Shown: piece after piece, positions 1 to 64,000 of the stretch | How the letters are laid out: each line of letters begins with the position of its first letter | Numbering within the stretch: position 1 is the stretch's first letter | Position numbers and translations under genes: made by a program | The notes under the pieces: model-generated | Seen by the model: the letters and a program-made list of their open reading frames with translations, nothing else | Told to the model about the DNA's origin: nothing | The model's database searches: none | Assembly: GCA_942492335.1 (NCBI GenBank) | Contig: CALOEN010000032.1 | Coordinates: 71,510-135,509 of the forward strand | Direction of reading: 5' to 3' | Origin: an uncultured beta proteobacterium | GTDB taxonomy: Bacteria; Pseudomonadota; Gammaproteobacteria; Burkholderiales; SG8-41 | DNA length: 64,000 bases

Positions 1-117
1 CTAACTGCCGCTTAATTTTCTGATTTAGCAGGAAAAGCAGTGCGGTAAAGAGATTTTTCTGCGCGGATCGCCGCGTCCCGCAATGATTCTGCGCGTTTTT
101 CCTTTACGAAACCTCCC

Positions 118-329
118 ATGGCTCAAGACGCTTACATCATGCGCCGTGTCGGCAAGATGGACCATCACAAGTATCTGATTATAAATGATATTATACTTTC
201 GTTCTTCTCCGGCGCCAAGGTCGGCGTGTTGGGCCTGAACGGCTCCGGCAAATCCAGCCTGCTCAAAATCATGGCGGGCGAAGGCAAGAATTTCGACGAT
301 GCAGCGATCCCCATGCTCAATATCCGCGA
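118..329 (+). pseudogene. ettA: Decayed partial copy of the ettA 5' end
   Basis: Colinear codon-for-codon with 1882-2094 ([14 protein letters not shown] vs MAQYVYTMRRVAKM). Walker A GLNGSGKS is retained. Homology stops where the DMT gene stop codon begins. Confidence 0.8.
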
Positions 330-1179
330 TCAGCGATGGTGCTCGGCGCGGATCATATAAACGCTGCTGCTGACGATCACCGCGGCGCCGGCCCACAGCC
401 ACAGGTCGGGCAATTCACCCCAGACGAGGAACCCCAGCACAGCCGCCCACAGCAACGCGGTGTAGCGCATGGGCGCGACCATCGACGCCTCCCCGGTGCG
501 CAATGCCTCTATGACGCAGAAATGCGCAGTGCCGTTGAATATTCCGGCCGCGACGAACCAGAACGCTGAAACGCTGTTGACCGGTTGCCAGCCGAAAGGC
601 AGCGTCGCCAGTCCGCCGATTATCAACATGATGTTGGACCAGAACAGGATGGCAAGCGAGGTTTCCGTGCGTGACAACCGCCGCGTCCACACATCGCGCA
701 GCGCATTCGTCATCGCGGCGGCAACCGGCAGCAACAATGCCCACTGAAAGCTGTCGGTGCCGGGCCGCATGATGATCAGCACGCCGGCAAAGCCGCCAAG
801 CACCGCGATCCAGCGGTGGCGGCCGATGCGTTCGCCCAGCAGCGGCACCGACAGCACCACCATGAATATCGGGCTGACGAACAGCATGGTCACCGCCGTC
901 GCCAGTGGCAATATACGCAGACTCCAGACTATGAACCCAGAGCCGATCAGGAACAATACGCCGCGTGCAATCTGGCCGGGCCAATTGGTCACGCGCAGCG
1001 CTCTCAATTTGCCGAAGAACATGATGTACGGGATCAGCACCAGCAGCGTCGAGGCCTGCCTCAGACTGATGACCGCCCGACGGGTAGGATTGCACCAGAA
1101 TTTTGCTCGTCGCATCGTTGGCGGTCAGCAAAGCAATGCCGACCGACATCAATACCAGACTGCGGATCATCGGTGTCAT
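330..1179 (-). CDS. DMT/EamA family transporter, frameshifted near 1072-1085
   Basis: N-terminus [33 protein letters not shown] is in one frame. The remaining ~10-TM EamA body ([30 protein letters not shown]; [10 protein letters not shown]) is in another. Confidence 0.85.
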
Positions 1180-1881
1180 TGCTGCGTCCCAGCACGTGCC
1201 GGCGTCGCTGCGCGTAATTCCAGGATGTTCAGCATGGTAATCACCATGAATGTGAAAGTGAAAGTCGTAAACCAGCCACTGCGGCGCTGGCCATATCGTG
1301 CAGTGCCTGCCAGTTTCTGGCATGCATCAAATCCCTTACATCGCCGGGCACTCGCGCGACGATACGACTGTCTTGCATGGCGCGCCTGGCTTGTTCGCCT
1401 CGATAAGGAATGCGCAGCATCAAAGTGTCTGGCATGGTTCGTCCCAGGATGTTAAATGCAGATCATCGATAATAAAATGCTGTTGAAAGCGCTGAGGAAC
1501 GCGAACGATGCTCAGTACGTGGCCACGAATGCGGCTGCGCCACCGCCGATATAGTGCGGTCAGCATCGGGGCGGGCCAGCCCAAGCCATTGAACCGTCAG
1601 GCTGACAGCGATCCGGCGCAGGCGGCGTTTAAAACGCATCAGGAAGTGTTCGAGCCACTGGACCGGGCTGGTGCGCGGCGAAGTGTGGCGCTGGCCACCG
1701 AAAAAGTGCCGTTCACTCAGGCGGAAGGATTGCACCAGCGCCTCGACCTCATCACCGGACGTGCTGCGCTGATCATGAGCGGAATCCGGTCCGATTTGGC
1801 CGGGAAAAGCAGTGTGGTAACGGGTTTTCCTGCGCGGATAAATTCCGCTATGATTCCGCGTTTTCACCTACACAAATTCCC

Positions 1882-3543
<1,662 letters not shown>

Positions 3544-3698
3544 ATTTTTTTTACGAGCGCGCGCGGCCACCGGTTGACAGCTTCGCGCGCGGGCACCATG
3601 CTGTTGCGACTCGGAAGGTTTGCGGGGCACATCACCGCAGCCTGTGACCTGTCTGCAAGGGGAGAGGCGATGGTACTCACAGAACGGATCTTGGACCT

Positions 3699-4661
3699 AT
3701 GAGAACGTTGCGACTGTTCGATCCGGCCCGCGAACCCTACTCGGACCTGATGCTGTTCGACGGCGCGGGGGCCGGGGATGTCGCTGATACGCTCGCGCGC
3801 TCGCGCGTCTGCCGCACCGAGCCTGCGGAAGTGGTGCTCGAAGCCAATATACCCAACGAGACGGTGTACGTGCTGCTGAGCGGCACGCTGCGCGTGGACC
3901 TGCTGCAAATGGGAGACGAACCGACCCACCTGGGCCGCGGCGAATGCGTCGGCGAGCTGTCCGTGATCGACGGTTCGCTGACATCGACTTCGATCAGGGC
4001 GGTCGACGAATGCGACCTGCTGGTCATCGAAGGCGCCGACATCATGGGGCTGGCAGGCCGCTCGCATGCGGTGGCGCACAACCTGCTGCGCATCCTGTCG
4101 CGGCGCCTGCGCGGCACCAATGCCATGCTGCGCGCGGAAATGCGCACATCCGAAACCTTGCGCATGCATGCGATTACGGACACGCTGACCGGCCTCTACA
4201 ACCGGAACTGGTTCGATGACACGTTGCGCCGGATGGGGGCGCGCGCCGACCAGGGCGGCCCGCCGTTTGCGCTGCTCGTGGCCGACATAGACCGATTCAA
4301 GCTGTTTAATGATAGCTGGGGCCACCAGGCGGGCGACCGCGTGCTGCAACAGGTGGCCGAGGTGCTGCGCGCCATTTTGCGCCCAACTGACTTTGCCGCG
4401 CGCTATGACGGCGAAGAATTTGCCCTGCTGCTGCCCTCGGTTTCGAACCTGGCGAGCGCTGCGATCGTCGCAGAGCGTGTGCGTCGCGCGATGCGGCGCA
4501 TCGCGCCGATGCCCGGACAAGACGCGGATGTGCCGCCTGTCACGGTTTCCATCGGCATCGTAGTGCGACAGCAAGGCGAGGGTATGGAAGCCTTGTTCCG
4601 CCGGGCCAACGAGTTGCTGTTGCGCGCCAGGCGCGAAGGACGCGATCGCGCGGCGTATTGA
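3699..4661 (+). CDS. cNMP-binding domain + GGDEF diguanylate cyclase
   Basis: N-terminal cNMP fold (GECVGELSVIDG). C-terminal DTLTGLYNR, DIDRFKLFNDSWGHQAGD, with the active-site motif reading RYDGEEF. Confidence 0.9.
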   Translation: MRTLRLFDPAREPYSDLMLFDGAGAGDVADTLARSRVCRTEPAEVVLEANIPNETVYVLLSGTLRVDLLQMGDEPTHLGRGECVGELSVIDGSLTSTSIRAVDECDLLVIEGADIMGLAGRSHAVAHNLLRILSRRLRGTNAMLRAEMRTSETLRMHAITDTLTGLYNRNWFDDTLRRMGARADQGGPPFALLVADIDRFKLFNDSWGHQAGDRVLQQVAEVLRAILRPTDFAARYDGEEFALLLPSVSNLASAAIVAERVRRAMRRIAPMPGQDADVPPVTVSIGIVVRQQGEGMEALFRRANELLLRARREGRDRAAY

Positions 4662-4701
4662 CCTTGCCCCGGTGTGCAGCGGCCTCCGGGGCGCCTAAGG
4701 G

Positions 4702-5682
4702 TCAGCCTTCGCGAAACGAGCGGTCGAGTCCGCGCAGCAGCGGCAGGATCACATCGATCGTGGGCACGGCGACGCCCGCCTCGCGCGCGAAGGCCTGGGT
4801 CTGGCCGAGTATCGCTTCCACTTCCATCGGCCGCCGGTGGGCGACATCCTGCATCATCGACAGGCGCACCCCCGGCATGCGGTCCTTGCGGGAGGCGAGT
4901 TGATCCACGTCCACTTCCTGGCGCAGGTCCCAGCCGAGTGCTGCGGCGACGGCTAGCGTCTCGCGCATGAGATTGGCCATGAGCCGGTGCAGATCCGGGT
5001 CGGCGCCGAGATCGACGGGCGAGAGGTGCGTCAGCGCCGACAGTGTGTTGCCGGATGCGTTGAGCAGCAGCTTGTTCCAGATCTCGCGGCGCAAGTCGGC
5101 CGATACCCCGGCCTCCATGCCGCCGTGACTGAACGCCTCGGCGGTGCGTTTGATCCTTTCGCTGGCCGAGCCGTCGGGTTCGCCAAAAGTAAAGCGGCGG
5201 CGTCCGATGTGCACGACCACTCCCGGTTCGACCAGATCGTTGGGTGAATTGACGACACAGCCCAGCGATCGCTGCCTGAGCTTGTTCCAGAGCGCGCCTT
5301 CGGGGTCGAGCAGCGGCAAGGGTCCGCGGTCGCCCGGCAGGCCCTGCGGCCACCACCACGGAATGCCGTTGAGCAGAAAAACGGCCCATCCGCCGGGTGC
5401 CAGCAATTTCTCCAGCGCGGCGGCGACACCGGGCAACGCCGTGGCCTTGAGCGTGACGATCACGAGATCCTGCGGCGGCAACGAGGACGGATCGTCAGTC
5501 GCTACCGCGGGCCGGCCGATCAATTCTTCGCCGGCGTGATGGCGCAGGGTGATACCCCGTTCCTGTATTGCTTTCAGGTGCGCGCCGCGCGCCACCACGG
5601 AAATCGTGTCTTTTTTTGCCGCCGCCAGTCGCGCTGCAACGTGACTGCCGACCGCGCCCGCGCCGAATATGCAGATGTTCAT
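4702..5682 (-). CDS. panE: 2-dehydropantoate 2-reductase (ketopantoate reductase PanE/ApbA family)
   Basis: MNICIFGAGAVG Rossmann start, IWNKLLLN, SMMQDVAHRRPMEVEAILG. Confidence 0.9.
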   Translation of the reverse strand: MNICIFGAGAVGSHVAARLAAAKKDTISVVARGAHLKAIQERGITLRHHAGEELIGRPAVATDDPSSLPPQDLVIVTLKATALPGVAAALEKLLAPGGWAVFLLNGIPWWWPQGLPGDRGPLPLLDPEGALWNKLRQRSLGCVVNSPNDLVEPGVVVHIGRRRFTFGEPDGSASERIKRTAEAFSHGGMEAGVSADLRREIWNKLLLNASGNTLSALTHLSPVDLGADPDLHRLMANLMRETLAVAAALGWDLRQEVDVDQLASRKDRMPGVRLSMMQDVAHRRPMEVEAILGQTQAFAREAGVAVPTIDVILPLLRGLDRSFREG

Positions 5683-5687
5683 ACGGG

Positions 5688-6446
5688 TCAGCCCCTTCCG
5701 ACGAACGGCATCTTCGTCGCCATGATGGTCATGAACTGGATATTGACGTCGAGCGGCAGGCCCGCCATGTGGCGCACAGCATCGCCGACGTTGGAGACGT
5801 CCATCATCGGCTCCGGCGCGATCGTGCCGTTGGCCTGCTTGACGCCTTTGGCCATGCGCGCCGCGAGCTCGGTCACCGCGTTGCCGATGTCGATCTGGCT
5901 GCAGGCGATGTCGTACTTGCGGCCGTCGAGCGAAATCACCTTGGTCAGTCCGGTCACGCCGTGCTTGGACGCGGTGTAGGGCGCCGAGTCGGGCCGCGGC
6001 GCATGCGCCGAAATCGAGCCGTTGTTGATGATGCGGCCGCCGCGCGGCTCCTGATTTTTCATGTGCCGGAACGCTTCCTGCGCGCACAGAAACATGCCGG
6101 TCAGATTAACGTCGACGACCTCCTTCCATTTCTCGTAAGTGAGATCCTCGAACAGGATGCCCGGCGCATTGAGGCCGGCGTTGTTGAACAGCACGTCGAT
6201 GCGGCCGAATGTCGCCGCGGTTTTAGAAAACAGCGCTTTCACCGCCTCCGGTTTGGTCACATCGGTGGCAATCGCAAGCGCATGCTTGCCGTTCGCACCC
6301 GCATCCTTGAGCGTCTGCTCCAGCAACTCCTGGCGGCGCCCTGCAAGCGCGACGCGGTAGCCGTCCTTCAGCAGCGCGAGCGCCGCGGCCCTTCCGATGC
6401 CGGTGCCGGCGCCGGTGACGATGGCGACTTTGTTGATCGGGTCCAT
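5688..6446 (-). CDS. SDR family oxidoreductase
   Basis: [16 protein letters not shown], catalytic YTASK. Confidence 0.95.
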
Positions 6447-6524
6447 GTCCTGGTTTCCTGTTTTGTAGCGAAAGCGTGGATGGTAGCGCACAGCCGCAAC
6501 ATTTGCGAACAGCAGTTCACGCAT

Positions 6525-6878
6525 TTCTTTGCATTGATCTTGCTGCTCGACGACAAATTCGCGTTCATCGTCACGGCAACGGAGGAAGGTCGCGCGGTGT
6601 TCCAGAATATCCGCAAGTTCAGCACTTACGTCCTGATCTTAAACATTCAGGAGAGCGTGCCGTACCCGTTTCGCCGCGCATTCCACTGCCACTCACCATC
6701 ATCCAGATTCTCGCCGTCGATGGTGGCGATCATCGTGATGCGGGTGGCGAACGTGTTCATGTACCGTGATCCGCGGGAAAGCGCGTTCTCAGCAACATTA
6801 AACCGTAACAATCTGATTATATTGAGTATTATGGAGTGTGCGGTGATCCTGACGATCGTTTACAGCGCGCCCGGCTGA
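6525..6878 (+). pseudogene. Remnant of a cation-transporting P-type ATPase C-terminus
   Basis: [27 protein letters not shown] (canonical LDDNFxxIVxAVEEGR), then PLTIIQILAVD in another frame, then a late TM segment. Shows a frameshift and a large internal deletion. Confidence 0.75.
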
Positions 6879-6894
6879 AGGCGTCAGAACCAGC

Positions 6895-7776
6895 TCAATC
6901 CGCGACGACGCAATTTCTACCCTGCTGTTTCGCCCTGTACAGCAGATCGTCGACGTGGCGGAATATGGAATCCGTGTCCTCGTCGTCAAACTGATGCACG
7001 CCAAAACTGCAGGTAACCCGCACAACGGGGCCGAAGTCCGCTGTGGCGATCAGTGTTCTCAGGCGTTCGGCAAGAACGACGGCCTGCTGGCGGTCGATGC
7101 CGGGCGTGACGATCAGGAATTCTTCCCCGCCGTAGCGGGCCAGCAGGTCCACGCTGCGCAGTTCCTGCTGCACGATTACCGCGATCCGGACCAGCACGTG
7201 GTCGCCTGCGAGGTGACCGTGAGTGTCGTTGACCATCTTGAAATGGTCGATGTCGAACATGACGACCGACAAAACGGTGCCATAACGATGCGCGCGCTCT
7301 CTCTCGGTCTCGAGGATGGCATAGAGGTGGCGCCGGTTGTAGGTGCTGGTGAGCGGATCCCGCTCGGTCATTTCCCGCAACCGATCTTCGAAACGCTTGC
7401 GCTCGGTGATGTCGTGATGGACGATGACTGCGCCGACGATCTTGTTCTTGTCGTCGCGGATCGGCATCGCGGAGTTGAGTATGATTTTGCGCGTGCCGTC
7501 GAAGCACTCGATTTCCACTTCTTCGTCGATCGAGGTTTCCCCGTTCCTGAGGGCGCGTGCCGCGGCCCAGTCTTCGGTCTCGATGCGCAGGCCGGTGGCG
7601 ACCCACCAGCCTCTGCATTCCGCGAGCAGCTCAAAGCCGACCTGGCATGCGCCCGCCCAGATGCGCTGGCCGGCGGGATTGCCATAAAGAATTTTCCCGG
7701 TCTCATCCATGATCCAGACGCCGACCGGCAGGATATCCACGACATTGCGCAGCAGATCCACACGGGCTAAAGGCAT
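6895..7776 (-). CDS. PAS + GGDEF diguanylate cyclase
   Basis: PAS fold (LPVGVWIMDETGKILYGNPAG), DPLTSTYNRR, intact RYGGEEF. Confidence 0.93.
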   Translation of the reverse strand: MPLARVDLLRNVVDILPVGVWIMDETGKILYGNPAGQRIWAGACQVGFELLAECRGWWVATGLRIETEDWAAARALRNGETSIDEEVEIECFDGTRKIILNSAMPIRDDKNKIVGAVIVHHDITERKRFEDRLREMTERDPLTSTYNRRHLYAILETERERAHRYGTVLSVVMFDIDHFKMVNDTHGHLAGDHVLVRIAVIVQQELRSVDLLARYGGEEFLIVTPGIDRQQAVVLAERLRTLIATADFGPVVRVTCSFGVHQFDDEDTDSIFRHVDDLLYRAKQQGRNCVVAD

Positions 7777-7891
7777 CTGGATTTCTCCCGGTTATGGGAT
7801 GGTTCCATGGAACAGACCTGACCTCAGGCAGCGGCGAGAACTATCCGCCCAGGATGCTGTAAAAATTGTGCCATAAAAAAAGCAGCCGGTG

Positions 7892-7905
7892 TTGATCTGT
7901 ATCAG
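7892..7905. promoter_or_regulatory. Putative FNR/CRP-family binding site
   Basis: TTGAT-CTGT-ATCAG, one mismatch to TTGAT-N4-ATCAA, ~120 bp upstream of the PAS-GGDEF start. Confidence 0.4.
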
Positions 7906-7908
7906 GCC

Positions 7909-9714
<1,806 letters not shown>

Positions 9715-9800
9715 GGCATTCCTGGAAACAACCGCTATTTTAGCCCATGCCGCGCAGCATTCCGTTGGAAAGGCGCTAAAAAAAGGCCGGGGTTGAGGTC

Positions 9801-10124
9801 TTAGCCCGGCGCTTGCGTACGCTCCGTCATGCCGTAGTCGCGCACCACCTCGGCCACTCGGATACGGTAATCGGCGAAGATGTCCTCGCGCCCGCGGCGT
9901 TGCGCTTCGCGGTGCGGGGCGTGTTCGCGCCAGCGTTTGACCGCGGCCTCGTCACGCCAGAACGACAGCGACAGAATCTTGCCCTCGGTGGTCAGACTCG
10001 TAAAGCGCTCGATGGAAATGAAGCCGTCGATGTGTTCGAGTTCGGCGCGCAGTTGCTGCGCGATGGCGAGATAGTCCTGCTCGCGCCCGGGCCTGGGCCG
10101 TACTTCGAAAATCACTGCGAACAT
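9801..10124 (-). CDS. Antibiotic biosynthesis monooxygenase (ABM) family protein
   Basis: MFAVIFEV...GFISIERF...LSLSFWRDE...H...Q...YRIRVAEV. Confidence 0.9.
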   Translation of the reverse strand: MFAVIFEVRPRPGREQDYLAIAQQLRAELEHIDGFISIERFTSLTTEGKILSLSFWRDEAAVKRWREHAPHREAQRRGREDIFADYRIRVAEVVRDYGMTERTQAPG

Positions 10125-10329
10125 GAACTGTCTCCATTCACGGCATTTTCCACCTGGAGAAGGCGGATCTGCAACGTGTTCAGTCTAATCCGGCACTGGC
10201 ACCGTGTCTAATCTGTCTGCCTTCAAGCCGGGGCAGGGGGGACATCAGTTTAACGATCATCTTTTTATGCGGCACGATTTTCCGCCGGCGCCTTTACAGA
10301 TAGCAGACGAGCCCCTAAGCTTGGGCACA

Positions 10330-11325
10330 GTGAAACCATGGCAATTCAAAGTGCTGCGGCAGCTTGCCGATGGCGAATTTCATTCCGGAGTCGCATTGGC
10401 GAGCGCGCTCGGGAAATCGCGCGCGAGCGTATGGCTTGCAGTACGCGAAATCGATAAAACCGGGATCGAAGTCTACAAAGTCCGCGGCCGTGGTTACCGC
10501 CTCGCGCAACCGCTGTCGCTGCTGGACCGGGATGACATCCTGCGGCAACTGGGCGCCGACGCGGACACATTTTCACTCGAGATCATGGATGGCGTGAACT
10601 CCACCAACACGCTTGCGATGCAGCATGCGGCGCGCGGCGCGCCTGCGAATCTGGTCATTGCCGCGGAATGGCAGGAGGCGGGACGTGGACGCATGGGACG
10701 CGCCTGGCATGCCGATATCGGCGGCGCGCTGACGTTTTCCCTGTTGTGGCGTTTCCCCCAGGGCGCGGCATTTCTTGCGGGATTGAGCCTCGCGGTTGGC
10801 GTGGCGTTGATGCGCACGTTCGAAACTCTGGGCGTAGAAAAGGCGGGATTGAAATGGCCCAACGATGTGCTGTGGCGCGGCGGCAAACTGGCCGGCATCC
10901 TGATCGAAGTGCAGGGCGATATGCTGGGGCCCAGCGCGGCGGTGATCGGCATCGGCGTCAATGTGCGCCTGTCGCAGTCGGTGCGTGACCGGATCGATCA
11001 GCCGGCCAGCGACCTGGAGACGGCGTGCGGACGACCGCTCGACCGCAACCGGGTGCTGGCGCTGCTGCTGTGCCAGATGCGAGACGCGATCGACACGTTT
11101 ACCAAGGCGGGCCTGGCGCCGTTTCGGGACGACTGGCACCGGTATCATGCCCATCAGGATCGGATGGTGACGCTGATTTTGCCGGATGAGCGGCGCGAGC
11201 ACGGATGCGCGCGCGGCGTGGCCGAAGACGGCGCGCTATTGATCGAGACCCCGTCCGGCCTGCGCCGTTACCACAGCGGCGAAATCAGCCTGAGGGTGGA
11301 ACCGCAGCCCCGCGTGCACGCATGA
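10330..11325 (+). CDS. birA: Bifunctional biotin--[acetyl-CoA-carboxylase] ligase / biotin repressor
   Basis: N-terminal HTH (LADGEFHSG), QEAGRGRMGR, KWPND, KLAGILIE. GTG start at 10330 inferred from the typical MKP N-terminus. Confidence 0.95.
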   Translation: MKPWQFKVLRQLADGEFHSGVALASALGKSRASVWLAVREIDKTGIEVYKVRGRGYRLAQPLSLLDRDDILRQLGADADTFSLEIMDGVNSTNTLAMQHAARGAPANLVIAAEWQEAGRGRMGRAWHADIGGALTFSLLWRFPQGAAFLAGLSLAVGVALMRTFETLGVEKAGLKWPNDVLWRGGKLAGILIEVQGDMLGPSAAVIGIGVNVRLSQSVRDRIDQPASDLETACGRPLDRNRVLALLLCQMRDAIDTFTKAGLAPFRDDWHRYHAHQDRMVTLILPDERREHGCARGVAEDGALLIETPSGLRRYHSGEISLRVEPQPRVHA

Positions 11326-12071
11326 ACATTCTTGCCATCGATGGCGGCAACAGTCGCATCAAATGGGGTTGCTCAGACGGCCGGCACTGGATTGCACAGT
11401 CATGGCTGGCCAGCGCGCAGGCCGACAAACTAGGCGCCGCACTGGCCACGCTCGAGCTGCCCGGGAAAATAATTGTTTCAAATGTCGCCGGCGAGGCGGT
11501 GCGGGATCTGATCGCAGCGGCGCTCGGGCAGTTTGCAGTCAGCCCGTCGTGGATACAAAGCGCTGCCAGCCAATGCGGGGTCACCAGCAGTTACCATGAC
11601 CCGGCCCAGCTCGGGTCCGATCGCTGGGCGGCGCTGGTCGGGTCATGGCACCTGTTTCGCGGGCCCTGCGTCGTGGTCAATGCCGGCACCACCATGACGG
11701 TCGATGCGTTGTCGAGCGAAGGTGTGTTCCTGGGCGGTTTCATCGTGCCGGGTGCGGGCCTGATGCGGGAGTCACTGGCGAGCAAGACTGCGCAGCTCGA
11801 GTTGCAGGAAGGCCGGTTTGCGTATTTCCCCGATTGCACTGCGGACGCCATTATGAGCGGCAGCATCAGTGCCCTGGCCGGCGCCATCGAGCGCATGCTG
11901 CATTACATGGAGCAAACCGGGCAGGCTGCGCCGCTCATCGTGTTATCAGGCGGCGGCGCCTCGTTGCTGGAGGCGCAGCTTAACGCGCGGGTCGAGGTCG
12001 TGGATAATCTGGTGCTGGAGGGCTTGCTGCGTATCGCGGTCGAATCAACACCGGTCAGCAGTGAGCAGTAA
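11322..12071 (+). CDS. coaX: Type III pantothenate kinase
   Basis: MNILAIDGGNSRIKWG, LGSDRW, VVVNAGTTMTVD. ATGA overlap with birA. Confidence 0.95.
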   Translation: MNILAIDGGNSRIKWGCSDGRHWIAQSWLASAQADKLGAALATLELPGKIIVSNVAGEAVRDLIAAALGQFAVSPSWIQSAASQCGVTSSYHDPAQLGSDRWAALVGSWHLFRGPCVVVNAGTTMTVDALSSEGVFLGGFIVPGAGLMRESLASKTAQLELQEGRFAYFPDCTADAIMSGSISALAGAIERMLHYMEQTGQAAPLIVLSGGGASLLEAQLNARVEVVDNLVLEGLLRIAVESTPVSSEQ

Positions 12072-12153
12072 GCGGTAAACAGAAGGCGGCTTGCCCTGCC
12101 CTTGACTATCCATCGCTTGCCGCTTAATGCTTGCCATTTACGAAATTGAGAAT

Positions 12154-12558
12154 ATGAGACTGTTTTTCCTGATGCTGGTGCTGGCCAATGCCGTGTTCTA
12201 TGCCTATGGCTACGTAGCGCAGCAGCAGGGCACCGCCTACAGCCAGAGTGCGCTGCTGCAGATCAACCCGGAAAAAATCCAGATCACCGGCGCATCGAGC
12301 GCCGCTGTGCCCGGAACAGGCAAGCCCGTCCCGTTGTCTGCCGCGCCCGGCACAGCGCCGGCGCCCTGTCTGGAGTGGGGCTATCTCGCGGGACCGGATG
12401 TGGTGGCGCGGGCAGATGCGGCGATCGCCAGGCTCGACTTGCCGCAGACCCTGGTACAGCGCGTGGTGGCTGATGTCGGCGGCTACTGGGTCTACATCCC
12501 GCCCCGGAAAAACAAGGCGGACGCCGACAGGAAAATCGCCGAACTGAAGACGTTGGGC
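12154..12558 (+). CDS. SPOR domain protein, 3'-truncated at a junction
   Basis: MRLFFLMLVLANAVF, CLEWG, YWVYIPP...A.RKIAELKTLG. Usual position after birA-coaX. The sequence then switches to an unrelated protein in the same frame. Confidence 0.75.
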
Positions 12559-12714
12559 GACCCAAGCTTCATGCGGATGATCAACCTTAAAATTGTGGCC
12601 GCCGAGATCATGCGCACCCTCATCGGCAGCACCGGCCTGGTCATGGTGGCCCCCATCACCGCCCTGCTCGGCGGCCTCATCATTGCCGGGGCCTTGAAAA
12701 AAAAGCCCTCATAA
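12559..12714 (+). CDS. C-terminal fragment of a YibE/F family membrane protein
   Basis: IVAAEIMRTLIGSTGLVMVAPITALLGG matches the YibE/F C-terminal helix motif. The 5' part is missing. Confidence 0.65.
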   Translation, partial: DPSFMRMINLKIVAAEIMRTLIGSTGLVMVAPITALLGGLIIAGALKKKPS

Positions 12715-12851
12715 CGCTGTTCTTTCCAGGCCAGTGCCAGGGAGGGCAGCCGGGATACACAATGTTACAAATCCCTACACACTCTCTGTTGAATCAGGCT
12801 GCGGTCTGGGATATACCTCTTTTAAACTCAATCATTTCTCAGGAGACTAAA

Positions 12852-13904
12852 ATGAAATTCTTTTTGAAATCATACCTGGCGGCTCTGACTATGGGACTCA
12901 TCTTGACTGTCGCGTCCGCCCCTGCCTGGGCTGCCGGCGATGACGGGGGAAGGCCCGATGACTTTTCCCCGGGATTCAGCGGCTATGTCCAGCCCATGGT
13001 GGGGGCGGGCTACAGCAAATCCCTGTCCGATGTCAGCGACAAGAACGAGCGCATCGACTCCTTGGATCAGTCCGCCAAATCTGAAACCGATTTCATCCCC
13101 ATGGTGCTATGGAATCTGGGGTACACCTTTGACAATGCAGCCACCCGGGTCTTTGCCGGCACCCCGGAAGAAAACATCATTGAAGGCACCTTTTTTCTTG
13201 AGGTGGGCATCAGCCAGAAATTAGGGGACGGCACCGTCCTGACCGCCGCCTACATCCCCACCCTGCCAGGGCTGGACGACGAGGTCTGGCGGGATCCCTT
13301 TTTGCTGGGGGCAAACCGCCAGGAGACGGACCGCGATTCCCATGCCTTCCGCGTTTCCGCTGACAGCATCTTCGGCAGCCCCTTTACCATCAAATACGGA
13401 TTCGGAAAACAGGATATCGAGAATGACGATGCCGGCCGCTACCATGCCGGCCTGCCCGGATCAACCCTGACGTCACGGGATCTTGAGGCACTCAAACGCT
13501 CCGGCACCTTTCACCAGGCAGACCTGCAGTATGGATTTGACTTGGGAAGTGGGGTCATGGTCCAGCCGGGCATCTTTTACATGAAGGGAAATGCTGACGG
13601 GGAGGCCAACAGTTTCAACCGCTACGGCGGCCAGATCTCCATGGTTCGGGCTGCGGGGCGATATCAGCTCTTCTGCACCCTCTCTGCCGACTATTCCGAT
13701 TATGACGCAGTCCATCCCATATTCAACCAGACCCGGAACCAGTGGGAATACGGCGCCATTTTAGGTGTCGGCTATATGGCCCCCTTTGGATGGGAAAATT
13801 TCATCTTCAATGTGTATACGGGAGTTTCAAAACAAGAGGCCAATATCAATTTTTACGACAGCACCGGCGCCATGGCCGGCATCGGTCTCACCTGGATGTT
13901 TTGA
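12852..13904 (+). CDS. DUF2860-like outer-membrane beta-barrel protein
   Basis: AGGAG RBS, signal peptide, GFSG...EVWRDPFLLG...RQETD, alternating beta pattern, terminal Phe. Confidence 0.7.
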   Translation: MKFFLKSYLAALTMGLILTVASAPAWAAGDDGGRPDDFSPGFSGYVQPMVGAGYSKSLSDVSDKNERIDSLDQSAKSETDFIPMVLWNLGYTFDNAATRVFAGTPEENIIEGTFFLEVGISQKLGDGTVLTAAYIPTLPGLDDEVWRDPFLLGANRQETDRDSHAFRVSADSIFGSPFTIKYGFGKQDIENDDAGRYHAGLPGSTLTSRDLEALKRSGTFHQADLQYGFDLGSGVMVQPGIFYMKGNADGEANSFNRYGGQISMVRAAGRYQLFCTLSADYSDYDAVHPIFNQTRNQWEYGAILGVGYMAPFGWENFIFNVYTGVSKQEANINFYDSTGAMAGIGLTWMF

Positions 13905-13927
13905 CAGACATCTGCCCCCCTGCCACC

Positions 13928-14718
13928 TTACCCGAAGTCCCGGAACCCCTCTACCACAGCCTTAAGCCGGGCAATAAGATGGCTGTGGTAGGCCCTCCCC
14001 CCTTCCACCGAGGCCTTTGAGGGGGTACCCACCGTACCCCCGGCCTTTTCCACGGCATCTGCCATCTCTTGTTTCGAAGAGGGCACATAGCAGAGGGTGT
14101 CGCCCGCAAATCCCGGATCCACCGAATAGAGGGGATGAACGGCATGAGGGTTGTCAATGGCCCTCTCCATCCGGGTCAGATGGGGATACTGGGCCATCAT
14201 GTGGGAGCCTTCGATCTCCTCGCCGTGGCCCACCGGCCCGAAGCCAAGCTCTTGGACAATGGATTTAGACATATAGGCCGGATCAAAAATCACCACCCGC
14301 ACCCCGAGCTCCCGCATGGCCCGCTCCCCTGCCATCTGCATCCAGGCAAGGTTGACAAAGCGGTGGCCGTTGATGATCACAAAATTTTCAAAGCCGTGGC
14401 AACTCAGGGAGGAGATGATATCAAAGGCCAGTTCGGTCTGGATTTCGGGCCGGATGGTGATGGTGCCGGGCAGCACCATATGATGGGGGCTCCAGCCGAA
14501 CCACAGGGGCGGCACGGCCGGGGTCCCGGCAGCGTTGGGCCGCGTCCCGGGCCAGGGTGGCGGCCACCAGGGTGTCCGTTCCCAGGGGCAGGTGGGGGCC
14601 GTGCTGTTCCGTGCTGCCAAAGGGGATGAGCACGGTTTTTACAGCCGTTGTCGACCGTTTCCCGGACCTCTTCCCAGGTCATGTTCTGAATCCAGACACT
14701 GCTTGTGTTTTCCGTCAT
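13928..14718 (-). CDS. Creatininase family amidohydrolase, two frameshifts
   Basis: NMTWEEV; LIPFGSTEQHGPHLPLGTD; PPLWFGWSPHH; INGH; HGEEIEGS, spread over three frames. Confidence 0.85.
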
Positions 14719-14742
14719 GGCGCCTCCTTTGCACAGGCCTGT

Positions 14743-16088
14743 TTATCTGCCCATCCGTTCGATGAAATGGGTGTCCAGGTTGCCGGCGATAAACTGGGGA
14801 TGGTCCGCCACCTCAAGGTAGAAGGGAATGGTGGTGGCAATGCCCGTCACCTTGAAGTTTTCAAGGGCCTGCTTCATCCGGGCCACGGCAGAAGGCCTGT
14901 CCTTGCCGAACACAATGAGCTTCCCGATGAGGGAATCATAAAAAGGCGGGATCAGGCAGCCGTCATGGATAAAGGTGTCCAGGCGGATGCCCGGCCCTTC
15001 AGGAAAAATAACGGTCTCTATTTCCCCCGGGGGAGGGCATGAAATTGTCCGCAGGATCTGCGGCATTGATCCGGCATTCAATGGCCCAGCCCCGGATGGC
15101 CACATCCTTCTGGGTCAGTGACAGGGGTTCCCCCTGGGCGATCCGGATCTGGGCCTGGACAATGTCAATGCCTGTGATCAGTTCGGTGATGGGATGCTCT
15201 ACCTGGACCCTGGCATTGGCCTCCATGAAGTAAAAATTTTTGTCCCGGTCCACCAGAAACTCCATGGTGCCGGCGTTGACATAGCCGATGGCCCGGGCAA
15301 TGCTGACGGCGGTCTCTCCCAGGACAGATCTCAATTGATCATCCACAAAGGGAGAGGGGGCCTCTTCGATGAGTTTCTGATACCGCATCTGGATGGAGCA
15401 CTCCCGCTCCCCCAGGTGGATGTAGTTGCCGTGGCTGTCCCCCAGGATCTGGATCTCGATATGACGCGGGGATTCAATGTACTTTTCCAGGTAGAGGCTG
15501 GGATTGCCAAAGGCGGATTTGGCCTCTCCTGCGGCCATGGAAAATGCCTGGGCGATCTCTTCCGGAGCCTTGACGATGCGCATCCCCCGCCCGCCCCCGC
15601 CGCCGGCAGCCTTGAAGATCACAGGGTAGCCCATTTCTTGAGCCAGTTCTGCCGCAGTCTCAGGGGAATCCACAATGCCGTCGGATCCAGGAATCACGGG
15701 CACCCCCAGTTCCAGGCAGGTCTGCCTGGCAGCGGCCTTGTCCCCGGCCCTGGCAATGGTCTCGGCGGACGGCCCGATAAAGACAAGCCCCTCGGCCTCG
15801 CACCGCCTGGCAAATTCCGCATTTTCGGACAGGAACCCGTATCCCGGGTGGATGGCCTCGGCCCCGGTCTCTTTGGCAGCTTCAATGATCCGGTCCTGGT
15901 TGAGGTAGGATTTCCGGCTCAAGGGGCGGACCGATGTGGACGGCCTGGTCTGCCTGCGTCACATGAAGGCTGTTGGCATCGGCATCTGAATAGACCGCCA
16001 CGCGTTTGATACCCAGTTGCCTGCAGGCCCGGATCACCCGAAGCGCAATCTCCCCTCTGTTGGCGATGAGAATGGTATGAATGGCCAT
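14743..16088 (-). CDS. accC: Biotin carboxylase, two frameshifts
   Basis: [17 protein letters not shown]; [14 protein letters not shown]; ERECSIQ; [12 protein letters not shown]; [10 protein letters not shown]. Frame breaks near 15920 and at the C5 run 15024-15028. Confidence 0.9.
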
Positions 16089-16090
16089 GG

Positions 16091-16342
16091 CTACTCCGGT
16101 CTGATCTCGATCAGGGCCTGGTTTTTCATCACCGCATCTTCATTTTCCACCAGGATCTTTTCCACAATGCCGGTTTTTTCGCTGCGAAGCTCGGTAAAGA
16201 TCTTCATGGATTCAATCACACAGACCATGTCGCCCTCCTTGATCTGTTTGCCTTCTTCAACCAGGGCAGGGTCGCCAGGGGCGGCAGAACGGTAAAAGGT
16301 GCCCATGACCGGCGATGTAATGGTGTAGGTGTCATTTCCCAT
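16091..16342 (-). CDS. Stand-alone biotin carboxyl carrier (biotinyl domain) protein
   Basis: [10 protein letters not shown], biotin attachment motif IESMK, 83 aa. Confidence 0.92.
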
Positions 16343-16390
16343 GGTGGGTCTCCTTATCATTTGGGGTGGCGGATTTGTGATCTGAAATTT

Positions 16391-16435
16391 AAAATATACT
16401 TGACATATATTTTGAATCTATGTCAAGTATATTTT
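16391..16435. promoter_or_regulatory. Perfect 17-bp inverted repeat: putative operator / divergent promoter
   Basis: AAAATATACTTGACATA-N11-TATGTCAAGTATATTTT between the divergent BCCP and GntR genes. Each arm contains TTGACA. Confidence 0.7.
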
Positions 16436-16475
16436 CTATCAGGCAACCCTTATCAATACAGGAGATCCGCTTTTC

Positions 16476-17168
16476 ATGAGTCCCGGGCCAAAGATCCAGA
16501 AACTTCCCAAACAGCCCCTGGCGGCGGTGGCCTACGAGACCATCATCCGCAAAATCATCTGCCTGGAATACCAGCCCAGCCAGCACCTGGAAGAGAGCCG
16601 GCTCATGGAAGATTTAGGTATCGGCCGCACCCCCATCCGGGAGGCCCTGGTCCGCCTCAACCATGAAAAAATGGTGGAATCCCACCCCAACAAAGGGGTG
16701 ATTGTCCGGCCCATCACCCTCCAGAACACCAAATCCATGTTTGAAAGCATGCTGCTCATTGAAACCGGCCTGGTGGATATTGCCCTGAGAAAAGACTGCA
16801 GCAGTTACCTTGAAAAAATGGCCCGGGCCAACAAAGAGGTGGCGGCCGCAGCAAAGGCCAACGATGTATTTCAACTGGTGGCCGCAAACCACAGGTTTCA
16901 CATGGCCTTTGCCAGGTCTTCCAGAAACGAGTTCCTCATCCGGGCGGCCAATGATATCAGAAGCGAGGCCAAACGCCTCTCATTTCTCTCCTACGACAAT
17001 GCCATTGACCCGGAACACCCCCTGGAACACCACTATGAGAGCGTTGTAGGGGAGCACGAAGAGATGATCCAGTGCCTGGCCGAAAAACAGGGAGACCGGC
17101 TGAAAGCGCTGATCCAGGACCATGTTGACACCTTCAGGGAAAGGATCATCATCTTCATGACCCACTAA
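16476..17168 (+). CDS. GntR family transcriptional regulator (FCD type)
   Basis: wHTH LEESRLMEDLGIGRTPIREAL, followed by an FCD domain (NHRFH, EHEEMI). Confidence 0.93.
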   Translation: MSPGPKIQKLPKQPLAAVAYETIIRKIICLEYQPSQHLEESRLMEDLGIGRTPIREALVRLNHEKMVESHPNKGVIVRPITLQNTKSMFESMLLIETGLVDIALRKDCSSYLEKMARANKEVAAAAKANDVFQLVAANHRFHMAFARSSRNEFLIRAANDIRSEAKRLSFLSYDNAIDPEHPLEHHYESVVGEHEEMIQCLAEKQGDRLKALIQDHVDTFRERIIIFMTH

Positions 17169-17215
17169 AGTACACGTGCAGGTAAATAAAAAACCAATAA
17201 GAAGGAGGAAGTACG

Positions 17216-17577
17216 ATGAAAAAACTGGTCTTACTCGCAGGTCTGTTGTGTTTTGCCTTAAGTCCCGTCTCCGAGTGGTTTTTGCCAAAACCAAGTGGGA
17301 CCTCCACCTCAACTATCCGGCCGGCAATTTCCACTCCCAGGGCGCCCAGCGCTTTGCCGATGAAGTGGAAAAGGCCACCAACGGTGAACTGAAAATCGTC
17401 CTCCATCCGGGCGCGGCCCTGGGGTTCAAAGGGCCTGAACTGCTGAGAGCCGTGGCCGACGGCGCCCTTTCCGTGGCAGAGATCCCCACCGGCATGGTAG
17501 AAGGGGATGCCCCGGTGCTGGCCCTCACAGCCCAGCCCTTTATCTCCACCAATGCCTTTGAGCAGCGTCTTCTTTAC
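17216..17577 (+). CDS. dctP: TRAP transporter substrate-binding protein, truncated
   Basis: Signal peptide (frameshifted near 17270), NYPAGNFHSQ, LHPGAALG, ELLRAVADG. The sequence ends abruptly at ~17577. Confidence 0.85.
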
Positions 17578-20500
17578 GTTGCCGTCAATGTCCAGTTCCA
17601 CCCAGCCCGGCCCATTGAGGTCCACGTCTGCCGAAAGAGTTGTGGAACGAATTTCCCGGGGCCCGTTCTGGGTAAATGCAAAGGGATCCCCACCGCCGCT
17701 GAATGCAACCGCTGTTGCACCAATGGTATGACTGTCGTTGACCCGGATCACCAATTGGTCGCCGTCCATCTGGATTTGATCGATGACAATCCCGGCATCG
17801 TAGGGCAGGGTTGCGTTGGCCGCTGCCGTGTGAATCATAGCGCAGCACTGGTTGGCCGACACCGCGTTGGAATCACTGATGGCACCGGTAAAGCTGCATC
17901 CGGTCGTATTTATGGACAGGGAAGGCGCACCGCCGCTGTTCTGCTGATGGAAATCACCGGCCCCGAGTCGTTTGCGGACATCCAGCTGGATGCCGGTGCC
18001 GACCGCTGTGGTCTGCACTTTGATCAGGTTCGTACCGGACTCCCAGGCACGCACGCCTTCCACAGCCAGGGCAATTTTTCGGGCCAGAACACTGGTTGCA
18101 TTGTCACCGGCCACCAGGTTGATTTCGGTGGTTCTTCCCCTGACGGTTACTTCCAGTGGTGTTGCGGTCAAATCAGAAGAGGCAAAGGCGGCATGACCGG
18201 TATCAACAACCACTTGTGCCGCCGTGCCCAGTACCGGCACTCCGTAGCTGCCGGTAAAGTCCAGGCGCCCGCTGCTTAAGGGGATGTCGCCGGTGGCGCG
18301 CAGGTGCGTGTTGCCAGTGTCGTACAAGCGGCGCAACACGTCGCTGTTGCGTGTTCTGGAGTCGGGAAAGGCAACCGCCGCGCCGTTTGCCAGCAGCTCC
18401 AGCCGACCGGCGGTATCGACTTGTGAATGAATGCCGCCCGGGGGTGTATTGGGCCACCCCGAAGTGAGATATGTGGTAAAATGTGTGACAAGCTCTGCCC
18501 GGGGGACCTGGTCTATATGGCTGAATTCACCGGTCCCCCGTCCCTCGCCCGTGTTGGTCAGTGAGGCCGGAGAGCCTCCGGCGACCACAATCGAGGCCCC
18601 GGAGCCACGCTGCACGCTTTCCACAACAATCACAGGTTCAGCCCGCATCTGTACCGGGATCGCGGATAATACCGTGTTAAAGGATTCCAGAGATCCCTGC
18701 ACCGTCGTATCGGTGGCGTTTGGGGTATGAATTGTTCCTCCGATATCAATAAGATGGGAATTGCCCAGGCCCCGGTCCAGGGCAATTTCACCGCGCAGGA
18801 GGGGACGGTGAACACCATAGAAAAAATATTCGGTGGCCCGTTCATTGACCCGCACCACCATCTGGTCGCCCACCAGTTGATAGGGGCCCGGATTTTCGGC
18901 AAACAGTTGTGCGGGCGGCGGTTCCACGATTTTCATTTCAGGTTCCGACGGCCAGCGACGCACGTTTAATAATTTGTGCTCATGTCCGCTTGCCGCTGCG
19001 GTGGTCAAACCGGTGGGAAAGCGCCTCCTTCTCAGAATATCGAACAGTTGATCGTGGGTTAAGTCGATGGTGTGGCTATGGGAAGCAGCGCCGCTCAGTG
19101 CCGTATTCGTGGTCAACGTTTGTGTTCCGGCGGGTGTGGTGCCCCATTCCCAGCCCAGTGTCCGCTGGTCTATCATCAGCCAGTGGCCATGGTCCGGCGA
19201 ACCGTTTTCGGAAGACCAGATATCGATCCTGCTCTGTAAATATTTGTATCCCGCCAGTGCATGGTCATGGCCGTTGACCGATGAAACAGTAAGGCTCGAC
19301 AGATCGCGCATGCCCATGATATCGGCGAGTTGCTCCTTCGTTAAGGTTATTTCATGGAAATGCCTCTCGTTTACCGTGGTGCTTACGGTGAGCGAGTCGG
19401 GCAGGGGGCCGTTTTCGATGAGGGTCCTGTCAACGAGAATCCAGTGTTCATGGGACGGCGTGCCCTCCTCGAAAAGAGAGATCACCAGTGGGTTCACCAG
19501 GGGCTGCTGCTCATCATTTTCCGAGGTGTAAAAGGCCATGGACAACGGTTTTCCTTCAATATGCCCTTTGCCCGGAATCCATGTCAGAAACGGAAAATTT
19601 CGAAAACCGTGCGTGGAGGAGTCCCTGAACACCACCGGCAATGTCATGTTCCGGCTGGCCGGATTGGCTGAGTTCGCCGGGTTTTCCACACGCCGCTGAT
19701 ACTCCTGGGCATGGAAATGCAAATGGTGCTGGGCACTGCGGCCCGTGCTGTCAATGTCGGCAATATGGACTCCTTGAGTGAACCGGTGCCCCACATCCAC
19801 CCATGCACGGTTGCGTGAAAGATGAACATAGACGGAATAGGTCAGCACGCGCTCGTCGTCGGTTCCGGGATCATGACCGGAGTGCCAGCTGGTATGCATC
19901 ACGTCTATGCTGTTCTTCTCATCACTGCCGTTTTTGTTGTCTTTGATGATATCAATGACAATGCCGTCACGGGCCGCCAGGGCATTTTTATTTTCTTTTT
20001 CATTAAAGTCATAACCATACTCATTGTCCACGTCGTCAGACGTTTTCACTTTGCTGGGGATGTGACTGAAAATGCCGTGCACGGCCTGGCCGCACAGCCA
20101 GTTCTCTCCGGAAGGGTAGGGCAGTTTGTAAGGGGAGGTGTCGGCATCCTTATCATCGAACAGGCCGTGTTTGTCGCGGCCGTCGTCAATGAAAAACCAC
20201 CAGAGAAAAAACGGGAGAATGCCTGCCACAAGAAGAGAACCGGAGAGCAGGAGACAAAACATGCCTGCTTCAATCAGGATTTCGACAATCGTGCTGTGCT
20301 CACCGGTGCCTGAATGGAAAAACAGCGGTATTCCGCCAATGCCGAAAAGAGTCAGGACTCCGACAACGATCGCGCCGGCTATTGCACCGCCCTTGCTGGA
20401 TGATTCCAGATCGGCCAGAATGAGAATCAGTGCTATCAGGGCCAGGATGGCACAAACAGTTGACAGGATGAGGGTCCACCAGTCGGGGGCTATGGGCAGG

Positions 20501-21957
20501 CTGCCGGGCCGCTGGCCTGCCAGTACCCACAGCACGACATATCCCGCAATAAAACCCAGGACCAGTCCCAGGACCAGCAGAACGATGGTGCGCGTGGTAA
20601 AGCCTTCTTCCAGGCTGAAATCGTCCCACGAGAGAAAAAAACTGAAAAAGGCCGCGATCCAGGACATGGGCCCCCAGACGGCCCAGAACATCCGTGACAT
20701 GGAGACTCGCTGAGGATTCTCCTCTTCGGCACGGTCTTTAAAATACCATACCGAACGGGTGAAATAATAAAATGAGCGGACAAGGGTCACGTTGGAGAAA
20801 TATTTCAACAGGCGCTGTGCGAACGACAAGGCCCAGTTGGAGTTACCGCCGTCATGGAAAGACTGAAACAGGCGAAGAAGAAGATTGAGGCTGAAATTGC
20901 CCTGATCGGAAAAGAACCAGTTCTTGAAGATATCGCCGCCACTGTCGTTACCGCGCTCTCGGTTGATGACCTCCGGCCATTTTGAGCGCACCAGGGTATG
21001 GCCACCGGCGTGCCAGAGAATGGTGAGGACACTCAGGGTACCGTCCAGCCAGCGGCCTTTGTAATTGTCCGTACGCACGGATTCCCACACGAGAAAGAAA
21101 GTGGCAAGCGTGTTGGTGGCCAGGTCCAGTCCCCATATGGCACCGGGATTTTCGTGGGAAACCGCCTTGACTTCATCCAGGTAATCCGGATCTTCTTCGG
21201 GCATGCCCCGGGGGCCGTCTCCGCCCGGGGTGCTCACGCTGGTGTTGAATTCAAAGCAGGCACTCAGCACCCCGCCATACTCGCTTTTAAAGGTCTGAAT
21301 AAAATCCATCAGGCCGGATACCGCCCGGTCGTCAATCCCTGCAACCACTTCATGCAGCACCCGGCGCAATTCCCATATGGCGTCAAACCCGGCGTCTGCC
21401 CAGGGCGCTTCATCCAGGCCTTCGCTGATATACTGCCTCAGGGTGACTGCCGAGCGAAAGGCCCGGTGTGCCGTTATATCGCGTCGGCCGCCTGCCAGGG
21501 GGTGTTCCAGCACCGAGGTCATGCCGTTTACCTGTTCCATCAGGAATTGGTTCAGGGCCTGGCCGTTCAAACGGGGAAGGGCGTCACACAAATTGTCAAT
21601 ATGTTGATGCAGGGTGTCACGCAAAACAGCACCGCCGGTATCATCCAGGCGTGAAAACAACTCCTTTCCAAGGTTCGTGATACCTTCGACGCTGTCCAGA
21701 CGATCCAGCAGATTTCGAATAAAGGAGATCGGTCCGCCGGAGCCGGCAAAACGCTCATACTGCTGCTCCAGTATATCATTGAACCGTTCCGACCGGCTTT
21801 GGACAAAATTATTCAGCCCGGATCCGAGACCCTCGGCACCTGTTCCCATGATGCCGAACACAAAATCCGTCAAGTCATCATAGGTCTGTTTGCGAGGTCC
21901 GGCATCCAGGGCCGTTTGTATACGATTGCGGTGTAACAGTGCATATCCCAGTGACAT
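17578..21957 (-). CDS. Giant multidomain membrane protein with an M23 peptidase domain; C-terminus cut at a junction
   Basis: Open frame of >1450 codons from MSLGYALL. Contains a hydrophobic helix cluster, M23 motifs (H..., YDF, AARDGIV, YVHL, STGRSAQHHLHF), His-x-His repeats and repeated beta-rich modules. Confidence 0.8.
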
Positions 21958-21960
21958 TTT

Positions 21961-22035
21961 TTTTCCTCCGGCGGCCCTTCGGGGACCCTCCGGGGGCTCT
22001 CCGAGGGCCAGCTTTAAAAAGCTGGACAAACAGAT
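21961..22035. repeat. Intergenic palindromic repeat, copy 1
   Basis: CCTCCGGCGGCCC...CCGGGGGCTCTCCGAGGG..CCAGCTTTAAAAAGCTGG.CAAACAGAT. Second copy at ~28617-28691. Confidence 0.85.
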
Positions 22036-22036
22036 G

Positions 22037-22081
22037 GGATGTAGAACTTATGTGAGCTGCGCTCACCAAAGTTCTACATCC
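22037..22081. repeat. Long stem-loop
   Basis: GGATGTAGAACTT / AAGTTCTACATCC outer stem with an inner GTGAGC/GCTCAC stem. Confidence 0.75.
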
Positions 22082-25000
22082 TAAGCGCTTACACGGGCAC
22101 TGACACCGGCAGTGCCGGTGGCCAGGGGAATGGGGTGCAGCATATCATCGAAAGCGACGTCCACGCGGGCCAGTTCGATATCGATCTCTTTTTTCAGTTC
22201 AAGGCTTGCGGCTTCAAGCAGTTTACGCAGGTTTGCAGGTAGATCCAGTACGGGCAGAAAGTCGGCCAGCAGGTCTTCGTATACCGGATCCACGGTGTCG
22301 GCTATGATCCTGCCGGGTGCCAGTGCGCCGATGGTTTCAACGGCGGCGTTGCAGGTTTCATTCAAGGTGTCGATGGTATTCTGGTCGATGATTGTGGAGA
22401 GGCTCAGCAAGTCGCCGACGGCATCACGTGCTGCTTCAAGAACTGCGCGCAAGGGCTCGGGATTTAAGGAATTTGCCGCGGTTTCAATGCGGCCGTGGAT
22501 CTGGTCCAGGGGATCTGTGACCGGTGCCAGGTCAATGTCGCGCAATATGTTTACAGCGTCTTCCACGGCGTTGACGGTGCCTCCCACCCCTTCATCCCCG
22601 ACGATGGTGTCCATTTTGGCATGCAGTGTGTCGGTAATGTCCGAGATTCCCTGCGCCAGCAACTGTATGTAGGGGGAGAAAGCCTGGAAAATCATGACGA
22701 TTGTTGTGAGCGGCGCGTGCAGGCTGTCACCCAGTGCCTGGTGTACGGTTTCCTTTAACGCTGCCACGGTGGCGGGCGGGTTCCTGAATTGTTCAAAGAT
22801 CCCTCCGCCGTTCAATTGCTGCACCTTGTAATAGTCCAGCAGCTTTTCCTGAAGGTTTCCCGCGGCATCGAGCAGTTTGGACGACATGCTGCCCCACGGT
22901 TGACGTGCGGCCTCCAGTATGTCCGCAACATGGTTCAGGCGTTCCATGGCTTCGACAAGACGGCGCCTGACGGGTATCATCCGGTGGGTGCGCAGGGTAT
23001 CCAGTGGAAAAGCACGGATGAGCATGATCACCTGTCGGGCGGCGGGAGAGCTGAGCAGGGGAATTCCCTGCTGTCCCGTCTGTTGCAAAGCCCGGGCGAC
23101 GTCACCTGCAATCGCATCGCGCTCGATACTCTGAACGGCTTCACCTGCTGCGGCAAAGGCGTTCTGCAGGCGGGCCGGATCCACTTCATCGAGTTTTGCA
23201 ACGGCCTGGTTCACCAGGTCATTTACCGCAGCGGTGGCATCGCCGGGCTCGCTGAACAGGTTCGCCCCGTCCCGCAGGAGGTCGCGGGTATCCGCGAGCA
23301 GCACGGTCCATGACTGAATGTATTCCAGGGCATCGTTGATACCGTCAAACAGGGTATCGATCTTCGTTGCTTCATACACTTTTTCGATGGCGCCTTCGAT
23401 GGCGTCATTTACCGGCTGAAGCAGTACCGACGGGCGCAGGGCCTCCACCTGGCTGAGGATGCGACCGTGAATATCCACCAGGGGATCAACCACCGCCCCC
23501 ACATCCAGCACATTTACGCGTTCCGCCAGCCCGTCAAGAGCGGCCTGTAAGTGATTCAGTAAATCAGACGGTTTAAACTCCTGCAGTGTTTGAATAAGCT
23601 GGGTGAAAGGCCCATCCAGCTCTTCGCCGATGATATTTGAGGGTTTAAACTGTGCAAGGCGGTGACGCAATTTATCGACACCTTCTTCCAATGCTTTCAG
23701 CACGACCCCCGGCCCTTCAACCAGGGCGGTTTGCACTGCGGTTGCAATGGGGGCGGAAACCTCTTCAGTGAACTCAATATCCGTCACAACCTTTACAGCC
23801 TGCCTGATGATTGGTTTGGCCGCATCGGGTATGGCGGTGGGATCGATGTCCTCCACTTTGGCTTCAATCTCTTCGATAAGGGAAATACTTTCGTCCGCGG
23901 CTGAGCCCAGGTCCAGGTTTTCCAGGGCCTGGATCACATTTTTGAGCAGATGGTCCACTTCTGCAAAGGTGCCGCGCACGGTATCGTTGTTGAGCAATGC
24001 TGCGACATCTTCCACCGCTTTTTTAACGGGTGCGGTCAATGATTCCGGATCGAAGCTGTTGGTGGCATTGGAAACCGTATTGACGGCAGTTTCAATGCCC
24101 TGCCTTACCGGATCAATGGCAGGCAGCACCTCGGTGTTTACAAAATTTTCGATTTCTCCGGGTAAACTCTCCAGGGCACTCTGTATTTCCGTAAAACCTG
24201 CCGCGGTCAATGCGGTATCCAGTGCGGTTTCCACCGGCGCGATCAGGGACGTCATTTCCGTGCGCACCGTTTCCCTGACACCATTGACCTCGTCGACTGC
24301 GCTCTGGACGGCGTCTCGTACCGTTTGCAGGGCACCGGTCACTTCGGAGAAATTAAACTCATCGATTGCGGTCGTCACATCGCTGAAGATATCCGTTGCG
24401 GTTTCCGGAAGCTCGGCCAGCAGCTCCTGCACTTTTTCAGCGACCGGCGTGATGTCAAAGGCCGGTTGCAGAGCCCTTGCAACGGTCAACAAAGAGCGGG
24501 TGAGCTCTTCATCCAGGCTTTGCGCCCGAGCCAGCGGCGAGAGTTCCGGGTGAAGGGCCATGGCAAGTTTTTCAAGCTTTTCCGCTGTGGCTTCGATGAG
24601 GCTCATTTCACTGAAGGCCGGATGCGCCGAGGCGGTAAGCATTTTAGGCCGCAGCGTGGAGAACACGTCCGTTAAGGTTGCGTGTGCAGTGGTCAGGGTG
24701 AGCATTCCGCTGTTGATTTGACCGGCCGCATCCAATACCGGTGCGGCAACACGGGTGCGCGGTGTACGTATCAACTCCGCCGCCATCTCGATTGTGCGTA
24801 CCAGGTTGGCGTTCAACTGCTCCGGTGTCAGGGTTTGCCAGGTGGCAATTGTCTGCAGAGATTCCATGGTTTCATCGATCACCGGCAGGTTTGGGAACCT
24901 CAGCAGTGGGGTGGCAAATCCCGCAGCGGCCCCTTGCAGGAATTCCAGAAGTCGTGGGGCATCAATGCGCGGACCAAGGCCCTGCACCAGGCTGCGCGCC

Positions 25001-25461
25001 TGGGCAATGGCATCACGCAGTTCGTCCACGTCGGGTAGATCCGGTATATCAAATCCCTTGTCTTCGGGCATACCGCTGGGGCCGCCGAATACCCGTCCTG
25101 TGATCAGGCGAATGACCTCCTGCACCAGTTTTATCAGGGCCGTAAACTGCACAGTGCTGCCGCCGCTCAGGGTACCGCTTAAGTTTGTTATCGGTGCAAG
25201 TATCTGCTCAAGGGGCCCGCTGAAATCCGTGGGCACGCTCAATCCGCCAAGTTCCGTCGACAGATTGGCAATTCCCTCCAGGCCGGGGGGCAGGGGAACC
25301 GCCTGGATAATATTCTGGAGACTCGCTAATTCCGCAGGTCCATCCATCAATTCCCGTACCGTTGAAATAATGTTGCCGAGTTGGGCGCCCTGTCCACTGA
25401 CTTGTGTATCCAGGTCGGCGGAACTTATGAGTGAATCCAATGAATCGAGCAGTCCTTCCAT
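22081..25461 (-). CDS. ~1126-aa alpha-helical hypothetical protein (tape-measure/apolipoprotein-like)
   Basis: Long open frame rich in A/L/D/E with amphipathic repeats (LxPSxLL, LxPVxxAI). ATG at 25461 follows AGGAG and overlaps the upstream TAA (TAATG). Confidence 0.75.
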   Translation of the reverse strand: MEGLLDSLDSLISSADLDTQVSGQGAQLGNIISTVRELMDGPAELASLQNIIQAVPLPPGLEGIANLSTELGGLSVPTDFSGPLEQILAPITNLSGTLSGGSTVQFTALIKLVQEVIRLITGRVFGGPSGMPEDKGFDIPDLPDVDELRDAIAQARSLVQGLGPRIDAPRLLEFLQGAAAGFATPLLRFPNLPVIDETMESLQTIATWQTLTPEQLNANLVRTIEMAAELIRTPRTRVAAPVLDAAGQINSGMLTLTTAHATLTDVFSTLRPKMLTASAHPAFSEMSLIEATAEKLEKLAMALHPELSPLARAQSLDEELTRSLLTVARALQPAFDITPVAEKVQELLAELPETATDIFSDVTTAIDEFNFSEVTGALQTVRDAVQSAVDEVNGVRETVRTEMTSLIAPVETALDTALTAAGFTEIQSALESLPGEIENFVNTEVLPAIDPVRQGIETAVNTVSNATNSFDPESLTAPVKKAVEDVAALLNNDTVRGTFAEVDHLLKNVIQALENLDLGSAADESISLIEEIEAKVEDIDPTAIPDAAKPIIRQAVKVVTDIEFTEEVSAPIATAVQTALVEGPGVVLKALEEGVDKLRHRLAQFKPSNIIGEELDGPFTQLIQTLQEFKPSDLLNHLQAALDGLAERVNVLDVGAVVDPLVDIHGRILSQVEALRPSVLLQPVNDAIEGAIEKVYEATKIDTLFDGINDALEYIQSWTVLLADTRDLLRDGANLFSEPGDATAAVNDLVNQAVAKLDEVDPARLQNAFAAAGEAVQSIERDAIAGDVARALQQTGQQGIPLLSSPAARQVIMLIRAFPLDTLRTHRMIPVRRRLVEAMERLNHVADILEAARQPWGSMSSKLLDAAGNLQEKLLDYYKVQQLNGGGIFEQFRNPPATVAALKETVHQALGDSLHAPLTTIVMIFQAFSPYIQLLAQGISDITDTLHAKMDTIVGDEGVGGTVNAVEDAVNILRDIDLAPVTDPLDQIHGRIETAANSLNPEPLRAVLEAARDAVGDLLSLSTIIDQNTIDTLNETCNAAVETIGALAPGRIIADTVDPVYEDLLADFLPVLDLPANLRKLLEAASLELKKEIDIELARVDVAFDDMLHPIPLATGTAGVSARVSA

Positions 25462-27407
25462 TACGTCGCTCCTGCTTGCCAAGGGTTATAGACCAGTACA
25501 AAATTGCTCAGGGACAAATCCACATCGCGGCGGCAGCTGAATCCCAGGCTTAACAGGCCGCCAAGGTCCGGGATGCGGTCGAGAAAGGGCTTGTGTGCGC
25601 TGTTTTGCGCAACCCAGAAGCGCCGAAACTGCGGCGGCAGTTGCCGTGCCCTGCCTGCCACCCCCACAAGATCGTTATTGAGAATGCCGTCGGTCCAGTT
25701 CAGCGTGACGGGTTCCAGGGGACCCGGGCTGCCGTTTTGATCGACTTCCACGACTGCCAGCTGCAGCACGGGTTTTGCCGTCAGGAGTGTCCAGCCTGCA
25801 CCGTCGTCACTGGAACGTTGTGTATCACCCGGGCTCTCCATGTCGGCGTGCCACCAGAATACCCCCCGGGTCACCCGGGCGACAACCCACACGGATTCGG
25901 GGTGGGGCGGCAGCATCTTGTCAGCGGCAAAGGCGGCACGTTGCCAGCCCGGTTGCGATGCCGGTGACAACGGTATGGAAACCGGCTCACCGATGGCGGG
26001 ACCAATACGGACGCCGTCGCCACTGTGCAAGGAAACAAGCAGTTCTCCCTCCTCGCTCGCCCTGCCGAACAACGCAACCCGTGCAATGGGCAGATTGCGT
26101 TCCACTCCGGTCAACGTCATGCGCCGGGCCAGCCTTGTCGTGTTGTCGACGCGGAATCCCCGGCGGGGACATTCAAAGGCTTCGTCGGCTGCCATCACCA
26201 GGCGCGCCGGGCCGTAGGTCCCGTCAATGGTAAAGCTGAAGCCCGAAGGCCTCAGGTTTTCAGGGACGGGCAGGTGAATGTGCCCGGGGGCGCCCAGTAA
26301 TGATTTTTCTTCAGCATCGCCGGAGAGGGGATAGCGCAGATAACGTGCGGTGGCCGCCGCAAGGTTGACGCGAAGGTTTCCGGGAGAGTCGGAGGTGAAA
26401 TTCAACTGCAGCCCCAGGTCGTCACCGCTGCCGGACGGATAGGATGATTTCAATAAACTCCGGGCGGCGGGGGCAAAGTCCACATGAAGAGGCGTGTTGC
26501 CGGGATCTGTATCAAAGCGTGACACAACTGGCTCGTCGGTAACCAAAGGTGCTGTTGCCGTGATACTGACCCCGGCGGGCCGAATATCATACCTGGCCGT
26601 CACCGATGCTGCCGACCATGAAATGCCGCCCACCTCAGTGGGTAATCCGCCATGGGCGCGGTCACTGTTATCAGAACTCACCCCCAGCAGCAATTTGAAG
26701 TCCGTCACCGGTAACGGGACAGACAAATTCAAGATCGCTTTTATTTTCCCTCCGGCGGCAAAAACGGATAACGACGCTCCCCCCAGTGCAGGCCCGTACA
26801 TATCACCGCCCTGTCCGGGCATGTCAAAATGGGGGGCGGCCGCCATGGGTGGCCCGTATGCGCCATTGGCGGCGGGGCGTATAAGAAAGTGCACATATTC
26901 GGCTCCACTGGTTGAACCGTTGACTTCGGCATTCACCCGGCCGCTGCCGCCGTCAAAACGGTATACGACACGCCCCACGCTTCCGTTTGCTCCATTACCT
27001 TCAACAACATGGGTTTTGGATGCTGACGCCGGCAGCATCAAATCTTCGATTTCTATGCGTTCAAGACTTACAGGTGCTCCGGAGACAACGGGATTATAGT
27101 CAAAGGGCAGCCCGTCCGGTGATACGTTTTGTGCCGATACTGTTTTATCATCACTCAATGACGTGCTGGACAGATCGAAACCGACGGATTCCACTTCCAC
27201 TTCATCGAGTCCCGGCAGGCGGGGGATGGGTACGGGCAGTGACTGGACTTGGCCGGCGGAGGTGAATTCCAGGATTTCTCCTTCCGGCCGGGTTGGCTCC
27301 AGTTGCACGGCATAAGGTGCCAAAGCCGCGGCAGACCGCACTCCGAGGCTTTCAAACGTCAGCTCTGCCAGAGAAAAATCAAATGCAGGTCCCAGTATCC
27401 ATGCCAT
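25461..27407 (-). CDS. 648-aa beta-rich hypothetical protein
   Basis: Long ORF with coherent codon usage, coupled to its neighbours by TGATG and TAATG overlaps. No family recognised. Confidence 0.75.
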   Translation of the reverse strand: MAWILGPAFDFSLAELTFESLGVRSAAALAPYAVQLEPTRPEGEILEFTSAGQVQSLPVPIPRLPGLDEVEVESVGFDLSSTSLSDDKTVSAQNVSPDGLPFDYNPVVSGAPVSLERIEIEDLMLPASASKTHVVEGNGANGSVGRVVYRFDGGSGRVNAEVNGSTSGAEYVHFLIRPAANGAYGPPMAAAPHFDMPGQGGDMYGPALGGASLSVFAAGGKIKAILNLSVPLPVTDFKLLLGVSSDNSDRAHGGLPTEVGGISWSAASVTARYDIRPAGVSITATAPLVTDEPVVSRFDTDPGNTPLHVDFAPAARSLLKSSYPSGSGDDLGLQLNFTSDSPGNLRVNLAAATARYLRYPLSGDAEEKSLLGAPGHIHLPVPENLRPSGFSFTIDGTYGPARLVMAADEAFECPRRGFRVDNTTRLARRMTLTGVERNLPIARVALFGRASEEGELLVSLHSGDGVRIGPAIGEPVSIPLSPASQPGWQRAAFAADKMLPPHPESVWVVARVTRGVFWWHADMESPGDTQRSSDDGAGWTLLTAKPVLQLAVVEVDQNGSPGPLEPVTLNWTDGILNNDLVGVAGRARQLPPQFRRFWVAQNSAHKPFLDRIPDLGGLLSLGFSCRRDVDLSLSNFVLVYNPWQAGAT

Positions 27408-28312
27408 CAGCTTTCCACCTTAATCGTCAGTTCACCCAGGGAGACAGTTCGATGATTGGTATGTGCCAGGCTGAGCACTATCCTTACCCGGGTATCGTTG
27501 TTCAGGCTTGCCGGCGGACGATAGACCAGGTTAAACACATTTTCAGCACCTGGCTCGTAAGCCACAAAGCCCACGGGCGCATGGGTTGTATCACCAATAA
27601 GTTCACCGGGCGGGGATGCCCCTTTCATGCGCGCTACAAGACGCACCGGGGCCCCATTCAACGGGCGCAGATCGACATGCAGCGGTACCGTCACATCCCC
27701 TGCGCCTGCGCCGGCTTTGATGTTTTCCGGTATCTGAACCGGCAGGATGGCGATGCGTGTCGGCAGGGTTTCGATCATATCACCTGCGGCAGCGGCTCCC
27801 ACAGGCCAGAAACGCCCGGTATACCGGTAGGTTGCCCGTAATGTGTGAAAACTTTCACGCTGTTCCGGCAAAGGCCCCAGCCTGGTCAACCGAAAGCCCT
27901 CCAGGTCAAAACCAGGATCAGGACCTGTCTGAAATGCCTGTCCCGTTCGCAGGTTTTCATCATGCAGCACCATCAGTGCGCGGTCCAGCACCTGCATCAG
28001 CAGCGGGCGGTTTATACGTGCATCACCATCCTGAGGCGTGGCTGCAACGGCAAAATCCACAGCCACGGTGCCGGTAAGAAAAAGGGTGGGGCGCAATTGA
28101 TAATTACGGCGTTGTCCCAGGCGTTCACGGGCATCGTCGCCAAGATGGCTGTTCGATGCCCCCGTTAACACTCTGACGGTAACAACGACCCGTTGCGCAT
28201 TTTCCGCGACCAGGTCCGGGATATCATCACGTGGCCGCACAACGACGCTGTCCGAGCCGGCAAGGCCGTCTGAGAGCATGTCTGTGAGTCGATTTTCAAA
28301 TGGGTCGAGCAT
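27407..28312 (-). CDS. 301-aa hypothetical protein; N-terminus resembles Pvc16/tail-terminator-type proteins
   Basis: GAGG RBS; helix-beta-beta-helix pattern (MLDPFENRLTDMLSDGL...LMQVLDRALMVLHD). The resemblance is by eye only. Confidence 0.65.
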   Translation of the reverse strand: MLDPFENRLTDMLSDGLAGSDSVVVRPRDDIPDLVAENAQRVVVTVRVLTGASNSHLGDDARERLGQRRNYQLRPTLFLTGTVAVDFAVAATPQDGDARINRPLLMQVLDRALMVLHDENLRTGQAFQTGPDPGFDLEGFRLTRLGPLPEQRESFHTLRATYRYTGRFWPVGAAAAGDMIETLPTRIAILPVQIPENIKAGAGAGDVTVPLHVDLRPLNGAPVRLVARMKGASPPGELIGDTTHAPVGFVAYEPGAENVFNLVYRPPASLNNDTRVRIVLSLAHTNHRTVSLGELTIKVES

Positions 28313-28616
28313 AATGAATCCTCAGGACTGTTGACGAAATGAACTGGTCATAATAAATTCGGTCTCATTTGCAGACCGACATGAATAGAACCTCTGTTAA
28401 TGAACTGAAAAACCGATATATATTAGGATTATGGTGCGTGGAACGCACCCTGCGTTGTCCTTCGAGAAGCTATTTTAAAATTCCAGCATTTACAGAGATC
28501 TCAAAACTTTGGTTAGCGTTTATGGGGCGTTTCCCTGTGCTTAATTTCAATTGGCCGCGCAGTTGTGAATTTGTGTACTAAGTACACCGCGGCATAAATG
28601 CGCCGCTGGTTTGATT

Positions 28617-28691
28617 TGCCTCCGGCGGCCCTCCGGGGGCTCTCCGAGGGGCCTCCCGGCGGGCCAGCTTTAAAAAGCTGGGCAAACAGAT
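28617..28691. repeat. Intergenic palindromic repeat, copy 2
   Basis: Same core as 21961-22035. Confidence 0.85.
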
Positions 28692-28730
28692 CGGCTCATG
28701 CCGACCTACCCGACTGATGTATTCCCGTTA

Positions 28731-29675
28731 TTATGGAATTCTCCTTCTTTCGATCCTCGTTCCTGCGATTCTGTTTCTTTCGATCTTCGTCAACCGTGTA
28801 TTCAAGGTTCCCAACTGGTCCGGTAAAGCCTGCAAACGCGGCATGGTTTTTTCGATACTGCCGACAGACCGGTTGATCCGCCTTACAACCGTGTTGGTTT
28901 CGGCTATGGCGGATTCCACAACGCTTACCCGCTTATCAATGGTATCGGTGGTGATAGTTCGAGTGGAAAAGTCATCCAGCTGTTTATCCACAGTGGTTCG
29001 CCATCCGATAATCTCCTGCTGGGATTTCGACAGGCGATCCACCTGCACCCTCACTCCTGCCAGATTGTCAAGTTCCGCTTCGTTGGCGCTTATCCGTATC
29101 ATCGTATTCTGAATGCCTGTGCTGTTGGCCTTGATCTGCTCCTGCATCTTTGCAATGCCCGGCAGCGACTGTTCAATGGTTCCGACCCGGTTGGTGATAC
29201 TGCTCACCCGACCGGACAGGATATCCATATGGCCCATTCCGCTCTCCACCTTGTCAACACGGGTAACAAGGCCATCCAGATCGGTTTTCATACTGTCCAT
29301 GTCGCCGGAGCGGGTTTCCAGGGAGTTTAAGCGCGAACGGATTTTGGGCAGCTCTGCAATGGATGTCTGGTTGCTTTTAACTCCTGTTTCAACGCCCGAT
29401 ATGCGCGTGCCGTGGGAGGCGAGCCGGTCGGGAACTCCTTTTAAAGCCGCAAGGGAAGTCATTGCCGATGACATGCCATTTTCCACCTTGTCAAGCCGGG
29501 TGCCGTGTTTCGTGATGTTGCCGTCCAGTTCCGTAAATTGTGATGTCAGGGTATTGCCCGTGTTGGTAATGGTTTCGAATTGCGGTACGAATTTTTCCTC
29601 CACCTGCGTCGCAACCTTTTTCACCAGGCCCGCTTCATCGAGAATGTCACCCTCGCGCAGGCGTTTCAGGATCAC
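28731..29675 (-). CDS. Long coiled-coil protein, probably 5'-truncated
   Basis: Repeated heptads of the type RLDKVE, RISGVE, RLNSLE, RVDKVE, RVGTIE, RVSVVE, RLTKIE. Confidence 0.75.
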   Translation of the reverse strand: MILKRLREGDILDEAGLVKKVATQVEEKFVPQFETITNTGNTLTSQFTELDGNITKHGTRLDKVENGMSSAMTSLAALKGVPDRLASHGTRISGVETGVKSNQTSIAELPKIRSRLNSLETRSGDMDSMKTDLDGLVTRVDKVESGMGHMDILSGRVSSITNRVGTIEQSLPGIAKMQEQIKANSTGIQNTMIRISANEAELDNLAGVRVQVDRLSKSQQEIIGWRTTVDKQLDDFSTRTITTDTIDKRVSVVESAIAETNTVVRRINRSVGSIEKTMPRLQALPDQLGTLNTRLTKIERNRIAGTRIERRRIP

Positions 29676-30346
29676 TGCTGGTCAGCATCGACGGCATGCT
29701 CCGCCATGACGAGCAGCGCGGCAAGCAGGGCTCGTTCGAGAAGACGTTCGGCAATTTAGAGGCCCTGCGCAAACGCTATCCGGAGCTGTCCATCACGCTC
29801 AAGTACACCATCACCCCGGTGAACTACGACGAGCTGCTCAAGTCCTATGAATTCTTGAGCGGCCATGGCTATCGCTTCACCGCCAAGATGTTGGAATACA
29901 ACCCGCATTACACCAACAAGCTCACCGGCGCGATCGAGGACCGGGCCACGGGATTCACCACCGGGCAAGTGTCCGAAATCAAGCGCCAGCTGGAGGCCAT
30001 CCTGGCTCTGGCCCCACGCGGTCGCCGTCACGCCCGGCGGGTGGCCGAGATGCAGGAGGTGCTGGATTCCCTCGATCCGCAATGGCGTCGCCCGGGGCGC
30101 TGCTCTACACCCAAGAACGTGGCCTTTCTGGACTGCGATTTGAATCTTTTTACCTGTAAGGAGTACGGCCCCGTCGTCAACCTGCAAGAGGAGCGCCTCG
30201 ACGACCTGAGCAAACGCTCGCAGTTCCAGGACATCGTCGCGCACGAACGCCAAAACAGCGGCCAGTGCACCCGTTGCACGTCGCAGATGAAACGCAGCTC
30301 GGAGGCCCAACGATGGCTTGGCTATCTCGCGTCCTGGGCGCGCTGA
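29675..30346 (+). CDS. Radical SAM/SPASM protein, C-terminal part only
   Basis: LVSIDG...HDEQRG..GSF, then SPASM/twitch cysteines (C...DCDLNLFTC...CTRC). The CxxxCxxC motif is not in the window. Confidence 0.8.
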   Translation: MLVSIDGMLRHDEQRGKQGSFEKTFGNLEALRKRYPELSITLKYTITPVNYDELLKSYEFLSGHGYRFTAKMLEYNPHYTNKLTGAIEDRATGFTTGQVSEIKRQLEAILALAPRGRRHARRVAEMQEVLDSLDPQWRRPGRCSTPKNVAFLDCDLNLFTCKEYGPVVNLQEERLDDLSKRSQFQDIVAHERQNSGQCTRCTSQMKRSSEAQRWLGYLASWAR

Positions 30347-31455
30347 GCCGCCGCAGGCGCTGGGGCGGCGTCGGCAGCGACGCCGATCTCGGCGCCGCGC
30401 TGCGCGCGGAGCTCGAGGGCGTGCTGCGTCTGAACAGCATTGGCCAACAGAGACGCTATGTGCGCGCGTTTGAGCATCGCTTCGCCGCGCACCTGGGACT
30501 GGCGGACGCGGTCGGCATGAATTCAGGCACGTCCGCCCTGTATTTCGCCCTCAAGGCCTTGGGAGTCGGTCCGGGGGACGAGGTCGTCACAGTCGCCAAC
30601 ACCTGGATCAGCACCCTGACCGCGGTGCGCGAAACCGGTGCCGAATGTCGCTTCGCGGACCTGGATCCGGCGAGCGGTCAAATGGACCCGGACGCCTTGG
30701 AGACAGCCATCACGGAACGCACGCGGGTGCTGCTGCCCGTACACATGTATGGTATCGCCGCGGACATGCCGCGTTTATCGGACATCGCCGAGCGCCACGG
30801 ACTGGCGGTGGTGGAAGATGCCTGCCAGGGTATCGGCGCGCACTGTGGCGGGGCCCCCGCCGGCACCTTTGGTACCCTGGGATGCTTCAGCTTTCACGCC
30901 AACAAGCTGGTCGGCGCACCGGCCGACGGTGGCATGGTCGTCGGCCGCGATCCGGCCCTGTTGGCCCGGGTGCGGGCCATGGCCGAGGCCAACTGGAGCG
31001 GGGACATGCATGAGGTCCAAACGCGCATCCCCAGCCGCCTTCCGCCCTTGGCGATCCCCGTGCTCAAGGCCAAGCTCGCCCGGCTTGATGAGCGGGTAGC
31101 AGCGCGTAAGGCGCAATTCGAGGTCTATCGGGACGGCTTGGCCAACGCCGCCGGCCTGGATCTGCTTGCTCCGGGCGCCGGTGCCGTCGCCTCCCATCGT
31201 TGTTGCGTGCTGATCGCGAGCGAGCCGCGCATGGCCGCGCATGTCCTCGGCCGCGCTGGTTGGGTGGCCGAGCCCATGTACAAGCAATCCGTGGCCCTGC
31301 TGGAATCCTTGCTAGCCCGTGGCATCGACCTTCCGGTGACCGAGCGCCTGTTGCGTCGTCAGCTGTTGCTCCCCATCGGTCCAGAGGTCACCACGGCGCA
31401 GCAGCATGCCGTGCTCGCCGCACTATCCAGCCTTTGCGTGAAACACGCGGCGTAA
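30313..31455 (+). CDS. DegT/DnrJ/EryC1/StrS aminotransferase
   Basis: NSGTSAL, GVGPGDEV, VVEDACQ, FSFHANK (PLP lysine). GGAGG lies 7 nt before ATG 30313. Confidence 0.9.
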   Translation: MAWLSRVLGALSRRRRWGGVGSDADLGAALRAELEGVLRLNSIGQQRRYVRAFEHRFAAHLGLADAVGMNSGTSALYFALKALGVGPGDEVVTVANTWISTLTAVRETGAECRFADLDPASGQMDPDALETAITERTRVLLPVHMYGIAADMPRLSDIAERHGLAVVEDACQGIGAHCGGAPAGTFGTLGCFSFHANKLVGAPADGGMVVGRDPALLARVRAMAEANWSGDMHEVQTRIPSRLPPLAIPVLKAKLARLDERVAARKAQFEVYRDGLANAAGLDLLAPGAGAVASHRCCVLIASEPRMAAHVLGRAGWVAEPMYKQSVALLESLLARGIDLPVTERLLRRQLLLPIGPEVTTAQQHAVLAALSSLCVKHAA

Positions 31456-31460
31456 CCCCA

Positions 31461-33143
31461 GTGTTGAACTTGCTTTCGGTATCCCGTTTGCGGCTGGCTC
31501 ATGCCGTCGGGCTCAGCCTGGTGGCCGGGCTGTGCAACACGGCCTTGTTGTATCTGCTCAGCCATGCTCAAGACGGGCATTCGCCCTATGTCGCCGTCGG
31601 CTTGTTCAGCCTGGCATTAGTCGGGTTTTTCGTGAGCCAACGCTGGCTGCTGCACAGCATCGCACGACAATCGGAACACGTATTACGTCAATTGCGCGTG
31701 GACTTGGCGCGACGTGTGCTGCGCACGCGCTACGCCGAGCTGGAGGAGGTGGGACGCGCCGAACTGTTGTCAGCTCTGACTCACGACGCCACGGTGCTGA
31801 GCCAGTTCTGGCCACTTCTGGTCAACCTGCTGCTGGCCGCCGCTACCATCGTGTTTTCGCTGATCTATCTCGGTCTATTGGCGCCGCTGGCCTTCGGCAT
31901 CACGGTCGCCGCCCTGCTAACCGGAATCGCCTTGGTGCTGTTCATCGGCCGCCGATCCCGCGCCTTGCTGGAGAGCGCGCGCACCCGCCAGGATCTGTTC
32001 TTGGCCATCGTTGACGACCTCTTGGACGGTGTGAAGGAGCTCAAGATCAGCCAGGGGCGGCGCCATGATCTGTATCGTCGCGAGCTGACCGAGACCACCG
32101 ATCTCTATCTTGACGAGAGTACCCGGGCCAAGCTGGCCTCGCACGATGCGGCATTGGCTGGTCAAGGCGTTTTCTTCATACTCGCCGGGCTGGTGGCCTT
32201 CATGCTGCCGCACGCCCAAATCATCGACACGGAAGCCCGCTTCGCCTTCCTGCTGGTGCTGCTCTATCTCATGGGGCCGCTGACCCGCATTACGGGTAAT
32301 CTACCCCTGATCAACAATGCACGTGTTTCGGCGCGCCGCATCCTCAAGCTCCGCGAGCGCTTGGCCGCTGCGGTCGAGTTGAATTGCGACGCCGACCAGG
32401 CGCCGACGCGCAGCTGTTTTTCCGCCGATTGGCAGCGGCTACACCTCGCGGACGCTCGCTATGTCTACGCCGATCAGACGGGGCGCAGTTTCTCCCTAGG
32501 GCCCCTCAACCTGGACATCCGGCGCGGCGAATGCTTGTTCGTGGTCGGTGGCAACGGTTCCGGAAAATCCACTCTGGGCAAGGTGCTCACGGGGTTGTAT
32601 CTGCCCACCGGCGGGGTCATCCGCGTGGGCGACATCGAGGTAACCGCGCACAATCAGGACGAGTATCGGCAACTGTTCAGCGTGGTTTTCAGCGATTTCC
32701 ATTTGTTCGAACGGCTCACCGGGCTCACCGCGAAGGCGCGCGCCCGGGCTCCGGAATTACTGGTGGACTTGGGCTTGCCCGTGGACTTGTTGGCGAGTCC
32801 GGACAGCGCACGTTTTTCGGCCCTTTCCAAGGGGCAGCAGCGACGCCTGGCCCTAATCCTGGCCTATCTGGAGGAACGCAGCATTTTCTTCTTCGACGAA
32901 TGGGCGGCGGATCAGGACCCGGTCTATCGCGAGCGATTCTACCGCGACATCCTGCCCAGTTTGCAGGTGGCAGGCAGGACCGTGGTAGCGGTCACCCACG
33001 ACGACCGTTTTTTTCACCTCGCCGACCGCGTCATCGAACTGGACAAGGGCCGGATCGTCAATTCGGATCAGGATGGCGGACCCGGGTGCGCCGGCACGCC
33101 AGCGTTGCGACTGCGCGCGGAAAACAATGGGGAGGCGGCTTGA
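31461..33143 (+). CDS. Cyclic-peptide export ABC transporter (SyrD/PvdE/YojI family)
   Basis: Six-TM domain, LLDGVKELK, GGNGSGKST, LSKGQQRRLAL, FDEWAADQDP, THDD. Confidence 0.92.
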   Translation: MLNLLSVSRLRLAHAVGLSLVAGLCNTALLYLLSHAQDGHSPYVAVGLFSLALVGFFVSQRWLLHSIARQSEHVLRQLRVDLARRVLRTRYAELEEVGRAELLSALTHDATVLSQFWPLLVNLLLAAATIVFSLIYLGLLAPLAFGITVAALLTGIALVLFIGRRSRALLESARTRQDLFLAIVDDLLDGVKELKISQGRRHDLYRRELTETTDLYLDESTRAKLASHDAALAGQGVFFILAGLVAFMLPHAQIIDTEARFAFLLVLLYLMGPLTRITGNLPLINNARVSARRILKLRERLAAAVELNCDADQAPTRSCFSADWQRLHLADARYVYADQTGRSFSLGPLNLDIRRGECLFVVGGNGSGKSTLGKVLTGLYLPTGGVIRVGDIEVTAHNQDEYRQLFSVVFSDFHLFERLTGLTAKARARAPELLVDLGLPVDLLASPDSARFSALSKGQQRRLALILAYLEERSIFFFDEWAADQDPVYRERFYRDILPSLQVAGRTVVAVTHDDRFFHLADRVIELDKGRIVNSDQDGGPGCAGTPALRLRAENNGEAA

Positions 33144-33934
33144 TGCGACGTTTCCTGTTCCGCCTGCGGCTGATCCTGATGATACCCATCGGCGTGCCCG
33201 CCGGGCTCTATTACAGCCTCGTCGGACGGCGATTCCCTGCGCAGCAACGCTGGCTGCGACTAAACATACCGCGGTTCATCGGACGACTGTTCCTGGCCCT
33301 GTACGGCATACATCCGCGGATTAGCGGCCGGGAACATCTGAGCATCGGGCAAGCGCGCGGCGTGGTGGTGTTCGCCAATCACACCAGCCGTCTGGATCCC
33401 TATGTGTTGTTTGCGCTCCTGCCCTTTCCCTACAAGTCCTTCTGGTCCACCAAAGCCCATGTGACCAGTGAATCCATCGGCTTCGCGCGGCGCTATGGAG
33501 AGGTCTTCGATCTGTTCTTCGTGCACGATAAGAAAGATCCGCGGCGTACCGCCAAGGAGTTCCGTCGCGCTGCCGACTATGTGCGCAGCGGTCACGCCCT
33601 GTCGTTTTTCCCGGAGGGACAGTTTTCCGCCTCCGGCAAGCCCGGCGACTTCGGCGTTGCATGCGCCAAGCTGGCGCTGGCCGCAAAGGCGCCCATCGTG
33701 CCCGTGGCCATCGCGGGGACGGCGCCGTTTTTCGAGGAGCGCGGTCGATTGCGCCGCGGTCCTGTCCAAGTCCTTGTCGGCCCGCCGATCGACACCGATG
33801 ACTTCGGCCCGCGCGACGCTCAGGCGCTTACCCGGCACGTGGAAGCTGTGGTGCAGGCCATGCACGCCGGGATCGGTGCAGCTGCGAATCCCGCACCGAG
33901 CACTGGCGCGCGAGCGGAGTCCGGCAATCCATGA
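33143..33934 (+). CDS. Lysophospholipid/PlsC-family acyltransferase
   Basis: NHTSRLD (HX4D), FFPEG, PIVPVAI. Confidence 0.9.
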   Translation: MRRFLFRLRLILMIPIGVPAGLYYSLVGRRFPAQQRWLRLNIPRFIGRLFLALYGIHPRISGREHLSIGQARGVVVFANHTSRLDPYVLFALLPFPYKSFWSTKAHVTSESIGFARRYGEVFDLFFVHDKKDPRRTAKEFRRAADYVRSGHALSFFPEGQFSASGKPGDFGVACAKLALAAKAPIVPVAIAGTAPFFEERGRLRRGPVQVLVGPPIDTDDFGPRDAQALTRHVEAVVQAMHAGIGAAANPAPSTGARAESGNP

Positions 33935-35427
33935 AAATCGCCTATCATGCCTTCGAAACGGGTCGGGCCAGGGGTGGCGCCTTGTACTTCTATTCCGAGG
34001 TTTCACGCCTATTGGGGGGCCTCCCGCCCCGGACCGCCACGCTTCGGCCCCACGATTTCTTCGATCTGGTGCAGTGGGATTCGTCCCGATTGCGGGCCTT
34101 CGTCGCCGATCTCGGACCCGACGACGTGCTGGTCAGCAACGTCGGGCCCTATGCTCATCTCTATCACTATCTGCGCGAGCGCTATGGTGGCCGCTTCCGC
34201 ATCGTGCGCGACTCGCGCACCAGTTCCTGGGCCGGCTTTTTTCTGCAAGAGGCGTTGGCCGGGCCGCTGACGCGCTCCGCTGATCTGATGTTGTTCCCGT
34301 CGGAGTTCTGCCGCCAGTATTTTCTGCACCTGTTTCCCCGATCCCTGAATCAGGACAACACCGCGGTCTGCTATCCATTAGCGACCTCGTTCCCAGAGTC
34401 CTTGCCACCACGCGGCCCCCGACACGGTTTCGAATTGGGCTATATCGGCCGGGTATCCGATGACAAGAACTTCGATCAAGTCCTCGACGCCTTCGTGAAA
34501 TTGGCGGCGAGTAGCGATGAGCGCATGAACCTGCATGTCGCCGGGGCGATCGATCCCCTGTCACGTTTCGGAACCCCGTGGAGCATGCGCCGGTTCCTGC
34601 GGCGCCACGGCGTGGCTGGTGATCGCCTTGTCTATCATGGCCACATCCCCTATGTCGGAATTTGGGGCTTCTTGCGCGGGCTCGACGTGTTCTTATTCCC
34701 AGCCGTGGCAAGCGTCGAATCACTGGGCCGGGTCTTGCTCGAGGCCCAGTACGCCGGCGTGCCCGTGGTGGCTGCCCATTACGCCGCCGCAGCTGAGATC
34801 CTGCCGGCCGGGAACTTGATCGAGCCGATCTTTCGGAGCGGCGAAGACCTCGCCACCATCGCTTCCTTTTCTCTGGGGCGGGTGAACGAGACCGCGTTGG
34901 TCGAAACCATCGCCCATGCGCGCGTGGGAACGCCCCGGATTCATGCGGCACGCTTTCGCCCGCAGACCTATCTGGACCTGGTGCTCGGCAGGCAGCAGCC
35001 GCAGGCGCCCGTAGCCGTTTCTTCCCAGACGCGCGGCTTCATCGACGCGGCACGGGTTACCGGTCTGCTTCCGGACCTGGCTGCGGAGGAAGTCGTGGCC
35101 TTGGGCGAGGCACTCTGGCCGGCCTTCGCGCGCTACACCGACAATCGCTTGACGGCGCGGCTGCGCGGCTTGTTAAGCGCCCTGCCACCGCAGCCGGGTT
35201 ATCCGCGGCGACGCGCCCAACACCTGGCGCGCTTTGCGCGGCCCGCGACTCGCCCGGATCTAGGAAATGCGCGAGAACACTGCTGGGCCGCGGGTTTCGA
35301 TCCAATCTTGCGCCTCGACCAGGCCATTCTGGCCCGGGCCTTCAATGCGAGGGCTCGCGCAGCGGCATGCCCCGTTGACCCGCAACCCGCGATCTCCGAT
35401 TCCACATTCGCTAACCGAGGAGGCTAG
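33931..35427 (+). CDS. Glycosyltransferase family 4 (GT-B)
   Basis: GYIGRVSDDKNF, ESLGRVLLEAQYAGVPVV. ATGA overlap with the previous gene. Confidence 0.85.
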   Translation: MKIAYHAFETGRARGGALYFYSEVSRLLGGLPPRTATLRPHDFFDLVQWDSSRLRAFVADLGPDDVLVSNVGPYAHLYHYLRERYGGRFRIVRDSRTSSWAGFFLQEALAGPLTRSADLMLFPSEFCRQYFLHLFPRSLNQDNTAVCYPLATSFPESLPPRGPRHGFELGYIGRVSDDKNFDQVLDAFVKLAASSDERMNLHVAGAIDPLSRFGTPWSMRRFLRRHGVAGDRLVYHGHIPYVGIWGFLRGLDVFLFPAVASVESLGRVLLEAQYAGVPVVAAHYAAAAEILPAGNLIEPIFRSGEDLATIASFSLGRVNETALVETIAHARVGTPRIHAARFRPQTYLDLVLGRQQPQAPVAVSSQTRGFIDAARVTGLLPDLAAEEVVALGEALWPAFARYTDNRLTARLRGLLSALPPQPGYPRRRAQHLARFARPATRPDLGNAREHCWAAGFDPILRLDQAILARAFNARARAAACPVDPQPAISDSTFANRGG

Positions 35428-35431
35428 TGTC

Positions 35432-36091
35432 ATGCGCTCGACTATACGCAGTACGTTCCATTGCAAGGCGGTTGGCCCGAACCGGCATGTCATCGGCCAG
35501 GCGGATCCTCGGCTGATCGCCACCGCCTTGGCCGAGATCGGCTCGGTAGAGACTTGGCCAAGGGTGAAGCGCGACGACCACCATATCCTCGATCAGGGCC
35601 GTTCTCTGATCATGCGCGACGAGCGCCATCGGGACAGCGAGCTTCGCGGCCGCTTTCCAAGTATCGAGAAACTGGTCGATCAGGTGCTCGATCTGGACTT
35701 CGGTAGCATTCCGGCCAAGATCGTCTGCGCGTATCTACCGCCGGGTAAGGTCATTAAGCCGCACAAGGACGGAGGCCAGTATTACACCTTCCATAACCGC
35801 ATTCATGTGCCGCTAGTGACCAATTCGCAAGTGACCATGACGGTGGACGGCGAGCAGTTCGCAATGGATGTTGGCGACATTTACCTGTTCCAGAACTTAC
35901 GCCGCCATGCCGCCAGCAACGAGGGTACGGAGGGCCGCATCCATTTGATCGTGGATGTACTGGATCCGCGGTATTCGGTGGACCTTTACCATCGCCTGTG
36001 GTGGCCGCTGATGTTGAATTTTCTCGGCACGGCATCGGCCTATCGCTGGCTGCGCTATCGCGCCGTCGAGCGCGATCCGGCTTTGGCCTGA
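35432..36091 (+). CDS. Aspartyl/asparaginyl beta-hydroxylase family 2OG-Fe(II) dioxygenase
   Basis: LPPGKVIKPHKD, RIHVPLVTN, N...HAASN, RIHLIVD. GAGGAGG RBS. Confidence 0.88.
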   Translation: MRSTIRSTFHCKAVGPNRHVIGQADPRLIATALAEIGSVETWPRVKRDDHHILDQGRSLIMRDERHRDSELRGRFPSIEKLVDQVLDLDFGSIPAKIVCAYLPPGKVIKPHKDGGQYYTFHNRIHVPLVTNSQVTMTVDGEQFAMDVGDIYLFQNLRRHAASNEGTEGRIHLIVDVLDPRYSVDLYHRLWWPLMLNFLGTASAYRWLRYRAVERDPALA

Positions 36092-36132
36092 GTGACGCGC
36101 ATCACAGCACCGCGCGCGCCGCAGGCTCGAAC

Positions 36133-37305
36133 ATGAACATCCTACATTTGACCTTCACCTATCCGGACGCGATCACGCCCCGGACGACGCTGGCCATCGA
36201 GCGTCTGATCGCCAGCGCTGAAGGTTTCGCCGAAAATCACTGCGTCAGCTTGCACAACGGTTTCCCGCGTGTTCCCGCCGGTTCGACGCATCACGCCGAC
36301 CACACGATCGTGGTGGCCTGGGGGCCTCCCCTGCGCCTGGGGCTGCGTTGGTTCCTGGGGCGCTGCCGGCGCGTGCTGGAGGCTAGCGGCCTCGACTTGA
36401 CGCGCTTCGACCTGATCCACGCCCATTGTCTGACCCGTGAGGGCCTGCTCGCCGCGGCCCTGGCGGCACGCCTGGACCTACCTTATTGCCTATCCATACG
36501 TGCCACGGATTTTCAAATGTTGGCGCTCAAACCCTACTTGCATCGGCGCTACGAGCACATATTGCGCGGGGCGCAGCGCATTGCCGTCATCGCCCCATGG
36601 CTGGCCGAGCGCCTGCGCGAATCCTATGCCGCGGCCTGGGACGACGCGTTGGAGGAGAAACTGGTGTTGCTGGGCAACGTGGTGGACGGCGAGCCACGGA
36701 CACGCACGGCGCACAACGGACGCTATGTCATGCCTATCGCGATCAACAAGAGTCAGCTCAAACGCAAAAACGTTGCGCGCACGCTCAAAGCCATTGCCGA
36801 ATTGTCCGCCCGCGGCCAACGCATCGAGCTGGACATTCTTGGCGACGGCAGCGGCACCGCACGGGTCGGCGCCGAACTTCGACGACTCGGCTTGCAGGAG
36901 CAAGTGCGCCTGCCGGGTCATGTGCCGCATGCGATCATGCTCGACCGGCTGGCCGATTACAAGGCATTGTTGCTCTGCAGCTATCCGGAAACCTTCGGGC
37001 TGGTCTACCTGGAGGCGCTGAACGCCGGAATCCCCATCGTCCACGCCCGCAACACGGGTGTGGATGGCATGTTCACGGATTTCGCCGTCGGCATCGCTGC
37101 CAACCATAAACGCAGCGATGCCATTGCCGCGGCGCTGATGCGCATGGAGGCCGATTTTGGCCGTTACAAAGCTGAAGTTGCCCGCTTGCAGGCGGCCGGT
37201 GGCTTGCGTGCCTTCAATTCCGATCGCTTTGCCGCGCGCTTGCACAACGAACTGTATGGCGTGACGGCCGCACGTAACGCGGGAGCGATGCCGGCATGCT
37301 CCTGA
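36133..37305 (+). CDS. Glycosyltransferase family 4 (GT-B)
   Basis: DLIHAH, ETFGLVYLEALNAGIP. Confidence 0.9.
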   Translation: MNILHLTFTYPDAITPRTTLAIERLIASAEGFAENHCVSLHNGFPRVPAGSTHHADHTIVVAWGPPLRLGLRWFLGRCRRVLEASGLDLTRFDLIHAHCLTREGLLAAALAARLDLPYCLSIRATDFQMLALKPYLHRRYEHILRGAQRIAVIAPWLAERLRESYAAAWDDALEEKLVLLGNVVDGEPRTRTAHNGRYVMPIAINKSQLKRKNVARTLKAIAELSARGQRIELDILGDGSGTARVGAELRRLGLQEQVRLPGHVPHAIMLDRLADYKALLLCSYPETFGLVYLEALNAGIPIVHARNTGVDGMFTDFAVGIAANHKRSDAIAAALMRMEADFGRYKAEVARLQAAGGLRAFNSDRFAARLHNELYGVTAARNAGAMPACS

Positions 37306-37943
37306 CGCTGCGCAATCCGTTGCGACAACCGGCCAAGCTTCTGTACGGGCGTGTGCGCCACTTTCTCGGGCCCGCACGGCCTAAGGTGTTCGGTATCGGC
37401 CTTTCACGCACCGGGACCAAGAGCCTCCATCAGGCCTTGCGCGTGCTCGGTTATCACAGCGATCATTTTTCCACCCAGATTCTGCGCCTGCGCGACGGGC
37501 ATTTGGACTTGCACCTGAGGCGCGCCGAGGCTTTCGACGCCCTCACGGACGTCACCGCCGCCTATTTTTTCCGAGAACTGGACCGTGCCTTTCCCGGATC
37601 GCGCTTCGTGCTGACGCTGCGCGATCCGGAGGCTTGGCTGCGCTCCTGCGCGCGCCATTTCCCGCCACTGCAACCGGGTCGATGGCCTCATGGGGTGTCG
37701 AAGGTGCTGCTGCTGCGCGAGGCCGTATACGGCGGGGAGAGCTTCGACGCCGAACGATTTCGCGCCGCCTACGCGGCCCATATGGACGCGGTCCGGACCC
37801 ATTTCGCCCGCCGCCCCGGCGACCTGCTCGAGCTCGACGTCACCCGTGGCGACGGTTGGTCGCCCCTCTGCCGTTTTCTCGGCATGGACATACCCGGGCA
37901 GCCCTTTCCCTGGGCTAATCGCGCCGGACCGAATTCGCCATGA
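37296..37943 (+). CDS. Sulfotransferase family protein (P-loop type)
   Basis: KVFGIGLSRTGTKSL, FVLTLRDPEAWLRS, GWSPLCRFLG, PFPWAN. Confidence 0.88.
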   Translation: MLLTLRNPLRQPAKLLYGRVRHFLGPARPKVFGIGLSRTGTKSLHQALRVLGYHSDHFSTQILRLRDGHLDLHLRRAEAFDALTDVTAAYFFRELDRAFPGSRFVLTLRDPEAWLRSCARHFPPLQPGRWPHGVSKVLLLREAVYGGESFDAERFRAAYAAHMDAVRTHFARRPGDLLELDVTRGDGWSPLCRFLGMDIPGQPFPWANRAGPNSP

Positions 37944-38028
37944 GCACCGAGGGACAGGCCAGCCCGCTCCCACGAATTCGACCATGATTCGTCAACTTCA
38001 AGCAACTTCCCGAGCGGGATCAACAACC

Positions 38029-39000
38029 ATGAACGATATCATCGAACCCTTGCGAAAACAGATTTGGGACAGGCTGGGCAGGGACACCATTCATGCCCTG
38101 CACCGGGAGAATCTCATCCTCGATTACTCCGCGCTGGCGGGCCTGTTCGCGCTGTTCGCCGGATTGGCCGCCGCCCTGGCGACCCTGCCGCTCGGTCCGC
38201 TGTGGCTGCTGTGCCTGATCTTGCAGGGTTTTCTGATCCAGATCTTTGCGCTGGCCAATCACGATCTGTTCGTGCATCGGCGAGTCGTTCCCGCACCCTG
38301 GTCCTATGCGTTGAGCGTTGCGCTTACAACACCGGCCCTGCTCAGCGCCACCCGCTATCATTACGGCCATCATGCCCATCATCGGCACCTGGGGGGCAAC
38401 GGCGATTCAGAGCTGTTCAAGATCGACATCGACACCACTTGGAGGCGCGTGCTCTATTGCACCTTTCTCGGCATCAAGCTTACGGAGGCCGGACGCTTCA
38501 CACGTCGGCAGCGCAAGATCGATCCGCCCATCATTCGCCCCGACATGGTCGAAGTACGCCGGCGCATTCGCTTCGAACGCCATCTGGCGACGGTGTGGCT
38601 GCTGGCCATCGTCGCCTTGGCCTTTGTCTGGCCCAATCTGATGATCTTCGGCTATCTGTTGCCGCTGTTGTTAGTTACACCCATAGCCAATACCCTACGC
38701 ACCATCCTGGAACACTCCGAGTTCGAGCCCGCGCAGGCATTCTACATCAACTGCTTTTACCGCACGGGCTGGCTCACGCGACCGCTGTTTTTCTGGGACA
38801 GCGGCGATTGCCACCTGGTGCATCACATTTTTCCGCGCATCCCCTTCTATCGTATCGGCGCGGCGCTCGAGCACATGCGTCCCATATTCCTCGAGGCCGG
38901 CGTCGTGGAACGTCGCAATCTTTGGGTCCTGCTTTGGCAATGGCTAATGCGGCCACATCCTTATCGGACGCCGCGACAGCAACTCGTTGCCGCCGACTGA
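38029..39000 (+). CDS. Fatty acid desaturase family protein
   Basis: Three His boxes: HDLFVH, HYGHHAHH, HLVHH. Alternative start at 37984. Confidence 0.9.
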   Translation: MNDIIEPLRKQIWDRLGRDTIHALHRENLILDYSALAGLFALFAGLAAALATLPLGPLWLLCLILQGFLIQIFALANHDLFVHRRVVPAPWSYALSVALTTPALLSATRYHYGHHAHHRHLGGNGDSELFKIDIDTTWRRVLYCTFLGIKLTEAGRFTRRQRKIDPPIIRPDMVEVRRRIRFERHLATVWLLAIVALAFVWPNLMIFGYLLPLLLVTPIANTLRTILEHSEFEPAQAFYINCFYRTGWLTRPLFFWDSGDCHLVHHIFPRIPFYRIGAALEHMRPIFLEAGVVERRNLWVLLWQWLMRPHPYRTPRQQLVAAD

Positions 39001-39015
39001 GCCGCGAGCCATCCG

Positions 39016-40902
39016 ATGTGCGGCATCTGCGGAATCCTCGGCTTGGACGGCGCGCCGGTTTCGGGGCAAGAGATTCGGAGCATGTTGGCTTGGATGCGCC
39101 ATCGTGGTCCCGACGATCAAGGCTTGTTTCAAGCCCCGGGAATCGGTCTGGGCTTCGTGCGCCTGAGCGTCCTCGACCTGTCAACGGCCGGTCATCAGCC
39201 CATGCACAGTCCCGACGGGCGCTACGTCATGGTTTACAATGGCGAGGTCTACAACTACTTGGAGCTGCGAACGCTCTTGCAGGCGCGCGGGCACCGCTTT
39301 CATTCGGGAACGGACACCGAGGTCGTGCTCGCGGCCTTCACGGAATGGGGATTGGCTTGCCTGCATCGCTTCAACGGGATGTTCGCTTTCGCCGTTTACG
39401 ACAAGCGTGATCGCCGCCTGGTATTGGTCCGTGACCGCTTCGGCGTCAAGCCCCTGTATTTCGCCCGCATCGGTCAGCGCTTGGCCTTCGCATCGGAGAT
39501 CGCTCCCTTGCTGCAATGGCTGCCGCATCGGCGTATGCAGCCCCAAGCGGTATTCGATTACTTGGTGCACGAGCGCATGGATCACACATCCGCGACGTTC
39601 TTCCAGGACGTTGTTAAGCTCGGTCACGGCCATAGTCTGCAAGCCGCGGACGGCCGAGTCACCACGTCGCGTTGGTATCGTCTCCGCGACCGTTTGCAGG
39701 AGCCACCGGCAGACGCCGAGGCATTTTTGGCGACCTTCGAGGACGCACTGAGGCTGACCCTGCGTAGCGATGTTCCCTTGGGGGTTTCTCTGAGCGGCGG
39801 CCTCGACTCCAGCAGCATCGCCTGTATGCTACATGATCGCCTGGACGTGCCAGACGTGCAGACGTTCTCGGCGGTGTACGGACGAGGCCACCCCGGCGAC
39901 GAATCCGCCTACTTGGACCTGCTGTCGCCTCGCCTCGCGTCCATGCACTTCATACAGCCCAGCGCTGAGACCCTGATGGCCGACTTGGATCAGTTTCTGG
40001 CCGCGCATCAAGAGCCCGTACCGCGGACCGGGCCCTATGCCCAATTCAAAGTCATGCAACTAGCTCAGGGCCGAGTCACCGTCACCTTGGACGGGCAAGG
40101 TGCGGATGAGATGCTGGCCGGATACAAACAGAATCTCGGCTTCTATTTTCAGGGCTTACTGCGTGCCGGGCGTTACCGTGAACTAGCCCACGAGCTCCGC
40201 CATACCCTGGGTGGCGACGGGGCACGCGGGGCGCTCGCCGCGGGTCTTGCGGGTATGATGCCAAAGCGGTTACAGGCGGATCTATTGCGCCGGCAAAGGC
40301 CTGAGGTGAGTGCTGGCTGGTTTACCGAGTACGCGGCCAGCAGCCCGGTTCCACGGCTGTTGCTGGACGCGCCGGACCTGCGCTCGGCGTTGCAGGCTAT
40401 GTTGGAGCACAAGCTGGAGCATTTGCTCAAATGGAGTGACCGCAACAGCATGTGGTTTTCCATCGAATCACGCGTGCCATTTCTGGATCACCGCCTCGTC
40501 GAACACACCCTGAGCCTGCCCGACCACTGGATCATTCGCCACGGATTGAGCAAGTACATCCTGCGCGAGGCCATGCATGGCCTTCTGCCCGAGGCCATTC
40601 GCACCCGCCGGGATAAGATCGGCTTCGGCACGCCGGAGAACGACTGGTTGCGCCGACCGGCGTGGATCGAGCTGACCCGCGAGGCCTTGAATTCGGGTTT
40701 TTACCGCGATTATCCGATCATCGACTTGACCGCCGCACGGCACATTCATGACCGGCATCTGGCCGGCCGGTGCAATGCCGCGCGCAAGATCTGGAAATGG
40801 ATAAACCTCTATCTCTGGCACCGGCGCTTCCTGTCTCAAGCGCCACCCATGCCCGAACCGCAAGCCGTGACGATTCCGCTAGAAAGCACGACAGGTCCAT
40901 GA
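39016..40902 (+). CDS. asnB: Asparagine synthase (glutamine-hydrolyzing)-like amidotransferase
   Basis: MCGICG Ntn start, HRGPD, NGEVYNY, LSGGLDSS, DGQGADE, ESRVPFLD. Confidence 0.96.
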   Translation: MCGICGILGLDGAPVSGQEIRSMLAWMRHRGPDDQGLFQAPGIGLGFVRLSVLDLSTAGHQPMHSPDGRYVMVYNGEVYNYLELRTLLQARGHRFHSGTDTEVVLAAFTEWGLACLHRFNGMFAFAVYDKRDRRLVLVRDRFGVKPLYFARIGQRLAFASEIAPLLQWLPHRRMQPQAVFDYLVHERMDHTSATFFQDVVKLGHGHSLQAADGRVTTSRWYRLRDRLQEPPADAEAFLATFEDALRLTLRSDVPLGVSLSGGLDSSSIACMLHDRLDVPDVQTFSAVYGRGHPGDESAYLDLLSPRLASMHFIQPSAETLMADLDQFLAAHQEPVPRTGPYAQFKVMQLAQGRVTVTLDGQGADEMLAGYKQNLGFYFQGLLRAGRYRELAHELRHTLGGDGARGALAAGLAGMMPKRLQADLLRRQRPEVSAGWFTEYAASSPVPRLLLDAPDLRSALQAMLEHKLEHLLKWSDRNSMWFSIESRVPFLDHRLVEHTLSLPDHWIIRHGLSKYILREAMHGLLPEAIRTRRDKIGFGTPENDWLRRPAWIELTREALNSGFYRDYPIIDLTAARHIHDRHLAGRCNAARKIWKWINLYLWHRRFLSQAPPMPEPQAVTIPLESTTGP

Positions 40903-41810
40903 AGACTCACGACATCGCGGTATCGGTCATTGTCCCGACCCACGACAGCCGTCCCGGCCTGGACGCCTTACTCGGATGGCTCCGCGCGCAAACGCTGTCC
41001 AATGAACTGTACGAGGTCATCGTGGTCGATGACGGCTCTCGGGACGGTAGTGCGGAGATGGTGCAGCGCGAACACCCCTGGGTGCGCCTGATCCGACAGC
41101 GTCGCCGTGGTGCCTATCACGCGCGCAGGACGGGCGTGGAAGCCAGTCGCGGAGCCATGTTGGCATTCACCGACGCCGACTGCGTTCCAAGCGCCGATTG
41201 GCTGGAGCGAGGACTGGCCGGGGTGACCGATGAGCGGTTGGACCTCGGTGCCGGGCGTGTCGATGTCAGCATTGCAAACCCCGGTTCGGTAGTCGAACGC
41301 TACGATGCGCGCTTCAATCTGAAACAGGCATATTATGCGACCCGGGCCGGCTTCGGCGTGACCGCGAATCTCTTCGTCTCGCGCGCCGTTTACCAGCGCG
41401 TGGGCGGCTTCAATGCAAGCCTGTATTCGGGCGGGGATCAAAAATTCTGTCACGATGCGATCACCGCAGGCGCTCGCCTGGGTTATCTGCCCGCAGCGGC
41501 CGTCAGCCATCCGGCGCGGCGCACTCGGCGAGAACTGATGCGCAAGACCGTTCGCGTCGCCAAGGGGCGCGCCCAGGCTTTTCCAAGTCCGCATTACTAC
41601 TTCCCTCGGCTGCTGTCGGCCTTGCCCGCGGCCTATGGCGACATGCGATTCGCCAGTGAGCCCATGGGCTTCAAGCTGCGCTTCATTGCGCTTCATTACT
41701 GGCTCGAGGTTATCCGTATCGCCACCTACACGGGCTCGCGTCTGCAGCGATTCGCGGCGCCCGCTAGCGAGCCAGTGATCGGTGAGCGTCCGCCGAACTA
41801 CGAGGATTGA
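40899..41810 (+). CDS. Glycosyltransferase family 2 (GT-A)
   Basis: VSVIVPT, VVDDGSRD, FTDAD, GGDQ. Confidence 0.92.
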   Translation: MKTHDIAVSVIVPTHDSRPGLDALLGWLRAQTLSNELYEVIVVDDGSRDGSAEMVQREHPWVRLIRQRRRGAYHARRTGVEASRGAMLAFTDADCVPSADWLERGLAGVTDERLDLGAGRVDVSIANPGSVVERYDARFNLKQAYYATRAGFGVTANLFVSRAVYQRVGGFNASLYSGGDQKFCHDAITAGARLGYLPAAAVSHPARRTRRELMRKTVRVAKGRAQAFPSPHYYFPRLLSALPAAYGDMRFASEPMGFKLRFIALHYWLEVIRIATYTGSRLQRFAAPASEPVIGERPPNYED

Positions 41811-41873
41811 CTTTTGTATGGTCGTGGTTTCGGAACAAACTCTTATTGACCAATGTCCACTGAAAACTGCCCA

Positions 41874-44800
41874 TTAATTGGTATCGACCGATGTAGGCTG
41901 AGGCACCTTGACCCGGAACAGGATCGCATACAGCGTCGGCACGACGATCATGGTCAGGATCGACGCGAAGCCCAGCCCGGCCATGATGGTGATCGACATG
42001 TTGACGAAGAAGACGTCCGTCAGCAGCGGAATCAGGCCCAGGATGGTGGTAGTCGCCGCCAGCAGTACCGGGCGTAGACGGCTGACCGCCGAATCCAGGA
42101 TGGCCGTGTAGGGCTCCTTGCCCTCCTCGATCTGCTGGTCGATCTCCTCGATCAGGACGATGGCGTTCTTGATCAACAGGCCCACCAGGGACAGGGCCCC
42201 GAGCAGGCCCATGAAGTCGAAGGCATGGTTGGTGCCCAAGAGCCCGGCCGTGATACCGATGATGGCGAGCGGCACCGTGAGCCAGATGATCAGCGGCTGG
42301 CGCACCTTGCCGAAGAGCAGGATGGTGATCAGGATCATCATCAGGAAGCCCCCGGGCAGGGCCGCGGCCAATGCGGTTTGCGCGTTTTGACTGTCCTCGT
42401 ACTCCCCGCCCCACGCCAGCGAATAACCCGGGGGCAGCTCCATGGCCTCGATCTGGGGGCGCAGGCGAACGAACACGGGCGTGGCCAGCTCGCCGGTTGG
42501 ATTGGCCGATGCGATGATGGTCTGAATACGATCACGCCCGCGCACCACCGTGTTCTCCCAAACCGTCTCGAATCCCGAGATCACCTGGGCCGCCGGGATG
42601 CCCTTGGCCAGCACCGGGCTCCAGACCTGGATGTCCTGGATGTTGTCGATGTCCGCTCGCTCCGCGTCCGGCGCCCGCCCATAGATGGGCAGCAGGCGCA
42701 CGCCGTCGCGGTACAGGCCTACCGGCGCGCCCTCGTAGGCGTACTGCAAGGCACTGGACAGATCGTCATAGGTAATACCCAGCTGCCGACCCACCTGCTC
42801 ATTGAACACCGGCCGCACCAGCTTCACCGGCTCGCGCCAGTCGTCGCGCACATCCTTGGTCTCCGGATCGGCGCGCAGTATCGCCTTGGCCTGATCGGCG
42901 AGCTCACGCAGCACCTTGGGGTCGGGACCGCTCAGGCGTGCCTCGATCTTGGAATCCCGCCCGGGACCGATGCGCAGGGACTTGAGGATGGGGTCCAGAT
43001 GGGGCATCCCATCCCGCATCATGACGTCCACCGCGTCCCACACCGCCGGGATCTGGTCCCGGGTCTCGGTCTGCACGATGATCTGGGCGTACACCGCGTC
43101 CTGATCCCTGGGGTCGTACACCAAGGTGAATCGCTGGTGAGGGCCGCCCACCACTGACGTAGTCTGGACGACACCCGGCTGCTCGCGCAGGAACTCGGCA
43201 ATCGCCAGGGTGTCGTCGCGGGTCCTGCGGATATCCGTACCCTGGGGCTCCCAGATGTCGACGAAGAACATCGGCGTGTTGGACTCGGGGAAGAATGCCT
43301 GCTTCACCGATCCGAAGCCGATCACGGCCAGGACGAACATGCCTACGACGATCCCCAACGTCATCCAGCGAAAACGAATCGCGGTTGCGACAAAACCGCG
43401 ATAGACCTTGAAGAAACTGCCCCCGTAGGGGTCCTTCTCTTCACCGCTGCCCGCGTCCTTGTCCGGCTTGAGCAGCAGGGCGCAGAGCAAGGGCGTCGTG
43501 CTGATGGCGGTGACCCAGGACAACAACAAAGAGTAGAGAATGACCCAGAACAGGGAGTTGGCGAACTCGCCGGTCGAATCCGGAGAGAGCCCGATGGCAG
43601 AGAAGGCGACGATGCCGATGATGGTGCCGCCGAGCAAGGCCCAGATGCTCTTACCCACCGTCTCACGTGCCGCTATGGCCGGGTCCATACCCGCGCGGAT
43701 ACGGATCAGCATCCCCTCCGCCACCACGATGGCGTTGTCCACCAGCATACCCAAGGCGATGATCAGACCGCCCAGGGAGATGCGCTGCAGCTCGATGCCG
43801 GCCTGTGCCATGAACATCAGGGTCCCGGCCACCGTGATCAGAAGCACGGCGCCGATGATCAGCCCCACCTTCACCCCCATGAACAGCAGCAGGACGATGA
43901 TGACAATGGCCACCGCCTGGCCGACGCTGACAATGAAGCCGTTGACGGATTTATCCACCTCCACTGGCTGGTTGTAGATCTGTTGCAGATCCATCCCCAG
44001 GGGGATATTCGGAGTCAGCTCCGTGAGACGACGGCCGACGGCTGCACCCACCGCTACCACGTTCTGACCGCCGAGCATGGAGATGCCCAAGGTCAAGGCA
44101 GGCTTGCCGTTGACGAAGAAGTAGCCCTTCGGCACCTCGACATACGAGCGTTTGATCTCCGCAATATCGCGCAGAAAGATCAGCTTCTTGTCGTCGGAGC
44201 CGATGAGTACGTCCCCGATGGCCTTGACCGACTGGAAGGCGCCGGTGGGCTTGATGCGCAGGTACTGGTCCTCGACCCGGACGTGTCCCGCGTCCGCCAC
44301 CACGTTCTGGGACTGGAGGATGTTGCCGATACGCTCCAAGGGGATGCCGAGCTCGGACAGCCTGGAACGGGACATCTCCAGATAGACCACCTCCTGCTGC
44401 TCGCCGCCGATGGAGATCTTGCGCACGCCGGGCACCAGCACCAGCTCGCGCTTCAGATAGTCCGCCGTATTCCACAGGTCACGCCAACTGTAGCCATCCC
44501 CGGTGAGGGCCACATAGACCCCATAAACATCTGCGAACTCATCGACCACGATGGGCTTCTGGGCCCCGGGGGGGAGCTTGCTCTCCATATCCGTGATCTT
44601 GCGCCTGAGCTCGTCATAGATGCCCGGAAAGTCCTCGGGTTTGTACTTGTCCTTGAACTGGATTAGGATATCCGACATCCCGGGACGGGAGATGGACATC
44701 TTGATGTACTTGATCTGCTCCATGCGTTGGATGGCATCCTCCACATGGTAGGTGACCTCGTCCTGGACCTCTTGGGCCGATGCGCCGGGGTAGTAGGTAA

Positions 44801-44942
44801 TCACCTTTGCATTCTTGATGGTGAACGGGGGGTCCTCGAGCTTACCCATCTCCTCGTAAGCAGAGATCCCTCCGCCTACCAGGACGATGACGATCAGCCA
44901 GGAGACAACCTTGCTGCGTACCGAATACTCGCCGATGTTCAT
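41874..44942 (-). CDS. RND efflux permease (AcrB/AcrD/AcrF family)
   Basis: 1022 aa; GMLVDNAIVV, LIKNAIVLIE, SRLRPVLLAATTTILG. Confidence 0.97.
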   Translation of the reverse strand: MNIGEYSVRSKVVSWLIVIVLVGGGISAYEEMGKLEDPPFTIKNAKVITYYPGASAQEVQDEVTYHVEDAIQRMEQIKYIKMSISRPGMSDILIQFKDKYKPEDFPGIYDELRRKITDMESKLPPGAQKPIVVDEFADVYGVYVALTGDGYSWRDLWNTADYLKRELVLVPGVRKISIGGEQQEVVYLEMSRSRLSELGIPLERIGNILQSQNVVADAGHVRVEDQYLRIKPTGAFQSVKAIGDVLIGSDDKKLIFLRDIAEIKRSYVEVPKGYFFVNGKPALTLGISMLGGQNVVAVGAAVGRRLTELTPNIPLGMDLQQIYNQPVEVDKSVNGFIVSVGQAVAIVIIVLLLFMGVKVGLIIGAVLLITVAGTLMFMAQAGIELQRISLGGLIIALGMLVDNAIVVAEGMLIRIRAGMDPAIAARETVGKSIWALLGGTIIGIVAFSAIGLSPDSTGEFANSLFWVILYSLLLSWVTAISTTPLLCALLLKPDKDAGSGEEKDPYGGSFFKVYRGFVATAIRFRWMTLGIVVGMFVLAVIGFGSVKQAFFPESNTPMFFVDIWEPQGTDIRRTRDDTLAIAEFLREQPGVVQTTSVVGGPHQRFTLVYDPRDQDAVYAQIIVQTETRDQIPAVWDAVDVMMRDGMPHLDPILKSLRIGPGRDSKIEARLSGPDPKVLRELADQAKAILRADPETKDVRDDWREPVKLVRPVFNEQVGRQLGITYDDLSSALQYAYEGAPVGLYRDGVRLLPIYGRAPDAERADIDNIQDIQVWSPVLAKGIPAAQVISGFETVWENTVVRGRDRIQTIIASANPTGELATPVFVRLRPQIEAMELPPGYSLAWGGEYEDSQNAQTALAAALPGGFLMMILITILLFGKVRQPLIIWLTVPLAIIGITAGLLGTNHAFDFMGLLGALSLVGLLIKNAIVLIEEIDQQIEEGKEPYTAILDSAVSRLRPVLLAATTTILGLIPLLTDVFFVNMSITIMAGLGFASILTMIVVPTLYAILFRVKVPQPTSVDTN

Positions 44943-44959
44943 TTTGCAGGGCTCCCGGC

Positions 44960-46237
44960 TCAGGATTCGCTGTCGGCCGCGGGGGTCCCCACGTCAACGG
45001 GTGCGTCAACTGGTGCTTCGACAGGAAGTGCAGGCACTGCCTCCTTCTCGGCCTTCTCAACCTCCCTCTCGGCCTTCTCGATCTCAGGGTCGCTAGGGAA
45101 CGGGGCCTCCTCAGGGCGCGGCAGCGCCTGCTCGAGCTGCTCCATCAGGCGCACCTGCATCCCCTCGGCCAGATAGCCGACGCCGGCCGTAACGATGCGC
45201 GAGCCCGGCTCGATTCCGCTATCGATCTCGATGTTCCACCCGCTCATGCGACCTACCTGGACGGGCTGCTTGGAGACCGTCATGGCCTGCTCGTCGATGA
45301 CCCACACGAAGGGTTGGAGGCCCGCGTCCGCCGTCACTGAACTGACTGGCAGGTAGTATTTGGTATTTGTATTCTGGACCGCGCCAAGATCGGCAACCAC
45401 GCCTGCGGTCATTCCGGGCAAGATAGTCACGCCCTTCGGAGCCACCATCAGGAAGGTGACCGCGAAGGTTTGAGTAGCCGCATCGGCACGGGTCGAGACC
45501 TCCTTGAACACCAGATCGATACGCGCGTCCGGCGCGGCGTCGAAGGTCGCATACACAGGCACCTGGTTGGGCGCGTCCCCACGTCCGGCGCGATCGATGC
45601 GCGAAACAATGCTCTCCGGTACGTCCACCTTGATTTCCAACTGGTTCTCGTCCTGAATCGCCAACACGTTCTGCTTCGCCTGCACCTCTTCGGCCTCCTG
45701 GACGTAGCGCTGCGCAACGGTGCCGCCGAACGGTGCCTCCAGCTTCGTGTACTTGATGTCCTGCTCGGCCGCGTTTAGTGCCGCCTCGGCATTCTTGAAC
45801 TCGCCCTCCTTCTTGTCGTAGTCGGTACGGGAGATGAACCCGTCCTTGACAAGCTCCTTGGCACGATCGAAGTCGTTCTTGGTGCGATCGTAAGTCGCCT
45901 TCCGGTCCTTGAGCGTGATCTCATAATCGGTCGGGTCCAGCTCGACCAATACCTGCCCCCGCTCGACCACGTCGCCTTCGCGGACATGGACCGTCTTCAC
46001 CGTCCCCGGAACACGGAAGGCCAGCTCGGCCTTGCTGGCGGAATCGACGCGACCCGGGAACCTGCGTTCGCCGCCGGCCTCGGGGCCACCGACAATCAGG
46101 CTCTTGACCGGACGGGCGGAGTCGACGACCTGCTCCTCTTCCTCTTTGGAGCATCCGCCAATGGCTGTGAGAACGGCGGAAAGGATCAGCACAACCGCCG
46201 TCTGTCGACGGCCATTAGACACGGAACAGATCATCAT
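44960..46237 (-). CDS. RND periplasmic adaptor (MFP) lipoprotein
   Basis: Lipobox IGGC, LAFRVPGTV, LEAPFGG, DAATQTF. Acidic Pro-rich tail. Confidence 0.95.
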   Translation of the reverse strand: MMICSVSNGRRQTAVVLILSAVLTAIGGCSKEEEEQVVDSARPVKSLIVGGPEAGGERRFPGRVDSASKAELAFRVPGTVKTVHVREGDVVERGQVLVELDPTDYEITLKDRKATYDRTKNDFDRAKELVKDGFISRTDYDKKEGEFKNAEAALNAAEQDIKYTKLEAPFGGTVAQRYVQEAEEVQAKQNVLAIQDENQLEIKVDVPESIVSRIDRAGRGDAPNQVPVYATFDAAPDARIDLVFKEVSTRADAATQTFAVTFLMVAPKGVTILPGMTAGVVADLGAVQNTNTKYYLPVSSVTADAGLQPFVWVIDEQAMTVSKQPVQVGRMSGWNIEIDSGIEPGSRIVTAGVGYLAEGMQVRLMEQLEQALPRPEEAPFPSDPEIEKAEREVEKAEKEAVPALPVEAPVDAPVDVGTPAADSES

Positions 46238-46529
46238 CAAGAGATTCCTGTGGTGAAATTTGGGCAAAACGTAACTAATCGGCTACCCAGTACGGCGGGA
46301 CTGCTGAATAGTTTCTCAACACATTTTGGGGTCTCCAAAGGAGAGAAGTCTTGCTCTCCCCTCTAGTCGGCATCCGTAAACCGCGTTTTCGGACGCTGAT
46401 CTGAATGGTTGCCGCAAAGCCAGCATATTTTAGCAGACCTTGCCGCATTGGCCTTGCATGATATGGGGTCTGCCGCACGCGGCGGAAAGCGACCTGATTA
46501 CCCTCGATGCAGCATCAATTCCCTGCCCG

Positions 46530-46590
46530 ATGGCACGCCTTCTCCGTCTCGAGTTCTCCGACGCCGTTTACCATGTTACCGCCCGTCGAG
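46530..46590 (+). pseudogene. N-terminal fragment of a REP-associated tyrosine transposase
   Basis: MARLLRLEFSDAVYHVTAR matches the MARPLRxEFxGAxYHVTxRG start. Confidence 0.7.
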
Positions 46591-46869
46591 TTCCAGCGAG
46601 GTCATCAGGCCAAAAACCTGGTCTTCCAGGTCAGCGGCGAACTCGAACAACTCGGCTACCTGGCTGCATGCTCCTTCATTGAACACGGCCATCGCCAGTT
46701 GATGTAACTTCAACAGGTCGGTGCGCAGTTGCGGCGGAGCGCCGTTCTCGCCGTCGTTGAGATCGTCGCGCATCTCGTCAATGGCATCGACGGCGCGCAG
46801 TAAAGCGGTCGTCTCGAAGTTTTCGGGAGTCAGTTCGTCCCATTCCTCGTCGGTGATACTGATCACCAT
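46576..46869 (-). CDS. Tn3-associated TnpC-like protein, 3'-truncated
   Basis: ITDEEWD...LLRAVDAIDEMRDDLN...PPQLRTDLLKLH, lying downstream of the TA pair. Confidence 0.55.
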   Translation of the reverse strand: MVISITDEEWDELTPENFETTALLRAVDAIDEMRDDLNDGENGAPPQLRTDLLKLHQLAMAVFNEGACSQVAELFEFAADLEDQVFGLMTSLELDGR

Positions 46870-46886
46870 ACCCGTCCTTCCCTTAC

Positions 46887-47219
46887 TTACTCGAAAACCG
46901 GGGCGAGCTTCGCCAATACTTCATCCATGATCGCTTGCGGCACGCTTTCCAGCTTGCGGGCGTTGCGCGAGGCCAAATCGATGGCGCGGGGTTGGTCACA
47001 CCGGACAACGCCCGTTGTGCTTGTTCCTGCCCCCATCAGCGACACGGCAAAACCGGCCGTGCGGGCGAAGCTGCCTCCACTGGTGATTGGCAGCACGACT
47101 GGCGTTTTCGTCAGTCGGTTAAAGGCGGACGGGGACACGACCAGCACCGGCCGCGTCCCTTGTTGTTCATGGCCTGAAGTCGGGTCCAGTGAGACTAGGT
47201 AAATATCGCCACGCTCCAT
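46887..47219 (-). CDS. PemK/MazF family toxin
   Basis: MERGDIYLVSLDPTSGHEQQGTRPVLVVSP. Confidence 0.95.
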   Translation of the reverse strand: MERGDIYLVSLDPTSGHEQQGTRPVLVVSPSAFNRLTKTPVVLPITSGGSFARTAGFAVSLMGAGTSTTGVVRCDQPRAIDLASRNARKLESVPQAIMDEVLAKLAPVFE

Positions 47220-47476
47220 TACAGCAACTCGCTACCGACCGGCTTGCCATCGAGCCAGGTGCGATCTTCCGCGCTGACTTCGGCTGATGCGTCGCATTGA
47301 GCCAGCAACTCGTCCAGACTGTAGCGCGGCCGCGGCGTGGGTTCGACCACGAGGCGGCCGTGCTCAACGGCCAGGCCAACCGTGGCGCCGGAGTGCAAGT
47401 GCAACAGGTCGAGGATGACAGGCGGTACGGCCAGCATAACTGAGCCGCCGACCTTTCGCAGCATGGTTGTGTGCAT
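47219..47476 (-). CDS. AbrB/MazE family antitoxin
   Basis: LRKVGGSVMLAVP...YSLDELLAQCD. TAATG coupling to the toxin. Confidence 0.95.
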   Translation of the reverse strand: MHTTMLRKVGGSVMLAVPPVILDLLHLHSGATVGLAVEHGRLVVEPTPRPRYSLDELLAQCDASAEVSAEDRTWLDGKPVGSELL

Positions 47477-47497
47477 GTGGCACCTCTATCGAGTTAA

Positions 47498-47513
47498 GTT
47501 ATATTGAGATATA
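47498..47513. promoter_or_regulatory. TA operator / promoter within a putative res region
   Basis: TTATAT-TGAG-ATATAA palindrome ~25 bp upstream of the antitoxin start, between the antitoxin and the divergent resolvase. Confidence 0.5.
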
Positions 47514-47652
47514 ATCTCTATTAGCCTGAATTGCAAGCCGATGCCTGTCGGAAAACATCTGTTTGGCGACAGGCCGAGCGCACCCTCTACCGAATCACCC
47601 GCGCAGCGCCGCTGGAAATATACGGAAACCTGGTTTTGATGGTTTTCCGCTA

Positions 47653-47955
47653 ATGGTGGTTGGCTACATGCGTGTCACGTCGGACTCCGACCGCCAGAGC
47701 ACGGACCTGCAGCGCGACGCGCTGCTGTCGGCTGACGTGGATGCCCGACACCTGTTCGAGGATCGCGCCTCCGGCGCTAAAGATGTTCGGCCCGGACTAA
47801 CCCAGGCCCTGGCCTTCGTTCGCCCCGGCGACGTGTTCGTTGTCTGGAAGCTGGATCGGCTCGGTCGCTCGCTGTCGCAACTGCTCGCCATCGTGAATAC
47901 GTTGAAGGACAAGCAAGTTGCGTCCCGCTCGCTCACCGAAGGAATGAAGGAATGA
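47653..47955 (+). pseudogene. tnpR: Serine resolvase, truncated (no C-terminal HTH)
   Basis: GYMRV, Q...QRDAL, RPGL, VVWKLDRLGRSL. Stops after ~100 aa. Confidence 0.85.
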
Positions 47956-47964
47956 AAGAAGAAT

Positions 47965-48357
47965 AGATACCACCAGCGCACGGCGCTGCGCGCCCATGAG
48001 GATCGTTTTCACGCCGGCGTTCATGCGCGACTGTCGCCGGCGACGCGCGAACGCCTCGATCCCTTGTTGGGTCCGGACCAGCCCGACGGGATGGTGCGCG
48101 ATGTGGTGTTCCCGGTGGTCGGAGAACAGACGTTGCGCGATCTGGTCAAGGAGTGGAAAGCCAGCGGCCCGACCTACCGCGTCACGCTGCGCACCGTGAT
48201 CCGCAATGCGTACCGGGGCCACTACCGCCGCATGGTACTCAAACTGCTTGCGGTGCTGGAATTCCGCTCCAACAACGAGCGCCATCGCCCGGTGATGCTG
48301 GCACTGGTGAAGCGATTCGCCGGGACCAAGGTGCACACCTTTCCGTGGGACCTCTAA
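47965..48357 (+). pseudogene. tnpA: Tn3 family transposase internal fragments
   Basis: ALRAHEDRFHAGVHARLSPATRERLD, then VRDVVFPVVGEQTLRDLVKE...HYRRM...LEFRSNN. Confidence 0.8.
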
Positions 48358-48606
48358 TTCGATAGTACCAGCCTAGTTGGGCCGTTTTCCTAGCCGCATT
48401 TCTCGCAACGTGCCGATTACGTTCGGGTGGCCTCTGGGGCAGCCCCAAAACGTGTGGTGCAAACTATTTCGATAGCAGACGCTGTTAAACTGCAATGCCG
48501 GTAACAATGCATAAACTACCGTGGTAACAAATATGACCTGACGGTCGCATGGCCACACCCCCGACTCGTGGTCGATTTCAGGGCGGCTGCAACGGTCGTA
48601 GGAGGG

Positions 48607-48855
48607 ATGATGTTTCCGCGTATCGTGACGGTCCGTAAGCCTAATAAACACTATCAGTACCTGGTGATCAGCGAGTCTGCGCGCATCAAAGGGAAGGGCT
48701 CGACGACGCGCAATATTGCCAATCTCGGAAACATCGAGAAATTTCAGCCCCGGGATATTGCCAGTCTGATCGATGGGCTGATCCGTCTGTTCGAGTTAGA
48801 CCACTATGCACTCACAGACGATGTCGAGATCCTGGAATCCCTTGAGAACGGAAGC
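48607..48855 (+). pseudogene. IS1634-like transposase N-terminal fragment
   Basis: MFPRIVTVRK..K.YQYLVISES.R..G...TRNIANLG. GGAGG RBS. Confidence 0.65.
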
Positions 48856-49130
48856 AGTATGTCCTGCCACTCCGGGCCAGTCTCGAAACTTGAGCGATAG
48901 GACTGCCACGGACGTGTGGTGTCGGCTGTCTTCAGGTGGAGATTGTAGCGTTCGCCGTTGCCGCGCGCGAAGAGTCGGATGCCATCATACGCACTCACGT
49001 CCAACAGCCCGTCTCGAGACAGATCGAGCGAAAGTTGCAGGAAGCCGCCATTATTTTCGAGGCTCACACGCCCTCGAAGGCAGCGCGCGCGGCGACCATC
49101 GACTTGCTCGTCGGAATGCTCGCGCTTTGC
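48840..49130 (-). pseudogene. CIA30 family protein fragment
   Basis: LRGRVSLENNGGF, YDGIRLFARGNGERYNL, WQSYRSSF. Confidence 0.8.
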
Positions 49131-49372
49131 AATTCTCAGGGGTCGTGTCATATAGTGGAGTGCAGCCAAAGAGAGGCTTCTTGTCTAGACCCCGTTTCCC
49201 CGCGCCGCCAATGTTTGGCCTGCGGTATTCGGTCATCGAACAATCATTCGGTCAGGGACGTTGTGTCTCGACTGGCTTATGAGGCGGAATCGGGACGATA
49301 TATCTGGCATGTAATAACGAAAGATCCCATCTTTTCACGGCTTCCTAACCAGTAGTCACTCTCCACCCCGGT

Positions 49373-51685
49373 ATGCCTATGCCCGAAGGGAATCAGTCCC
49401 CCGCTAACCTTGAGGAAACCCTCCACCATCTGGAAGAACCGAGCCTCTGCCCCCTGGATCTGCTTCCTCCCCGGACCCTCGTGGAAAAGCTCATCGAGCT
49501 GGAAATTCAGGGGGTGCCGGAGGTGCCTTACAAGGTCTCCCAGCAGTTCGCAGCGTTGCTCAGTTCCCTCCGGCATACGGATACGTCCGGTCTCCGGGTG
49601 GTGGTTCTGGGCGGTGGTACGGGTCTATCCAACGTCATCGGCGGCGATTCCCGACAGCAGAATTGGCCGTCAGACCCCTTTCACGGGCTCAAAGCGATCT
49701 TTCCCAACACCCGCGCCATTGTCTGCGTGACCGATGATGGCGGTTCCACAGGTGAACTGCTCAAGGATCTACCGCTCATCGCGCTGGGGGATCTGCGGCA
49801 TGTGATGCTTTCTTCCGTGCAGGAGGACAGGCTTGCCCGCCTTTACGGTTACGGGCGGGCCGAGGCGCTCGCCACCATGCGGGTCCTCCATGCCTTCTTC
49901 AACCACCGCTTCACGCAGCGGCCTGTCTCTATCGAGGACATTACCCTTCTGAACGGCTTCGATTTGGATATCCTTCCGGAATCCATGCGCGAGCGGCTCT
50001 ATCAACTCCTGGCCCTGCTTTTTACAGACCCGGCCCTCGCCATGCTGCTCGACCGACCGCACTGCCTCGGCAACCTGCTGATTGCCGCTTCCATCCATCT
50101 ACACCGGGGCAGGAATGGCAAGCCTTCCGCCACAACTTTCGGCGGGACCGATCGTGCGGTGGTGGAGGGAATCCGGACGCTCTCGAGCACAATCGGCGCC
50201 TCGCCGGACGCCGTGTTCCCCTGCACCACCACCCCGGCACGGCTAAAAATCCGTTATGCCAACGGCGTCATGGTGACGGGCGAGAACAAAAGTGGACTCG
50301 CGAGCCGTAACTTCCCCGTGGACCGGGTTTTTGTCGAATTTGTGCGGGAGCCCCATGTGCCGGTCGAAGTGCTCGCGGCCATCCGGGAGGCGGATATTAT
50401 CATCTTTGCGCCCGGCAGCCTGTTCACGAGCATCATCCCCATCCTGCAAACCCCGGGAGTAGCCGCGGCAGTGCGGGAGAACCGGCATGCATTTAAGACG
50501 CTCATCGCCAATCTCTGGGTGCAACGCGGTGAAACCGATCTTTCCCGGGAAGACCCCAAGCGCCGCTTCCACATCTCGGACCTGCTGCTCGCGTACCATC
50601 GGAACATCCCGGGCGGGGTGCACGGGCTGTTCCGGCAGGTGATGGTGATAGGCCTCCGGGACGTCCAGGGCAGTATTCTGCAGAGCTATGCGGTGGAGGG
50701 TAAGATGCCCATCTACCTCGACCGGAGTCGGGTCTTCGAGATGGGCTTTCTTCCGGTCGAGGGACGGATATTCTCGAAGCGGCGCCTGGCGGAACGAAGG
50801 GTGGTCCAGCATGACGCCGAAAACCTGGCCCGGGCCGTCCGCACCGCCTGGGCTGTCCGTGGTCGGCTGCAGGCGGACGCGCCGGAGAACCTGCCCAGCT
50901 GTTTTTTCATGGCTCAGCCGGTCGTCCATCCCTCCGACGAGCTGCCCAACGAGCGCTACTCCAGGATACGGGAGCGGCTGACCAACATTGATGTGGAGGC
51001 CGATCTGCGTGGAAAGCTGGTCGAAATCCTCTGGTACCATCAGGACATTCCTCTGGACCATCTCGACTTCATGGAAGGCGTCAGTATTGTCCCTACAAGC
51101 CAGTGGAGCCGGGATCAGGCCTGGGACCGCATTCTTTCGTTTTATGACCCCGAAAAAAGGGTCATCACCATCCGGCAGGATATCACCGGGGATGAAGAGC
51201 GCCTGGAGGTTGCCTTCCTCATTGCACTCGGCCAGTCGTTGCTCGGCAATTATGCAGCAACGAAAGCCATGCGGCCGGTGGTAGTGGAACAAGAACATTT
51301 GGGCAAAATCTTTGAACTCTGCCTGCGGCCTGAAGCCGAACGGAGCTGCTTTTTTTCCACCATGGACCTGCACTATTTTTTGGAACTTGCCCGTATGCAG
51401 CGGTCATCCAAGGACCAGCTCCGCTATACCCGGCTCGTGAACTCAAGCGAAGGGTTCACCCCGCCGGGACTGCTTCTGGGAATGACCTATGCCTGGTATC
51501 TTGATAACCGTTTTGCCGCCCACATCGAGTACAAGATGGCCATCCGTCGCATCGCGGTGAGTGACCTCATTCATGAGCAGGTGCGGATGCGCTCCCACCG
51601 GCAGTCCATTATCGACTTTTTTCGATGCGTGGTCTTCCGGCAAGATCATCCGGCCTTTACAGAGGGGAAACGGTGTTCGAGGTAG
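49373..51685 (+). CDS. Elongated YvcK/CofD-family protein; last few codons probably come from a junction
   Basis: VVVLGGGTGLS, VTDDGGSTG, GDLR, IIFAPGSLFTSIIP, plus a ~270-aa extra C-terminal domain. Confidence 0.88.
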   Translation: MPMPEGNQSPANLEETLHHLEEPSLCPLDLLPPRTLVEKLIELEIQGVPEVPYKVSQQFAALLSSLRHTDTSGLRVVVLGGGTGLSNVIGGDSRQQNWPSDPFHGLKAIFPNTRAIVCVTDDGGSTGELLKDLPLIALGDLRHVMLSSVQEDRLARLYGYGRAEALATMRVLHAFFNHRFTQRPVSIEDITLLNGFDLDILPESMRERLYQLLALLFTDPALAMLLDRPHCLGNLLIAASIHLHRGRNGKPSATTFGGTDRAVVEGIRTLSSTIGASPDAVFPCTTTPARLKIRYANGVMVTGENKSGLASRNFPVDRVFVEFVREPHVPVEVLAAIREADIIIFAPGSLFTSIIPILQTPGVAAAVRENRHAFKTLIANLWVQRGETDLSREDPKRRFHISDLLLAYHRNIPGGVHGLFRQVMVIGLRDVQGSILQSYAVEGKMPIYLDRSRVFEMGFLPVEGRIFSKRRLAERRVVQHDAENLARAVRTAWAVRGRLQADAPENLPSCFFMAQPVVHPSDELPNERYSRIRERLTNIDVEADLRGKLVEILWYHQDIPLDHLDFMEGVSIVPTSQWSRDQAWDRILSFYDPEKRVITIRQDITGDEERLEVAFLIALGQSLLGNYAATKAMRPVVVEQEHLGKIFELCLRPEAERSCFFSTMDLHYFLELARMQRSSKDQLRYTRLVNSSEGFTPPGLLLGMTYAWYLDNRFAAHIEYKMAIRRIAVSDLIHEQVRMRSHRQSIIDFFRCVVFRQDHPAFTEGKRCSR

Positions 51686-51878
51686 ACGTCGTAAGCCATG
51701 CGATGGGCGTTGTTGTGAAAGTATCGGCAGATGCTCTCCAGGCTCTCGCGACGCTGGCCCTTGAGCTTGTGGTGTGTCACATGTGCGGCTTGCCACAGGT
51801 AGCCGAGGGCGTGGAGCAGATCGAGGATCTCGGTCACGTCCGCAAGCGCCTCGGGCAAGTACACCCAGCCGGCCCGCC
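51664..51878 (-). pseudogene. ISKra4/ISLre2-like transposase fragment
   Basis: ILDLLHALGYLWQAA, YFHNNAHRMAYDVYL..RFP. Confidence 0.65.
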
Positions 51879-51880
51879 AC

Positions 51881-52095
51881 GTGCTCGTTCTGTTGGATGA
51901 GAAAGACCGGGTTGTGTACCGAGAGCGGTTGCCGAACGACCTGCAATTGGTGCTCAAAGATCTCGAGACCTATCGGGATGCAATCGAAGGGCTGGTGGTG
52001 GAATCAACCGACAACTGTTACTGGCTGGTCGACGGATTGATGGATGCCGGTTACCGAGTGCACTTGGCCAAGACCGCTGCCATCGTGCAGTACTC
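51881..52095 (+). pseudogene. IS110 family transposase N-terminal fragment
   Basis: RLPNDL...GLVVESTDNCYWLVDGLMDAGYRVHLA.TAAIVQYS. Confidence 0.85.
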
Positions 52096-52173
52096 TTTCT
52101 TGCGTCTTTGCGCGATGCCTTTTCGAGATATGGGTAACGGTACCGGCAATGTGCAGGGCTTTGATCTCCAGAC

Positions 52174-53316
52174 TCAAGCATCAGGACTCCGGACTCCTGA
52201 CCCCTGACTTTTGGAGCTTCCGCCAAACAGACGCCGCCGTATCCGCTTGAACCAATAGCTATCCGGCAACAGCGCCGCGTAGACAAGCAGCAATAACAGG
52301 GCCTGATACCAGAGACTACCGAGCCACAGGGGCGTTATCCCGGTCTCCAACCAAGTCTCGGCGAGACGCTGTAGATTGAAAAAACCGAAATAGGCCATAA
52401 AGGCGAGGAACATACGTCCGGACGTCCCCTGCTTCGGCGAGATCGCCGTCAACGGGATCGCCATCAGCGTCAACGTCAGTATCGCAATGGGACTGGCGAT
52501 ACGATGCTCCAGCTCCGCCCGATCAGCCGGATCCACCGATCCGATCAGCTCCTCGGTCAACATCGTTGAATGCTTAGAACGGCCCTGGCTCCGTTCCCCG
52601 CGCGCGGGTATGAACAGACGATAGGTGGAAAACTGCCCGATCCCGTAGTCCAGCTGGCCGGGATTACCATCGTATCGCCAACCATCAATCAGTTTAACGA
52701 TGTGATCGCCACTGACTTGATCGGTACTGAACTGACCCAGATCACTGAGAACCAGCTTCTCAACATCGCCGCGAGCGTCGTGGATGAAGATGTTCCCCAG
52801 TTGCCTGCTCTGTTCCAGTGACTTGACGTAGATGGTAACCATCCCCTGCTCCATCTGGTAGAAGCGCCCGGCCTGCAAACCCGCAATCTGAGACGTTTGC
52901 TCCTTTTGCTGCGCTCTGATCATTGTGATCTCACCGGCGGCATAGGGCTGTAACTCCAACGCAAACCATGCGCAAATGACGGCAACCGGCAATGCGAAGA
53001 ACAACAGGGATCGATAGATCCGCGTCGGCCCCATGCCGCTGGCAGTCAACGCTATCAGCTCGCTGTCCCTCGCCATCCGGCCGAGGGCGATCAACACGGA
53101 CAGGAAGGCAGCCGGCGGTAACAGGCTCGACATATCCCTGACAATCTGCATCAACAGGAACCGAATGACGACGTCACTCGTCAATCCGCCGACATTGACC
53201 TCCTCAAGGGTGCGCAAAAACAGCATACTCGAGGTGATCAGTATCAGCACGCCCACCACGGCGCCGAAAACCTTCGAGACCTCGTACAGAAAGTATCGGT
53301 CAACGATCTTGAACAT
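52174..53316 (-). CDS. lptF: LPS export ABC transporter permease LptF
   Basis: IVDRY, LLPPAAFLSVLIALGRMARDSELIAL, GRFY, ELEHRIASP. Confidence 0.93.
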   Translation of the reverse strand: MFKIVDRYFLYEVSKVFGAVVGVLILITSSMLFLRTLEEVNVGGLTSDVVIRFLLMQIVRDMSSLLPPAAFLSVLIALGRMARDSELIALTASGMGPTRIYRSLLFFALPVAVICAWFALELQPYAAGEITMIRAQQKEQTSQIAGLQAGRFYQMEQGMVTIYVKSLEQSRQLGNIFIHDARGDVEKLVLSDLGQFSTDQVSGDHIVKLIDGWRYDGNPGQLDYGIGQFSTYRLFIPARGERSQGRSKHSTMLTEELIGSVDPADRAELEHRIASPIAILTLTLMAIPLTAISPKQGTSGRMFLAFMAYFGFFNLQRLAETWLETGITPLWLGSLWYQALLLLLVYAALLPDSYWFKRIRRRLFGGSSKSQGSGVRSPDA

Positions 53317-53592
53317 AAGACTTTGGATGCAGTGCGATTCCCAAAAACCTCCGGCTGAGAAACCTCTTTTACACAATACTGCGCGCGTCCAAAAGTACCG
53401 TGCAGAAGCCACATGATCCGGCGAACAACGACCGGTATCATAGCGTCTCAAAGGTGGCCGCGCGCAGTATAACGGCTTATTGCTAACAGCTTCTTCGCCG
53501 TGGCTCTGCCTGATTAGGGTCAGCGCACGGCTGGGGCTGTGAAGTTGTCTATACTGTCATCATCCAAGAAACGGCAGACTCCGACCCTACCA

Positions 53593-54312
53593 ATGGCCCG
53601 ATTACCCCGATTTGTCCTCCCAGGATACCCCCAGCATGTCATCCAACGTGGTATCAATCGGCAACCCATCCTGGTCGATGAGGCAGACTACTGGTTTTTG
53701 TGGGAGAAGTTATCCACTGCGGCAGGAAGGTTTCACTGCGATGTCCACGCCTACTGCCTGATGCCAAATCACTTCCACCTGTTGCTGACCCCGTGGCAGG
53801 AAGACGGCATCGGTAAATTGATGCAGTTCGTCGGACGCTATTACGTTCAATACTTCAACCGTCGTTATGACCGTAGCGGAACATTGTGGGAAGGGCGATA
53901 CCGCGCGACATTGCTCGATCCAATTGCCTACCTGATCCCTTGCAGCCGCTACGTGGAGCTCAACCCGGTACGTGCTGGCTTGGTCTCAGATCATGCGGAC
54001 TACGACTGGTCCAGCTACTCATGCAACGCAACCGGGCGCGAAGATGCGCTGATCACACCCCATCCCCAATACATGTCGCTCGGTCGGACCTCGAAGGCGC
54101 GCCACACCACCTACCGAAAGTCCTTCCGACAACCGCTCGGCGAGCCGTTATTGGCACGCATTCGAGAAGCAACAAACAAGGCATGGGCTCTGGGAGATGA
54201 CGAGTTCTGCAACGACCTGGAAGGACGAATCAATCGCCGAACCTCTCCCCGCCCACGCGGGGGAGACCGCCGCTCAGTGGCCTACCGCCAAGCCGCAGTG
54301 CACCATGTCTGA
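53593..54312 (+). mobile_element. REP-associated tyrosine transposase (HUH/Y1)
   Basis: MARLPR..PGYPQHVIQRG, AYCLMPNHFHLL (HUH), RSGTLWEGRY, YVELNPVRAG, YDWSSY. Confidence 0.92.
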
Positions 54313-54340
54313 CTAATGTTAGTTTTTTGACAGGGATCGC

Positions 54341-55516
54341 CTAGATCCCCGCCGCTTCGCCGCGGTGTCGCTGACGCACGGCTTGGGCCAGCTGGTGCAC
54401 GGCCATCGCATAGTAGCTGCTGTGATTGTAGCGGGTGATGACGTAGAAGTTCTTCAGCCCGAGCCAATAGTGGTAGCCGCCCTTGGCATCGAATTCCAAC
54501 AGACTGACCTCCCCCACCCCGTCCAGCGGGACCGTCGTACTTACACCCATCGCATCCAGCGCACCCAAACCATAGCGGCTGTCGTAACCGGTCTTGACCG
54601 AACGTGGCACCGGTGAGCCGCTGCGGGCACGCACCGTGACCAATTCACCGGTGCGCCAACCGTGGTGCTTGAAGTAGTTCGCAACGCTGCCGATGGCATC
54701 GACCGGATCCCACAGGTCGCGCCGGCCGTTACCATCGAAATCCACGGCAAATCGCTGGAAGCTGGTGGGCATGAATTGCCCCAACCCCATGGCCCCGGCG
54801 TAGGAGCCCACCGGCTTGAACGGATCGAAACCTTCGTCGCGACACATGACGAGGAAGGATTCAAGCTCGCCTGTAAAGAACTCGGAACGACGCGGATAAT
54901 CGAACGCCAGCGTGGACAACGCCTCGATAACCTTGTGCTTGCCGAGATAGCCTCCCCAACGGGTCTCGACACCGAGGATTGCGACCACATACTCGGGCGG
55001 CACGCCGTATTTTTCATGGGCCCGATCCAGTGTGGATCTGTAACGGCTCCAGAATGCGGCACCATTGCGGATGTTGTCGCTGGTCAGGAACTTGGCCCGA
55101 TAGCGGGTCCAGGCTCCGGTGGGACCGCTGGATGATTTGCGCTTCGGACGGTTCAGGAAATCAAGTATCCACTGCTGACGCTCGACGCGTGAAAAGATCG
55201 GCGCCAGATCATCGGGGTCCATGCCGTGAGCCCGTTCCATGCGCTGAATCAAAGCCGTCACCGCCGGATAACCCGCATAGTCACCGCTGACCCGCATCGA
55301 CCCCCTGGCTCCCGACACTCGGGCCTCGGATGACCACTGAGGCTGCAAAGTGCCCGCGACATTCGCGGTGGACCGGGTCCACGATTGTGAATACGACCTT
55401 GTCTTCGTTACCGATGATTGGTGCTGGATAGAGGTGGCGGAGGTCTTCTCCGGCTTGGAGCTGCACCCGGCTGCCACGAGCAAGCTCACCATCAAGACAG
55501 GAAGGGTTTTAAGCAT
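54341..55516 (-). CDS. mltB: Lytic murein transglycosylase B (lipoprotein)
   Basis: Lipobox AAGC, ILGVETRWG, GSYAGAMGLGQFMPTS, YVITRYNHS..YAMAV. Confidence 0.96.
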   Translation of the reverse strand: MLKTLPVLMVSLLVAAGCSSKPEKTSATSIQHQSSVTKTRSYSQSWTRSTANVAGTLQPQWSSEARVSGARGSMRVSGDYAGYPAVTALIQRMERAHGMDPDDLAPIFSRVERQQWILDFLNRPKRKSSSGPTGAWTRYRAKFLTSDNIRNGAAFWSRYRSTLDRAHEKYGVPPEYVVAILGVETRWGGYLGKHKVIEALSTLAFDYPRRSEFFTGELESFLVMCRDEGFDPFKPVGSYAGAMGLGQFMPTSFQRFAVDFDGNGRRDLWDPVDAIGSVANYFKHHGWRTGELVTVRARSGSPVPRSVKTGYDSRYGLGALDAMGVSTTVPLDGVGEVSLLEFDAKGGYHYWLGLKNFYVITRYNHSSYYAMAVHQLAQAVRQRHRGEAAGI

Positions 55517-55522
55517 GACAGG

Positions 55523-55909
55523 TCAGTCCGACAACACCAACAAAGCATCCATCTCCACCTCGGCCGACTTGGGCAACGCGGCCACCCCAAGCGCCGCCCT
55601 GGCAGGATAAGGCTCGGAAAAATACTCCGCCATAACCTGATTCACGGCCGGAAAATGACCCAGATCGGTCAGAAAGACATTCAGCTTCACCACATCCGAC
55701 AGGTCCCCACCGGCAGCCCGGGCGACAGCCTGCAAATTGTCGAAAACCCGGCGGATCTGTGCCTCCATGTCTCCGGCAACCAGTTCCATGGTCTCAGGCA
55801 CCAGCGGGATCTGGCCCGACAGATAAACAGCGTTTCCAATCTTCACGGCCTGTGAGTAGGTTCCGATCGCCTGCGGGGCCTGATCGGTACGGATGATTTC
55901 TTTCTGCAT
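55523..55909 (-). CDS. ridA: RidA family enamine/imine deaminase
   Basis: [33 protein letters not shown]. Confidence 0.96.
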
Positions 55910-56227
55910 ACCCTTCCTCGAATATTGATTCACCGCGGAGACTGCGCGCGACCACCATTGAGACGCTCCATACCCATTGTGAGTAGCCGGATAGTGCAGC
56001 TTCTGCATGGCATTGTTGAGTACAGACAGTATTATTTCGGAGCCGTTGCGTTTGAATCCGGATTTCCTCTATCCAAGACGCCATGTTTACGAAGATCGCC
56101 AAGGAAGTGTGCAAGATAGGCAACAGAGCCATCCAGGTCAACGCGTGTTTACCCCTATTAGCGAGCCATCGCCTCGGACAGACGATCCATGAATCTGACA
56201 CATGTCGATCCAACGTCAGCATGGGTT

Positions 56228-56674
56228 CTACTCGAATAGCCGCTGCCACCAGCGCCGCCGATTCTTCGATTTGACCCGGGAAGATGGTAAATCCGCCGGA
56301 CGAATCTTGCTCATCACCCAACCGGGCAGAGGTGGATCATCACTGTAGCCGCACGAGACACCGAGATTATTGGGATCGAAGATCTTGATGAAGCTGGGTT
56401 GCTGCAGGTTGTCAGCATAGACGATGCCGCAATAGTCTTCCTGGTGCTCGGCACGCAGCAGCTTGTCGATCTCGGTCACGAAGGTCTCGACCTGCCCCGC
56501 GGTTGAGACCGTTTCCGGATGGGCCTCGCCGACCGCATAGATATACCAACCGTCATCGGCGGTTTCTCTGACCCTGCTCCACAGTGCATCGAGGTGATGC
56601 CAACGCAAGGCTGAGGTAAAGCTGCCGCGAAAGGCTTTGAGGAAAGGGTCGGTCGACGTTGGGTTCTGGTGCAT
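56228..56674 (-). CDS. Hypothetical protein with a Cys-containing motif
   Basis: DYCGIVYAD...IKIFDPNNLGVSCG...PPLPGW; coherent ORF ending RRRWWQRLF. Confidence 0.75.
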   Translation of the reverse strand: MHQNPTSTDPFLKAFRGSFTSALRWHHLDALWSRVRETADDGWYIYAVGEAHPETVSTAGQVETFVTEIDKLLRAEHQEDYCGIVYADNLQQPSFIKIFDPNNLGVSCGYSDDPPLPGWVMSKIRPADLPSSRVKSKNRRRWWQRLFE

Positions 56675-56812
56675 GGAACTTGATCTTCGGCGACACCGGG
56701 CGACCAGATTCATCGAGAGAATCAGGATCCAAGCCGGTGAGCTGCGTCTTCCTATGGACAACGGATTTTATGGTTGGGTATATTCACTTGTTTTGCCGGC
56801 ACAAACAACCCT

Positions 56813-57694
56813 ATGTCAGCCCTCTACCAATCCCAACTCTCCGACGTCGAGCTCATCAATCGAGGCAAGGTACGCGATATCTATCGTGTGAACGAGGATC
56901 ACATGCTGATCGTCACCACCGATCGCCTATCGGCCTTCGATGTCATCCTACCTCAACCCATACCCGGCAAGGGCGAGGTCCTGACCCGGGTCGCCAACTT
57001 CTGGTTCGAGCGCACCCGCGACATCGTACCCAATCACCTGTCCGGCATCACCGTCGATCAAGTGGTCCGGCATTCCGACGAACGAACCGCACTCGGTGAC
57101 CGTGGCGTAGTGGTGCGCAAGCTCAAGGCCCTGCCCGTCGAGGCGATCATACGCGGCTATATCATCGGCTCCGGATGGAAAGATTACCAGCGTACCGGAA
57201 CCGTTTGCGGGATCGATCTGCCTGATGGACTGCAGCAGGCCGATAAGCTTCCCGAGGCCATCTACACTCCATCGACGAAGGCCGAGATCGGCAAGCACGA
57301 CGAAAATATCGACTTCGAACGCACCGTTGACCTGCTCGGCGACGATTTGGCGAAGCAGGTGCGGGACGTTAGTCTGCGCATCTACACGGAATGCGCCGCG
57401 TTCGCTCTCGAACGGGGTATTATCATTGCCGATACCAAATTCGAATTCGGACTGGACGAGGGTGGCCGTCTGCATCTGATCGATGAGGTCCTGACGCCGG
57501 ACTCGTCGCGATTCTGGCCGGCGGATCAGTATCGGCCGGGCATTAGTCCCCCGAGTTTCGACAAGCAGTTCGTGCGTGATTACCTGGAGACGCTGGATTG
57601 GGACAAAACCCCTCCGGGACCGGAATTACCCGCCGGCATCATCGACAAGACAGCCGCCAAGTACCAAGAGGCCGAGGAAAGATTGACCCAGTAG
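56813..57694 (+). CDS. purC: Phosphoribosylaminoimidazole-succinocarboxamide synthase
   Basis: [43 protein letters not shown]. Confidence 0.98.
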
Positions 57695-57886
57695 AGGTCG
57701 CCCGCTCAGGCTGTTGCAGCGCGATGATAAATAACGTAGCAGATTGAAAAAACTGATCTTATCCCCCTTTGTCTGGCGGATAGCGGAGACGATGGACCAG
57801 ATAGAGCAAATTCTTCATCGGGGGGATTTCGGCCTCAACGTGAAGTAGAAGGATTGCAAAGGCGGGGAAGAATCTGCCGCAGAAAC

Positions 57887-57916
57887 AAAAAACGCCGGCC
57901 TGATAAGGTCGGCGTT
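57887..57916 (-). terminator. Rho-independent terminator downstream of tRNA-Met
   Basis: On the minus strand: AACGCCGACC-TTATCA-GGCCGGCGTT followed by TTTT. Confidence 0.75.
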
Positions 57917-57924
57917 AATAAAAT

Positions 57925-58001
<77 letters not shown>

Positions 58002-58048
58002 AATCGGGAACGGCGATAATACAGACACACCATTGATGCGTCAATACC

Positions 58049-59140
58049 TCACACGTTAAAACGAAAATGGATGACATCGCCGTCCTGCACGACGTAATTT
58101 TTTCCCTCGGAACGCAGCTTGCCCGCCTCCTTCGCCCCCTGCTCCCCGTTCAGCGCGATAAAGTCGTCGTAGGCGATCACCTCGGCACGGATGAAGCCCC
58201 GCTCGAAATCCGTATGGATCACGCCAGCCGCGCGCGGCGCGGTCGCATTCCGCGGGATCGTCCATGCCCGAACCTCCTTTGGACCCGCGGTAAAATAGGT
58301 CTCCAAACCCAAAAGACGATAGCCGGCACGCACCACGCGGTTCAGTCCGGGCTCCTCCAGCCCCAAATCCGCGAGAAACTCGCCCTTCTCATCGTCTTCG
58401 AGCTCGACGATCTCCGCCTCGATGGCCGCACACACGGGCACCACCTCAGCACCCTCTTCGGCTGCCAACTCACGCACTGAATCCAACCAAGGGTTGGATT
58501 CGAAGCCATCCTCCGCGACGTTTGCAATGTACATCGTCGGCTTTCCAGTGAGCAAAAAAAGGTCCCGCATTTCACCCTGCTCATCCACGTCCAAGTCGAG
58601 GGCCCGAACCGGCTTACCCATATCCAATTGATCCCGCACGCGCTCAAGCAATGCCTGCCGAACCAGCACCTTCTTGTCTCCGGTTTTCGCCATACGCTGG
58701 GCACGGTCCAATGCCTTCTCGACAGAATCCAGGTCCGCCAAGGCAAGCTCGGTATGGATAATCTCGATGTCACGCAACGGATCCACGCTGCCGGAGACAT
58801 GCACGACATCATCGTCCTCGAAACAGCGAACCACATGGGCAATGGCGTCAGTCTCCCGGATATTGGCCAAAAACTGATTCCCCAACCCCTCCCCCTTCGA
58901 AGCGCCCTCGACCAGGCCGGCAATATCGACGAACTGCATCGTCGTCGTCAGGACGTTCTTCGGTTTGACAATCTCCGCGATACGCTCGAGCCGCGGATCC
59001 GGCAGCGGAACTACTCCAACATTCGGCTCGATCGTGCAGAAGGGATAGTTGTCAGCCGCGATGCTAGCCTTTGTCAGCGCATTGAACAGGGTGGACTTCC
59101 CTACATTCGGAAGACCGACGATACCGCATTTAAATCCCAT
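58049..59140 (-). CDS. ychF: Redox-regulated ATPase YchF
   Basis: [44 protein letters not shown]. Confidence 0.98.
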
Positions 59141-59318
59141 GTTGATCCCGTGCCGGAAAAGGCGCGAATATTACATGAAACCGGGTCGATCCCGCCACTC
59201 CATACGATCATTCGCGCGTCCAGTAGTGCCAGGAAAACACTGGCCGAGACGGCGGCTCACGACGGGCAAAATGAGCCTTAAATGTCGCCGCATGCAGTAT
59301 AACGGCTGTATTCAGCCC

Positions 59319-60386
59319 TTAACGCCTCGCATGCTCGACCAACTCATGCCGGGGCCATGCCGACAGGATGGCCTGCACCAAGGTCGCCAACGGAATCGCG
59401 AAAAACACCCCCCAGAACCCCCACAGTCCACCGAAGACCAGGATCGCGACGATGATACCCACCGGATGGAGATCGACCACCTCGGAGAACAGCAGCGGAA
59501 CCAGTACGTTGCCATCCAACACCTGGATGACGAAATAGCCCCCCGCCACCCAGGCGAACTGCGAGGTCCAGCCCCACTGAAACCAGGCGATCAACAGAAC
59601 CGGAACCGTCACCACGGACGCCCCGATGTAGGGGACGATCACGGACAGCCCGACGACCAGCCCAAGCAACATGGAGTAATTGAGCCCAAAGGTATAGAAG
59701 GTGGCGTAACTCACCATCCAAACGACCAGGATCTCCCAAAACTTGCCCCTGACATAGTTGGAGATCTGTCGATCCACATCCCGCCACACGGTACCGGCGA
59801 TCTTTTGGTGCTGGGGCAAATAACGCTGAAACCAGCCCAGGATCAGATCCCTGTCCTTCAGGAAAAAGAACACCAACAACGGCATCAGAAACAGATAGAC
59901 CAGGATCGTGATGATCCCGACGACGGAGGACATGGACCAGGACACCGCAAGTTGACCAAAGTTGGCGATCTCTGCTCGGAGCGAGCCAATCAGCGCATCG
60001 ATCTGCTCGGGTGTAATGATCCCCGGATAACGCTCGGGCAATCCCATCAGCACGCTCTGACCCGCCGAGATCATCGTAGGCAACTGCTGTACCAGGTCCG
60101 TCACCTGCCGCGAGACGAGAGGCATGACACCGAATAATACCAGTGCCACAAAAAACAGGAAGGCGACGTAAACCAACAAGACCGCGAGCAGACGCGGCCA
60201 GCCGAACCGCTCGAAATGCCCCACCAACCCTTCCAGCAAATAGGCGATAACAATGCTCGCCAGGACCGGCGCCAGCATATGGCCCATGGTCAGGACGATG
60301 GCGAACCCAGTCAGCAGGAAGACGGCAAGGAAGAGGACTTGTGGGTCGGAAAGGTAACGCCGGAACCAATCGGCGAGTATCTGCAT
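59319..60386 (-). CDS. AI-2E family transporter (PerM-like)
   Basis: Multi-TM; LAPVLASIVIAYLL, YVRGK, IVPYIG, LDGNVLVP. Confidence 0.93.
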   Translation of the reverse strand: MQILADWFRRYLSDPQVLFLAVFLLTGFAIVLTMGHMLAPVLASIVIAYLLEGLVGHFERFGWPRLLAVLLVYVAFLFFVALVLFGVMPLVSRQVTDLVQQLPTMISAGQSVLMGLPERYPGIITPEQIDALIGSLRAEIANFGQLAVSWSMSSVVGIITILVYLFLMPLLVFFFLKDRDLILGWFQRYLPQHQKIAGTVWRDVDRQISNYVRGKFWEILVVWMVSYATFYTFGLNYSMLLGLVVGLSVIVPYIGASVVTVPVLLIAWFQWGWTSQFAWVAGGYFVIQVLDGNVLVPLLFSEVVDLHPVGIIVAILVFGGLWGFWGVFFAIPLATLVQAILSAWPRHELVEHARR

Positions 60387-60407
60387 GTGCTTGCGAGTCC
60401 TGTGGAA

Positions 60408-60785
60408 CTAGCGGCGAAATGCCTCAAGGTAGTCTTCATAACAACGCTGAAACAGGGCTTCCAGCTCTTTGATAACAACTTCCCTCGGTCTGCCCTGGAG
60501 CACATGGGCAGACATCAAGGTGGAGGTATCGTTGAGCATCTTGCCCCGGTCCAGCATATGGTAGCTCTGCGACAAACGTTTGATCGCGGCGACCATCGTC
60601 TCCCCGGGTTGCGGATCGATCCGCCTCGGTTCCACCGGCCCCTGCGCGCAGGCATCCGCCGCGGCTCCCGCACGTGACAGCAAAAATTCGGCGAACGCCA
60701 GTAGGGTTTTTTTGTCCTCGGGCGGCAACGCCCCGAACACCTGACCCAGGCGTTGGTCATCACGCAGCTTTGCCTTTGTTATCAT
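60408..60785 (-). CDS. Hypothetical protein
   Basis: LLAFAEFL...P.P.ETMVAAIKRLSQSYHMLD...LM..HVLQGR; coherent ORF coupled to the LysR gene. Confidence 0.75.
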   Translation of the reverse strand: MITKAKLRDDQRLGQVFGALPPEDKKTLLAFAEFLLSRAGAAADACAQGPVEPRRIDPQPGETMVAAIKRLSQSYHMLDRGKMLNDTSTLMSAHVLQGRPREVVIKELEALFQRCYEDYLEAFRR

Positions 60786-60803
60786 CGGTCGATCCGTACT
60801 CGA

Positions 60804-61706
60804 TCAATCGCTATGGGTCTCGCAATAATTGCGAGCAAATTCCAGCAACTCTTCCATAACATGGAGGCGGAACTTCTGCTTCTGGTGCACGAACGAGAAG
60901 GGCCGATACAGTGGCGGATCCATATTCAACTCAACCAGGGTCTGCAATTTCAGCTCTTTCTGAATCGTTGCCCGCGATACCACGGACACGCCCATGCCGG
61001 CCTCCACAGCCCCCTTCACCGCCTCCGGACTACCGAGCTCCATGGCAATCTTCAACGACGCGCTGCACTGCGGCTGATGCTGCAGATAGTCGTTGATGAC
61101 CTCGCGGGTGCCGGAGCCTTCCTCCCGGCAAATAAACGGAAACTCGATCAGCCGGGCAAAGGTCACGCTGCCCTCCTTCGACAGGGTGTGACCAGGGGGC
61201 ACGATAGCCACCAATTGATCCCGCTTGCAGGTCTCGACCACAAGGTTCTTGTTACCGACCGGGGACTCGACAACACCGAGGTCGATGGTGTTGTTCTCGA
61301 CCATGGATACGATACCTTCGCTGTTCGAGACCTTCAGATGGATGGCCACATCCGGATACTTCTCCTTGAAATCCCCCAGCAGGGTCGGCAGCATATACTC
61401 AGCGATCGTTGTGCTGGCCCCGATGGTCAATGCCCCGCTTATCTCACCGGTGATCTCTCGCACCGAGTTTTCCATCTCCGCGTACAGATCGAAAATCCGG
61501 TCTGCATAGGACCAGACCGTTTTACCCGCCTCAGTCATGCTGATTCGATTGTGGGTCCGATCGAACAATCGGGTATTGAAGTACTCCTCGAGTTGCCGAA
61601 CCTGAAAGGTCACCGCCGGCTGAGTCATGTGCAGCGTCTCAGCGGCCTTGGTGAAGCTCAGGAGACGGGCAACCGTATGGAAGACCTGCAGTCTGCGATC
61701 CGCCAT
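60804..61706 (-). CDS. LysR family transcriptional regulator
   Basis: MADRRLQVFHTVARLLSFTKAAETLHMTQPAVTFQV, IGASTTIAEY. Confidence 0.96.
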   Translation of the reverse strand: MADRRLQVFHTVARLLSFTKAAETLHMTQPAVTFQVRQLEEYFNTRLFDRTHNRISMTEAGKTVWSYADRIFDLYAEMENSVREITGEISGALTIGASTTIAEYMLPTLLGDFKEKYPDVAIHLKVSNSEGIVSMVENNTIDLGVVESPVGNKNLVVETCKRDQLVAIVPPGHTLSKEGSVTFARLIEFPFICREEGSGTREVINDYLQHQPQCSASLKIAMELGSPEAVKGAVEAGMGVSVVSRATIQKELKLQTLVELNMDPPLYRPFSFVHQKQKFRLHVMEELLEFARNYCETHSD

Positions 61707-61732
61707 GGCGACTAATCCCAATACATTGCCGA

Positions 61733-61747
61733 ATAAAAAATCTTTAT
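61733..61747. promoter_or_regulatory. LysR-type T-N11-A box
   Basis: ATAA-N7-TTAT, 27 bp upstream of the LysR start, in the divergent intergenic region. Confidence 0.5.
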
Positions 61748-61985
61748 AACATATTGCGCCCAGACTCGGATACCTTGCAAAAAACAAGCATGGATCTGTC
61801 GCTGATCTGCATCAAGGAATGTGGAGCGAGTAACAATCAGGCAACGTCATTTGATTATTTACGCCACAACGGCTGGATAAATGTGACCTCCTCACCTATC
61901 CTCCCCTCTACAGGTATTAGAGCCTCAGGCCGCTTCAGGCCGATTCAGGCCGAAATTTAGAATCAATACTGACGAGGGAAAACCG

Positions 61986-63281
61986 GTGACTAAATCAGTT
62001 ACAACGGCCTTGGCGAGCGGACTCGTCCTACTGCTTGCACAATCCACTGCATCCGCCTCGGGATACGGTCTTCCCGAGATCTCGGCCGCGGGCGTCGGCA
62101 CGACCAACGCACTGGTCGCCAACCCCGACGAGACCGGCGCCTTCCCTTACAACCCCGCGGCCATGGGCTTCCACGACAAGACTAGTGTTTCCATAGGCGG
62201 CATGTTGATCGGCCCAACCTTCAAGGTGGAAACCAACACCGGCAAGCACCAGAGCGAGGGCGCTGATTGGATCGCAACAGGTTTTTTCCAGGGGGCGATC
62301 AAGGCGAGCCCGCGGTGGACCCTCGGGTTCGGCGTCAACTCTCCGCTCGGGCTGGAGAATCGATGGCAAGAAGGGACCTTTCCAAAGCTCAGCGGCTCCA
62401 CCACGGTACCGCTCCCACCGCCGTTGGGTCCAACCCCGCTTCCGAACGGCTCCCACCCGACGAACAGTAAGCTCCAGGTCGTCGACTTCGTACCCACCGC
62501 GACCTACCGGATGAACGATAACCTCAGCATCTCCGGAGGCATCGACTTGTATTGGATCAAGCAGGCGGTCCTGAACTCATCTCTTGGTAAGCTCGATGGA
62601 GACGGCACCGGCCTGGGATTCAATTTGAGCTTTCTGTACGTTCGAGACGCGTTGAGCGTTGGCGCGTCCTTCCATTCAGCGTCAAAGGTCGATGTCGAGG
62701 GACGTTATCGCCCCCTGAACCAGACTCTGGTGATGCTCGGCGCGATACTCCCCGCACAAAGTGCATCCGTCGACGTCAACCTACCCTGGCGTCTGCAGTT
62801 GGGCCTGCGCTACGAGATCAACACGGACTGGGCCGTCGAATTCGACTTGAACCGAACAGGCTGGAGTGAATTCGATGAGCTCGTGGTCAAGGGCGATCAG
62901 ACCGGAGGCACCATCTTCCGCGACACGAATAACTGGGATGATGCCAACGCCTTTCGGTTTGCCACCACCTACCAACTGCTGCCCGAGACCCAACTGCGAT
63001 TTGGCTACACCTATGACAAGACCCCACAGGGAGACGCCCACTACAGCGCCCGCGTGCCCGACAATGACCGTCATCTGTTTGGTATCGGAGTCGCCCATGA
63101 ACTGACAGACGGACTGGCCCTCGAGTTTGGCTATCTGTATGTGCGCAACGAAGAACGCAACTTCCGCAGTACAAGGCCTTACGAGGGACTGGGCAGCGAC
63201 GTCAACGGAACGGATGCACTGGACGGCAAGTACAATTCTCACGCTCATCTGATCGCGTTCGAGCTGCGCAAGTACTTCTGA
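61986..63281 (+). CDS. OmpP1/FadL family outer-membrane transporter
   Basis: Signal peptide ending ASA-SGY, NPAAM, PWRLQLG, RVPDNDRH, terminal Phe. Confidence 0.92.
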   Translation: MTKSVTTALASGLVLLLAQSTASASGYGLPEISAAGVGTTNALVANPDETGAFPYNPAAMGFHDKTSVSIGGMLIGPTFKVETNTGKHQSEGADWIATGFFQGAIKASPRWTLGFGVNSPLGLENRWQEGTFPKLSGSTTVPLPPPLGPTPLPNGSHPTNSKLQVVDFVPTATYRMNDNLSISGGIDLYWIKQAVLNSSLGKLDGDGTGLGFNLSFLYVRDALSVGASFHSASKVDVEGRYRPLNQTLVMLGAILPAQSASVDVNLPWRLQLGLRYEINTDWAVEFDLNRTGWSEFDELVVKGDQTGGTIFRDTNNWDDANAFRFATTYQLLPETQLRFGYTYDKTPQGDAHYSARVPDNDRHLFGIGVAHELTDGLALEFGYLYVRNEERNFRSTRPYEGLGSDVNGTDALDGKYNSHAHLIAFELRKYF

Positions 63282-63465
63282 GCAGCCCGCATTGCTCCAC
63301 ACCATCCTCCGTTCGAGGCCATGCGGCTGGAGCCGGCATCCTTGTGGAGTTGAGCAGACCCTGTGCTCAGCCGACACGTGTTGCGTTGGTTCATCCGCCG
63401 GGGATTGCTTGACCTCAACCTACGTATTCTGTTTCACCTATTCTTGAACCAATGCTGCTCAACAA

Positions 63466-63530
63466 GCGCTCGAAACCAAAAAAAGGGGCGGCACCTTCCC
63501 GGTGCCGCCCCTTTTTTTGGTTTCGAGCGC
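63466..63530. terminator. Bidirectional terminator within a 30-bp perfect inverted repeat
   Basis: GCGCTCGAAACC-A7-GGGGCGGCACC / TTCCC loop / exact reverse complement, between convergent fadL-like and dsrE2 genes. Confidence 0.85.
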
Positions 63531-64000
63531 TAGATATAGAGACAAATGTCGCTTTCGCCGGCAAACTCGAAGAAGGCCGCCGCTCCAGCATATTCCACGC
63601 CTTCGATGAAGTCCGAATGATTCATGTCGAACAAATCAACGGTCATCTGACAGGCGATGAGCTTGACCTCGGCCTCGATGCAGAGCTCACGCAGCTCTTC
63701 GAGGCTGGCCACGCCCTTCGACTTCATCTTCGACTTCATCATCGACGTCATCATGCCCTGCATACCCGGCAGGGTGAGACCGAGCACCGGGAACCATTTG
63801 TCCATCCCCATCGGCATCGGCATGCCGGGATTACCCAAAGGGGTGACTGCCAGAGCCAGCTTCTTCTTCAGCAGTTGGAGGCCGTAGAAGGTAAAAAAGA
63901 TCTGAGTGTCATAACCTAGCGCCGATGCGGTCGACGCCAGAATGAATGGGGGATAGGCCCAGTCCAGCGAACCTTTCGTGGCGATAATGGCCAGCTTTTT
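63530..64000 (-). CDS. dsrE2: DsrE2-type sulfur carrier protein (start lies beyond the window)
   Basis: KKLAIIATKGSLDWAYPPFILAS, FFTFYGL, GNP.MP, IACQMTVDLF, GAAAF. Confidence 0.9.
   Translation of the reverse strand, partial: KKLAIIATKGSLDWAYPPFILASTASALGYDTQIFFTFYGLQLLKKKLALAVTPLGNPGMPMPMGMDKWFPVLGLTLPGMQGMMTSMMKSKMKSKGVASLEELRELCIEAEVKLIACQMTVDLFDMNHSDFIEGVEYAGAAAFFEFAGESDICLYI

What the first reader, a model, noticed from the sequence alone, without database searches (positions are those of the whole stretch)
17578..21957. Giant protein joining a membrane helix bundle, an M23 peptidoglycan endopeptidase and repeated beta-rich modules
Seen, N to C: a helical domain, roughly 5-8 hydrophobic segments (~20170-21130), an M23 domain (~19700-20130, with YDF, YVHL and HLHF motifs), His repeats, then repeated modules such as GPYQL.G.QMVVRV, LEVTVRG...A..LARKIA and VELDIDG. 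Established: M23 domains are Zn-dependent peptidoglycan endopeptidases. Inference: either a membrane anchor that opens the wall for a large machine, or an injected cargo with pore-forming and lytic parts. I do not recognise this architecture.
Basis: partly seen in the sequence, partly recalled or inferred. Interest (0 to 1): 0.75.

Follow-up and report, generated by a model that had tools for sequence, protein, structure and literature searches.

The report
Giant tail lysin of contractile injector
This is the first 1,460 residues of a roughly 2,700-residue protein of a phage-tail-like contractile injection machine: it sits directly behind the tape-measure gene and joins membrane helices to a wall-cutting M23 enzyme, so its core is a variant of a known phage device, while the full giant form is undescribed and is cut off here by an assembly junction.

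Summary
On the minus strand, 21957→17578 encodes 1,460 residues: a helical N-domain, four strong and about three weak hydrophobic helices, an M23 domain, two HxH-rich modules and alpha/beta modules. The gene breaks at 17577/17578, where an unrelated DctP fragment begins. Relatives continue for about 1,200-1,300 more residues.

The context explains what it is. Full-length relatives (2,550-2,900 aa, 34 representatives at 50% identity) always follow a 1,129-1,136-aa helical protein. That pair lies at the end of a stand-alone contractile-tail cluster (sheath, tube, hub, spike, PAAR, gp25, Baseplate J) with no capsid genes. Shorter relatives of about 800 aa share the N-terminal motif, hydrophobic segments and M23 domain. 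With the same helical protein, they occupy the tape-measure slot between tube and hub.

So window 22081-25482 is most likely the tape measure. The giant is its partner, a tail lysin and membrane-insertion protein like the C-terminus of phage T5 pb2, with a lineage-specific extension of about 1,900 aa. Ejection into a target envelope is inferred. A role as a producer-membrane anchor is not excluded.

The canonical HxxxD histidine is Glu646, but His632 is invariant.

Verdict: a new variant of a known kind, of moderate interest.

The parts
17578..21957 (-). Genuine coding part of the giant gene, aa 1-1460 of an expected ~2,700. The start is the ATG at 21957. The gene is cut at 17578 by a sequence junction.
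   Evidence: tblastn with P0152 aligns its aa 1-1453 to window 21957-17578 and stops there.
21148..21957 (-). N-terminal acidic helical domain (aa 1-270). It carries the superfamily N-terminal motif MSLGYALLHxNR.
   Evidence: AF2 predicts it all-helical, pLDDT 55-78. The motif is shared with the ~800-aa short forms. No PDB fold match.
20188..21147 (-). Hydrophobic helical region (aa 271-590). It holds four strong TM-like helices (aa 455-589, nt 20191-20595) and about three weaker, amphipathic ones.
   Evidence: This is the only TM-bearing protein in the whole cluster.
19468..20160 (-). M23 metallopeptidase domain with a conserved C-terminal extension (aa 600-830). The Pfam core is aa 646-757 (nt 19687-20022). 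Conserved residues are H632, D650, H712, H745 and H747. Glu646 sits at the canonical HxxxD His position.
18958..19467 (-). Two tandem HxH-rich modules (aa 831-1000), each with three nearly invariant HxH motifs. They are presumed to bind metal.
   Evidence: AF2 pLDDT is only 51-72. No family match was found.
17578..18957 (-). Alpha/beta modules (aa 1001-1460) resembling FliD D2-D3, flagellin outer domains and phage baseplate decoration domains. This is the first part of the ~1,900-aa extension beyond M23 (aa 831 to the end of the full-length protein).
   Evidence: AF2 pLDDT is 85-95 for aa ~1240-1460. Foldseek hits to FliD 5xlj/5xlk have probability 0.97-0.99 but E ~0.01. The BFVD hit to Baseplate J-like proteins has E 4e-4. 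Pfam Flagellin_IN is sub-threshold in relatives.
17155..17577 (-). Spurious tail of the mechanical ORF. It is an open antisense frame of an unrelated DctP gene fragment and is not part of the protein.
22081..25482 (-). 1,133-aa all-helical repeat protein directly upstream of the giant gene. [quoted passage not shown]
   Evidence: PHROG tape-measure hits at E 5e-7 and 1.4e-6. It is homologous along its full length to proteins of 1,122-1,139 aa that lie between tube and hub in L032, L033 and L028. Length is constant at 1,129-1,136 aa in all six giant-type clusters.
25461..27407 (-). Conserved 648-aa cluster protein of unknown function, specific to this lineage.
   Evidence: Syntenic in L004-L007 and L010. 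No Pfam, PHROG or PDB match.
27407..28312 (-). Conserved 301-aa cluster protein of unknown function, specific to this lineage.
   Evidence: No Pfam, PHROG or PDB match.
28731..29675 (-). C-terminal 314 aa of the ~540-560-aa coiled-coil protein of the cluster, presumed fibre-like. It is cut at 29675 by the second junction.
   Evidence: cc537 aa 248-532 aligns to window 29663-28821.
21958..22080 (-). Spacer between the tape-measure gene and the giant gene. It holds a 21-nt hairpin (22037-22081) and one copy of an ~80-nt repeat (21957-22038) that ends in the giant gene's ribosome-binding site and ATG. A second copy lies at 28604-28694.
   Evidence: No Rfam match.

Best explanation
Shown:
- The finding is the 5' 54% of a gene for a ~2,700-aa protein.
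- That protein is a conserved component of a stand-alone contractile tail, that is, a phage-tail-like contractile injection system or tailocin with no capsid genes.
- Its upstream neighbour (window 22081-25482) is the system's tape-measure-type protein.
- The giant's first ~830 aa (helical domain, hydrophobic helices, M23) are homologous to ~800-aa proteins. Together with the same tape-measure-type protein, those occupy the slot between tube and hub in related tails.

Inferred mechanism: the protein is built into the central channel or hub of the tail next to the C-terminal end of the tape measure. Sheath contraction expels it into the target envelope. There the M23 domain (plus a LysM domain in some members) cuts peptidoglycan cross-links, and the hydrophobic helices insert into a membrane to make or anchor a channel. 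This is the mechanism described for the hydrophobic stretch and metallopeptidase domain at the C-terminus of phage T5 tape measure pb2.

Unassigned: the ~1,900-aa extension (HxH modules plus a string of flagellin/FliD-like alpha/beta modules) is specific to this lineage and has no assigned role.
For: Family and synteny. There are 34 representatives with E<=1e-30, and full-length members are 2,550-2,900 aa. The same gene order is seen in four phyla-level MAG loci and one metagenome contig.

Link to the tail.
- L010 carries sheath, hub, spike (Phage_base_V), PAAR, sheath initiator and Baseplate_J, then the 1,129-aa gene, then the giant's N-terminus.
- L026 and L006 overlap on one Bryobacteraceae contig.
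- The sheath is the first gene of the cluster, and unrelated cellular genes lie upstream.

Tape-measure identity of the neighbour. It has PHROG tape-measure hits. Its length stays within 1,122-1,139 aa at 23-26% identity to the short-form clusters. In L032 and L033 it sits between tube and hub.

Short forms. P0048, P0052, P0056 and P0090 share the MSLGxxLLxPQ start, 1-2 hydrophobic segments and M23, and they end just after M23.

M23. Pfam scores above its cut-off. The profile hits LytM and lysostaphin at 3e-6 to 1e-4. H632, D650, H712, H745 and H747 are invariant in 34/34 giants. A LysM domain is present in P0024.

Precedents. T5 pb2 has a hydrophobic stretch compatible with two TM helices, followed by a muralytic metallopeptidase that is expelled first (PMC10038345). 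The diffocin tape measure lies in the tube lumen and has five predicted TM helices (PMC11329794).
Against: - No direct evidence places the protein in a particle.
- Four very hydrophobic helices (Kyte-Doolittle means up to 3.1) would normally be inserted co-translationally into the producer's own membrane. It is the only TM protein of the cluster.
- About 1,900 aa of apparently folded modules are hard to fit into a ~4-nm tube lumen together with a tape measure.
- In this lineage the tape-measure and giant gene pair is not in the tube-hub slot. It lies at the far end of the cluster, after the fibre-like genes.
- AF2 confidence for aa 1-830 is low (mean pLDDT 54).
- Topology could not be resolved from loop charges.
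Confidence: 0.55

Rival explanations
1. Producer-membrane anchor. The giant inserts into the producer's inner membrane with its N-terminal helical domain in the cytoplasm, where it binds the baseplate or tape measure. M23, LysM and the long extension lie in the periplasm, where they open and hold the producer's own wall. The tail would then fire outward, T6SS-like, from a fixed site.
For: It is the only protein of the ~19-gene cluster with TM helices, and no cluster protein has a signal peptide. The four TM helices are far more hydrophobic than those of the short forms. The cluster has no holin or endolysin genes for release. LysM (P0024) and M23 flank the four strong helices, so both would face the same compartment. 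CIS anchoring by TM-bearing accessory proteins has precedent: Anabaena Cis13 (PMC8894136) and, from its title and abstract only, Streptomyces CisA (PMC12237407).
Against: Its homologues sit in the tape-measure slot of tails, including one contig labelled a viral OTU. It remains paired with the tape-measure-type gene. No TssJLM-like or other envelope-complex genes are present. An N-in topology needs one of the weak helices to span the membrane, and this is unresolved.
Confidence: 0.25
2. Lumen-loaded toxin cargo. Like the 2,367-aa Afp18 encoded at the end of the Serratia Afp cluster (own knowledge), the giant would be a payload whose extension carries the toxic activity. The TM and M23 parts would serve only for entry.
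For: It lies at the distal end of the cluster, followed by a conserved HExxH protein. It is very large. It has a conserved extreme N-terminus that could serve as a loading signal.
Against: It is conserved one-to-one with the core genes and keeps the same length across phyla, whereas cargo is usually variable. No toxin domain is found by Pfam, NCBIfam or PDB profile search. The extension resembles structural decoration domains. The cluster has no Afp15-type ATPase.
Confidence: 0.1
3. Release device. The TM helices plus M23 act as a fused holin and endolysin that lyses the producer to free the tails.
For: No other lysis genes are seen in or next to the cluster. The protein has membrane helices next to a wall hydrolase.
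Against: A ~2,700-aa protein with a conserved helical N-domain and a ~1,900-aa extension is far beyond what lysis requires. Short forms occur inside tail modules, not in lysis cassettes.
Confidence: 0.05
4. Artefact. The whole ORF is a chimera produced by misassembly.
For: The 12.1-kb block 17578-29675 is bounded by four broken genes: DctP, the giant, the coiled-coil gene and a radical SAM gene. Its GC content is ~0.56, against 0.60-0.66 for most of the sequence beyond it. The last 141 codons of the mechanical ORF are antisense DctP.
Against: Residues 1-1460 are collinear with independent full-length relatives from many assemblies: 62% identity to P0152 over aa 1-1453 and 56% to P0003. Only the 3' end is an artefact.
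Confidence: 0.03

Closest known systems
C-terminal part of phage T5 tape measure protein pb2 (PMC10038345; Boulanger et al. 2008, as cited there)
   Same: Both show the order helical region, hydrophobic stretch compatible with TM helices, then Zn-metallopeptidase with muralytic activity. Both lie at the hub end of the tail channel. In T5 this part is expelled to digest peptidoglycan and form a membrane channel.
   Different: Here the ruler (1,133 aa) and the TM and M23 part are separate genes. The tail is contractile and has no capsid genes. There are four strong helices instead of two. About 1,900 aa follow the peptidase. No sequence homology to pb2 was tested or shown.
Short 'MSLGxxLLxPQ ... 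M23' tail proteins of ~720-1,000 aa (P0048, P0052, P0056, P0090 and others; unnamed and uncharacterised)
   Same: They are true homologues of aa 1-830 (BLASTP 4e-25 to P0048). They share the N-terminal motif and the invariant H632, D650, H712, H745 and H747, and they have the same upstream 1,122-1,139-aa partner.
   Different: They end just after M23, have only 1-2 moderately hydrophobic segments, and lie between tube and hub rather than at the end of the cluster.
Diffocin (Clostridioides difficile R-type bacteriocin) tape measure CD1366 and hub-hydrolase (PMC11329794)
   Same: It is a contractile bacteriocin whose lumen protein carries five predicted TM helices and whose tail carries a peptidoglycan hydrolase for penetration.
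   Different: In diffocin the TM helices are within the tape measure itself and the hydrolase is fused to the hub. No homology was shown.
CIS membrane anchors: Anabaena tCIS Cis13 (PMC8894136) and Streptomyces CisA (PMC12237407, known here from title and abstract only)
   Same: These are TM-bearing accessory proteins encoded with or near a CIS that tie it to a membrane.
   Different: Cis13, the one read here, has a single TM helix. No peptidase was found in the tCIS paper (the term 'peptidase' does not occur in it). Neither is known to pair with a tape measure. No homology was detected.
LytM/lysostaphin-type M23 endopeptidases (PDB 2b44, 4qp5, 2gu1)
   Same: Pfam M23 scores above its cut-off. 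The YxHL and HxH motifs and the Asp align.
   Different: The HxxxD His is not conserved (Glu646 here). An invariant His lies 18 residues upstream of the Asp, a spacing reminiscent of LasA-type M23A enzymes (own knowledge, not tested).
FliD D2-D3 and flagellin outer domains (Pfam Flagellin_IN motif)
   Same: The fold of the alpha/beta modules resembles them (Foldseek probability 0.97-0.99). Motifs like 'LEVTVRG..LARKIA..GVRA' look like the IN motif.
   Different: All scores fall below family thresholds (Foldseek E ~0.01; Pfam 16.9-18.8 bits against 22.7). There is no flagellar context.

Membership tests
Peptidase family M23 (PF01551) | Sequence match above Pfam's curated gathering score | tested here: met
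   31.3 bits against a cut-off of 28.7, E 2.3e-7, aa 646-757. The family profile hits LytM at 3e-6 and lysostaphin at 2.6e-5.
Peptidase family M23 (PF01551) | Zn ligands (His and Asp of HxxxD, second His of HxH) plus two catalytic His | tested here: inconclusive
   D650, H712, H745 and H747 are present and invariant. The column aligned to the LytM HxxxD His is Glu646 here. Across the giants that column reads H27, E2, R2, L2, V1, and it is hydrophobic in the short forms. His632 is invariant in 34/34 giants, 13/13 short forms and 82/86 other hits. The site is probably complete with His632 as first ligand, but no structure confirms this, because the AF2 M23 region has pLDDT <50.
Peptidase family M23 (PF01551) | Peptidoglycan endopeptidase activity | not testable with these tools
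   This needs a sacculus or zymogram assay of aa ~600-830.
Component of a contractile tail / contractile injection system | Encoded in one cluster with sheath, tube, hub, spike, gp25-like and Baseplate J genes | tested here: met
   Met for orthologues in L010 and in L026 plus L006 on one contig. It is not visible in the window itself, which holds only a 12.1-kb fragment.
Component of a contractile tail / contractile injection system | Physical presence in the assembled particle | not testable with these tools
   This needs proteomics or cryo-EM of purified tails.
Tape-measure-linked tail lysin (T5 pb2 C-terminus type) | Order helical, then hydrophobic or TM segments, then muralytic metallopeptidase | tested here: met
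   The T5 layout is taken from PMC10038345.
Tape-measure-linked tail lysin (T5 pb2 C-terminus type) | Part of, or adjacent to, the tape measure protein | tested here: met
   It lies directly downstream of the 1,133-aa protein. That protein has PHROG tape-measure hits, constant length and the tube-hub position in L032 and L033.
Tape-measure-linked tail lysin (T5 pb2 C-terminus type) | Located in the tube lumen and expelled on triggering | not testable with these tools
   Inference only.
Afp/PVC-type extracellular CIS | Afp15-type AAA+ ATPase and DUF4255 (Afp16) terminator in the cluster | tested here: not met
   No such Pfam hit in any gene from the sheath to the HExxH protein. The gene order is Mu/PBSX-like.
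T6SS membrane complex or wall-remodelling accessory (TssJLM, TagX-like) | Homology to TssJ/L/M or to a known T6SS-linked hydrolase | tested here: not met
   No Pfam or NCBIfam hit other than M23.
Flagellin_IN / FliD D2-D3-like domain | Match above the family threshold | tested here: inconclusive
   Pfam gives 16.9-18.8 bits against a cut-off of 22.7, in relatives only. The PDB profile hits FliD at E 0.14-0.36. Foldseek gives probability 0.97-0.99 but E ~0.01.

The most novel reading that the evidence does not exclude
In this lineage a tape-measure-partner lysin may have been converted into a single-protein trans-envelope anchor. It would be inserted in the producer's inner membrane by four TM helices. 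M23, and LysM in some members, would open the producer's wall, and a ~1,900-aa string of flagellin-like modules would reach toward the cell surface. That would make a cell-anchored, outward-firing contractile tail in diderm bacteria: a T6SS-like mode that evolved independently of TssJLM.
Probability: 0.2. Interest if true: 0.8.

Novelty: new variant of a known kind. Interest (0 to 1): 0.55.

Why it matters
It assigns a context and a testable role to a family of ~2,700-aa proteins that databases label only 'M23 family metallopeptidase' or 'hypothetical'. The family marks a distinct contractile-tail lineage with about eight lineage-specific accessory genes. That lineage occurs in Myxococcota, Acidobacteriota, Alpha- and Gammaproteobacteria, Desulfobacterota and a sponge symbiont.

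It also reveals a much wider, unnamed family of ~800-aa tail proteins paired with a tape measure of about 1,130 aa (1,122-1,139). These split between two genes the functions that phage T5 pb2 combines in one.

Whether the giant is ejected or anchors the tail decides if these machines are tailocin-like or T6SS-like. Cultured members exist in which this can be tested: Haliangium sp., Plesiocystis pacifica SIR-1, Neoroseomonas soli, and probably Roseomonas sp. OT10. The variant M23 site (His-x17-Asp) is a small enzymological point of interest.

Tried and rejected
- Prophage reading: rejected. The sheath is the first gene and cellular genes lie upstream in two genomes. Three IMG/VR scans, with the giant, the 180-aa protein and the sheath, found no relative.
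- Afp/PVC-type eCIS and T6SS membrane complex: no defining genes found.
- The giant as the tape measure itself: rejected, because its upstream neighbour fills that role.
- Positive-inside analysis of topology: uninformative. All short loops are poor in Lys and Arg.
- AF2 of aa 1-830: mean pLDDT 54, with the M23 part below 50. Its Foldseek search returned only noise, best E 0.3.
- PDB sequence-profile searches of the whole family and of the 301-aa and 648-aa neighbours: nothing beyond M23.
- PHROGs on the short forms: no tape-measure hit.
- NCBIfam: nothing for the giant or for the 1,133-aa, 648-aa and 301-aa neighbours; the coiled-coil fragment gave only sub-threshold or non-specific coiled-coil matches.
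- Look-up of the window's own 648-aa protein: not on record.
- Literature: no paper links a CIS to a TM and M23 giant.
- Rfam: no hit for the intergenic repeat.


Full report
1. The observation.

The mechanical ORF is 17155..22029 on the minus strand. Its translation starts the conserved sequence MSLGYALLH at the ATG at 21957.

Pfam finds one domain, Peptidase_M23, at aa 646-757 (E 2.3e-7; 31.3 bits against a cut-off of 28.7). NCBIfam finds nothing. PHROGs finds only peptidase and endolysin families over the same stretch.

Hydropathy shows four very hydrophobic segments at aa 455-589, plus weaker ones from aa ~279. It also shows six HxH motifs between aa 836 and 994.

The last 141 codons of the ORF (17155-17577) are not part of the gene. 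The plus strand there carries a GntR/FCD regulator (16476-17168) and the first ~120 codons of a DctP solute-binding protein (Pfam model positions 7-83 of 286). The giant's frame simply stays open on the antisense strand.

Relatives read WVELDIDGNV|VIVPLDGEPAR.. where the window reads ..GNV|KKTLLKG. tblastn with P0152 stops exactly at 17578.

A second junction lies at 29675/29676. There a coiled-coil gene loses its N-terminal half and abuts a radical-SAM gene lacking its first ~130 residues.

The 12.1-kb block between the junctions has GC ~0.56, against 0.60-0.66 for most of the sequence beyond it. The database holds the same 1,600-aa product on a 139,742-nt contig, so the join is in the deposited sequence.

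2. The family.

A word-indexed search found three relatives (73, 56 and 48% identity). An exhaustive HMMER scan of 1.84 billion representatives found 34 proteins with E<=1e-30, and full-length members are 2,550-2,900 aa.

Named carriers are Haliangium sp. (WP_428264590.1), Neoroseomonas soli, Plesiocystis pacifica SIR-1, a Polyangiales MAG and 'Chloroflexi bacterium TSY'. Species-representative genomes add a Gammaproteobacteria MAG (73% identity), Bryobacteraceae, Syntrophobacteraceae and a MAG labelled Heliomicrobium.

3. Context.

In all of these loci the gene order is the same. Sizes in aa are approximately: 180, 320-360, 490-560 (coiled coil), 301-307, 640-690, 1,129-1,136 (helical), the giant, then 267-275 carrying an HExxH motif. 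The window holds only the stretch from the coiled-coil C-terminus to giant aa 1460.

A metagenome scan seeded with the 180-aa protein gave L010. There a contractile tail module lies directly upstream: sheath, a tube-sized protein, hub, Phage_base_V spike, PAAR, sheath initiator and Baseplate_J. The giant's N-terminus follows the 1,129-aa gene on the same contig. L013 confirms the layout.

Sheath homologues then gave L026, which is the same Bryobacteraceae contig as L006, and L027 (Roseomonas sp. OT10, a complete genome). In both, the sheath is the first gene and unrelated cellular genes lie upstream.

No relative was found in IMG/VR.

This is therefore a stand-alone contractile tail, not a prophage. 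It lacks the Afp15 ATPase and the DUF4255 terminator of Afp/PVC-type systems. The giant is the only protein in it with TM helices, and none has a signal peptide.

4. The key relatives.

Below the giants in the HMMER list are many proteins of 720-1,000 aa. They start with MSLGxxLLxPQ, have one or two moderately hydrophobic segments and an M23 domain, and end right after it.

Their contexts (L028, L033, L032) show a helical protein of ~1,122-1,139 aa followed by the short M23 protein. In L028 and L033 a hub-like gene (Phage_GPD in L033), spike, PAAR and a gp25-type gene follow directly, then Baseplate J. In L032 a hub-like fragment, spike, PAAR, gp25 and Baseplate J follow after one small gene on the opposite strand. 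L032 also shows the sheath and tube upstream.

That helical protein is homologous along its full length to window 22081-25482 (E 6e-50 and 5e-47).

A BLASTP map shows that both cluster types share sheath, tube, hub, spike, PAAR (56-64% identity), gp25, Baseplate J, the helical protein and the giant's N-part.

Four lines of evidence identify the helical protein as the tape measure: its slot between tube and hub, its near-constant length at ~24% identity, its all-helical nature, and PHROG tape-measure hits. The giant is its gene partner. In this lineage the pair has moved to the end of the cluster, and the M23 protein has gained stronger TM helices and about 1,900 extra residues.

5. Domains.

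M23. The family profile aligns to LytM and lysostaphin. The column matching the LytM HxxxD His is Glu646 in the window and in its closest relatives, and it varies across the whole superfamily. His632, Asp650, His712, His745 and His747 are invariant. I read His632 as the first Zn ligand (His-x17-Asp). This is an inference from conservation.

LysM. One subgroup (P0024) carries a LysM domain just upstream of the TM block. LysM and M23 therefore flank four strong helices and would face the same side.

AF2 models. For aa 831-1460 the model has mean pLDDT 69.5, rising to 85-95 for aa ~1240-1460. The highest-probability PDB matches are FliD D2-D3 (probability 0.97-0.99) and flagellin outer domains, though the lowest E-value went to a low-probability immunoglobulin-like hit. 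The best viral matches are long Baseplate J-like proteins (E 4e-4). No PDB match reaches E<=1e-3. Sub-threshold Flagellin_IN and FliD sequence hits agree with this. For aa 1-830 the model is poor (pLDDT 54) and has no fold match.

HxH modules. These have no recognisable relatives.

6. Mechanism.

Known systems give a direct model. In T5, the tape measure pb2 ends in a hydrophobic stretch compatible with two TM helices, followed by a muralytic metallopeptidase. That end sits at the hub plug. It is expelled to digest peptidoglycan, and the hydrophobic part then forms a membrane channel (PMC10038345). The diffocin tape measure lies in the tube lumen and has five predicted TM helices (PMC11329794). 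Hydrophobic helices are therefore compatible with a lumen location.

I therefore favour an ejected wall-cutting and membrane-inserting partner of the tape measure (confidence 0.55). Cluster membership, the pairing with the tape measure and the homology to the short forms are shown. Ejection is inferred.

The main rival (0.25) is a producer-membrane anchor that opens the producer's own wall. It is supported by three points: the giant is the only TM protein of the cluster, its helices are unusually hydrophobic, and there are no lysis genes. Anabaena Cis13 and Streptomyces CisA are precedents.

Cargo-toxin and lysis-device readings are less likely.

7. Novelty.

The core layout is known in kind. 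The split tape-measure and lysin pair, the ~2,700-aa form, its accessory gene set and the variant M23 site were not found described. I rate it a new variant of a known kind, interest 0.55.

Noticed in passing
window 17577/17578 and 29675/29676; also 14999-15922 and 17217-17577: The window looks like a mosaic. Besides the two junctions around the 12.1-kb block, there is a biotin carboxylase fragment on the minus strand at 14999-15922, which starts at Biotin_carb_N model position 56 and has no C-terminal domain. The DctP fragment has an apparent frameshift near 17260. The deposited contig (139,742 nt) may be chimeric or concatenated.
   Followed up: partly
window 21957-22038 and 28604-28694 (minus-strand sense); hairpin at 22037-22081: Two copies, about 85% alike, of an ~80-nt GC-rich element containing the palindrome CCAGCTTTTTAAAGCTGG. 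One runs into the giant gene's ribosome-binding site and ATG. The other lies just 3' of the coiled-coil gene. A 21-nt perfect-stem-like hairpin follows the tape-measure stop codon. There is no Rfam match, and the element is absent from the 13-nt spacer of the closest relative, L004.
   Followed up: partly
L004 18315-19121; L005 17911-18732; L006 17845-18648; L007 17998-18825: A conserved 267-275-aa protein with the motif HELGHL(L/V)(F/H)(D/E/N)WPD(L/F), an HExxH metalloprotease signature, always follows the giant gene. It has no signal peptide and no significant Pfam family.
   Followed up: partly
L026 12784-13956; L010 1889-3403; L027 12767-14081: In giant-type clusters, the slot between tube and hub holds a protein of variable length (157+282 to 504 aa). 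It has a conserved N-domain, a Pro/Ala-rich disordered middle and a conserved C-end LADVLERAAxEAGVDL. Its role is unknown.
   Followed up: no
L032 (ena ERZ14695916 DNA_vOTU_7166) 1-2000: The short-form cluster L032 is labelled a viral OTU. Next to its tail module it carries DNA ligase and anti-Pycsar Apyc1-like genes, so the short M23 and tape-measure pair probably also occurs in bona fide phages.
   Followed up: no
window 29677-33143: Beyond the right junction lie a truncated PapB-like radical SAM/SPASM maturase, a sugar aminotransferase and a cyclic-peptide-export ABC transporter. These are unrelated to the finding.
   Followed up: no
window 25461-28312: The 301-aa and 648-aa proteins are strictly conserved in this tail lineage. 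They have no detectable relatives in Pfam, PHROGs or NCBIfam, none in the PDB, and none by BLASTP in the short-form clusters.
   Followed up: partly

Follow-up and report, generated by a model that had tools for sequence, protein, structure and literature searches.

A truncated tailoring-and-export operon probably derived from a rare NRPS or PKS-NRPS gene cluster family

Which product would be made by a run of eleven coupled genes that encode a radical SAM enzyme, an aminotransferase, an exporter, an acyltransferase, three glycosyltransferases, a hydroxylase, a sulfotransferase, a desaturase-like enzyme and an amidotransferase? We analysed this run, i.e. positions 29675-41810 of a 64 kb stretch of a 139.7 kb contig from an uncultured member of the Burkholderiales, the whole stretch being called the window in the following. 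The eleven ORFs are all encoded on the + strand and overlap or nearly abut each other, the junctions in gene order being -34, +5, -1, -4, +4, +41, -10, +85, +15 and -4 nt. Comparison with Pfam and NCBIfam confirmed the strand, the coordinates and the family calls of the first-pass annotation, which had described eleven coupled genes of these families. Its assumption of a whole radical SAM gene at the start has to be corrected: ten of the eleven ORFs are full length and carry their catalytic motifs, the radical SAM gene being a C-terminal fragment devoid of the CxxxCxxC motif. From about 28.4 to 41.8 kb the + strand shows no sigma-70-like promoter, which is weak evidence, and an Rfam scan of the window returned one tRNA and nothing else.

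The radical SAM fragment (29675-30346, +; annotated ORF 29696-30346) has no Pfam match and weak NCBIfam matches to PapB, twitch and SPASM models, the best being PapB with 33 bits against a cut-off of 340. Its frame opens at 29675 with LLVSIDG, corresponding to column 147 of the family alignment, and comprises about 223 of about 360 aa. All homologues compared (15/15) are 325-367 aa long and have the sequence CNLDCWMC upstream of the column at which the window copy begins. The C-terminal domain contains four conserved Cys residues, which we read as putatively binding one twitch-like auxiliary cluster, not as a complete SPASM domain with seven Cys. Searching the family profile against solved structures ranked BlsE at the top (E 2.7e-17), followed by SkfB and YydG. 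As the match to BlsE is confined to the radical SAM core (profile positions 26-199, low identity) and the peptide-modifying enzymes SkfB and YydG come next, the enzyme could instead act on the peptide. The family is small, with 16 homologues at E<=1e-10 in a search of 5.8 billion clustered proteins. The second gene, overlapping the first by 34 nt, encodes a PLP aminotransferase of the DegT/DnrJ/EryC1 family (30313-31455, +; E 2e-78) with the lysine motif SFHANK. Its best PDB matches are the glutamine:scyllo-inositol transaminase 7b0d (E 6e-55) and the transaminase 2oga, which we take to be DesV, its nearest solved relatives being keto-inositol and keto-sugar transaminases.

The third gene encodes a cyclic-peptide-export ABC transporter of the SyrD/PvdE/YojI type (31461-33143, +) with fused TMD and NBD (domains ABC_membrane and ABC_tran), scoring 353 bits with TIGR01194 and thereby above the curated cut-off of 286.2, and with intact Walker A (GGNGSGKS), signature (LSKGQ) and Walker B (IFFFDE) motifs. 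It is followed by a PlsC-family acyltransferase (33143-33934, +) with HX4D motif, for which the top named model is the lyso-ornithine-lipid O-acyltransferase OlsA (49.5 bits, cut-off 300). The next gene product, a retaining GT4 glycosyltransferase of 498 aa (33931-35427, +; Pfam), is termed GT4a here; its gene serves as the signature for the cluster family described below. At the C-terminus of GT4a, about 150 aa form a conserved helical extension. Its AF2 model (pLDDT 90.8) shows a generic GT-B fold with an LPS glycosyltransferase (5n7z), MshA, BshA and SenB as nearest structures, and structure comparison of this model gave no match for the extension. Among 8000 candidates scored from the 5.8 billion clustered proteins, 42 GT4a homologues were found at E<=1e-5.

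Downstream of GT4a, an Fe(II)/2-oxoglutarate hydroxylase (Asp_Arg_Hydrox, PF05118; 35432-36091, +) belongs to the Asp/Arg-hydroxylase (LpxO/OlsC/AspH) family, in line with the first-pass annotation placing it together with LpxO and OlsC. These are its best named models, with scores far below the cut-offs (LpxO 27.2 bits, cut-off 500; OlsC 16.3 bits, cut-off 450), and its PDB matches are marginal. The second GT4 glycosyltransferase, GT4b (36133-37305, +), has the EX7E motif. The sulfotransferase (Sulfotransfer_4, PF17784; 37296-37943, +) is presumably PAPS-dependent, as judged from the TGTKS sequence at the expected PAPS-binding loop, and its relatives in the PDB are SgdX2 and the Schistosoma oxamniquine sulfotransferase. 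A membrane di-iron desaturase/hydroxylase of the FA_desaturase family (38029-39000, +) has the His boxes HDLFVH, HYGHH and HLVHH. We set its start at 38029, with an alternative ATG at 37984 and an independent gene call of 323 aa; its top NCBIfam match is weak, to the arginine hydroxylase GntB, and no solved relative was found. The glutamine-hydrolysing amidotransferase of the AsnB type (39016-40902, +) starts with MCG, supplying the Cys2 nucleophile, has the PP-loop SGGLDS and scores 401 bits with TIGR01536 (cut-off 267.1), a family membership that does not imply asparagine as product. The operon ends with a GT2 glycosyltransferase carrying DDGS and DAD motifs (40899-41810, +). A convergent RND pump gene lies 63 nt away, the RND cassette being shared with another MAG at 92.7% identity. 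Locus L050, from a close relative with the same RND pump, was examined for an intact cluster beside the pump; it was discarded as uninformative, since there the pump belongs to a cassette that has been transferred and has other surroundings.

Comparison with related loci places this operon next to megasynthases. In locus L003 the complete set of eleven genes is conserved including its order (50-64% aa identity), with an NRPS ending in A-T-C-A-T-TE in front; as L003 lies on an unrelated contig, the arrangement is far beyond chance. Locus L005, like L003 of metagenomic origin, has nine of the eleven genes at 47-53% aa identity, situated between an NRPS (C-A-T-TE) and a FAAL-ACP-KS-AT PKS; here AsnB and GT2 are fused, and a fusion of hydroxylase and GT4b is present in both L005 and L006. 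Thus, these genes do co-occur elsewhere, which the first-pass annotation had left to be seen. In L040/L042 and L043 an NRPS is followed by radical SAM-DegT-PlsC-GT2-GT4a, the hydroxylase coming next in L040/L042, and in GCA_041445565.1 a PKS/NRPS immediately precedes the radical SAM gene, accompanied by PlsC, GT4a, GT2, DegT, ABC and PPTase genes. MbtH, GT4a, ABC and PlsC genes are common to L039 and L049, the former adding an NRPS and the latter a PPTase and a UDP-glucose 6-dehydrogenase. L044/45 encode a three-module NRPS with terminal TE and then GT4a. In Burkholderia sp. FERM BP-3421 GT4a follows a PKS-NRPS of the architecture ACP-KS-AT-ACP-AMT-C-A-T-PlsC, in which the PlsC domain is a C-terminal fusion.

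In all loci with DNA available upstream of the radical SAM gene (5/5), the megasynthase adjoins this gene, and it is found either directly upstream of it or beside GT4a in L001, L003, L005, L039, L040, L043, L044 and GCA_041445565.1. We used this synteny to define a family of GT4a-linked NRPS/PKS-NRPS clusters, with the colinear gene set radical SAM-DegT-ABC-(PlsC)-GT4a-Hyd-GT4b-sulfotransferase-(desaturase)-AsnB-GT2, which the window contains with orthologous proteins. For the closest relatives, the A-domain codes tentatively predict Ala and Tyr/Phe as the last two residues, the Stachelhaus codes having been assigned using a GrsA sequence and a code table. Downstream of GT2, L003 continues with genes for a DUF6136 protein, an ABC ATPase, a second radical SAM/SPASM protein and MbtH as well as an 83-aa ORF; DUF6136, ABC ATPase, second radical SAM and MbtH are absent from the window. 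GT4a and GT2 are also paired in more distant loci (identity below about 41%) that lack an NRPS altogether, e.g. after argH, showing that GT4a relatives are not obligatorily linked to NRPSs. Species-representative genomes contain no close GT4a relative, the best one showing 39% identity and most being GT4a+GT2 pairs without other cluster genes, and no GT4a relative was found in PLSDB, i.e. no link to plasmids.

The window itself lacks the other half of such a cluster. Both the full-length radical SAM enzyme with CxxxCxxC and the upstream megasynthase are missing, and a search of the entire 64 kb revealed neither an NRPS/PKS domain nor an MbtH gene nor the N-terminus of a radical SAM enzyme. The megasynthase is missing as the cluster DNA ends within the first gene: at the breakpoint 29675/29676 two divergent genes meet, both without their 5' parts, and upstream of it lies unrelated DNA. 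The neighbour across the junction (28731-29675, -), which is outside the pathway, is the 3' two-thirds of a gene for a coiled-coil protein; it encodes 314 aa compared to about 530-580 aa in homologues, with residues 2-300 aligning to residues 245-543 of these homologues, and all its matches are of coiled-coil type. Without scaffold genes, and with both its first gene and the neighbour truncated, the locus as assembled cannot make the product of the family. Since the divergent neighbour is truncated too, the break goes back either to a rearrangement, by deletion or inversion, of a mosaic genomic island or to a chimera formed during metagenome assembly. To the left of the junction, positions 17155-29675 form a compositionally foreign block (tetranucleotide r = 0.67 compared to the cluster). 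The composition of the cluster matches that of the host DNA at 1-17154 beyond this block (r = 0.94), indicating that the DNA on both sides of the block stems from one genome, which would be expected if the island is real. A prophage origin of the left block was considered and gained no support: PHROGs gave weak tape-measure and coiled-coil matches alone, and IMG/VR and INPHARED gave no match. Other scars in the window are frameshifted genes for accC and a creatininase.

Taken together, we consider it probable, based on gene content and synteny, that 29675-41810 represents the tailoring-and-export half of a rare NRPS or PKS-NRPS cluster family that has been cut off from its assembly line. Since the operon corresponds to the downstream half of NRPS/PKS-NRPS clusters in the relatives, the scaffold would be an acylated nonribosomal peptide and the product probably an acylated peptide carrying sugars. 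This agrees with the first-pass annotation in seeing a tailoring operon rather than a standard O-antigen locus, and does not support the option of a glycolipid made by a complete pathway which it had also offered. Its term aminoglycoside-bearing was over-specific, with an amino sugar formed by the radical SAM/DegT pair being arguable. Ten full-length genes are unexpected for an old relic; they would fit if the event was recent, if the break is an assembly artefact or if the genes remain in use, the core being encoded elsewhere in the genome.

Of these, the assembly artefact deserves closer consideration. According to this explanation, which we regard as possible but rather unlikely, the break at 29675 is a chimera and the real genome has the whole radical SAM gene behind an NRPS in a complete and functional cluster; it concerns the junction alone and leaves the identity of the operon untouched. 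The perfect integrity of the other ten genes, the cut through both genes at the identical base, where neither a repeat nor an IS end nor a tRNA is present, and the different composition on the left would all be explained by it. The 139.7 kb source contig is known from a single NCBI record, its close relatives being designated MAGs; exact-protein look-ups of the window proteins retrieved neither the source contig nor a second one spanning 29675, leaving the junction reproduced by no independent contig, and the RND cassette demonstrates that sequence shared across genomes exists nearby. However, assemblers usually mis-join at repeats, so that the lack of a repeat also counts against a chimera, as do the matching composition of the cluster and positions 1-17154, the genuine-looking scars in accC and the creatininase gene, and the fact that the accessory genes following GT2 in L003 are missing here too. 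The locus in the window is either a relic or an assembly problem.

For the complete clusters, domain content and gene order are taken from the relatives; as no family member has a known product, the role of every enzyme and every chemical step in the following model is inferred. The megasynthase would make a short N-acylated peptide, using a fatty-acyl-AMP ligase or PKS loading region, sometimes a beta-aminotransferase domain, then NRPS modules and finally a thioesterase. GT4a, GT4b and GT2 would glycosylate this scaffold, the hydroxylase supplying the hydroxyl group used by GT4b, as suggested by the gene fusions in L005 and L006. The radical SAM enzyme may oxidise or dehydrate an attached sugar to give a keto sugar, which the translationally coupled DegT enzyme would then transaminate; formation of the keto sugar on an attached sugar would explain why the operon encodes no NDP-sugar dehydratase. 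AsnB might amidate a carboxylate, probably on the sugar added by GT2, considering the fusion in L005 and the UDP-glucose 6-dehydrogenase in L049. A second acyl chain would be attached by the PlsC enzyme, the di-iron enzyme might desaturate or hydroxylate an acyl chain or a residue, the sulfotransferase would add sulfate and the PvdE/SyrD-type ABC pump would export the product. In the window this pathway could not run as written, the radical SAM gene lacking the SAM-cluster domain and the upstream part of the operon being lost. A bolder and at present doubtful extension of the model is that the products of the complete relatives represent a novel class of lipopeptide glycosides, sulfated and exported, in which the amino sugar is built on the scaffold and not derived from an NDP-amino sugar, by a BlsE-like radical SAM enzyme and DegT, and is then amidated by AsnB working with GT2; even more speculative is the addition that the ten intact genes here still modify a scaffold made by genes at another place in the genome.

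Could the operon instead be sufficient on its own? A stand-alone, NRPS-independent pathway decorating an ornithine-lipid-like or lipid-A-like aminolipid of the membrane with sugars, a hydroxyl group, a second acyl chain and sulfate would be compatible with OlsA and LpxO/OlsC as best named models, with the desaturase-family enzyme, with ten intact genes despite the missing core and with the distant GT4a+GT2 pairs outside NRPS contexts. We nevertheless judge it improbable: the scores for OlsA, LpxO and OlsC miss the curated cut-offs by a wide margin, the exporter is of the curated cyclic-peptide type and not an MsbA or other lipid flippase, all relatives sharing more than GT4a and GT2 are attached to an NRPS/PKS, and the first gene is a fragment predicted to be non-functional. 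An ornithine-lipid pathway in particular was rejected on the same scores and the lack of OlsB, which like the lipid-A genes is absent from the stretch.

The remaining two readings fare worse. Three glycosyltransferases together with a DegT enzyme, an amidotransferase of the AsnB type and an ABC transporter would be nothing unusual in an LPS O-antigen, capsule or exopolysaccharide locus, and partial matches to XrtA/PEP-CTERM amidotransferase and EpsE models were obtained; however, every polysaccharide-specific model stays below its cut-off and the eleven ORFs include no Wzx, Wzy, Wzm/Wzt, Wzz, initiating phosphoglycosyltransferase or NDP-sugar synthesis gene by Pfam and NCBIfam. The absence of wzx, wzy, wzm/wzt and nucleotide-sugar dehydratase genes, noted in the first-pass annotation, extends to all ORFs of the stretch. 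With NRPS/PKS, MbtH and PPTase genes as neighbours in the relatives, a conventional polysaccharide locus is largely refuted by synteny and appears very improbable. We assign an equally slight chance to a RiPP cluster, in which a ribosomal peptide is modified by the radical SAM enzyme, glycosylated and exported. PapB, a ranthipeptide maturase, as best NCBIfam match, SkfB and YydG among the nearest solved structures, the peptide-type exporter and the 83-aa ORF plus second radical SAM/SPASM gene downstream in L003 would fit such a cluster, but the PapB score is about a tenth of the cut-off, 29675-41810 encodes no precursor-like ORF or RRE, and in every relative the radical SAM gene follows an NRPS thioesterase and shows translational coupling to an aminotransferase of the sugar type.

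The signature proteins of the NRPS/PKS-NRPS cluster family favoured here are very rare, and the enzyme set, i.e. radical SAM/DegT, hydroxylase-GT fusion, amidotransferase-GT fusion and sulfotransferase, is unusual for a nonribosomal peptide. We found no described cluster or product of this type in the literature, in line with the first-pass annotation, which knew of no described cluster with this gene set. Because of this rarity, the unusual enzymes and the lack of a known product, a complete relative could yield a new glycolipopeptide scaffold, and it could also provide a second example of post-glycosylation amino-sugar formation by radical SAM chemistry. Burkholderia sp. FERM BP-3421 contains a minimal version consisting of ABC exporter, 2OG oxygenase, PKS-NRPS with terminal PlsC domain and GT4a. 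This strain has 29 clusters, of which five are known and the other 24 orphan (PMC10589681), and we take the GT4a cluster to be an orphan, as it does not resemble any of the five known ones. As the strain is cultured and genetically tractable, the question can be tested. For genome mining the locus is a caution, presenting a rich tailoring operon with the core missing and the first gene cut.

Among known systems, glycolipopeptide clusters such as those of occidiofungin/burkholdine, herbicolin A and hassallidin encode an NRPS or PKS-NRPS making an acyl peptide together with glycosyltransferases, hydroxylases and a dedicated ABC pump. The complete relatives share the megasynthase-built acyl peptide, the glycosyltransferases, hydroxylases and ABC pump, while the window lacks the megasynthase, and the beta-aminotransferase domain in the loading PKS of the Burkholderia relative resembles iturin/mycosubtilin-type synthetases. 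To our knowledge, no such cluster combines radical SAM/DegT, a PF05118 hydroxylase, a PF17784 sulfotransferase, AsnB, PlsC and three glycosyltransferases. The exporter is a fused TMD-NBD half-transporter like PvdE, in an operon without genes for pyoverdine or syringomycin synthesis. With OlsA, OlsC and LpxO the operon shares the protein families, i.e. a PlsC-type O-acyltransferase adding a piggy-back chain and PF05118 hydroxylases 2-hydroxylating such chains, but in an NRPS context in the relatives instead of membrane-lipid synthesis. In the peptidyl-nucleoside pathways leading to blasticidin S and gougerotin a transaminase is likewise involved, and a carboxamide is part of gougerotin; the AsnB-GT fusion in L005 and the UDP-glucose dehydrogenase in L049 are reminiscent of a gougerotin-type 4-amino-hexuronamide. 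BlsE acts on cytosylglucuronic acid, i.e. on glucuronic acid already attached to cytosine (PMC3715490). Compared to BlsE systems, nucleoside genes are absent here, the aglycone would be a lipopeptide and the window copy is devoid of the SAM-binding domain; what both have in common is a radical SAM enzyme, BlsE being the nearest solved relative, which in this operon is coupled to a sugar-type PLP aminotransferase.

Eleven plus-strand ORFs fill window positions 29675-41810, with junctions of, in order, -34, +5, -1, -4, +4, +41, -10, +85, +15 and -4 nt. Downstream of the radical SAM gene, profile searches identify a DegT/DnrJ/EryC1 aminotransferase (SFHANK motif kept), a fused ABC exporter of the TIGR01194 'cyclic peptide export' subfamily (353 bits versus a curated cut-off of 286; Walker A/B and signature kept), a PlsC-type acyltransferase (HX4D kept), a first GT4 glycosyltransferase, GT4a (498 aa, 33931-35427), an Asp/Arg-hydroxylase-family oxygenase (HxD kept), a second GT4, GT4b (36133-37305; EX7E in each GT4), a Sulfotransfer_4 enzyme, a membrane FA_desaturase-family protein (three His boxes kept), an AsnB-type amidotransferase (TIGR01536, 401 bits versus 267; Cys2 and SGGLDS kept) and a GT2 (DxD kept), matching all family names of the first-pass annotation. 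The ten genes from DegT through GT2 are full length with intact catalytic motifs. Profile searches reveal no Wzx, Wzy, Wzm, Wzt or NDP-sugar dehydratase families among the operon ORFs, whose absence that annotation had also noted. No sigma-70-like promoter was seen on the plus strand at 28.4-41.8 kb, i.e. upstream of and within the operon, which is weak evidence.

GT4a is the best marker of the family, having 42 homologues at E<=1e-5 among 8000 candidates scored from 5.8 billion proteins, and we derived the gene contexts of the relatives from gene calls with Pfam and a tblastn map. Locus L003 contains all eleven operon genes in the same order (50-64% amino acid identity) and in no LPS/capsule context, with an NRPS ending A-T-C-A-T-TE directly upstream and an 83-aa ORF, DUF6136, an ABC ATPase, a second radical SAM/SPASM gene, MbtH and an efflux adaptor 3' of the operon, showing that the genes do co-occur elsewhere, as the first-pass annotation had asked. 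Loci L005/L006 carry nine of the eleven genes flanked by an NRPS (C-A-T-TE) and a FAAL-ACP-KS-AT PKS; hydroxylase-GT4b and AsnB-GT2 are fused there (L005 11449-13323 and 14054-16909; L006 1764-3674), which constitutes evidence for functional coupling. L040/L042 and L043 show an NRPS followed by radical SAM-DegT-PlsC-GT2-GT4a, continuing in L040/L042 with a hydroxylase, a second radical SAM/SPASM gene and another sulfotransferase, and GCA_041445565.1 has a PKS/NRPS directly 5' of the radical SAM gene as well as PlsC, GT4a, GT2, PPTase, ABC, DegT and a second NRPS. MbtH, an ABC ATPase, GT4a, an ABC exporter, PlsC and a methyltransferase are found in both L039 and L049, the former additionally having an NRPS, the latter a PPTase, UDP-glucose 6-dehydrogenase and a MacB-type efflux system, and in L044/L045 a three-module NRPS-TE precedes GT4a. 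A minimal form is present in Burkholderia sp. FERM BP-3421 (CP117781.1), consisting of an ABC exporter, a 2OG oxygenase, a 2933-aa ACP-KS-AT-ACP-aminotransferase-C-A-T-PlsC protein and GT4a. This PKS-NRPS (L001 1200-10001) unusually terminates in a PlsC-type domain instead of a thioesterase or reductase, the GT4a orthologue being next to it.

The megasynthase, i.e. the NRPS or PKS-NRPS assembly line, adjoins the radical SAM gene in all five loci with available upstream DNA. Searching the window by tblastn with the radical SAM N-terminus, C, A, TE, KS, AT and AMT domains, MbtH, DUF6136 and the second radical SAM gave no significant match (best E ~0.04). The megasynthase contexts of the relatives together with the lack of core genes in the window therefore suggest that the operon is quite probably that half of an NRPS(-PKS) cluster which serves tailoring and export; the window shares the synteny of this cluster family and holds neither a core synthetase nor an intact radical SAM gene. 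The earlier view that the product is not a standard O-antigen holds, the contexts of the relatives being NRPS(-PKS), and the glycolipid proposed as one option does not stand as a self-sufficient pathway, since in relatives a megasynthase adjoins the operon. We rejected an O-antigen/capsule locus, its defining features being missing in the profile searches, and likewise an ornithine-lipid pathway and a RiPP cluster, for which the defining features were not found.

Bare GT4a+GT2 pairs in non-NRPS contexts occur only for distant GT4a relatives (below ~41% identity). In L038 (10001-12288), L007, L008, L010 and L012 such GT4a proteins (32-41% identity) are always paired with a GT2 in housekeeping contexts with no NRPS nearby, and in L038, from a gammaproteobacterial MAG, the pair sits after the arginine-biosynthesis operon (argG...argH); these pairs may have a different role. 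In L039 (15462-21422), the cluster neighbours two genes for integrases as well as conjugation genes (TraG/TrwB-like, TraI), which suggests integrative conjugative elements as vehicles for clusters of the GT4a family.

The radical SAM reading frame begins at 29675 with 'LLVSIDG'. This family is very rare: among 5.8 billion clustered proteins searched, 16 reached E<=1e-10. All 15 homologues are 325-367 aa long, the window piece aligning from column 147 onward only; thus ~140 residues including the CNLDCWMC SAM-cluster motif are missing. The C-terminal domain has four conserved Cys and reads as twitch-like, not as a full SPASM domain. Across the junction, the minus-strand gene for a 314-aa coiled-coil protein (28731-29675) is 5'-truncated as well: an exhaustive HMMER search gave homologues of ~530-580 aa, and residues 2-300 of the window protein match their residues 245-543. 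Two divergent genes are therefore 5'-truncated at one and the same base, at which no repeat, tRNA or IS end was found. The left block 17155-29675 is of foreign composition, its tetranucleotide correlation with the cluster being r = 0.67, against r = 0.94 between the cluster and window 1-17154. It encodes giant coiled-coil or M23-peptidase proteins with lower GC3 (0.57-0.64) in five large minus-strand ORFs, i.e. 1624 aa (M23 peptidase domain), 1133, 648, 301 and the truncated 314 aa (coiled-coil), and yielded no convincing phage, Pfam or PHROG assignment and no match in IMG/VR and INPHARED.

This breakpoint pattern could stem from any of three causes: a deletion, a large inversion or a chimeric join in the assembly. 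That the ten remaining genes are in perfect condition speaks for a very recent event, an assembly artefact or continued use, and we consider an assembly chimera at 29675 rather unlikely. It is plausible that a plastic island underwent a genuine rearrangement here, because the neighbourhood of the operon is a mosaic, with the foreign block to the left, an RND-adaptor cassette to the right, a MazF gene, an IS200-like gene and frameshifted genes. The RND pump and membrane-fusion gene pair (41901-46238, minus strand) has 92.7% nucleotide identity to L050 8704-13043, a locus of another MAG (CALOFV010000109.1), the flanking genes being only 71-74% identical and differently arranged. The pair has the appearance of an efflux cassette that was transferred recently. 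The accB-accC-like pair and creatininase-family gene (13900-16420, minus strand) are frameshifted, AccC being split over three frames and creatininase over two, and are either pseudogenes or the result of local errors in assembly. At 46887-47476 (minus strand), a toxin gene of the MazF/PemK type (110 aa) directly follows an 85-aa ORF without Pfam match, likely the antitoxin, and an IS200-like Y1 transposase-family gene (257 aa; 53539-54312, plus strand) lies between LptF/G-family and SLT_2 lytic transglycosylase genes. The window also encodes an unusually long 770-aa protein (49373-51685, plus strand) with a CofD/YvcK-type (2-phospho-L-lactate transferase family) domain over residues 76-463. 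The host is an uncultured betaproteobacterium, whose GlnRS shares 85% identity with proteins named as coming from Burkholderiales bacterium MAGs. Whichever the cause of the break, the radical SAM gene as assembled is predicted to be non-functional, and the operon as assembled is severed from its NRPS.

Judging from the complete relatives, the assembly line would make a short N-acyl peptide. By alignment to a GrsA segment, last-module A-domain codes in L003, L005, L040 and L044 are DASTVAAVCK or DAATIAAVCK (Tyr/Phe-like), the penultimate code is DLFNNALTYK-like (Ala-like) and that of the Burkholderia enzyme DILQAGLVWK (Gly-like). GT4a is a GT-B retaining transferase with an LPS glycosyltransferase and the small-molecule glycosyltransferases MshA, BshA and SenB as nearest structures and a C-terminal helical extension without structural match. 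The hydroxylase may create the hydroxyl which GT4b then glycosylates, as the two are fused in L005/L006, and the AsnB-GT2 fusion together with the UDP-glucose dehydrogenase of L049 suggests that a uronic acid could be transferred and then amidated. If the precedent of their families holds, a second acyl chain would come from the PlsC enzyme (best named model OlsA), desaturation or hydroxylation from the di-iron enzyme, and sulfation of a hydroxyl from the sulfotransferase, whose relatives are SgdX2 and a schistosome sulfotransferase; export would fall to the PvdE/SyrD-type pump.

The radical SAM gene overlaps the DegT gene, and the two remain adjacent in L003, L005, L040 and L043. Among solved structures, the radical SAM family comes closest to BlsE (E 2.7e-17), the substrate of which is cytosylglucuronic acid, a sugar already joined to its aglycone (PMC3715490). 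For the DegT enzyme, the closest solved structures are transaminases of the keto-inositol and keto-sugar type. Later work reportedly describes BlsE as a radical diol dehydratase giving a keto sugar for a transaminase. The coupling, the BlsE likeness and the keto-sugar-type DegT relatives make it a coherent reading that radical SAM and DegT would form an amino sugar after glycosylation, which would account for the missing NDP-sugar dehydratase. The radical SAM enzyme may instead act on a peptide, as the peptide-acting SkfB and YydG rank next after BlsE.

We found no description of this enzyme combination in the literature. To our knowledge, none of the five known clusters of FERM BP-3421, the one cultured carrier, corresponds to an aminotransferase-containing PKS-NRPS, and the GT4a cluster of this strain appears to be orphan. 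Five of its 29 clusters had known products and 24 were orphan in 2023 (PMC10589681). The GT4a cluster family is a good genome-mining target, the window copy itself being severed; in kind, the operon belongs to a known type, the tailoring regions found in NRPS/PKS clusters for glycolipopeptides.
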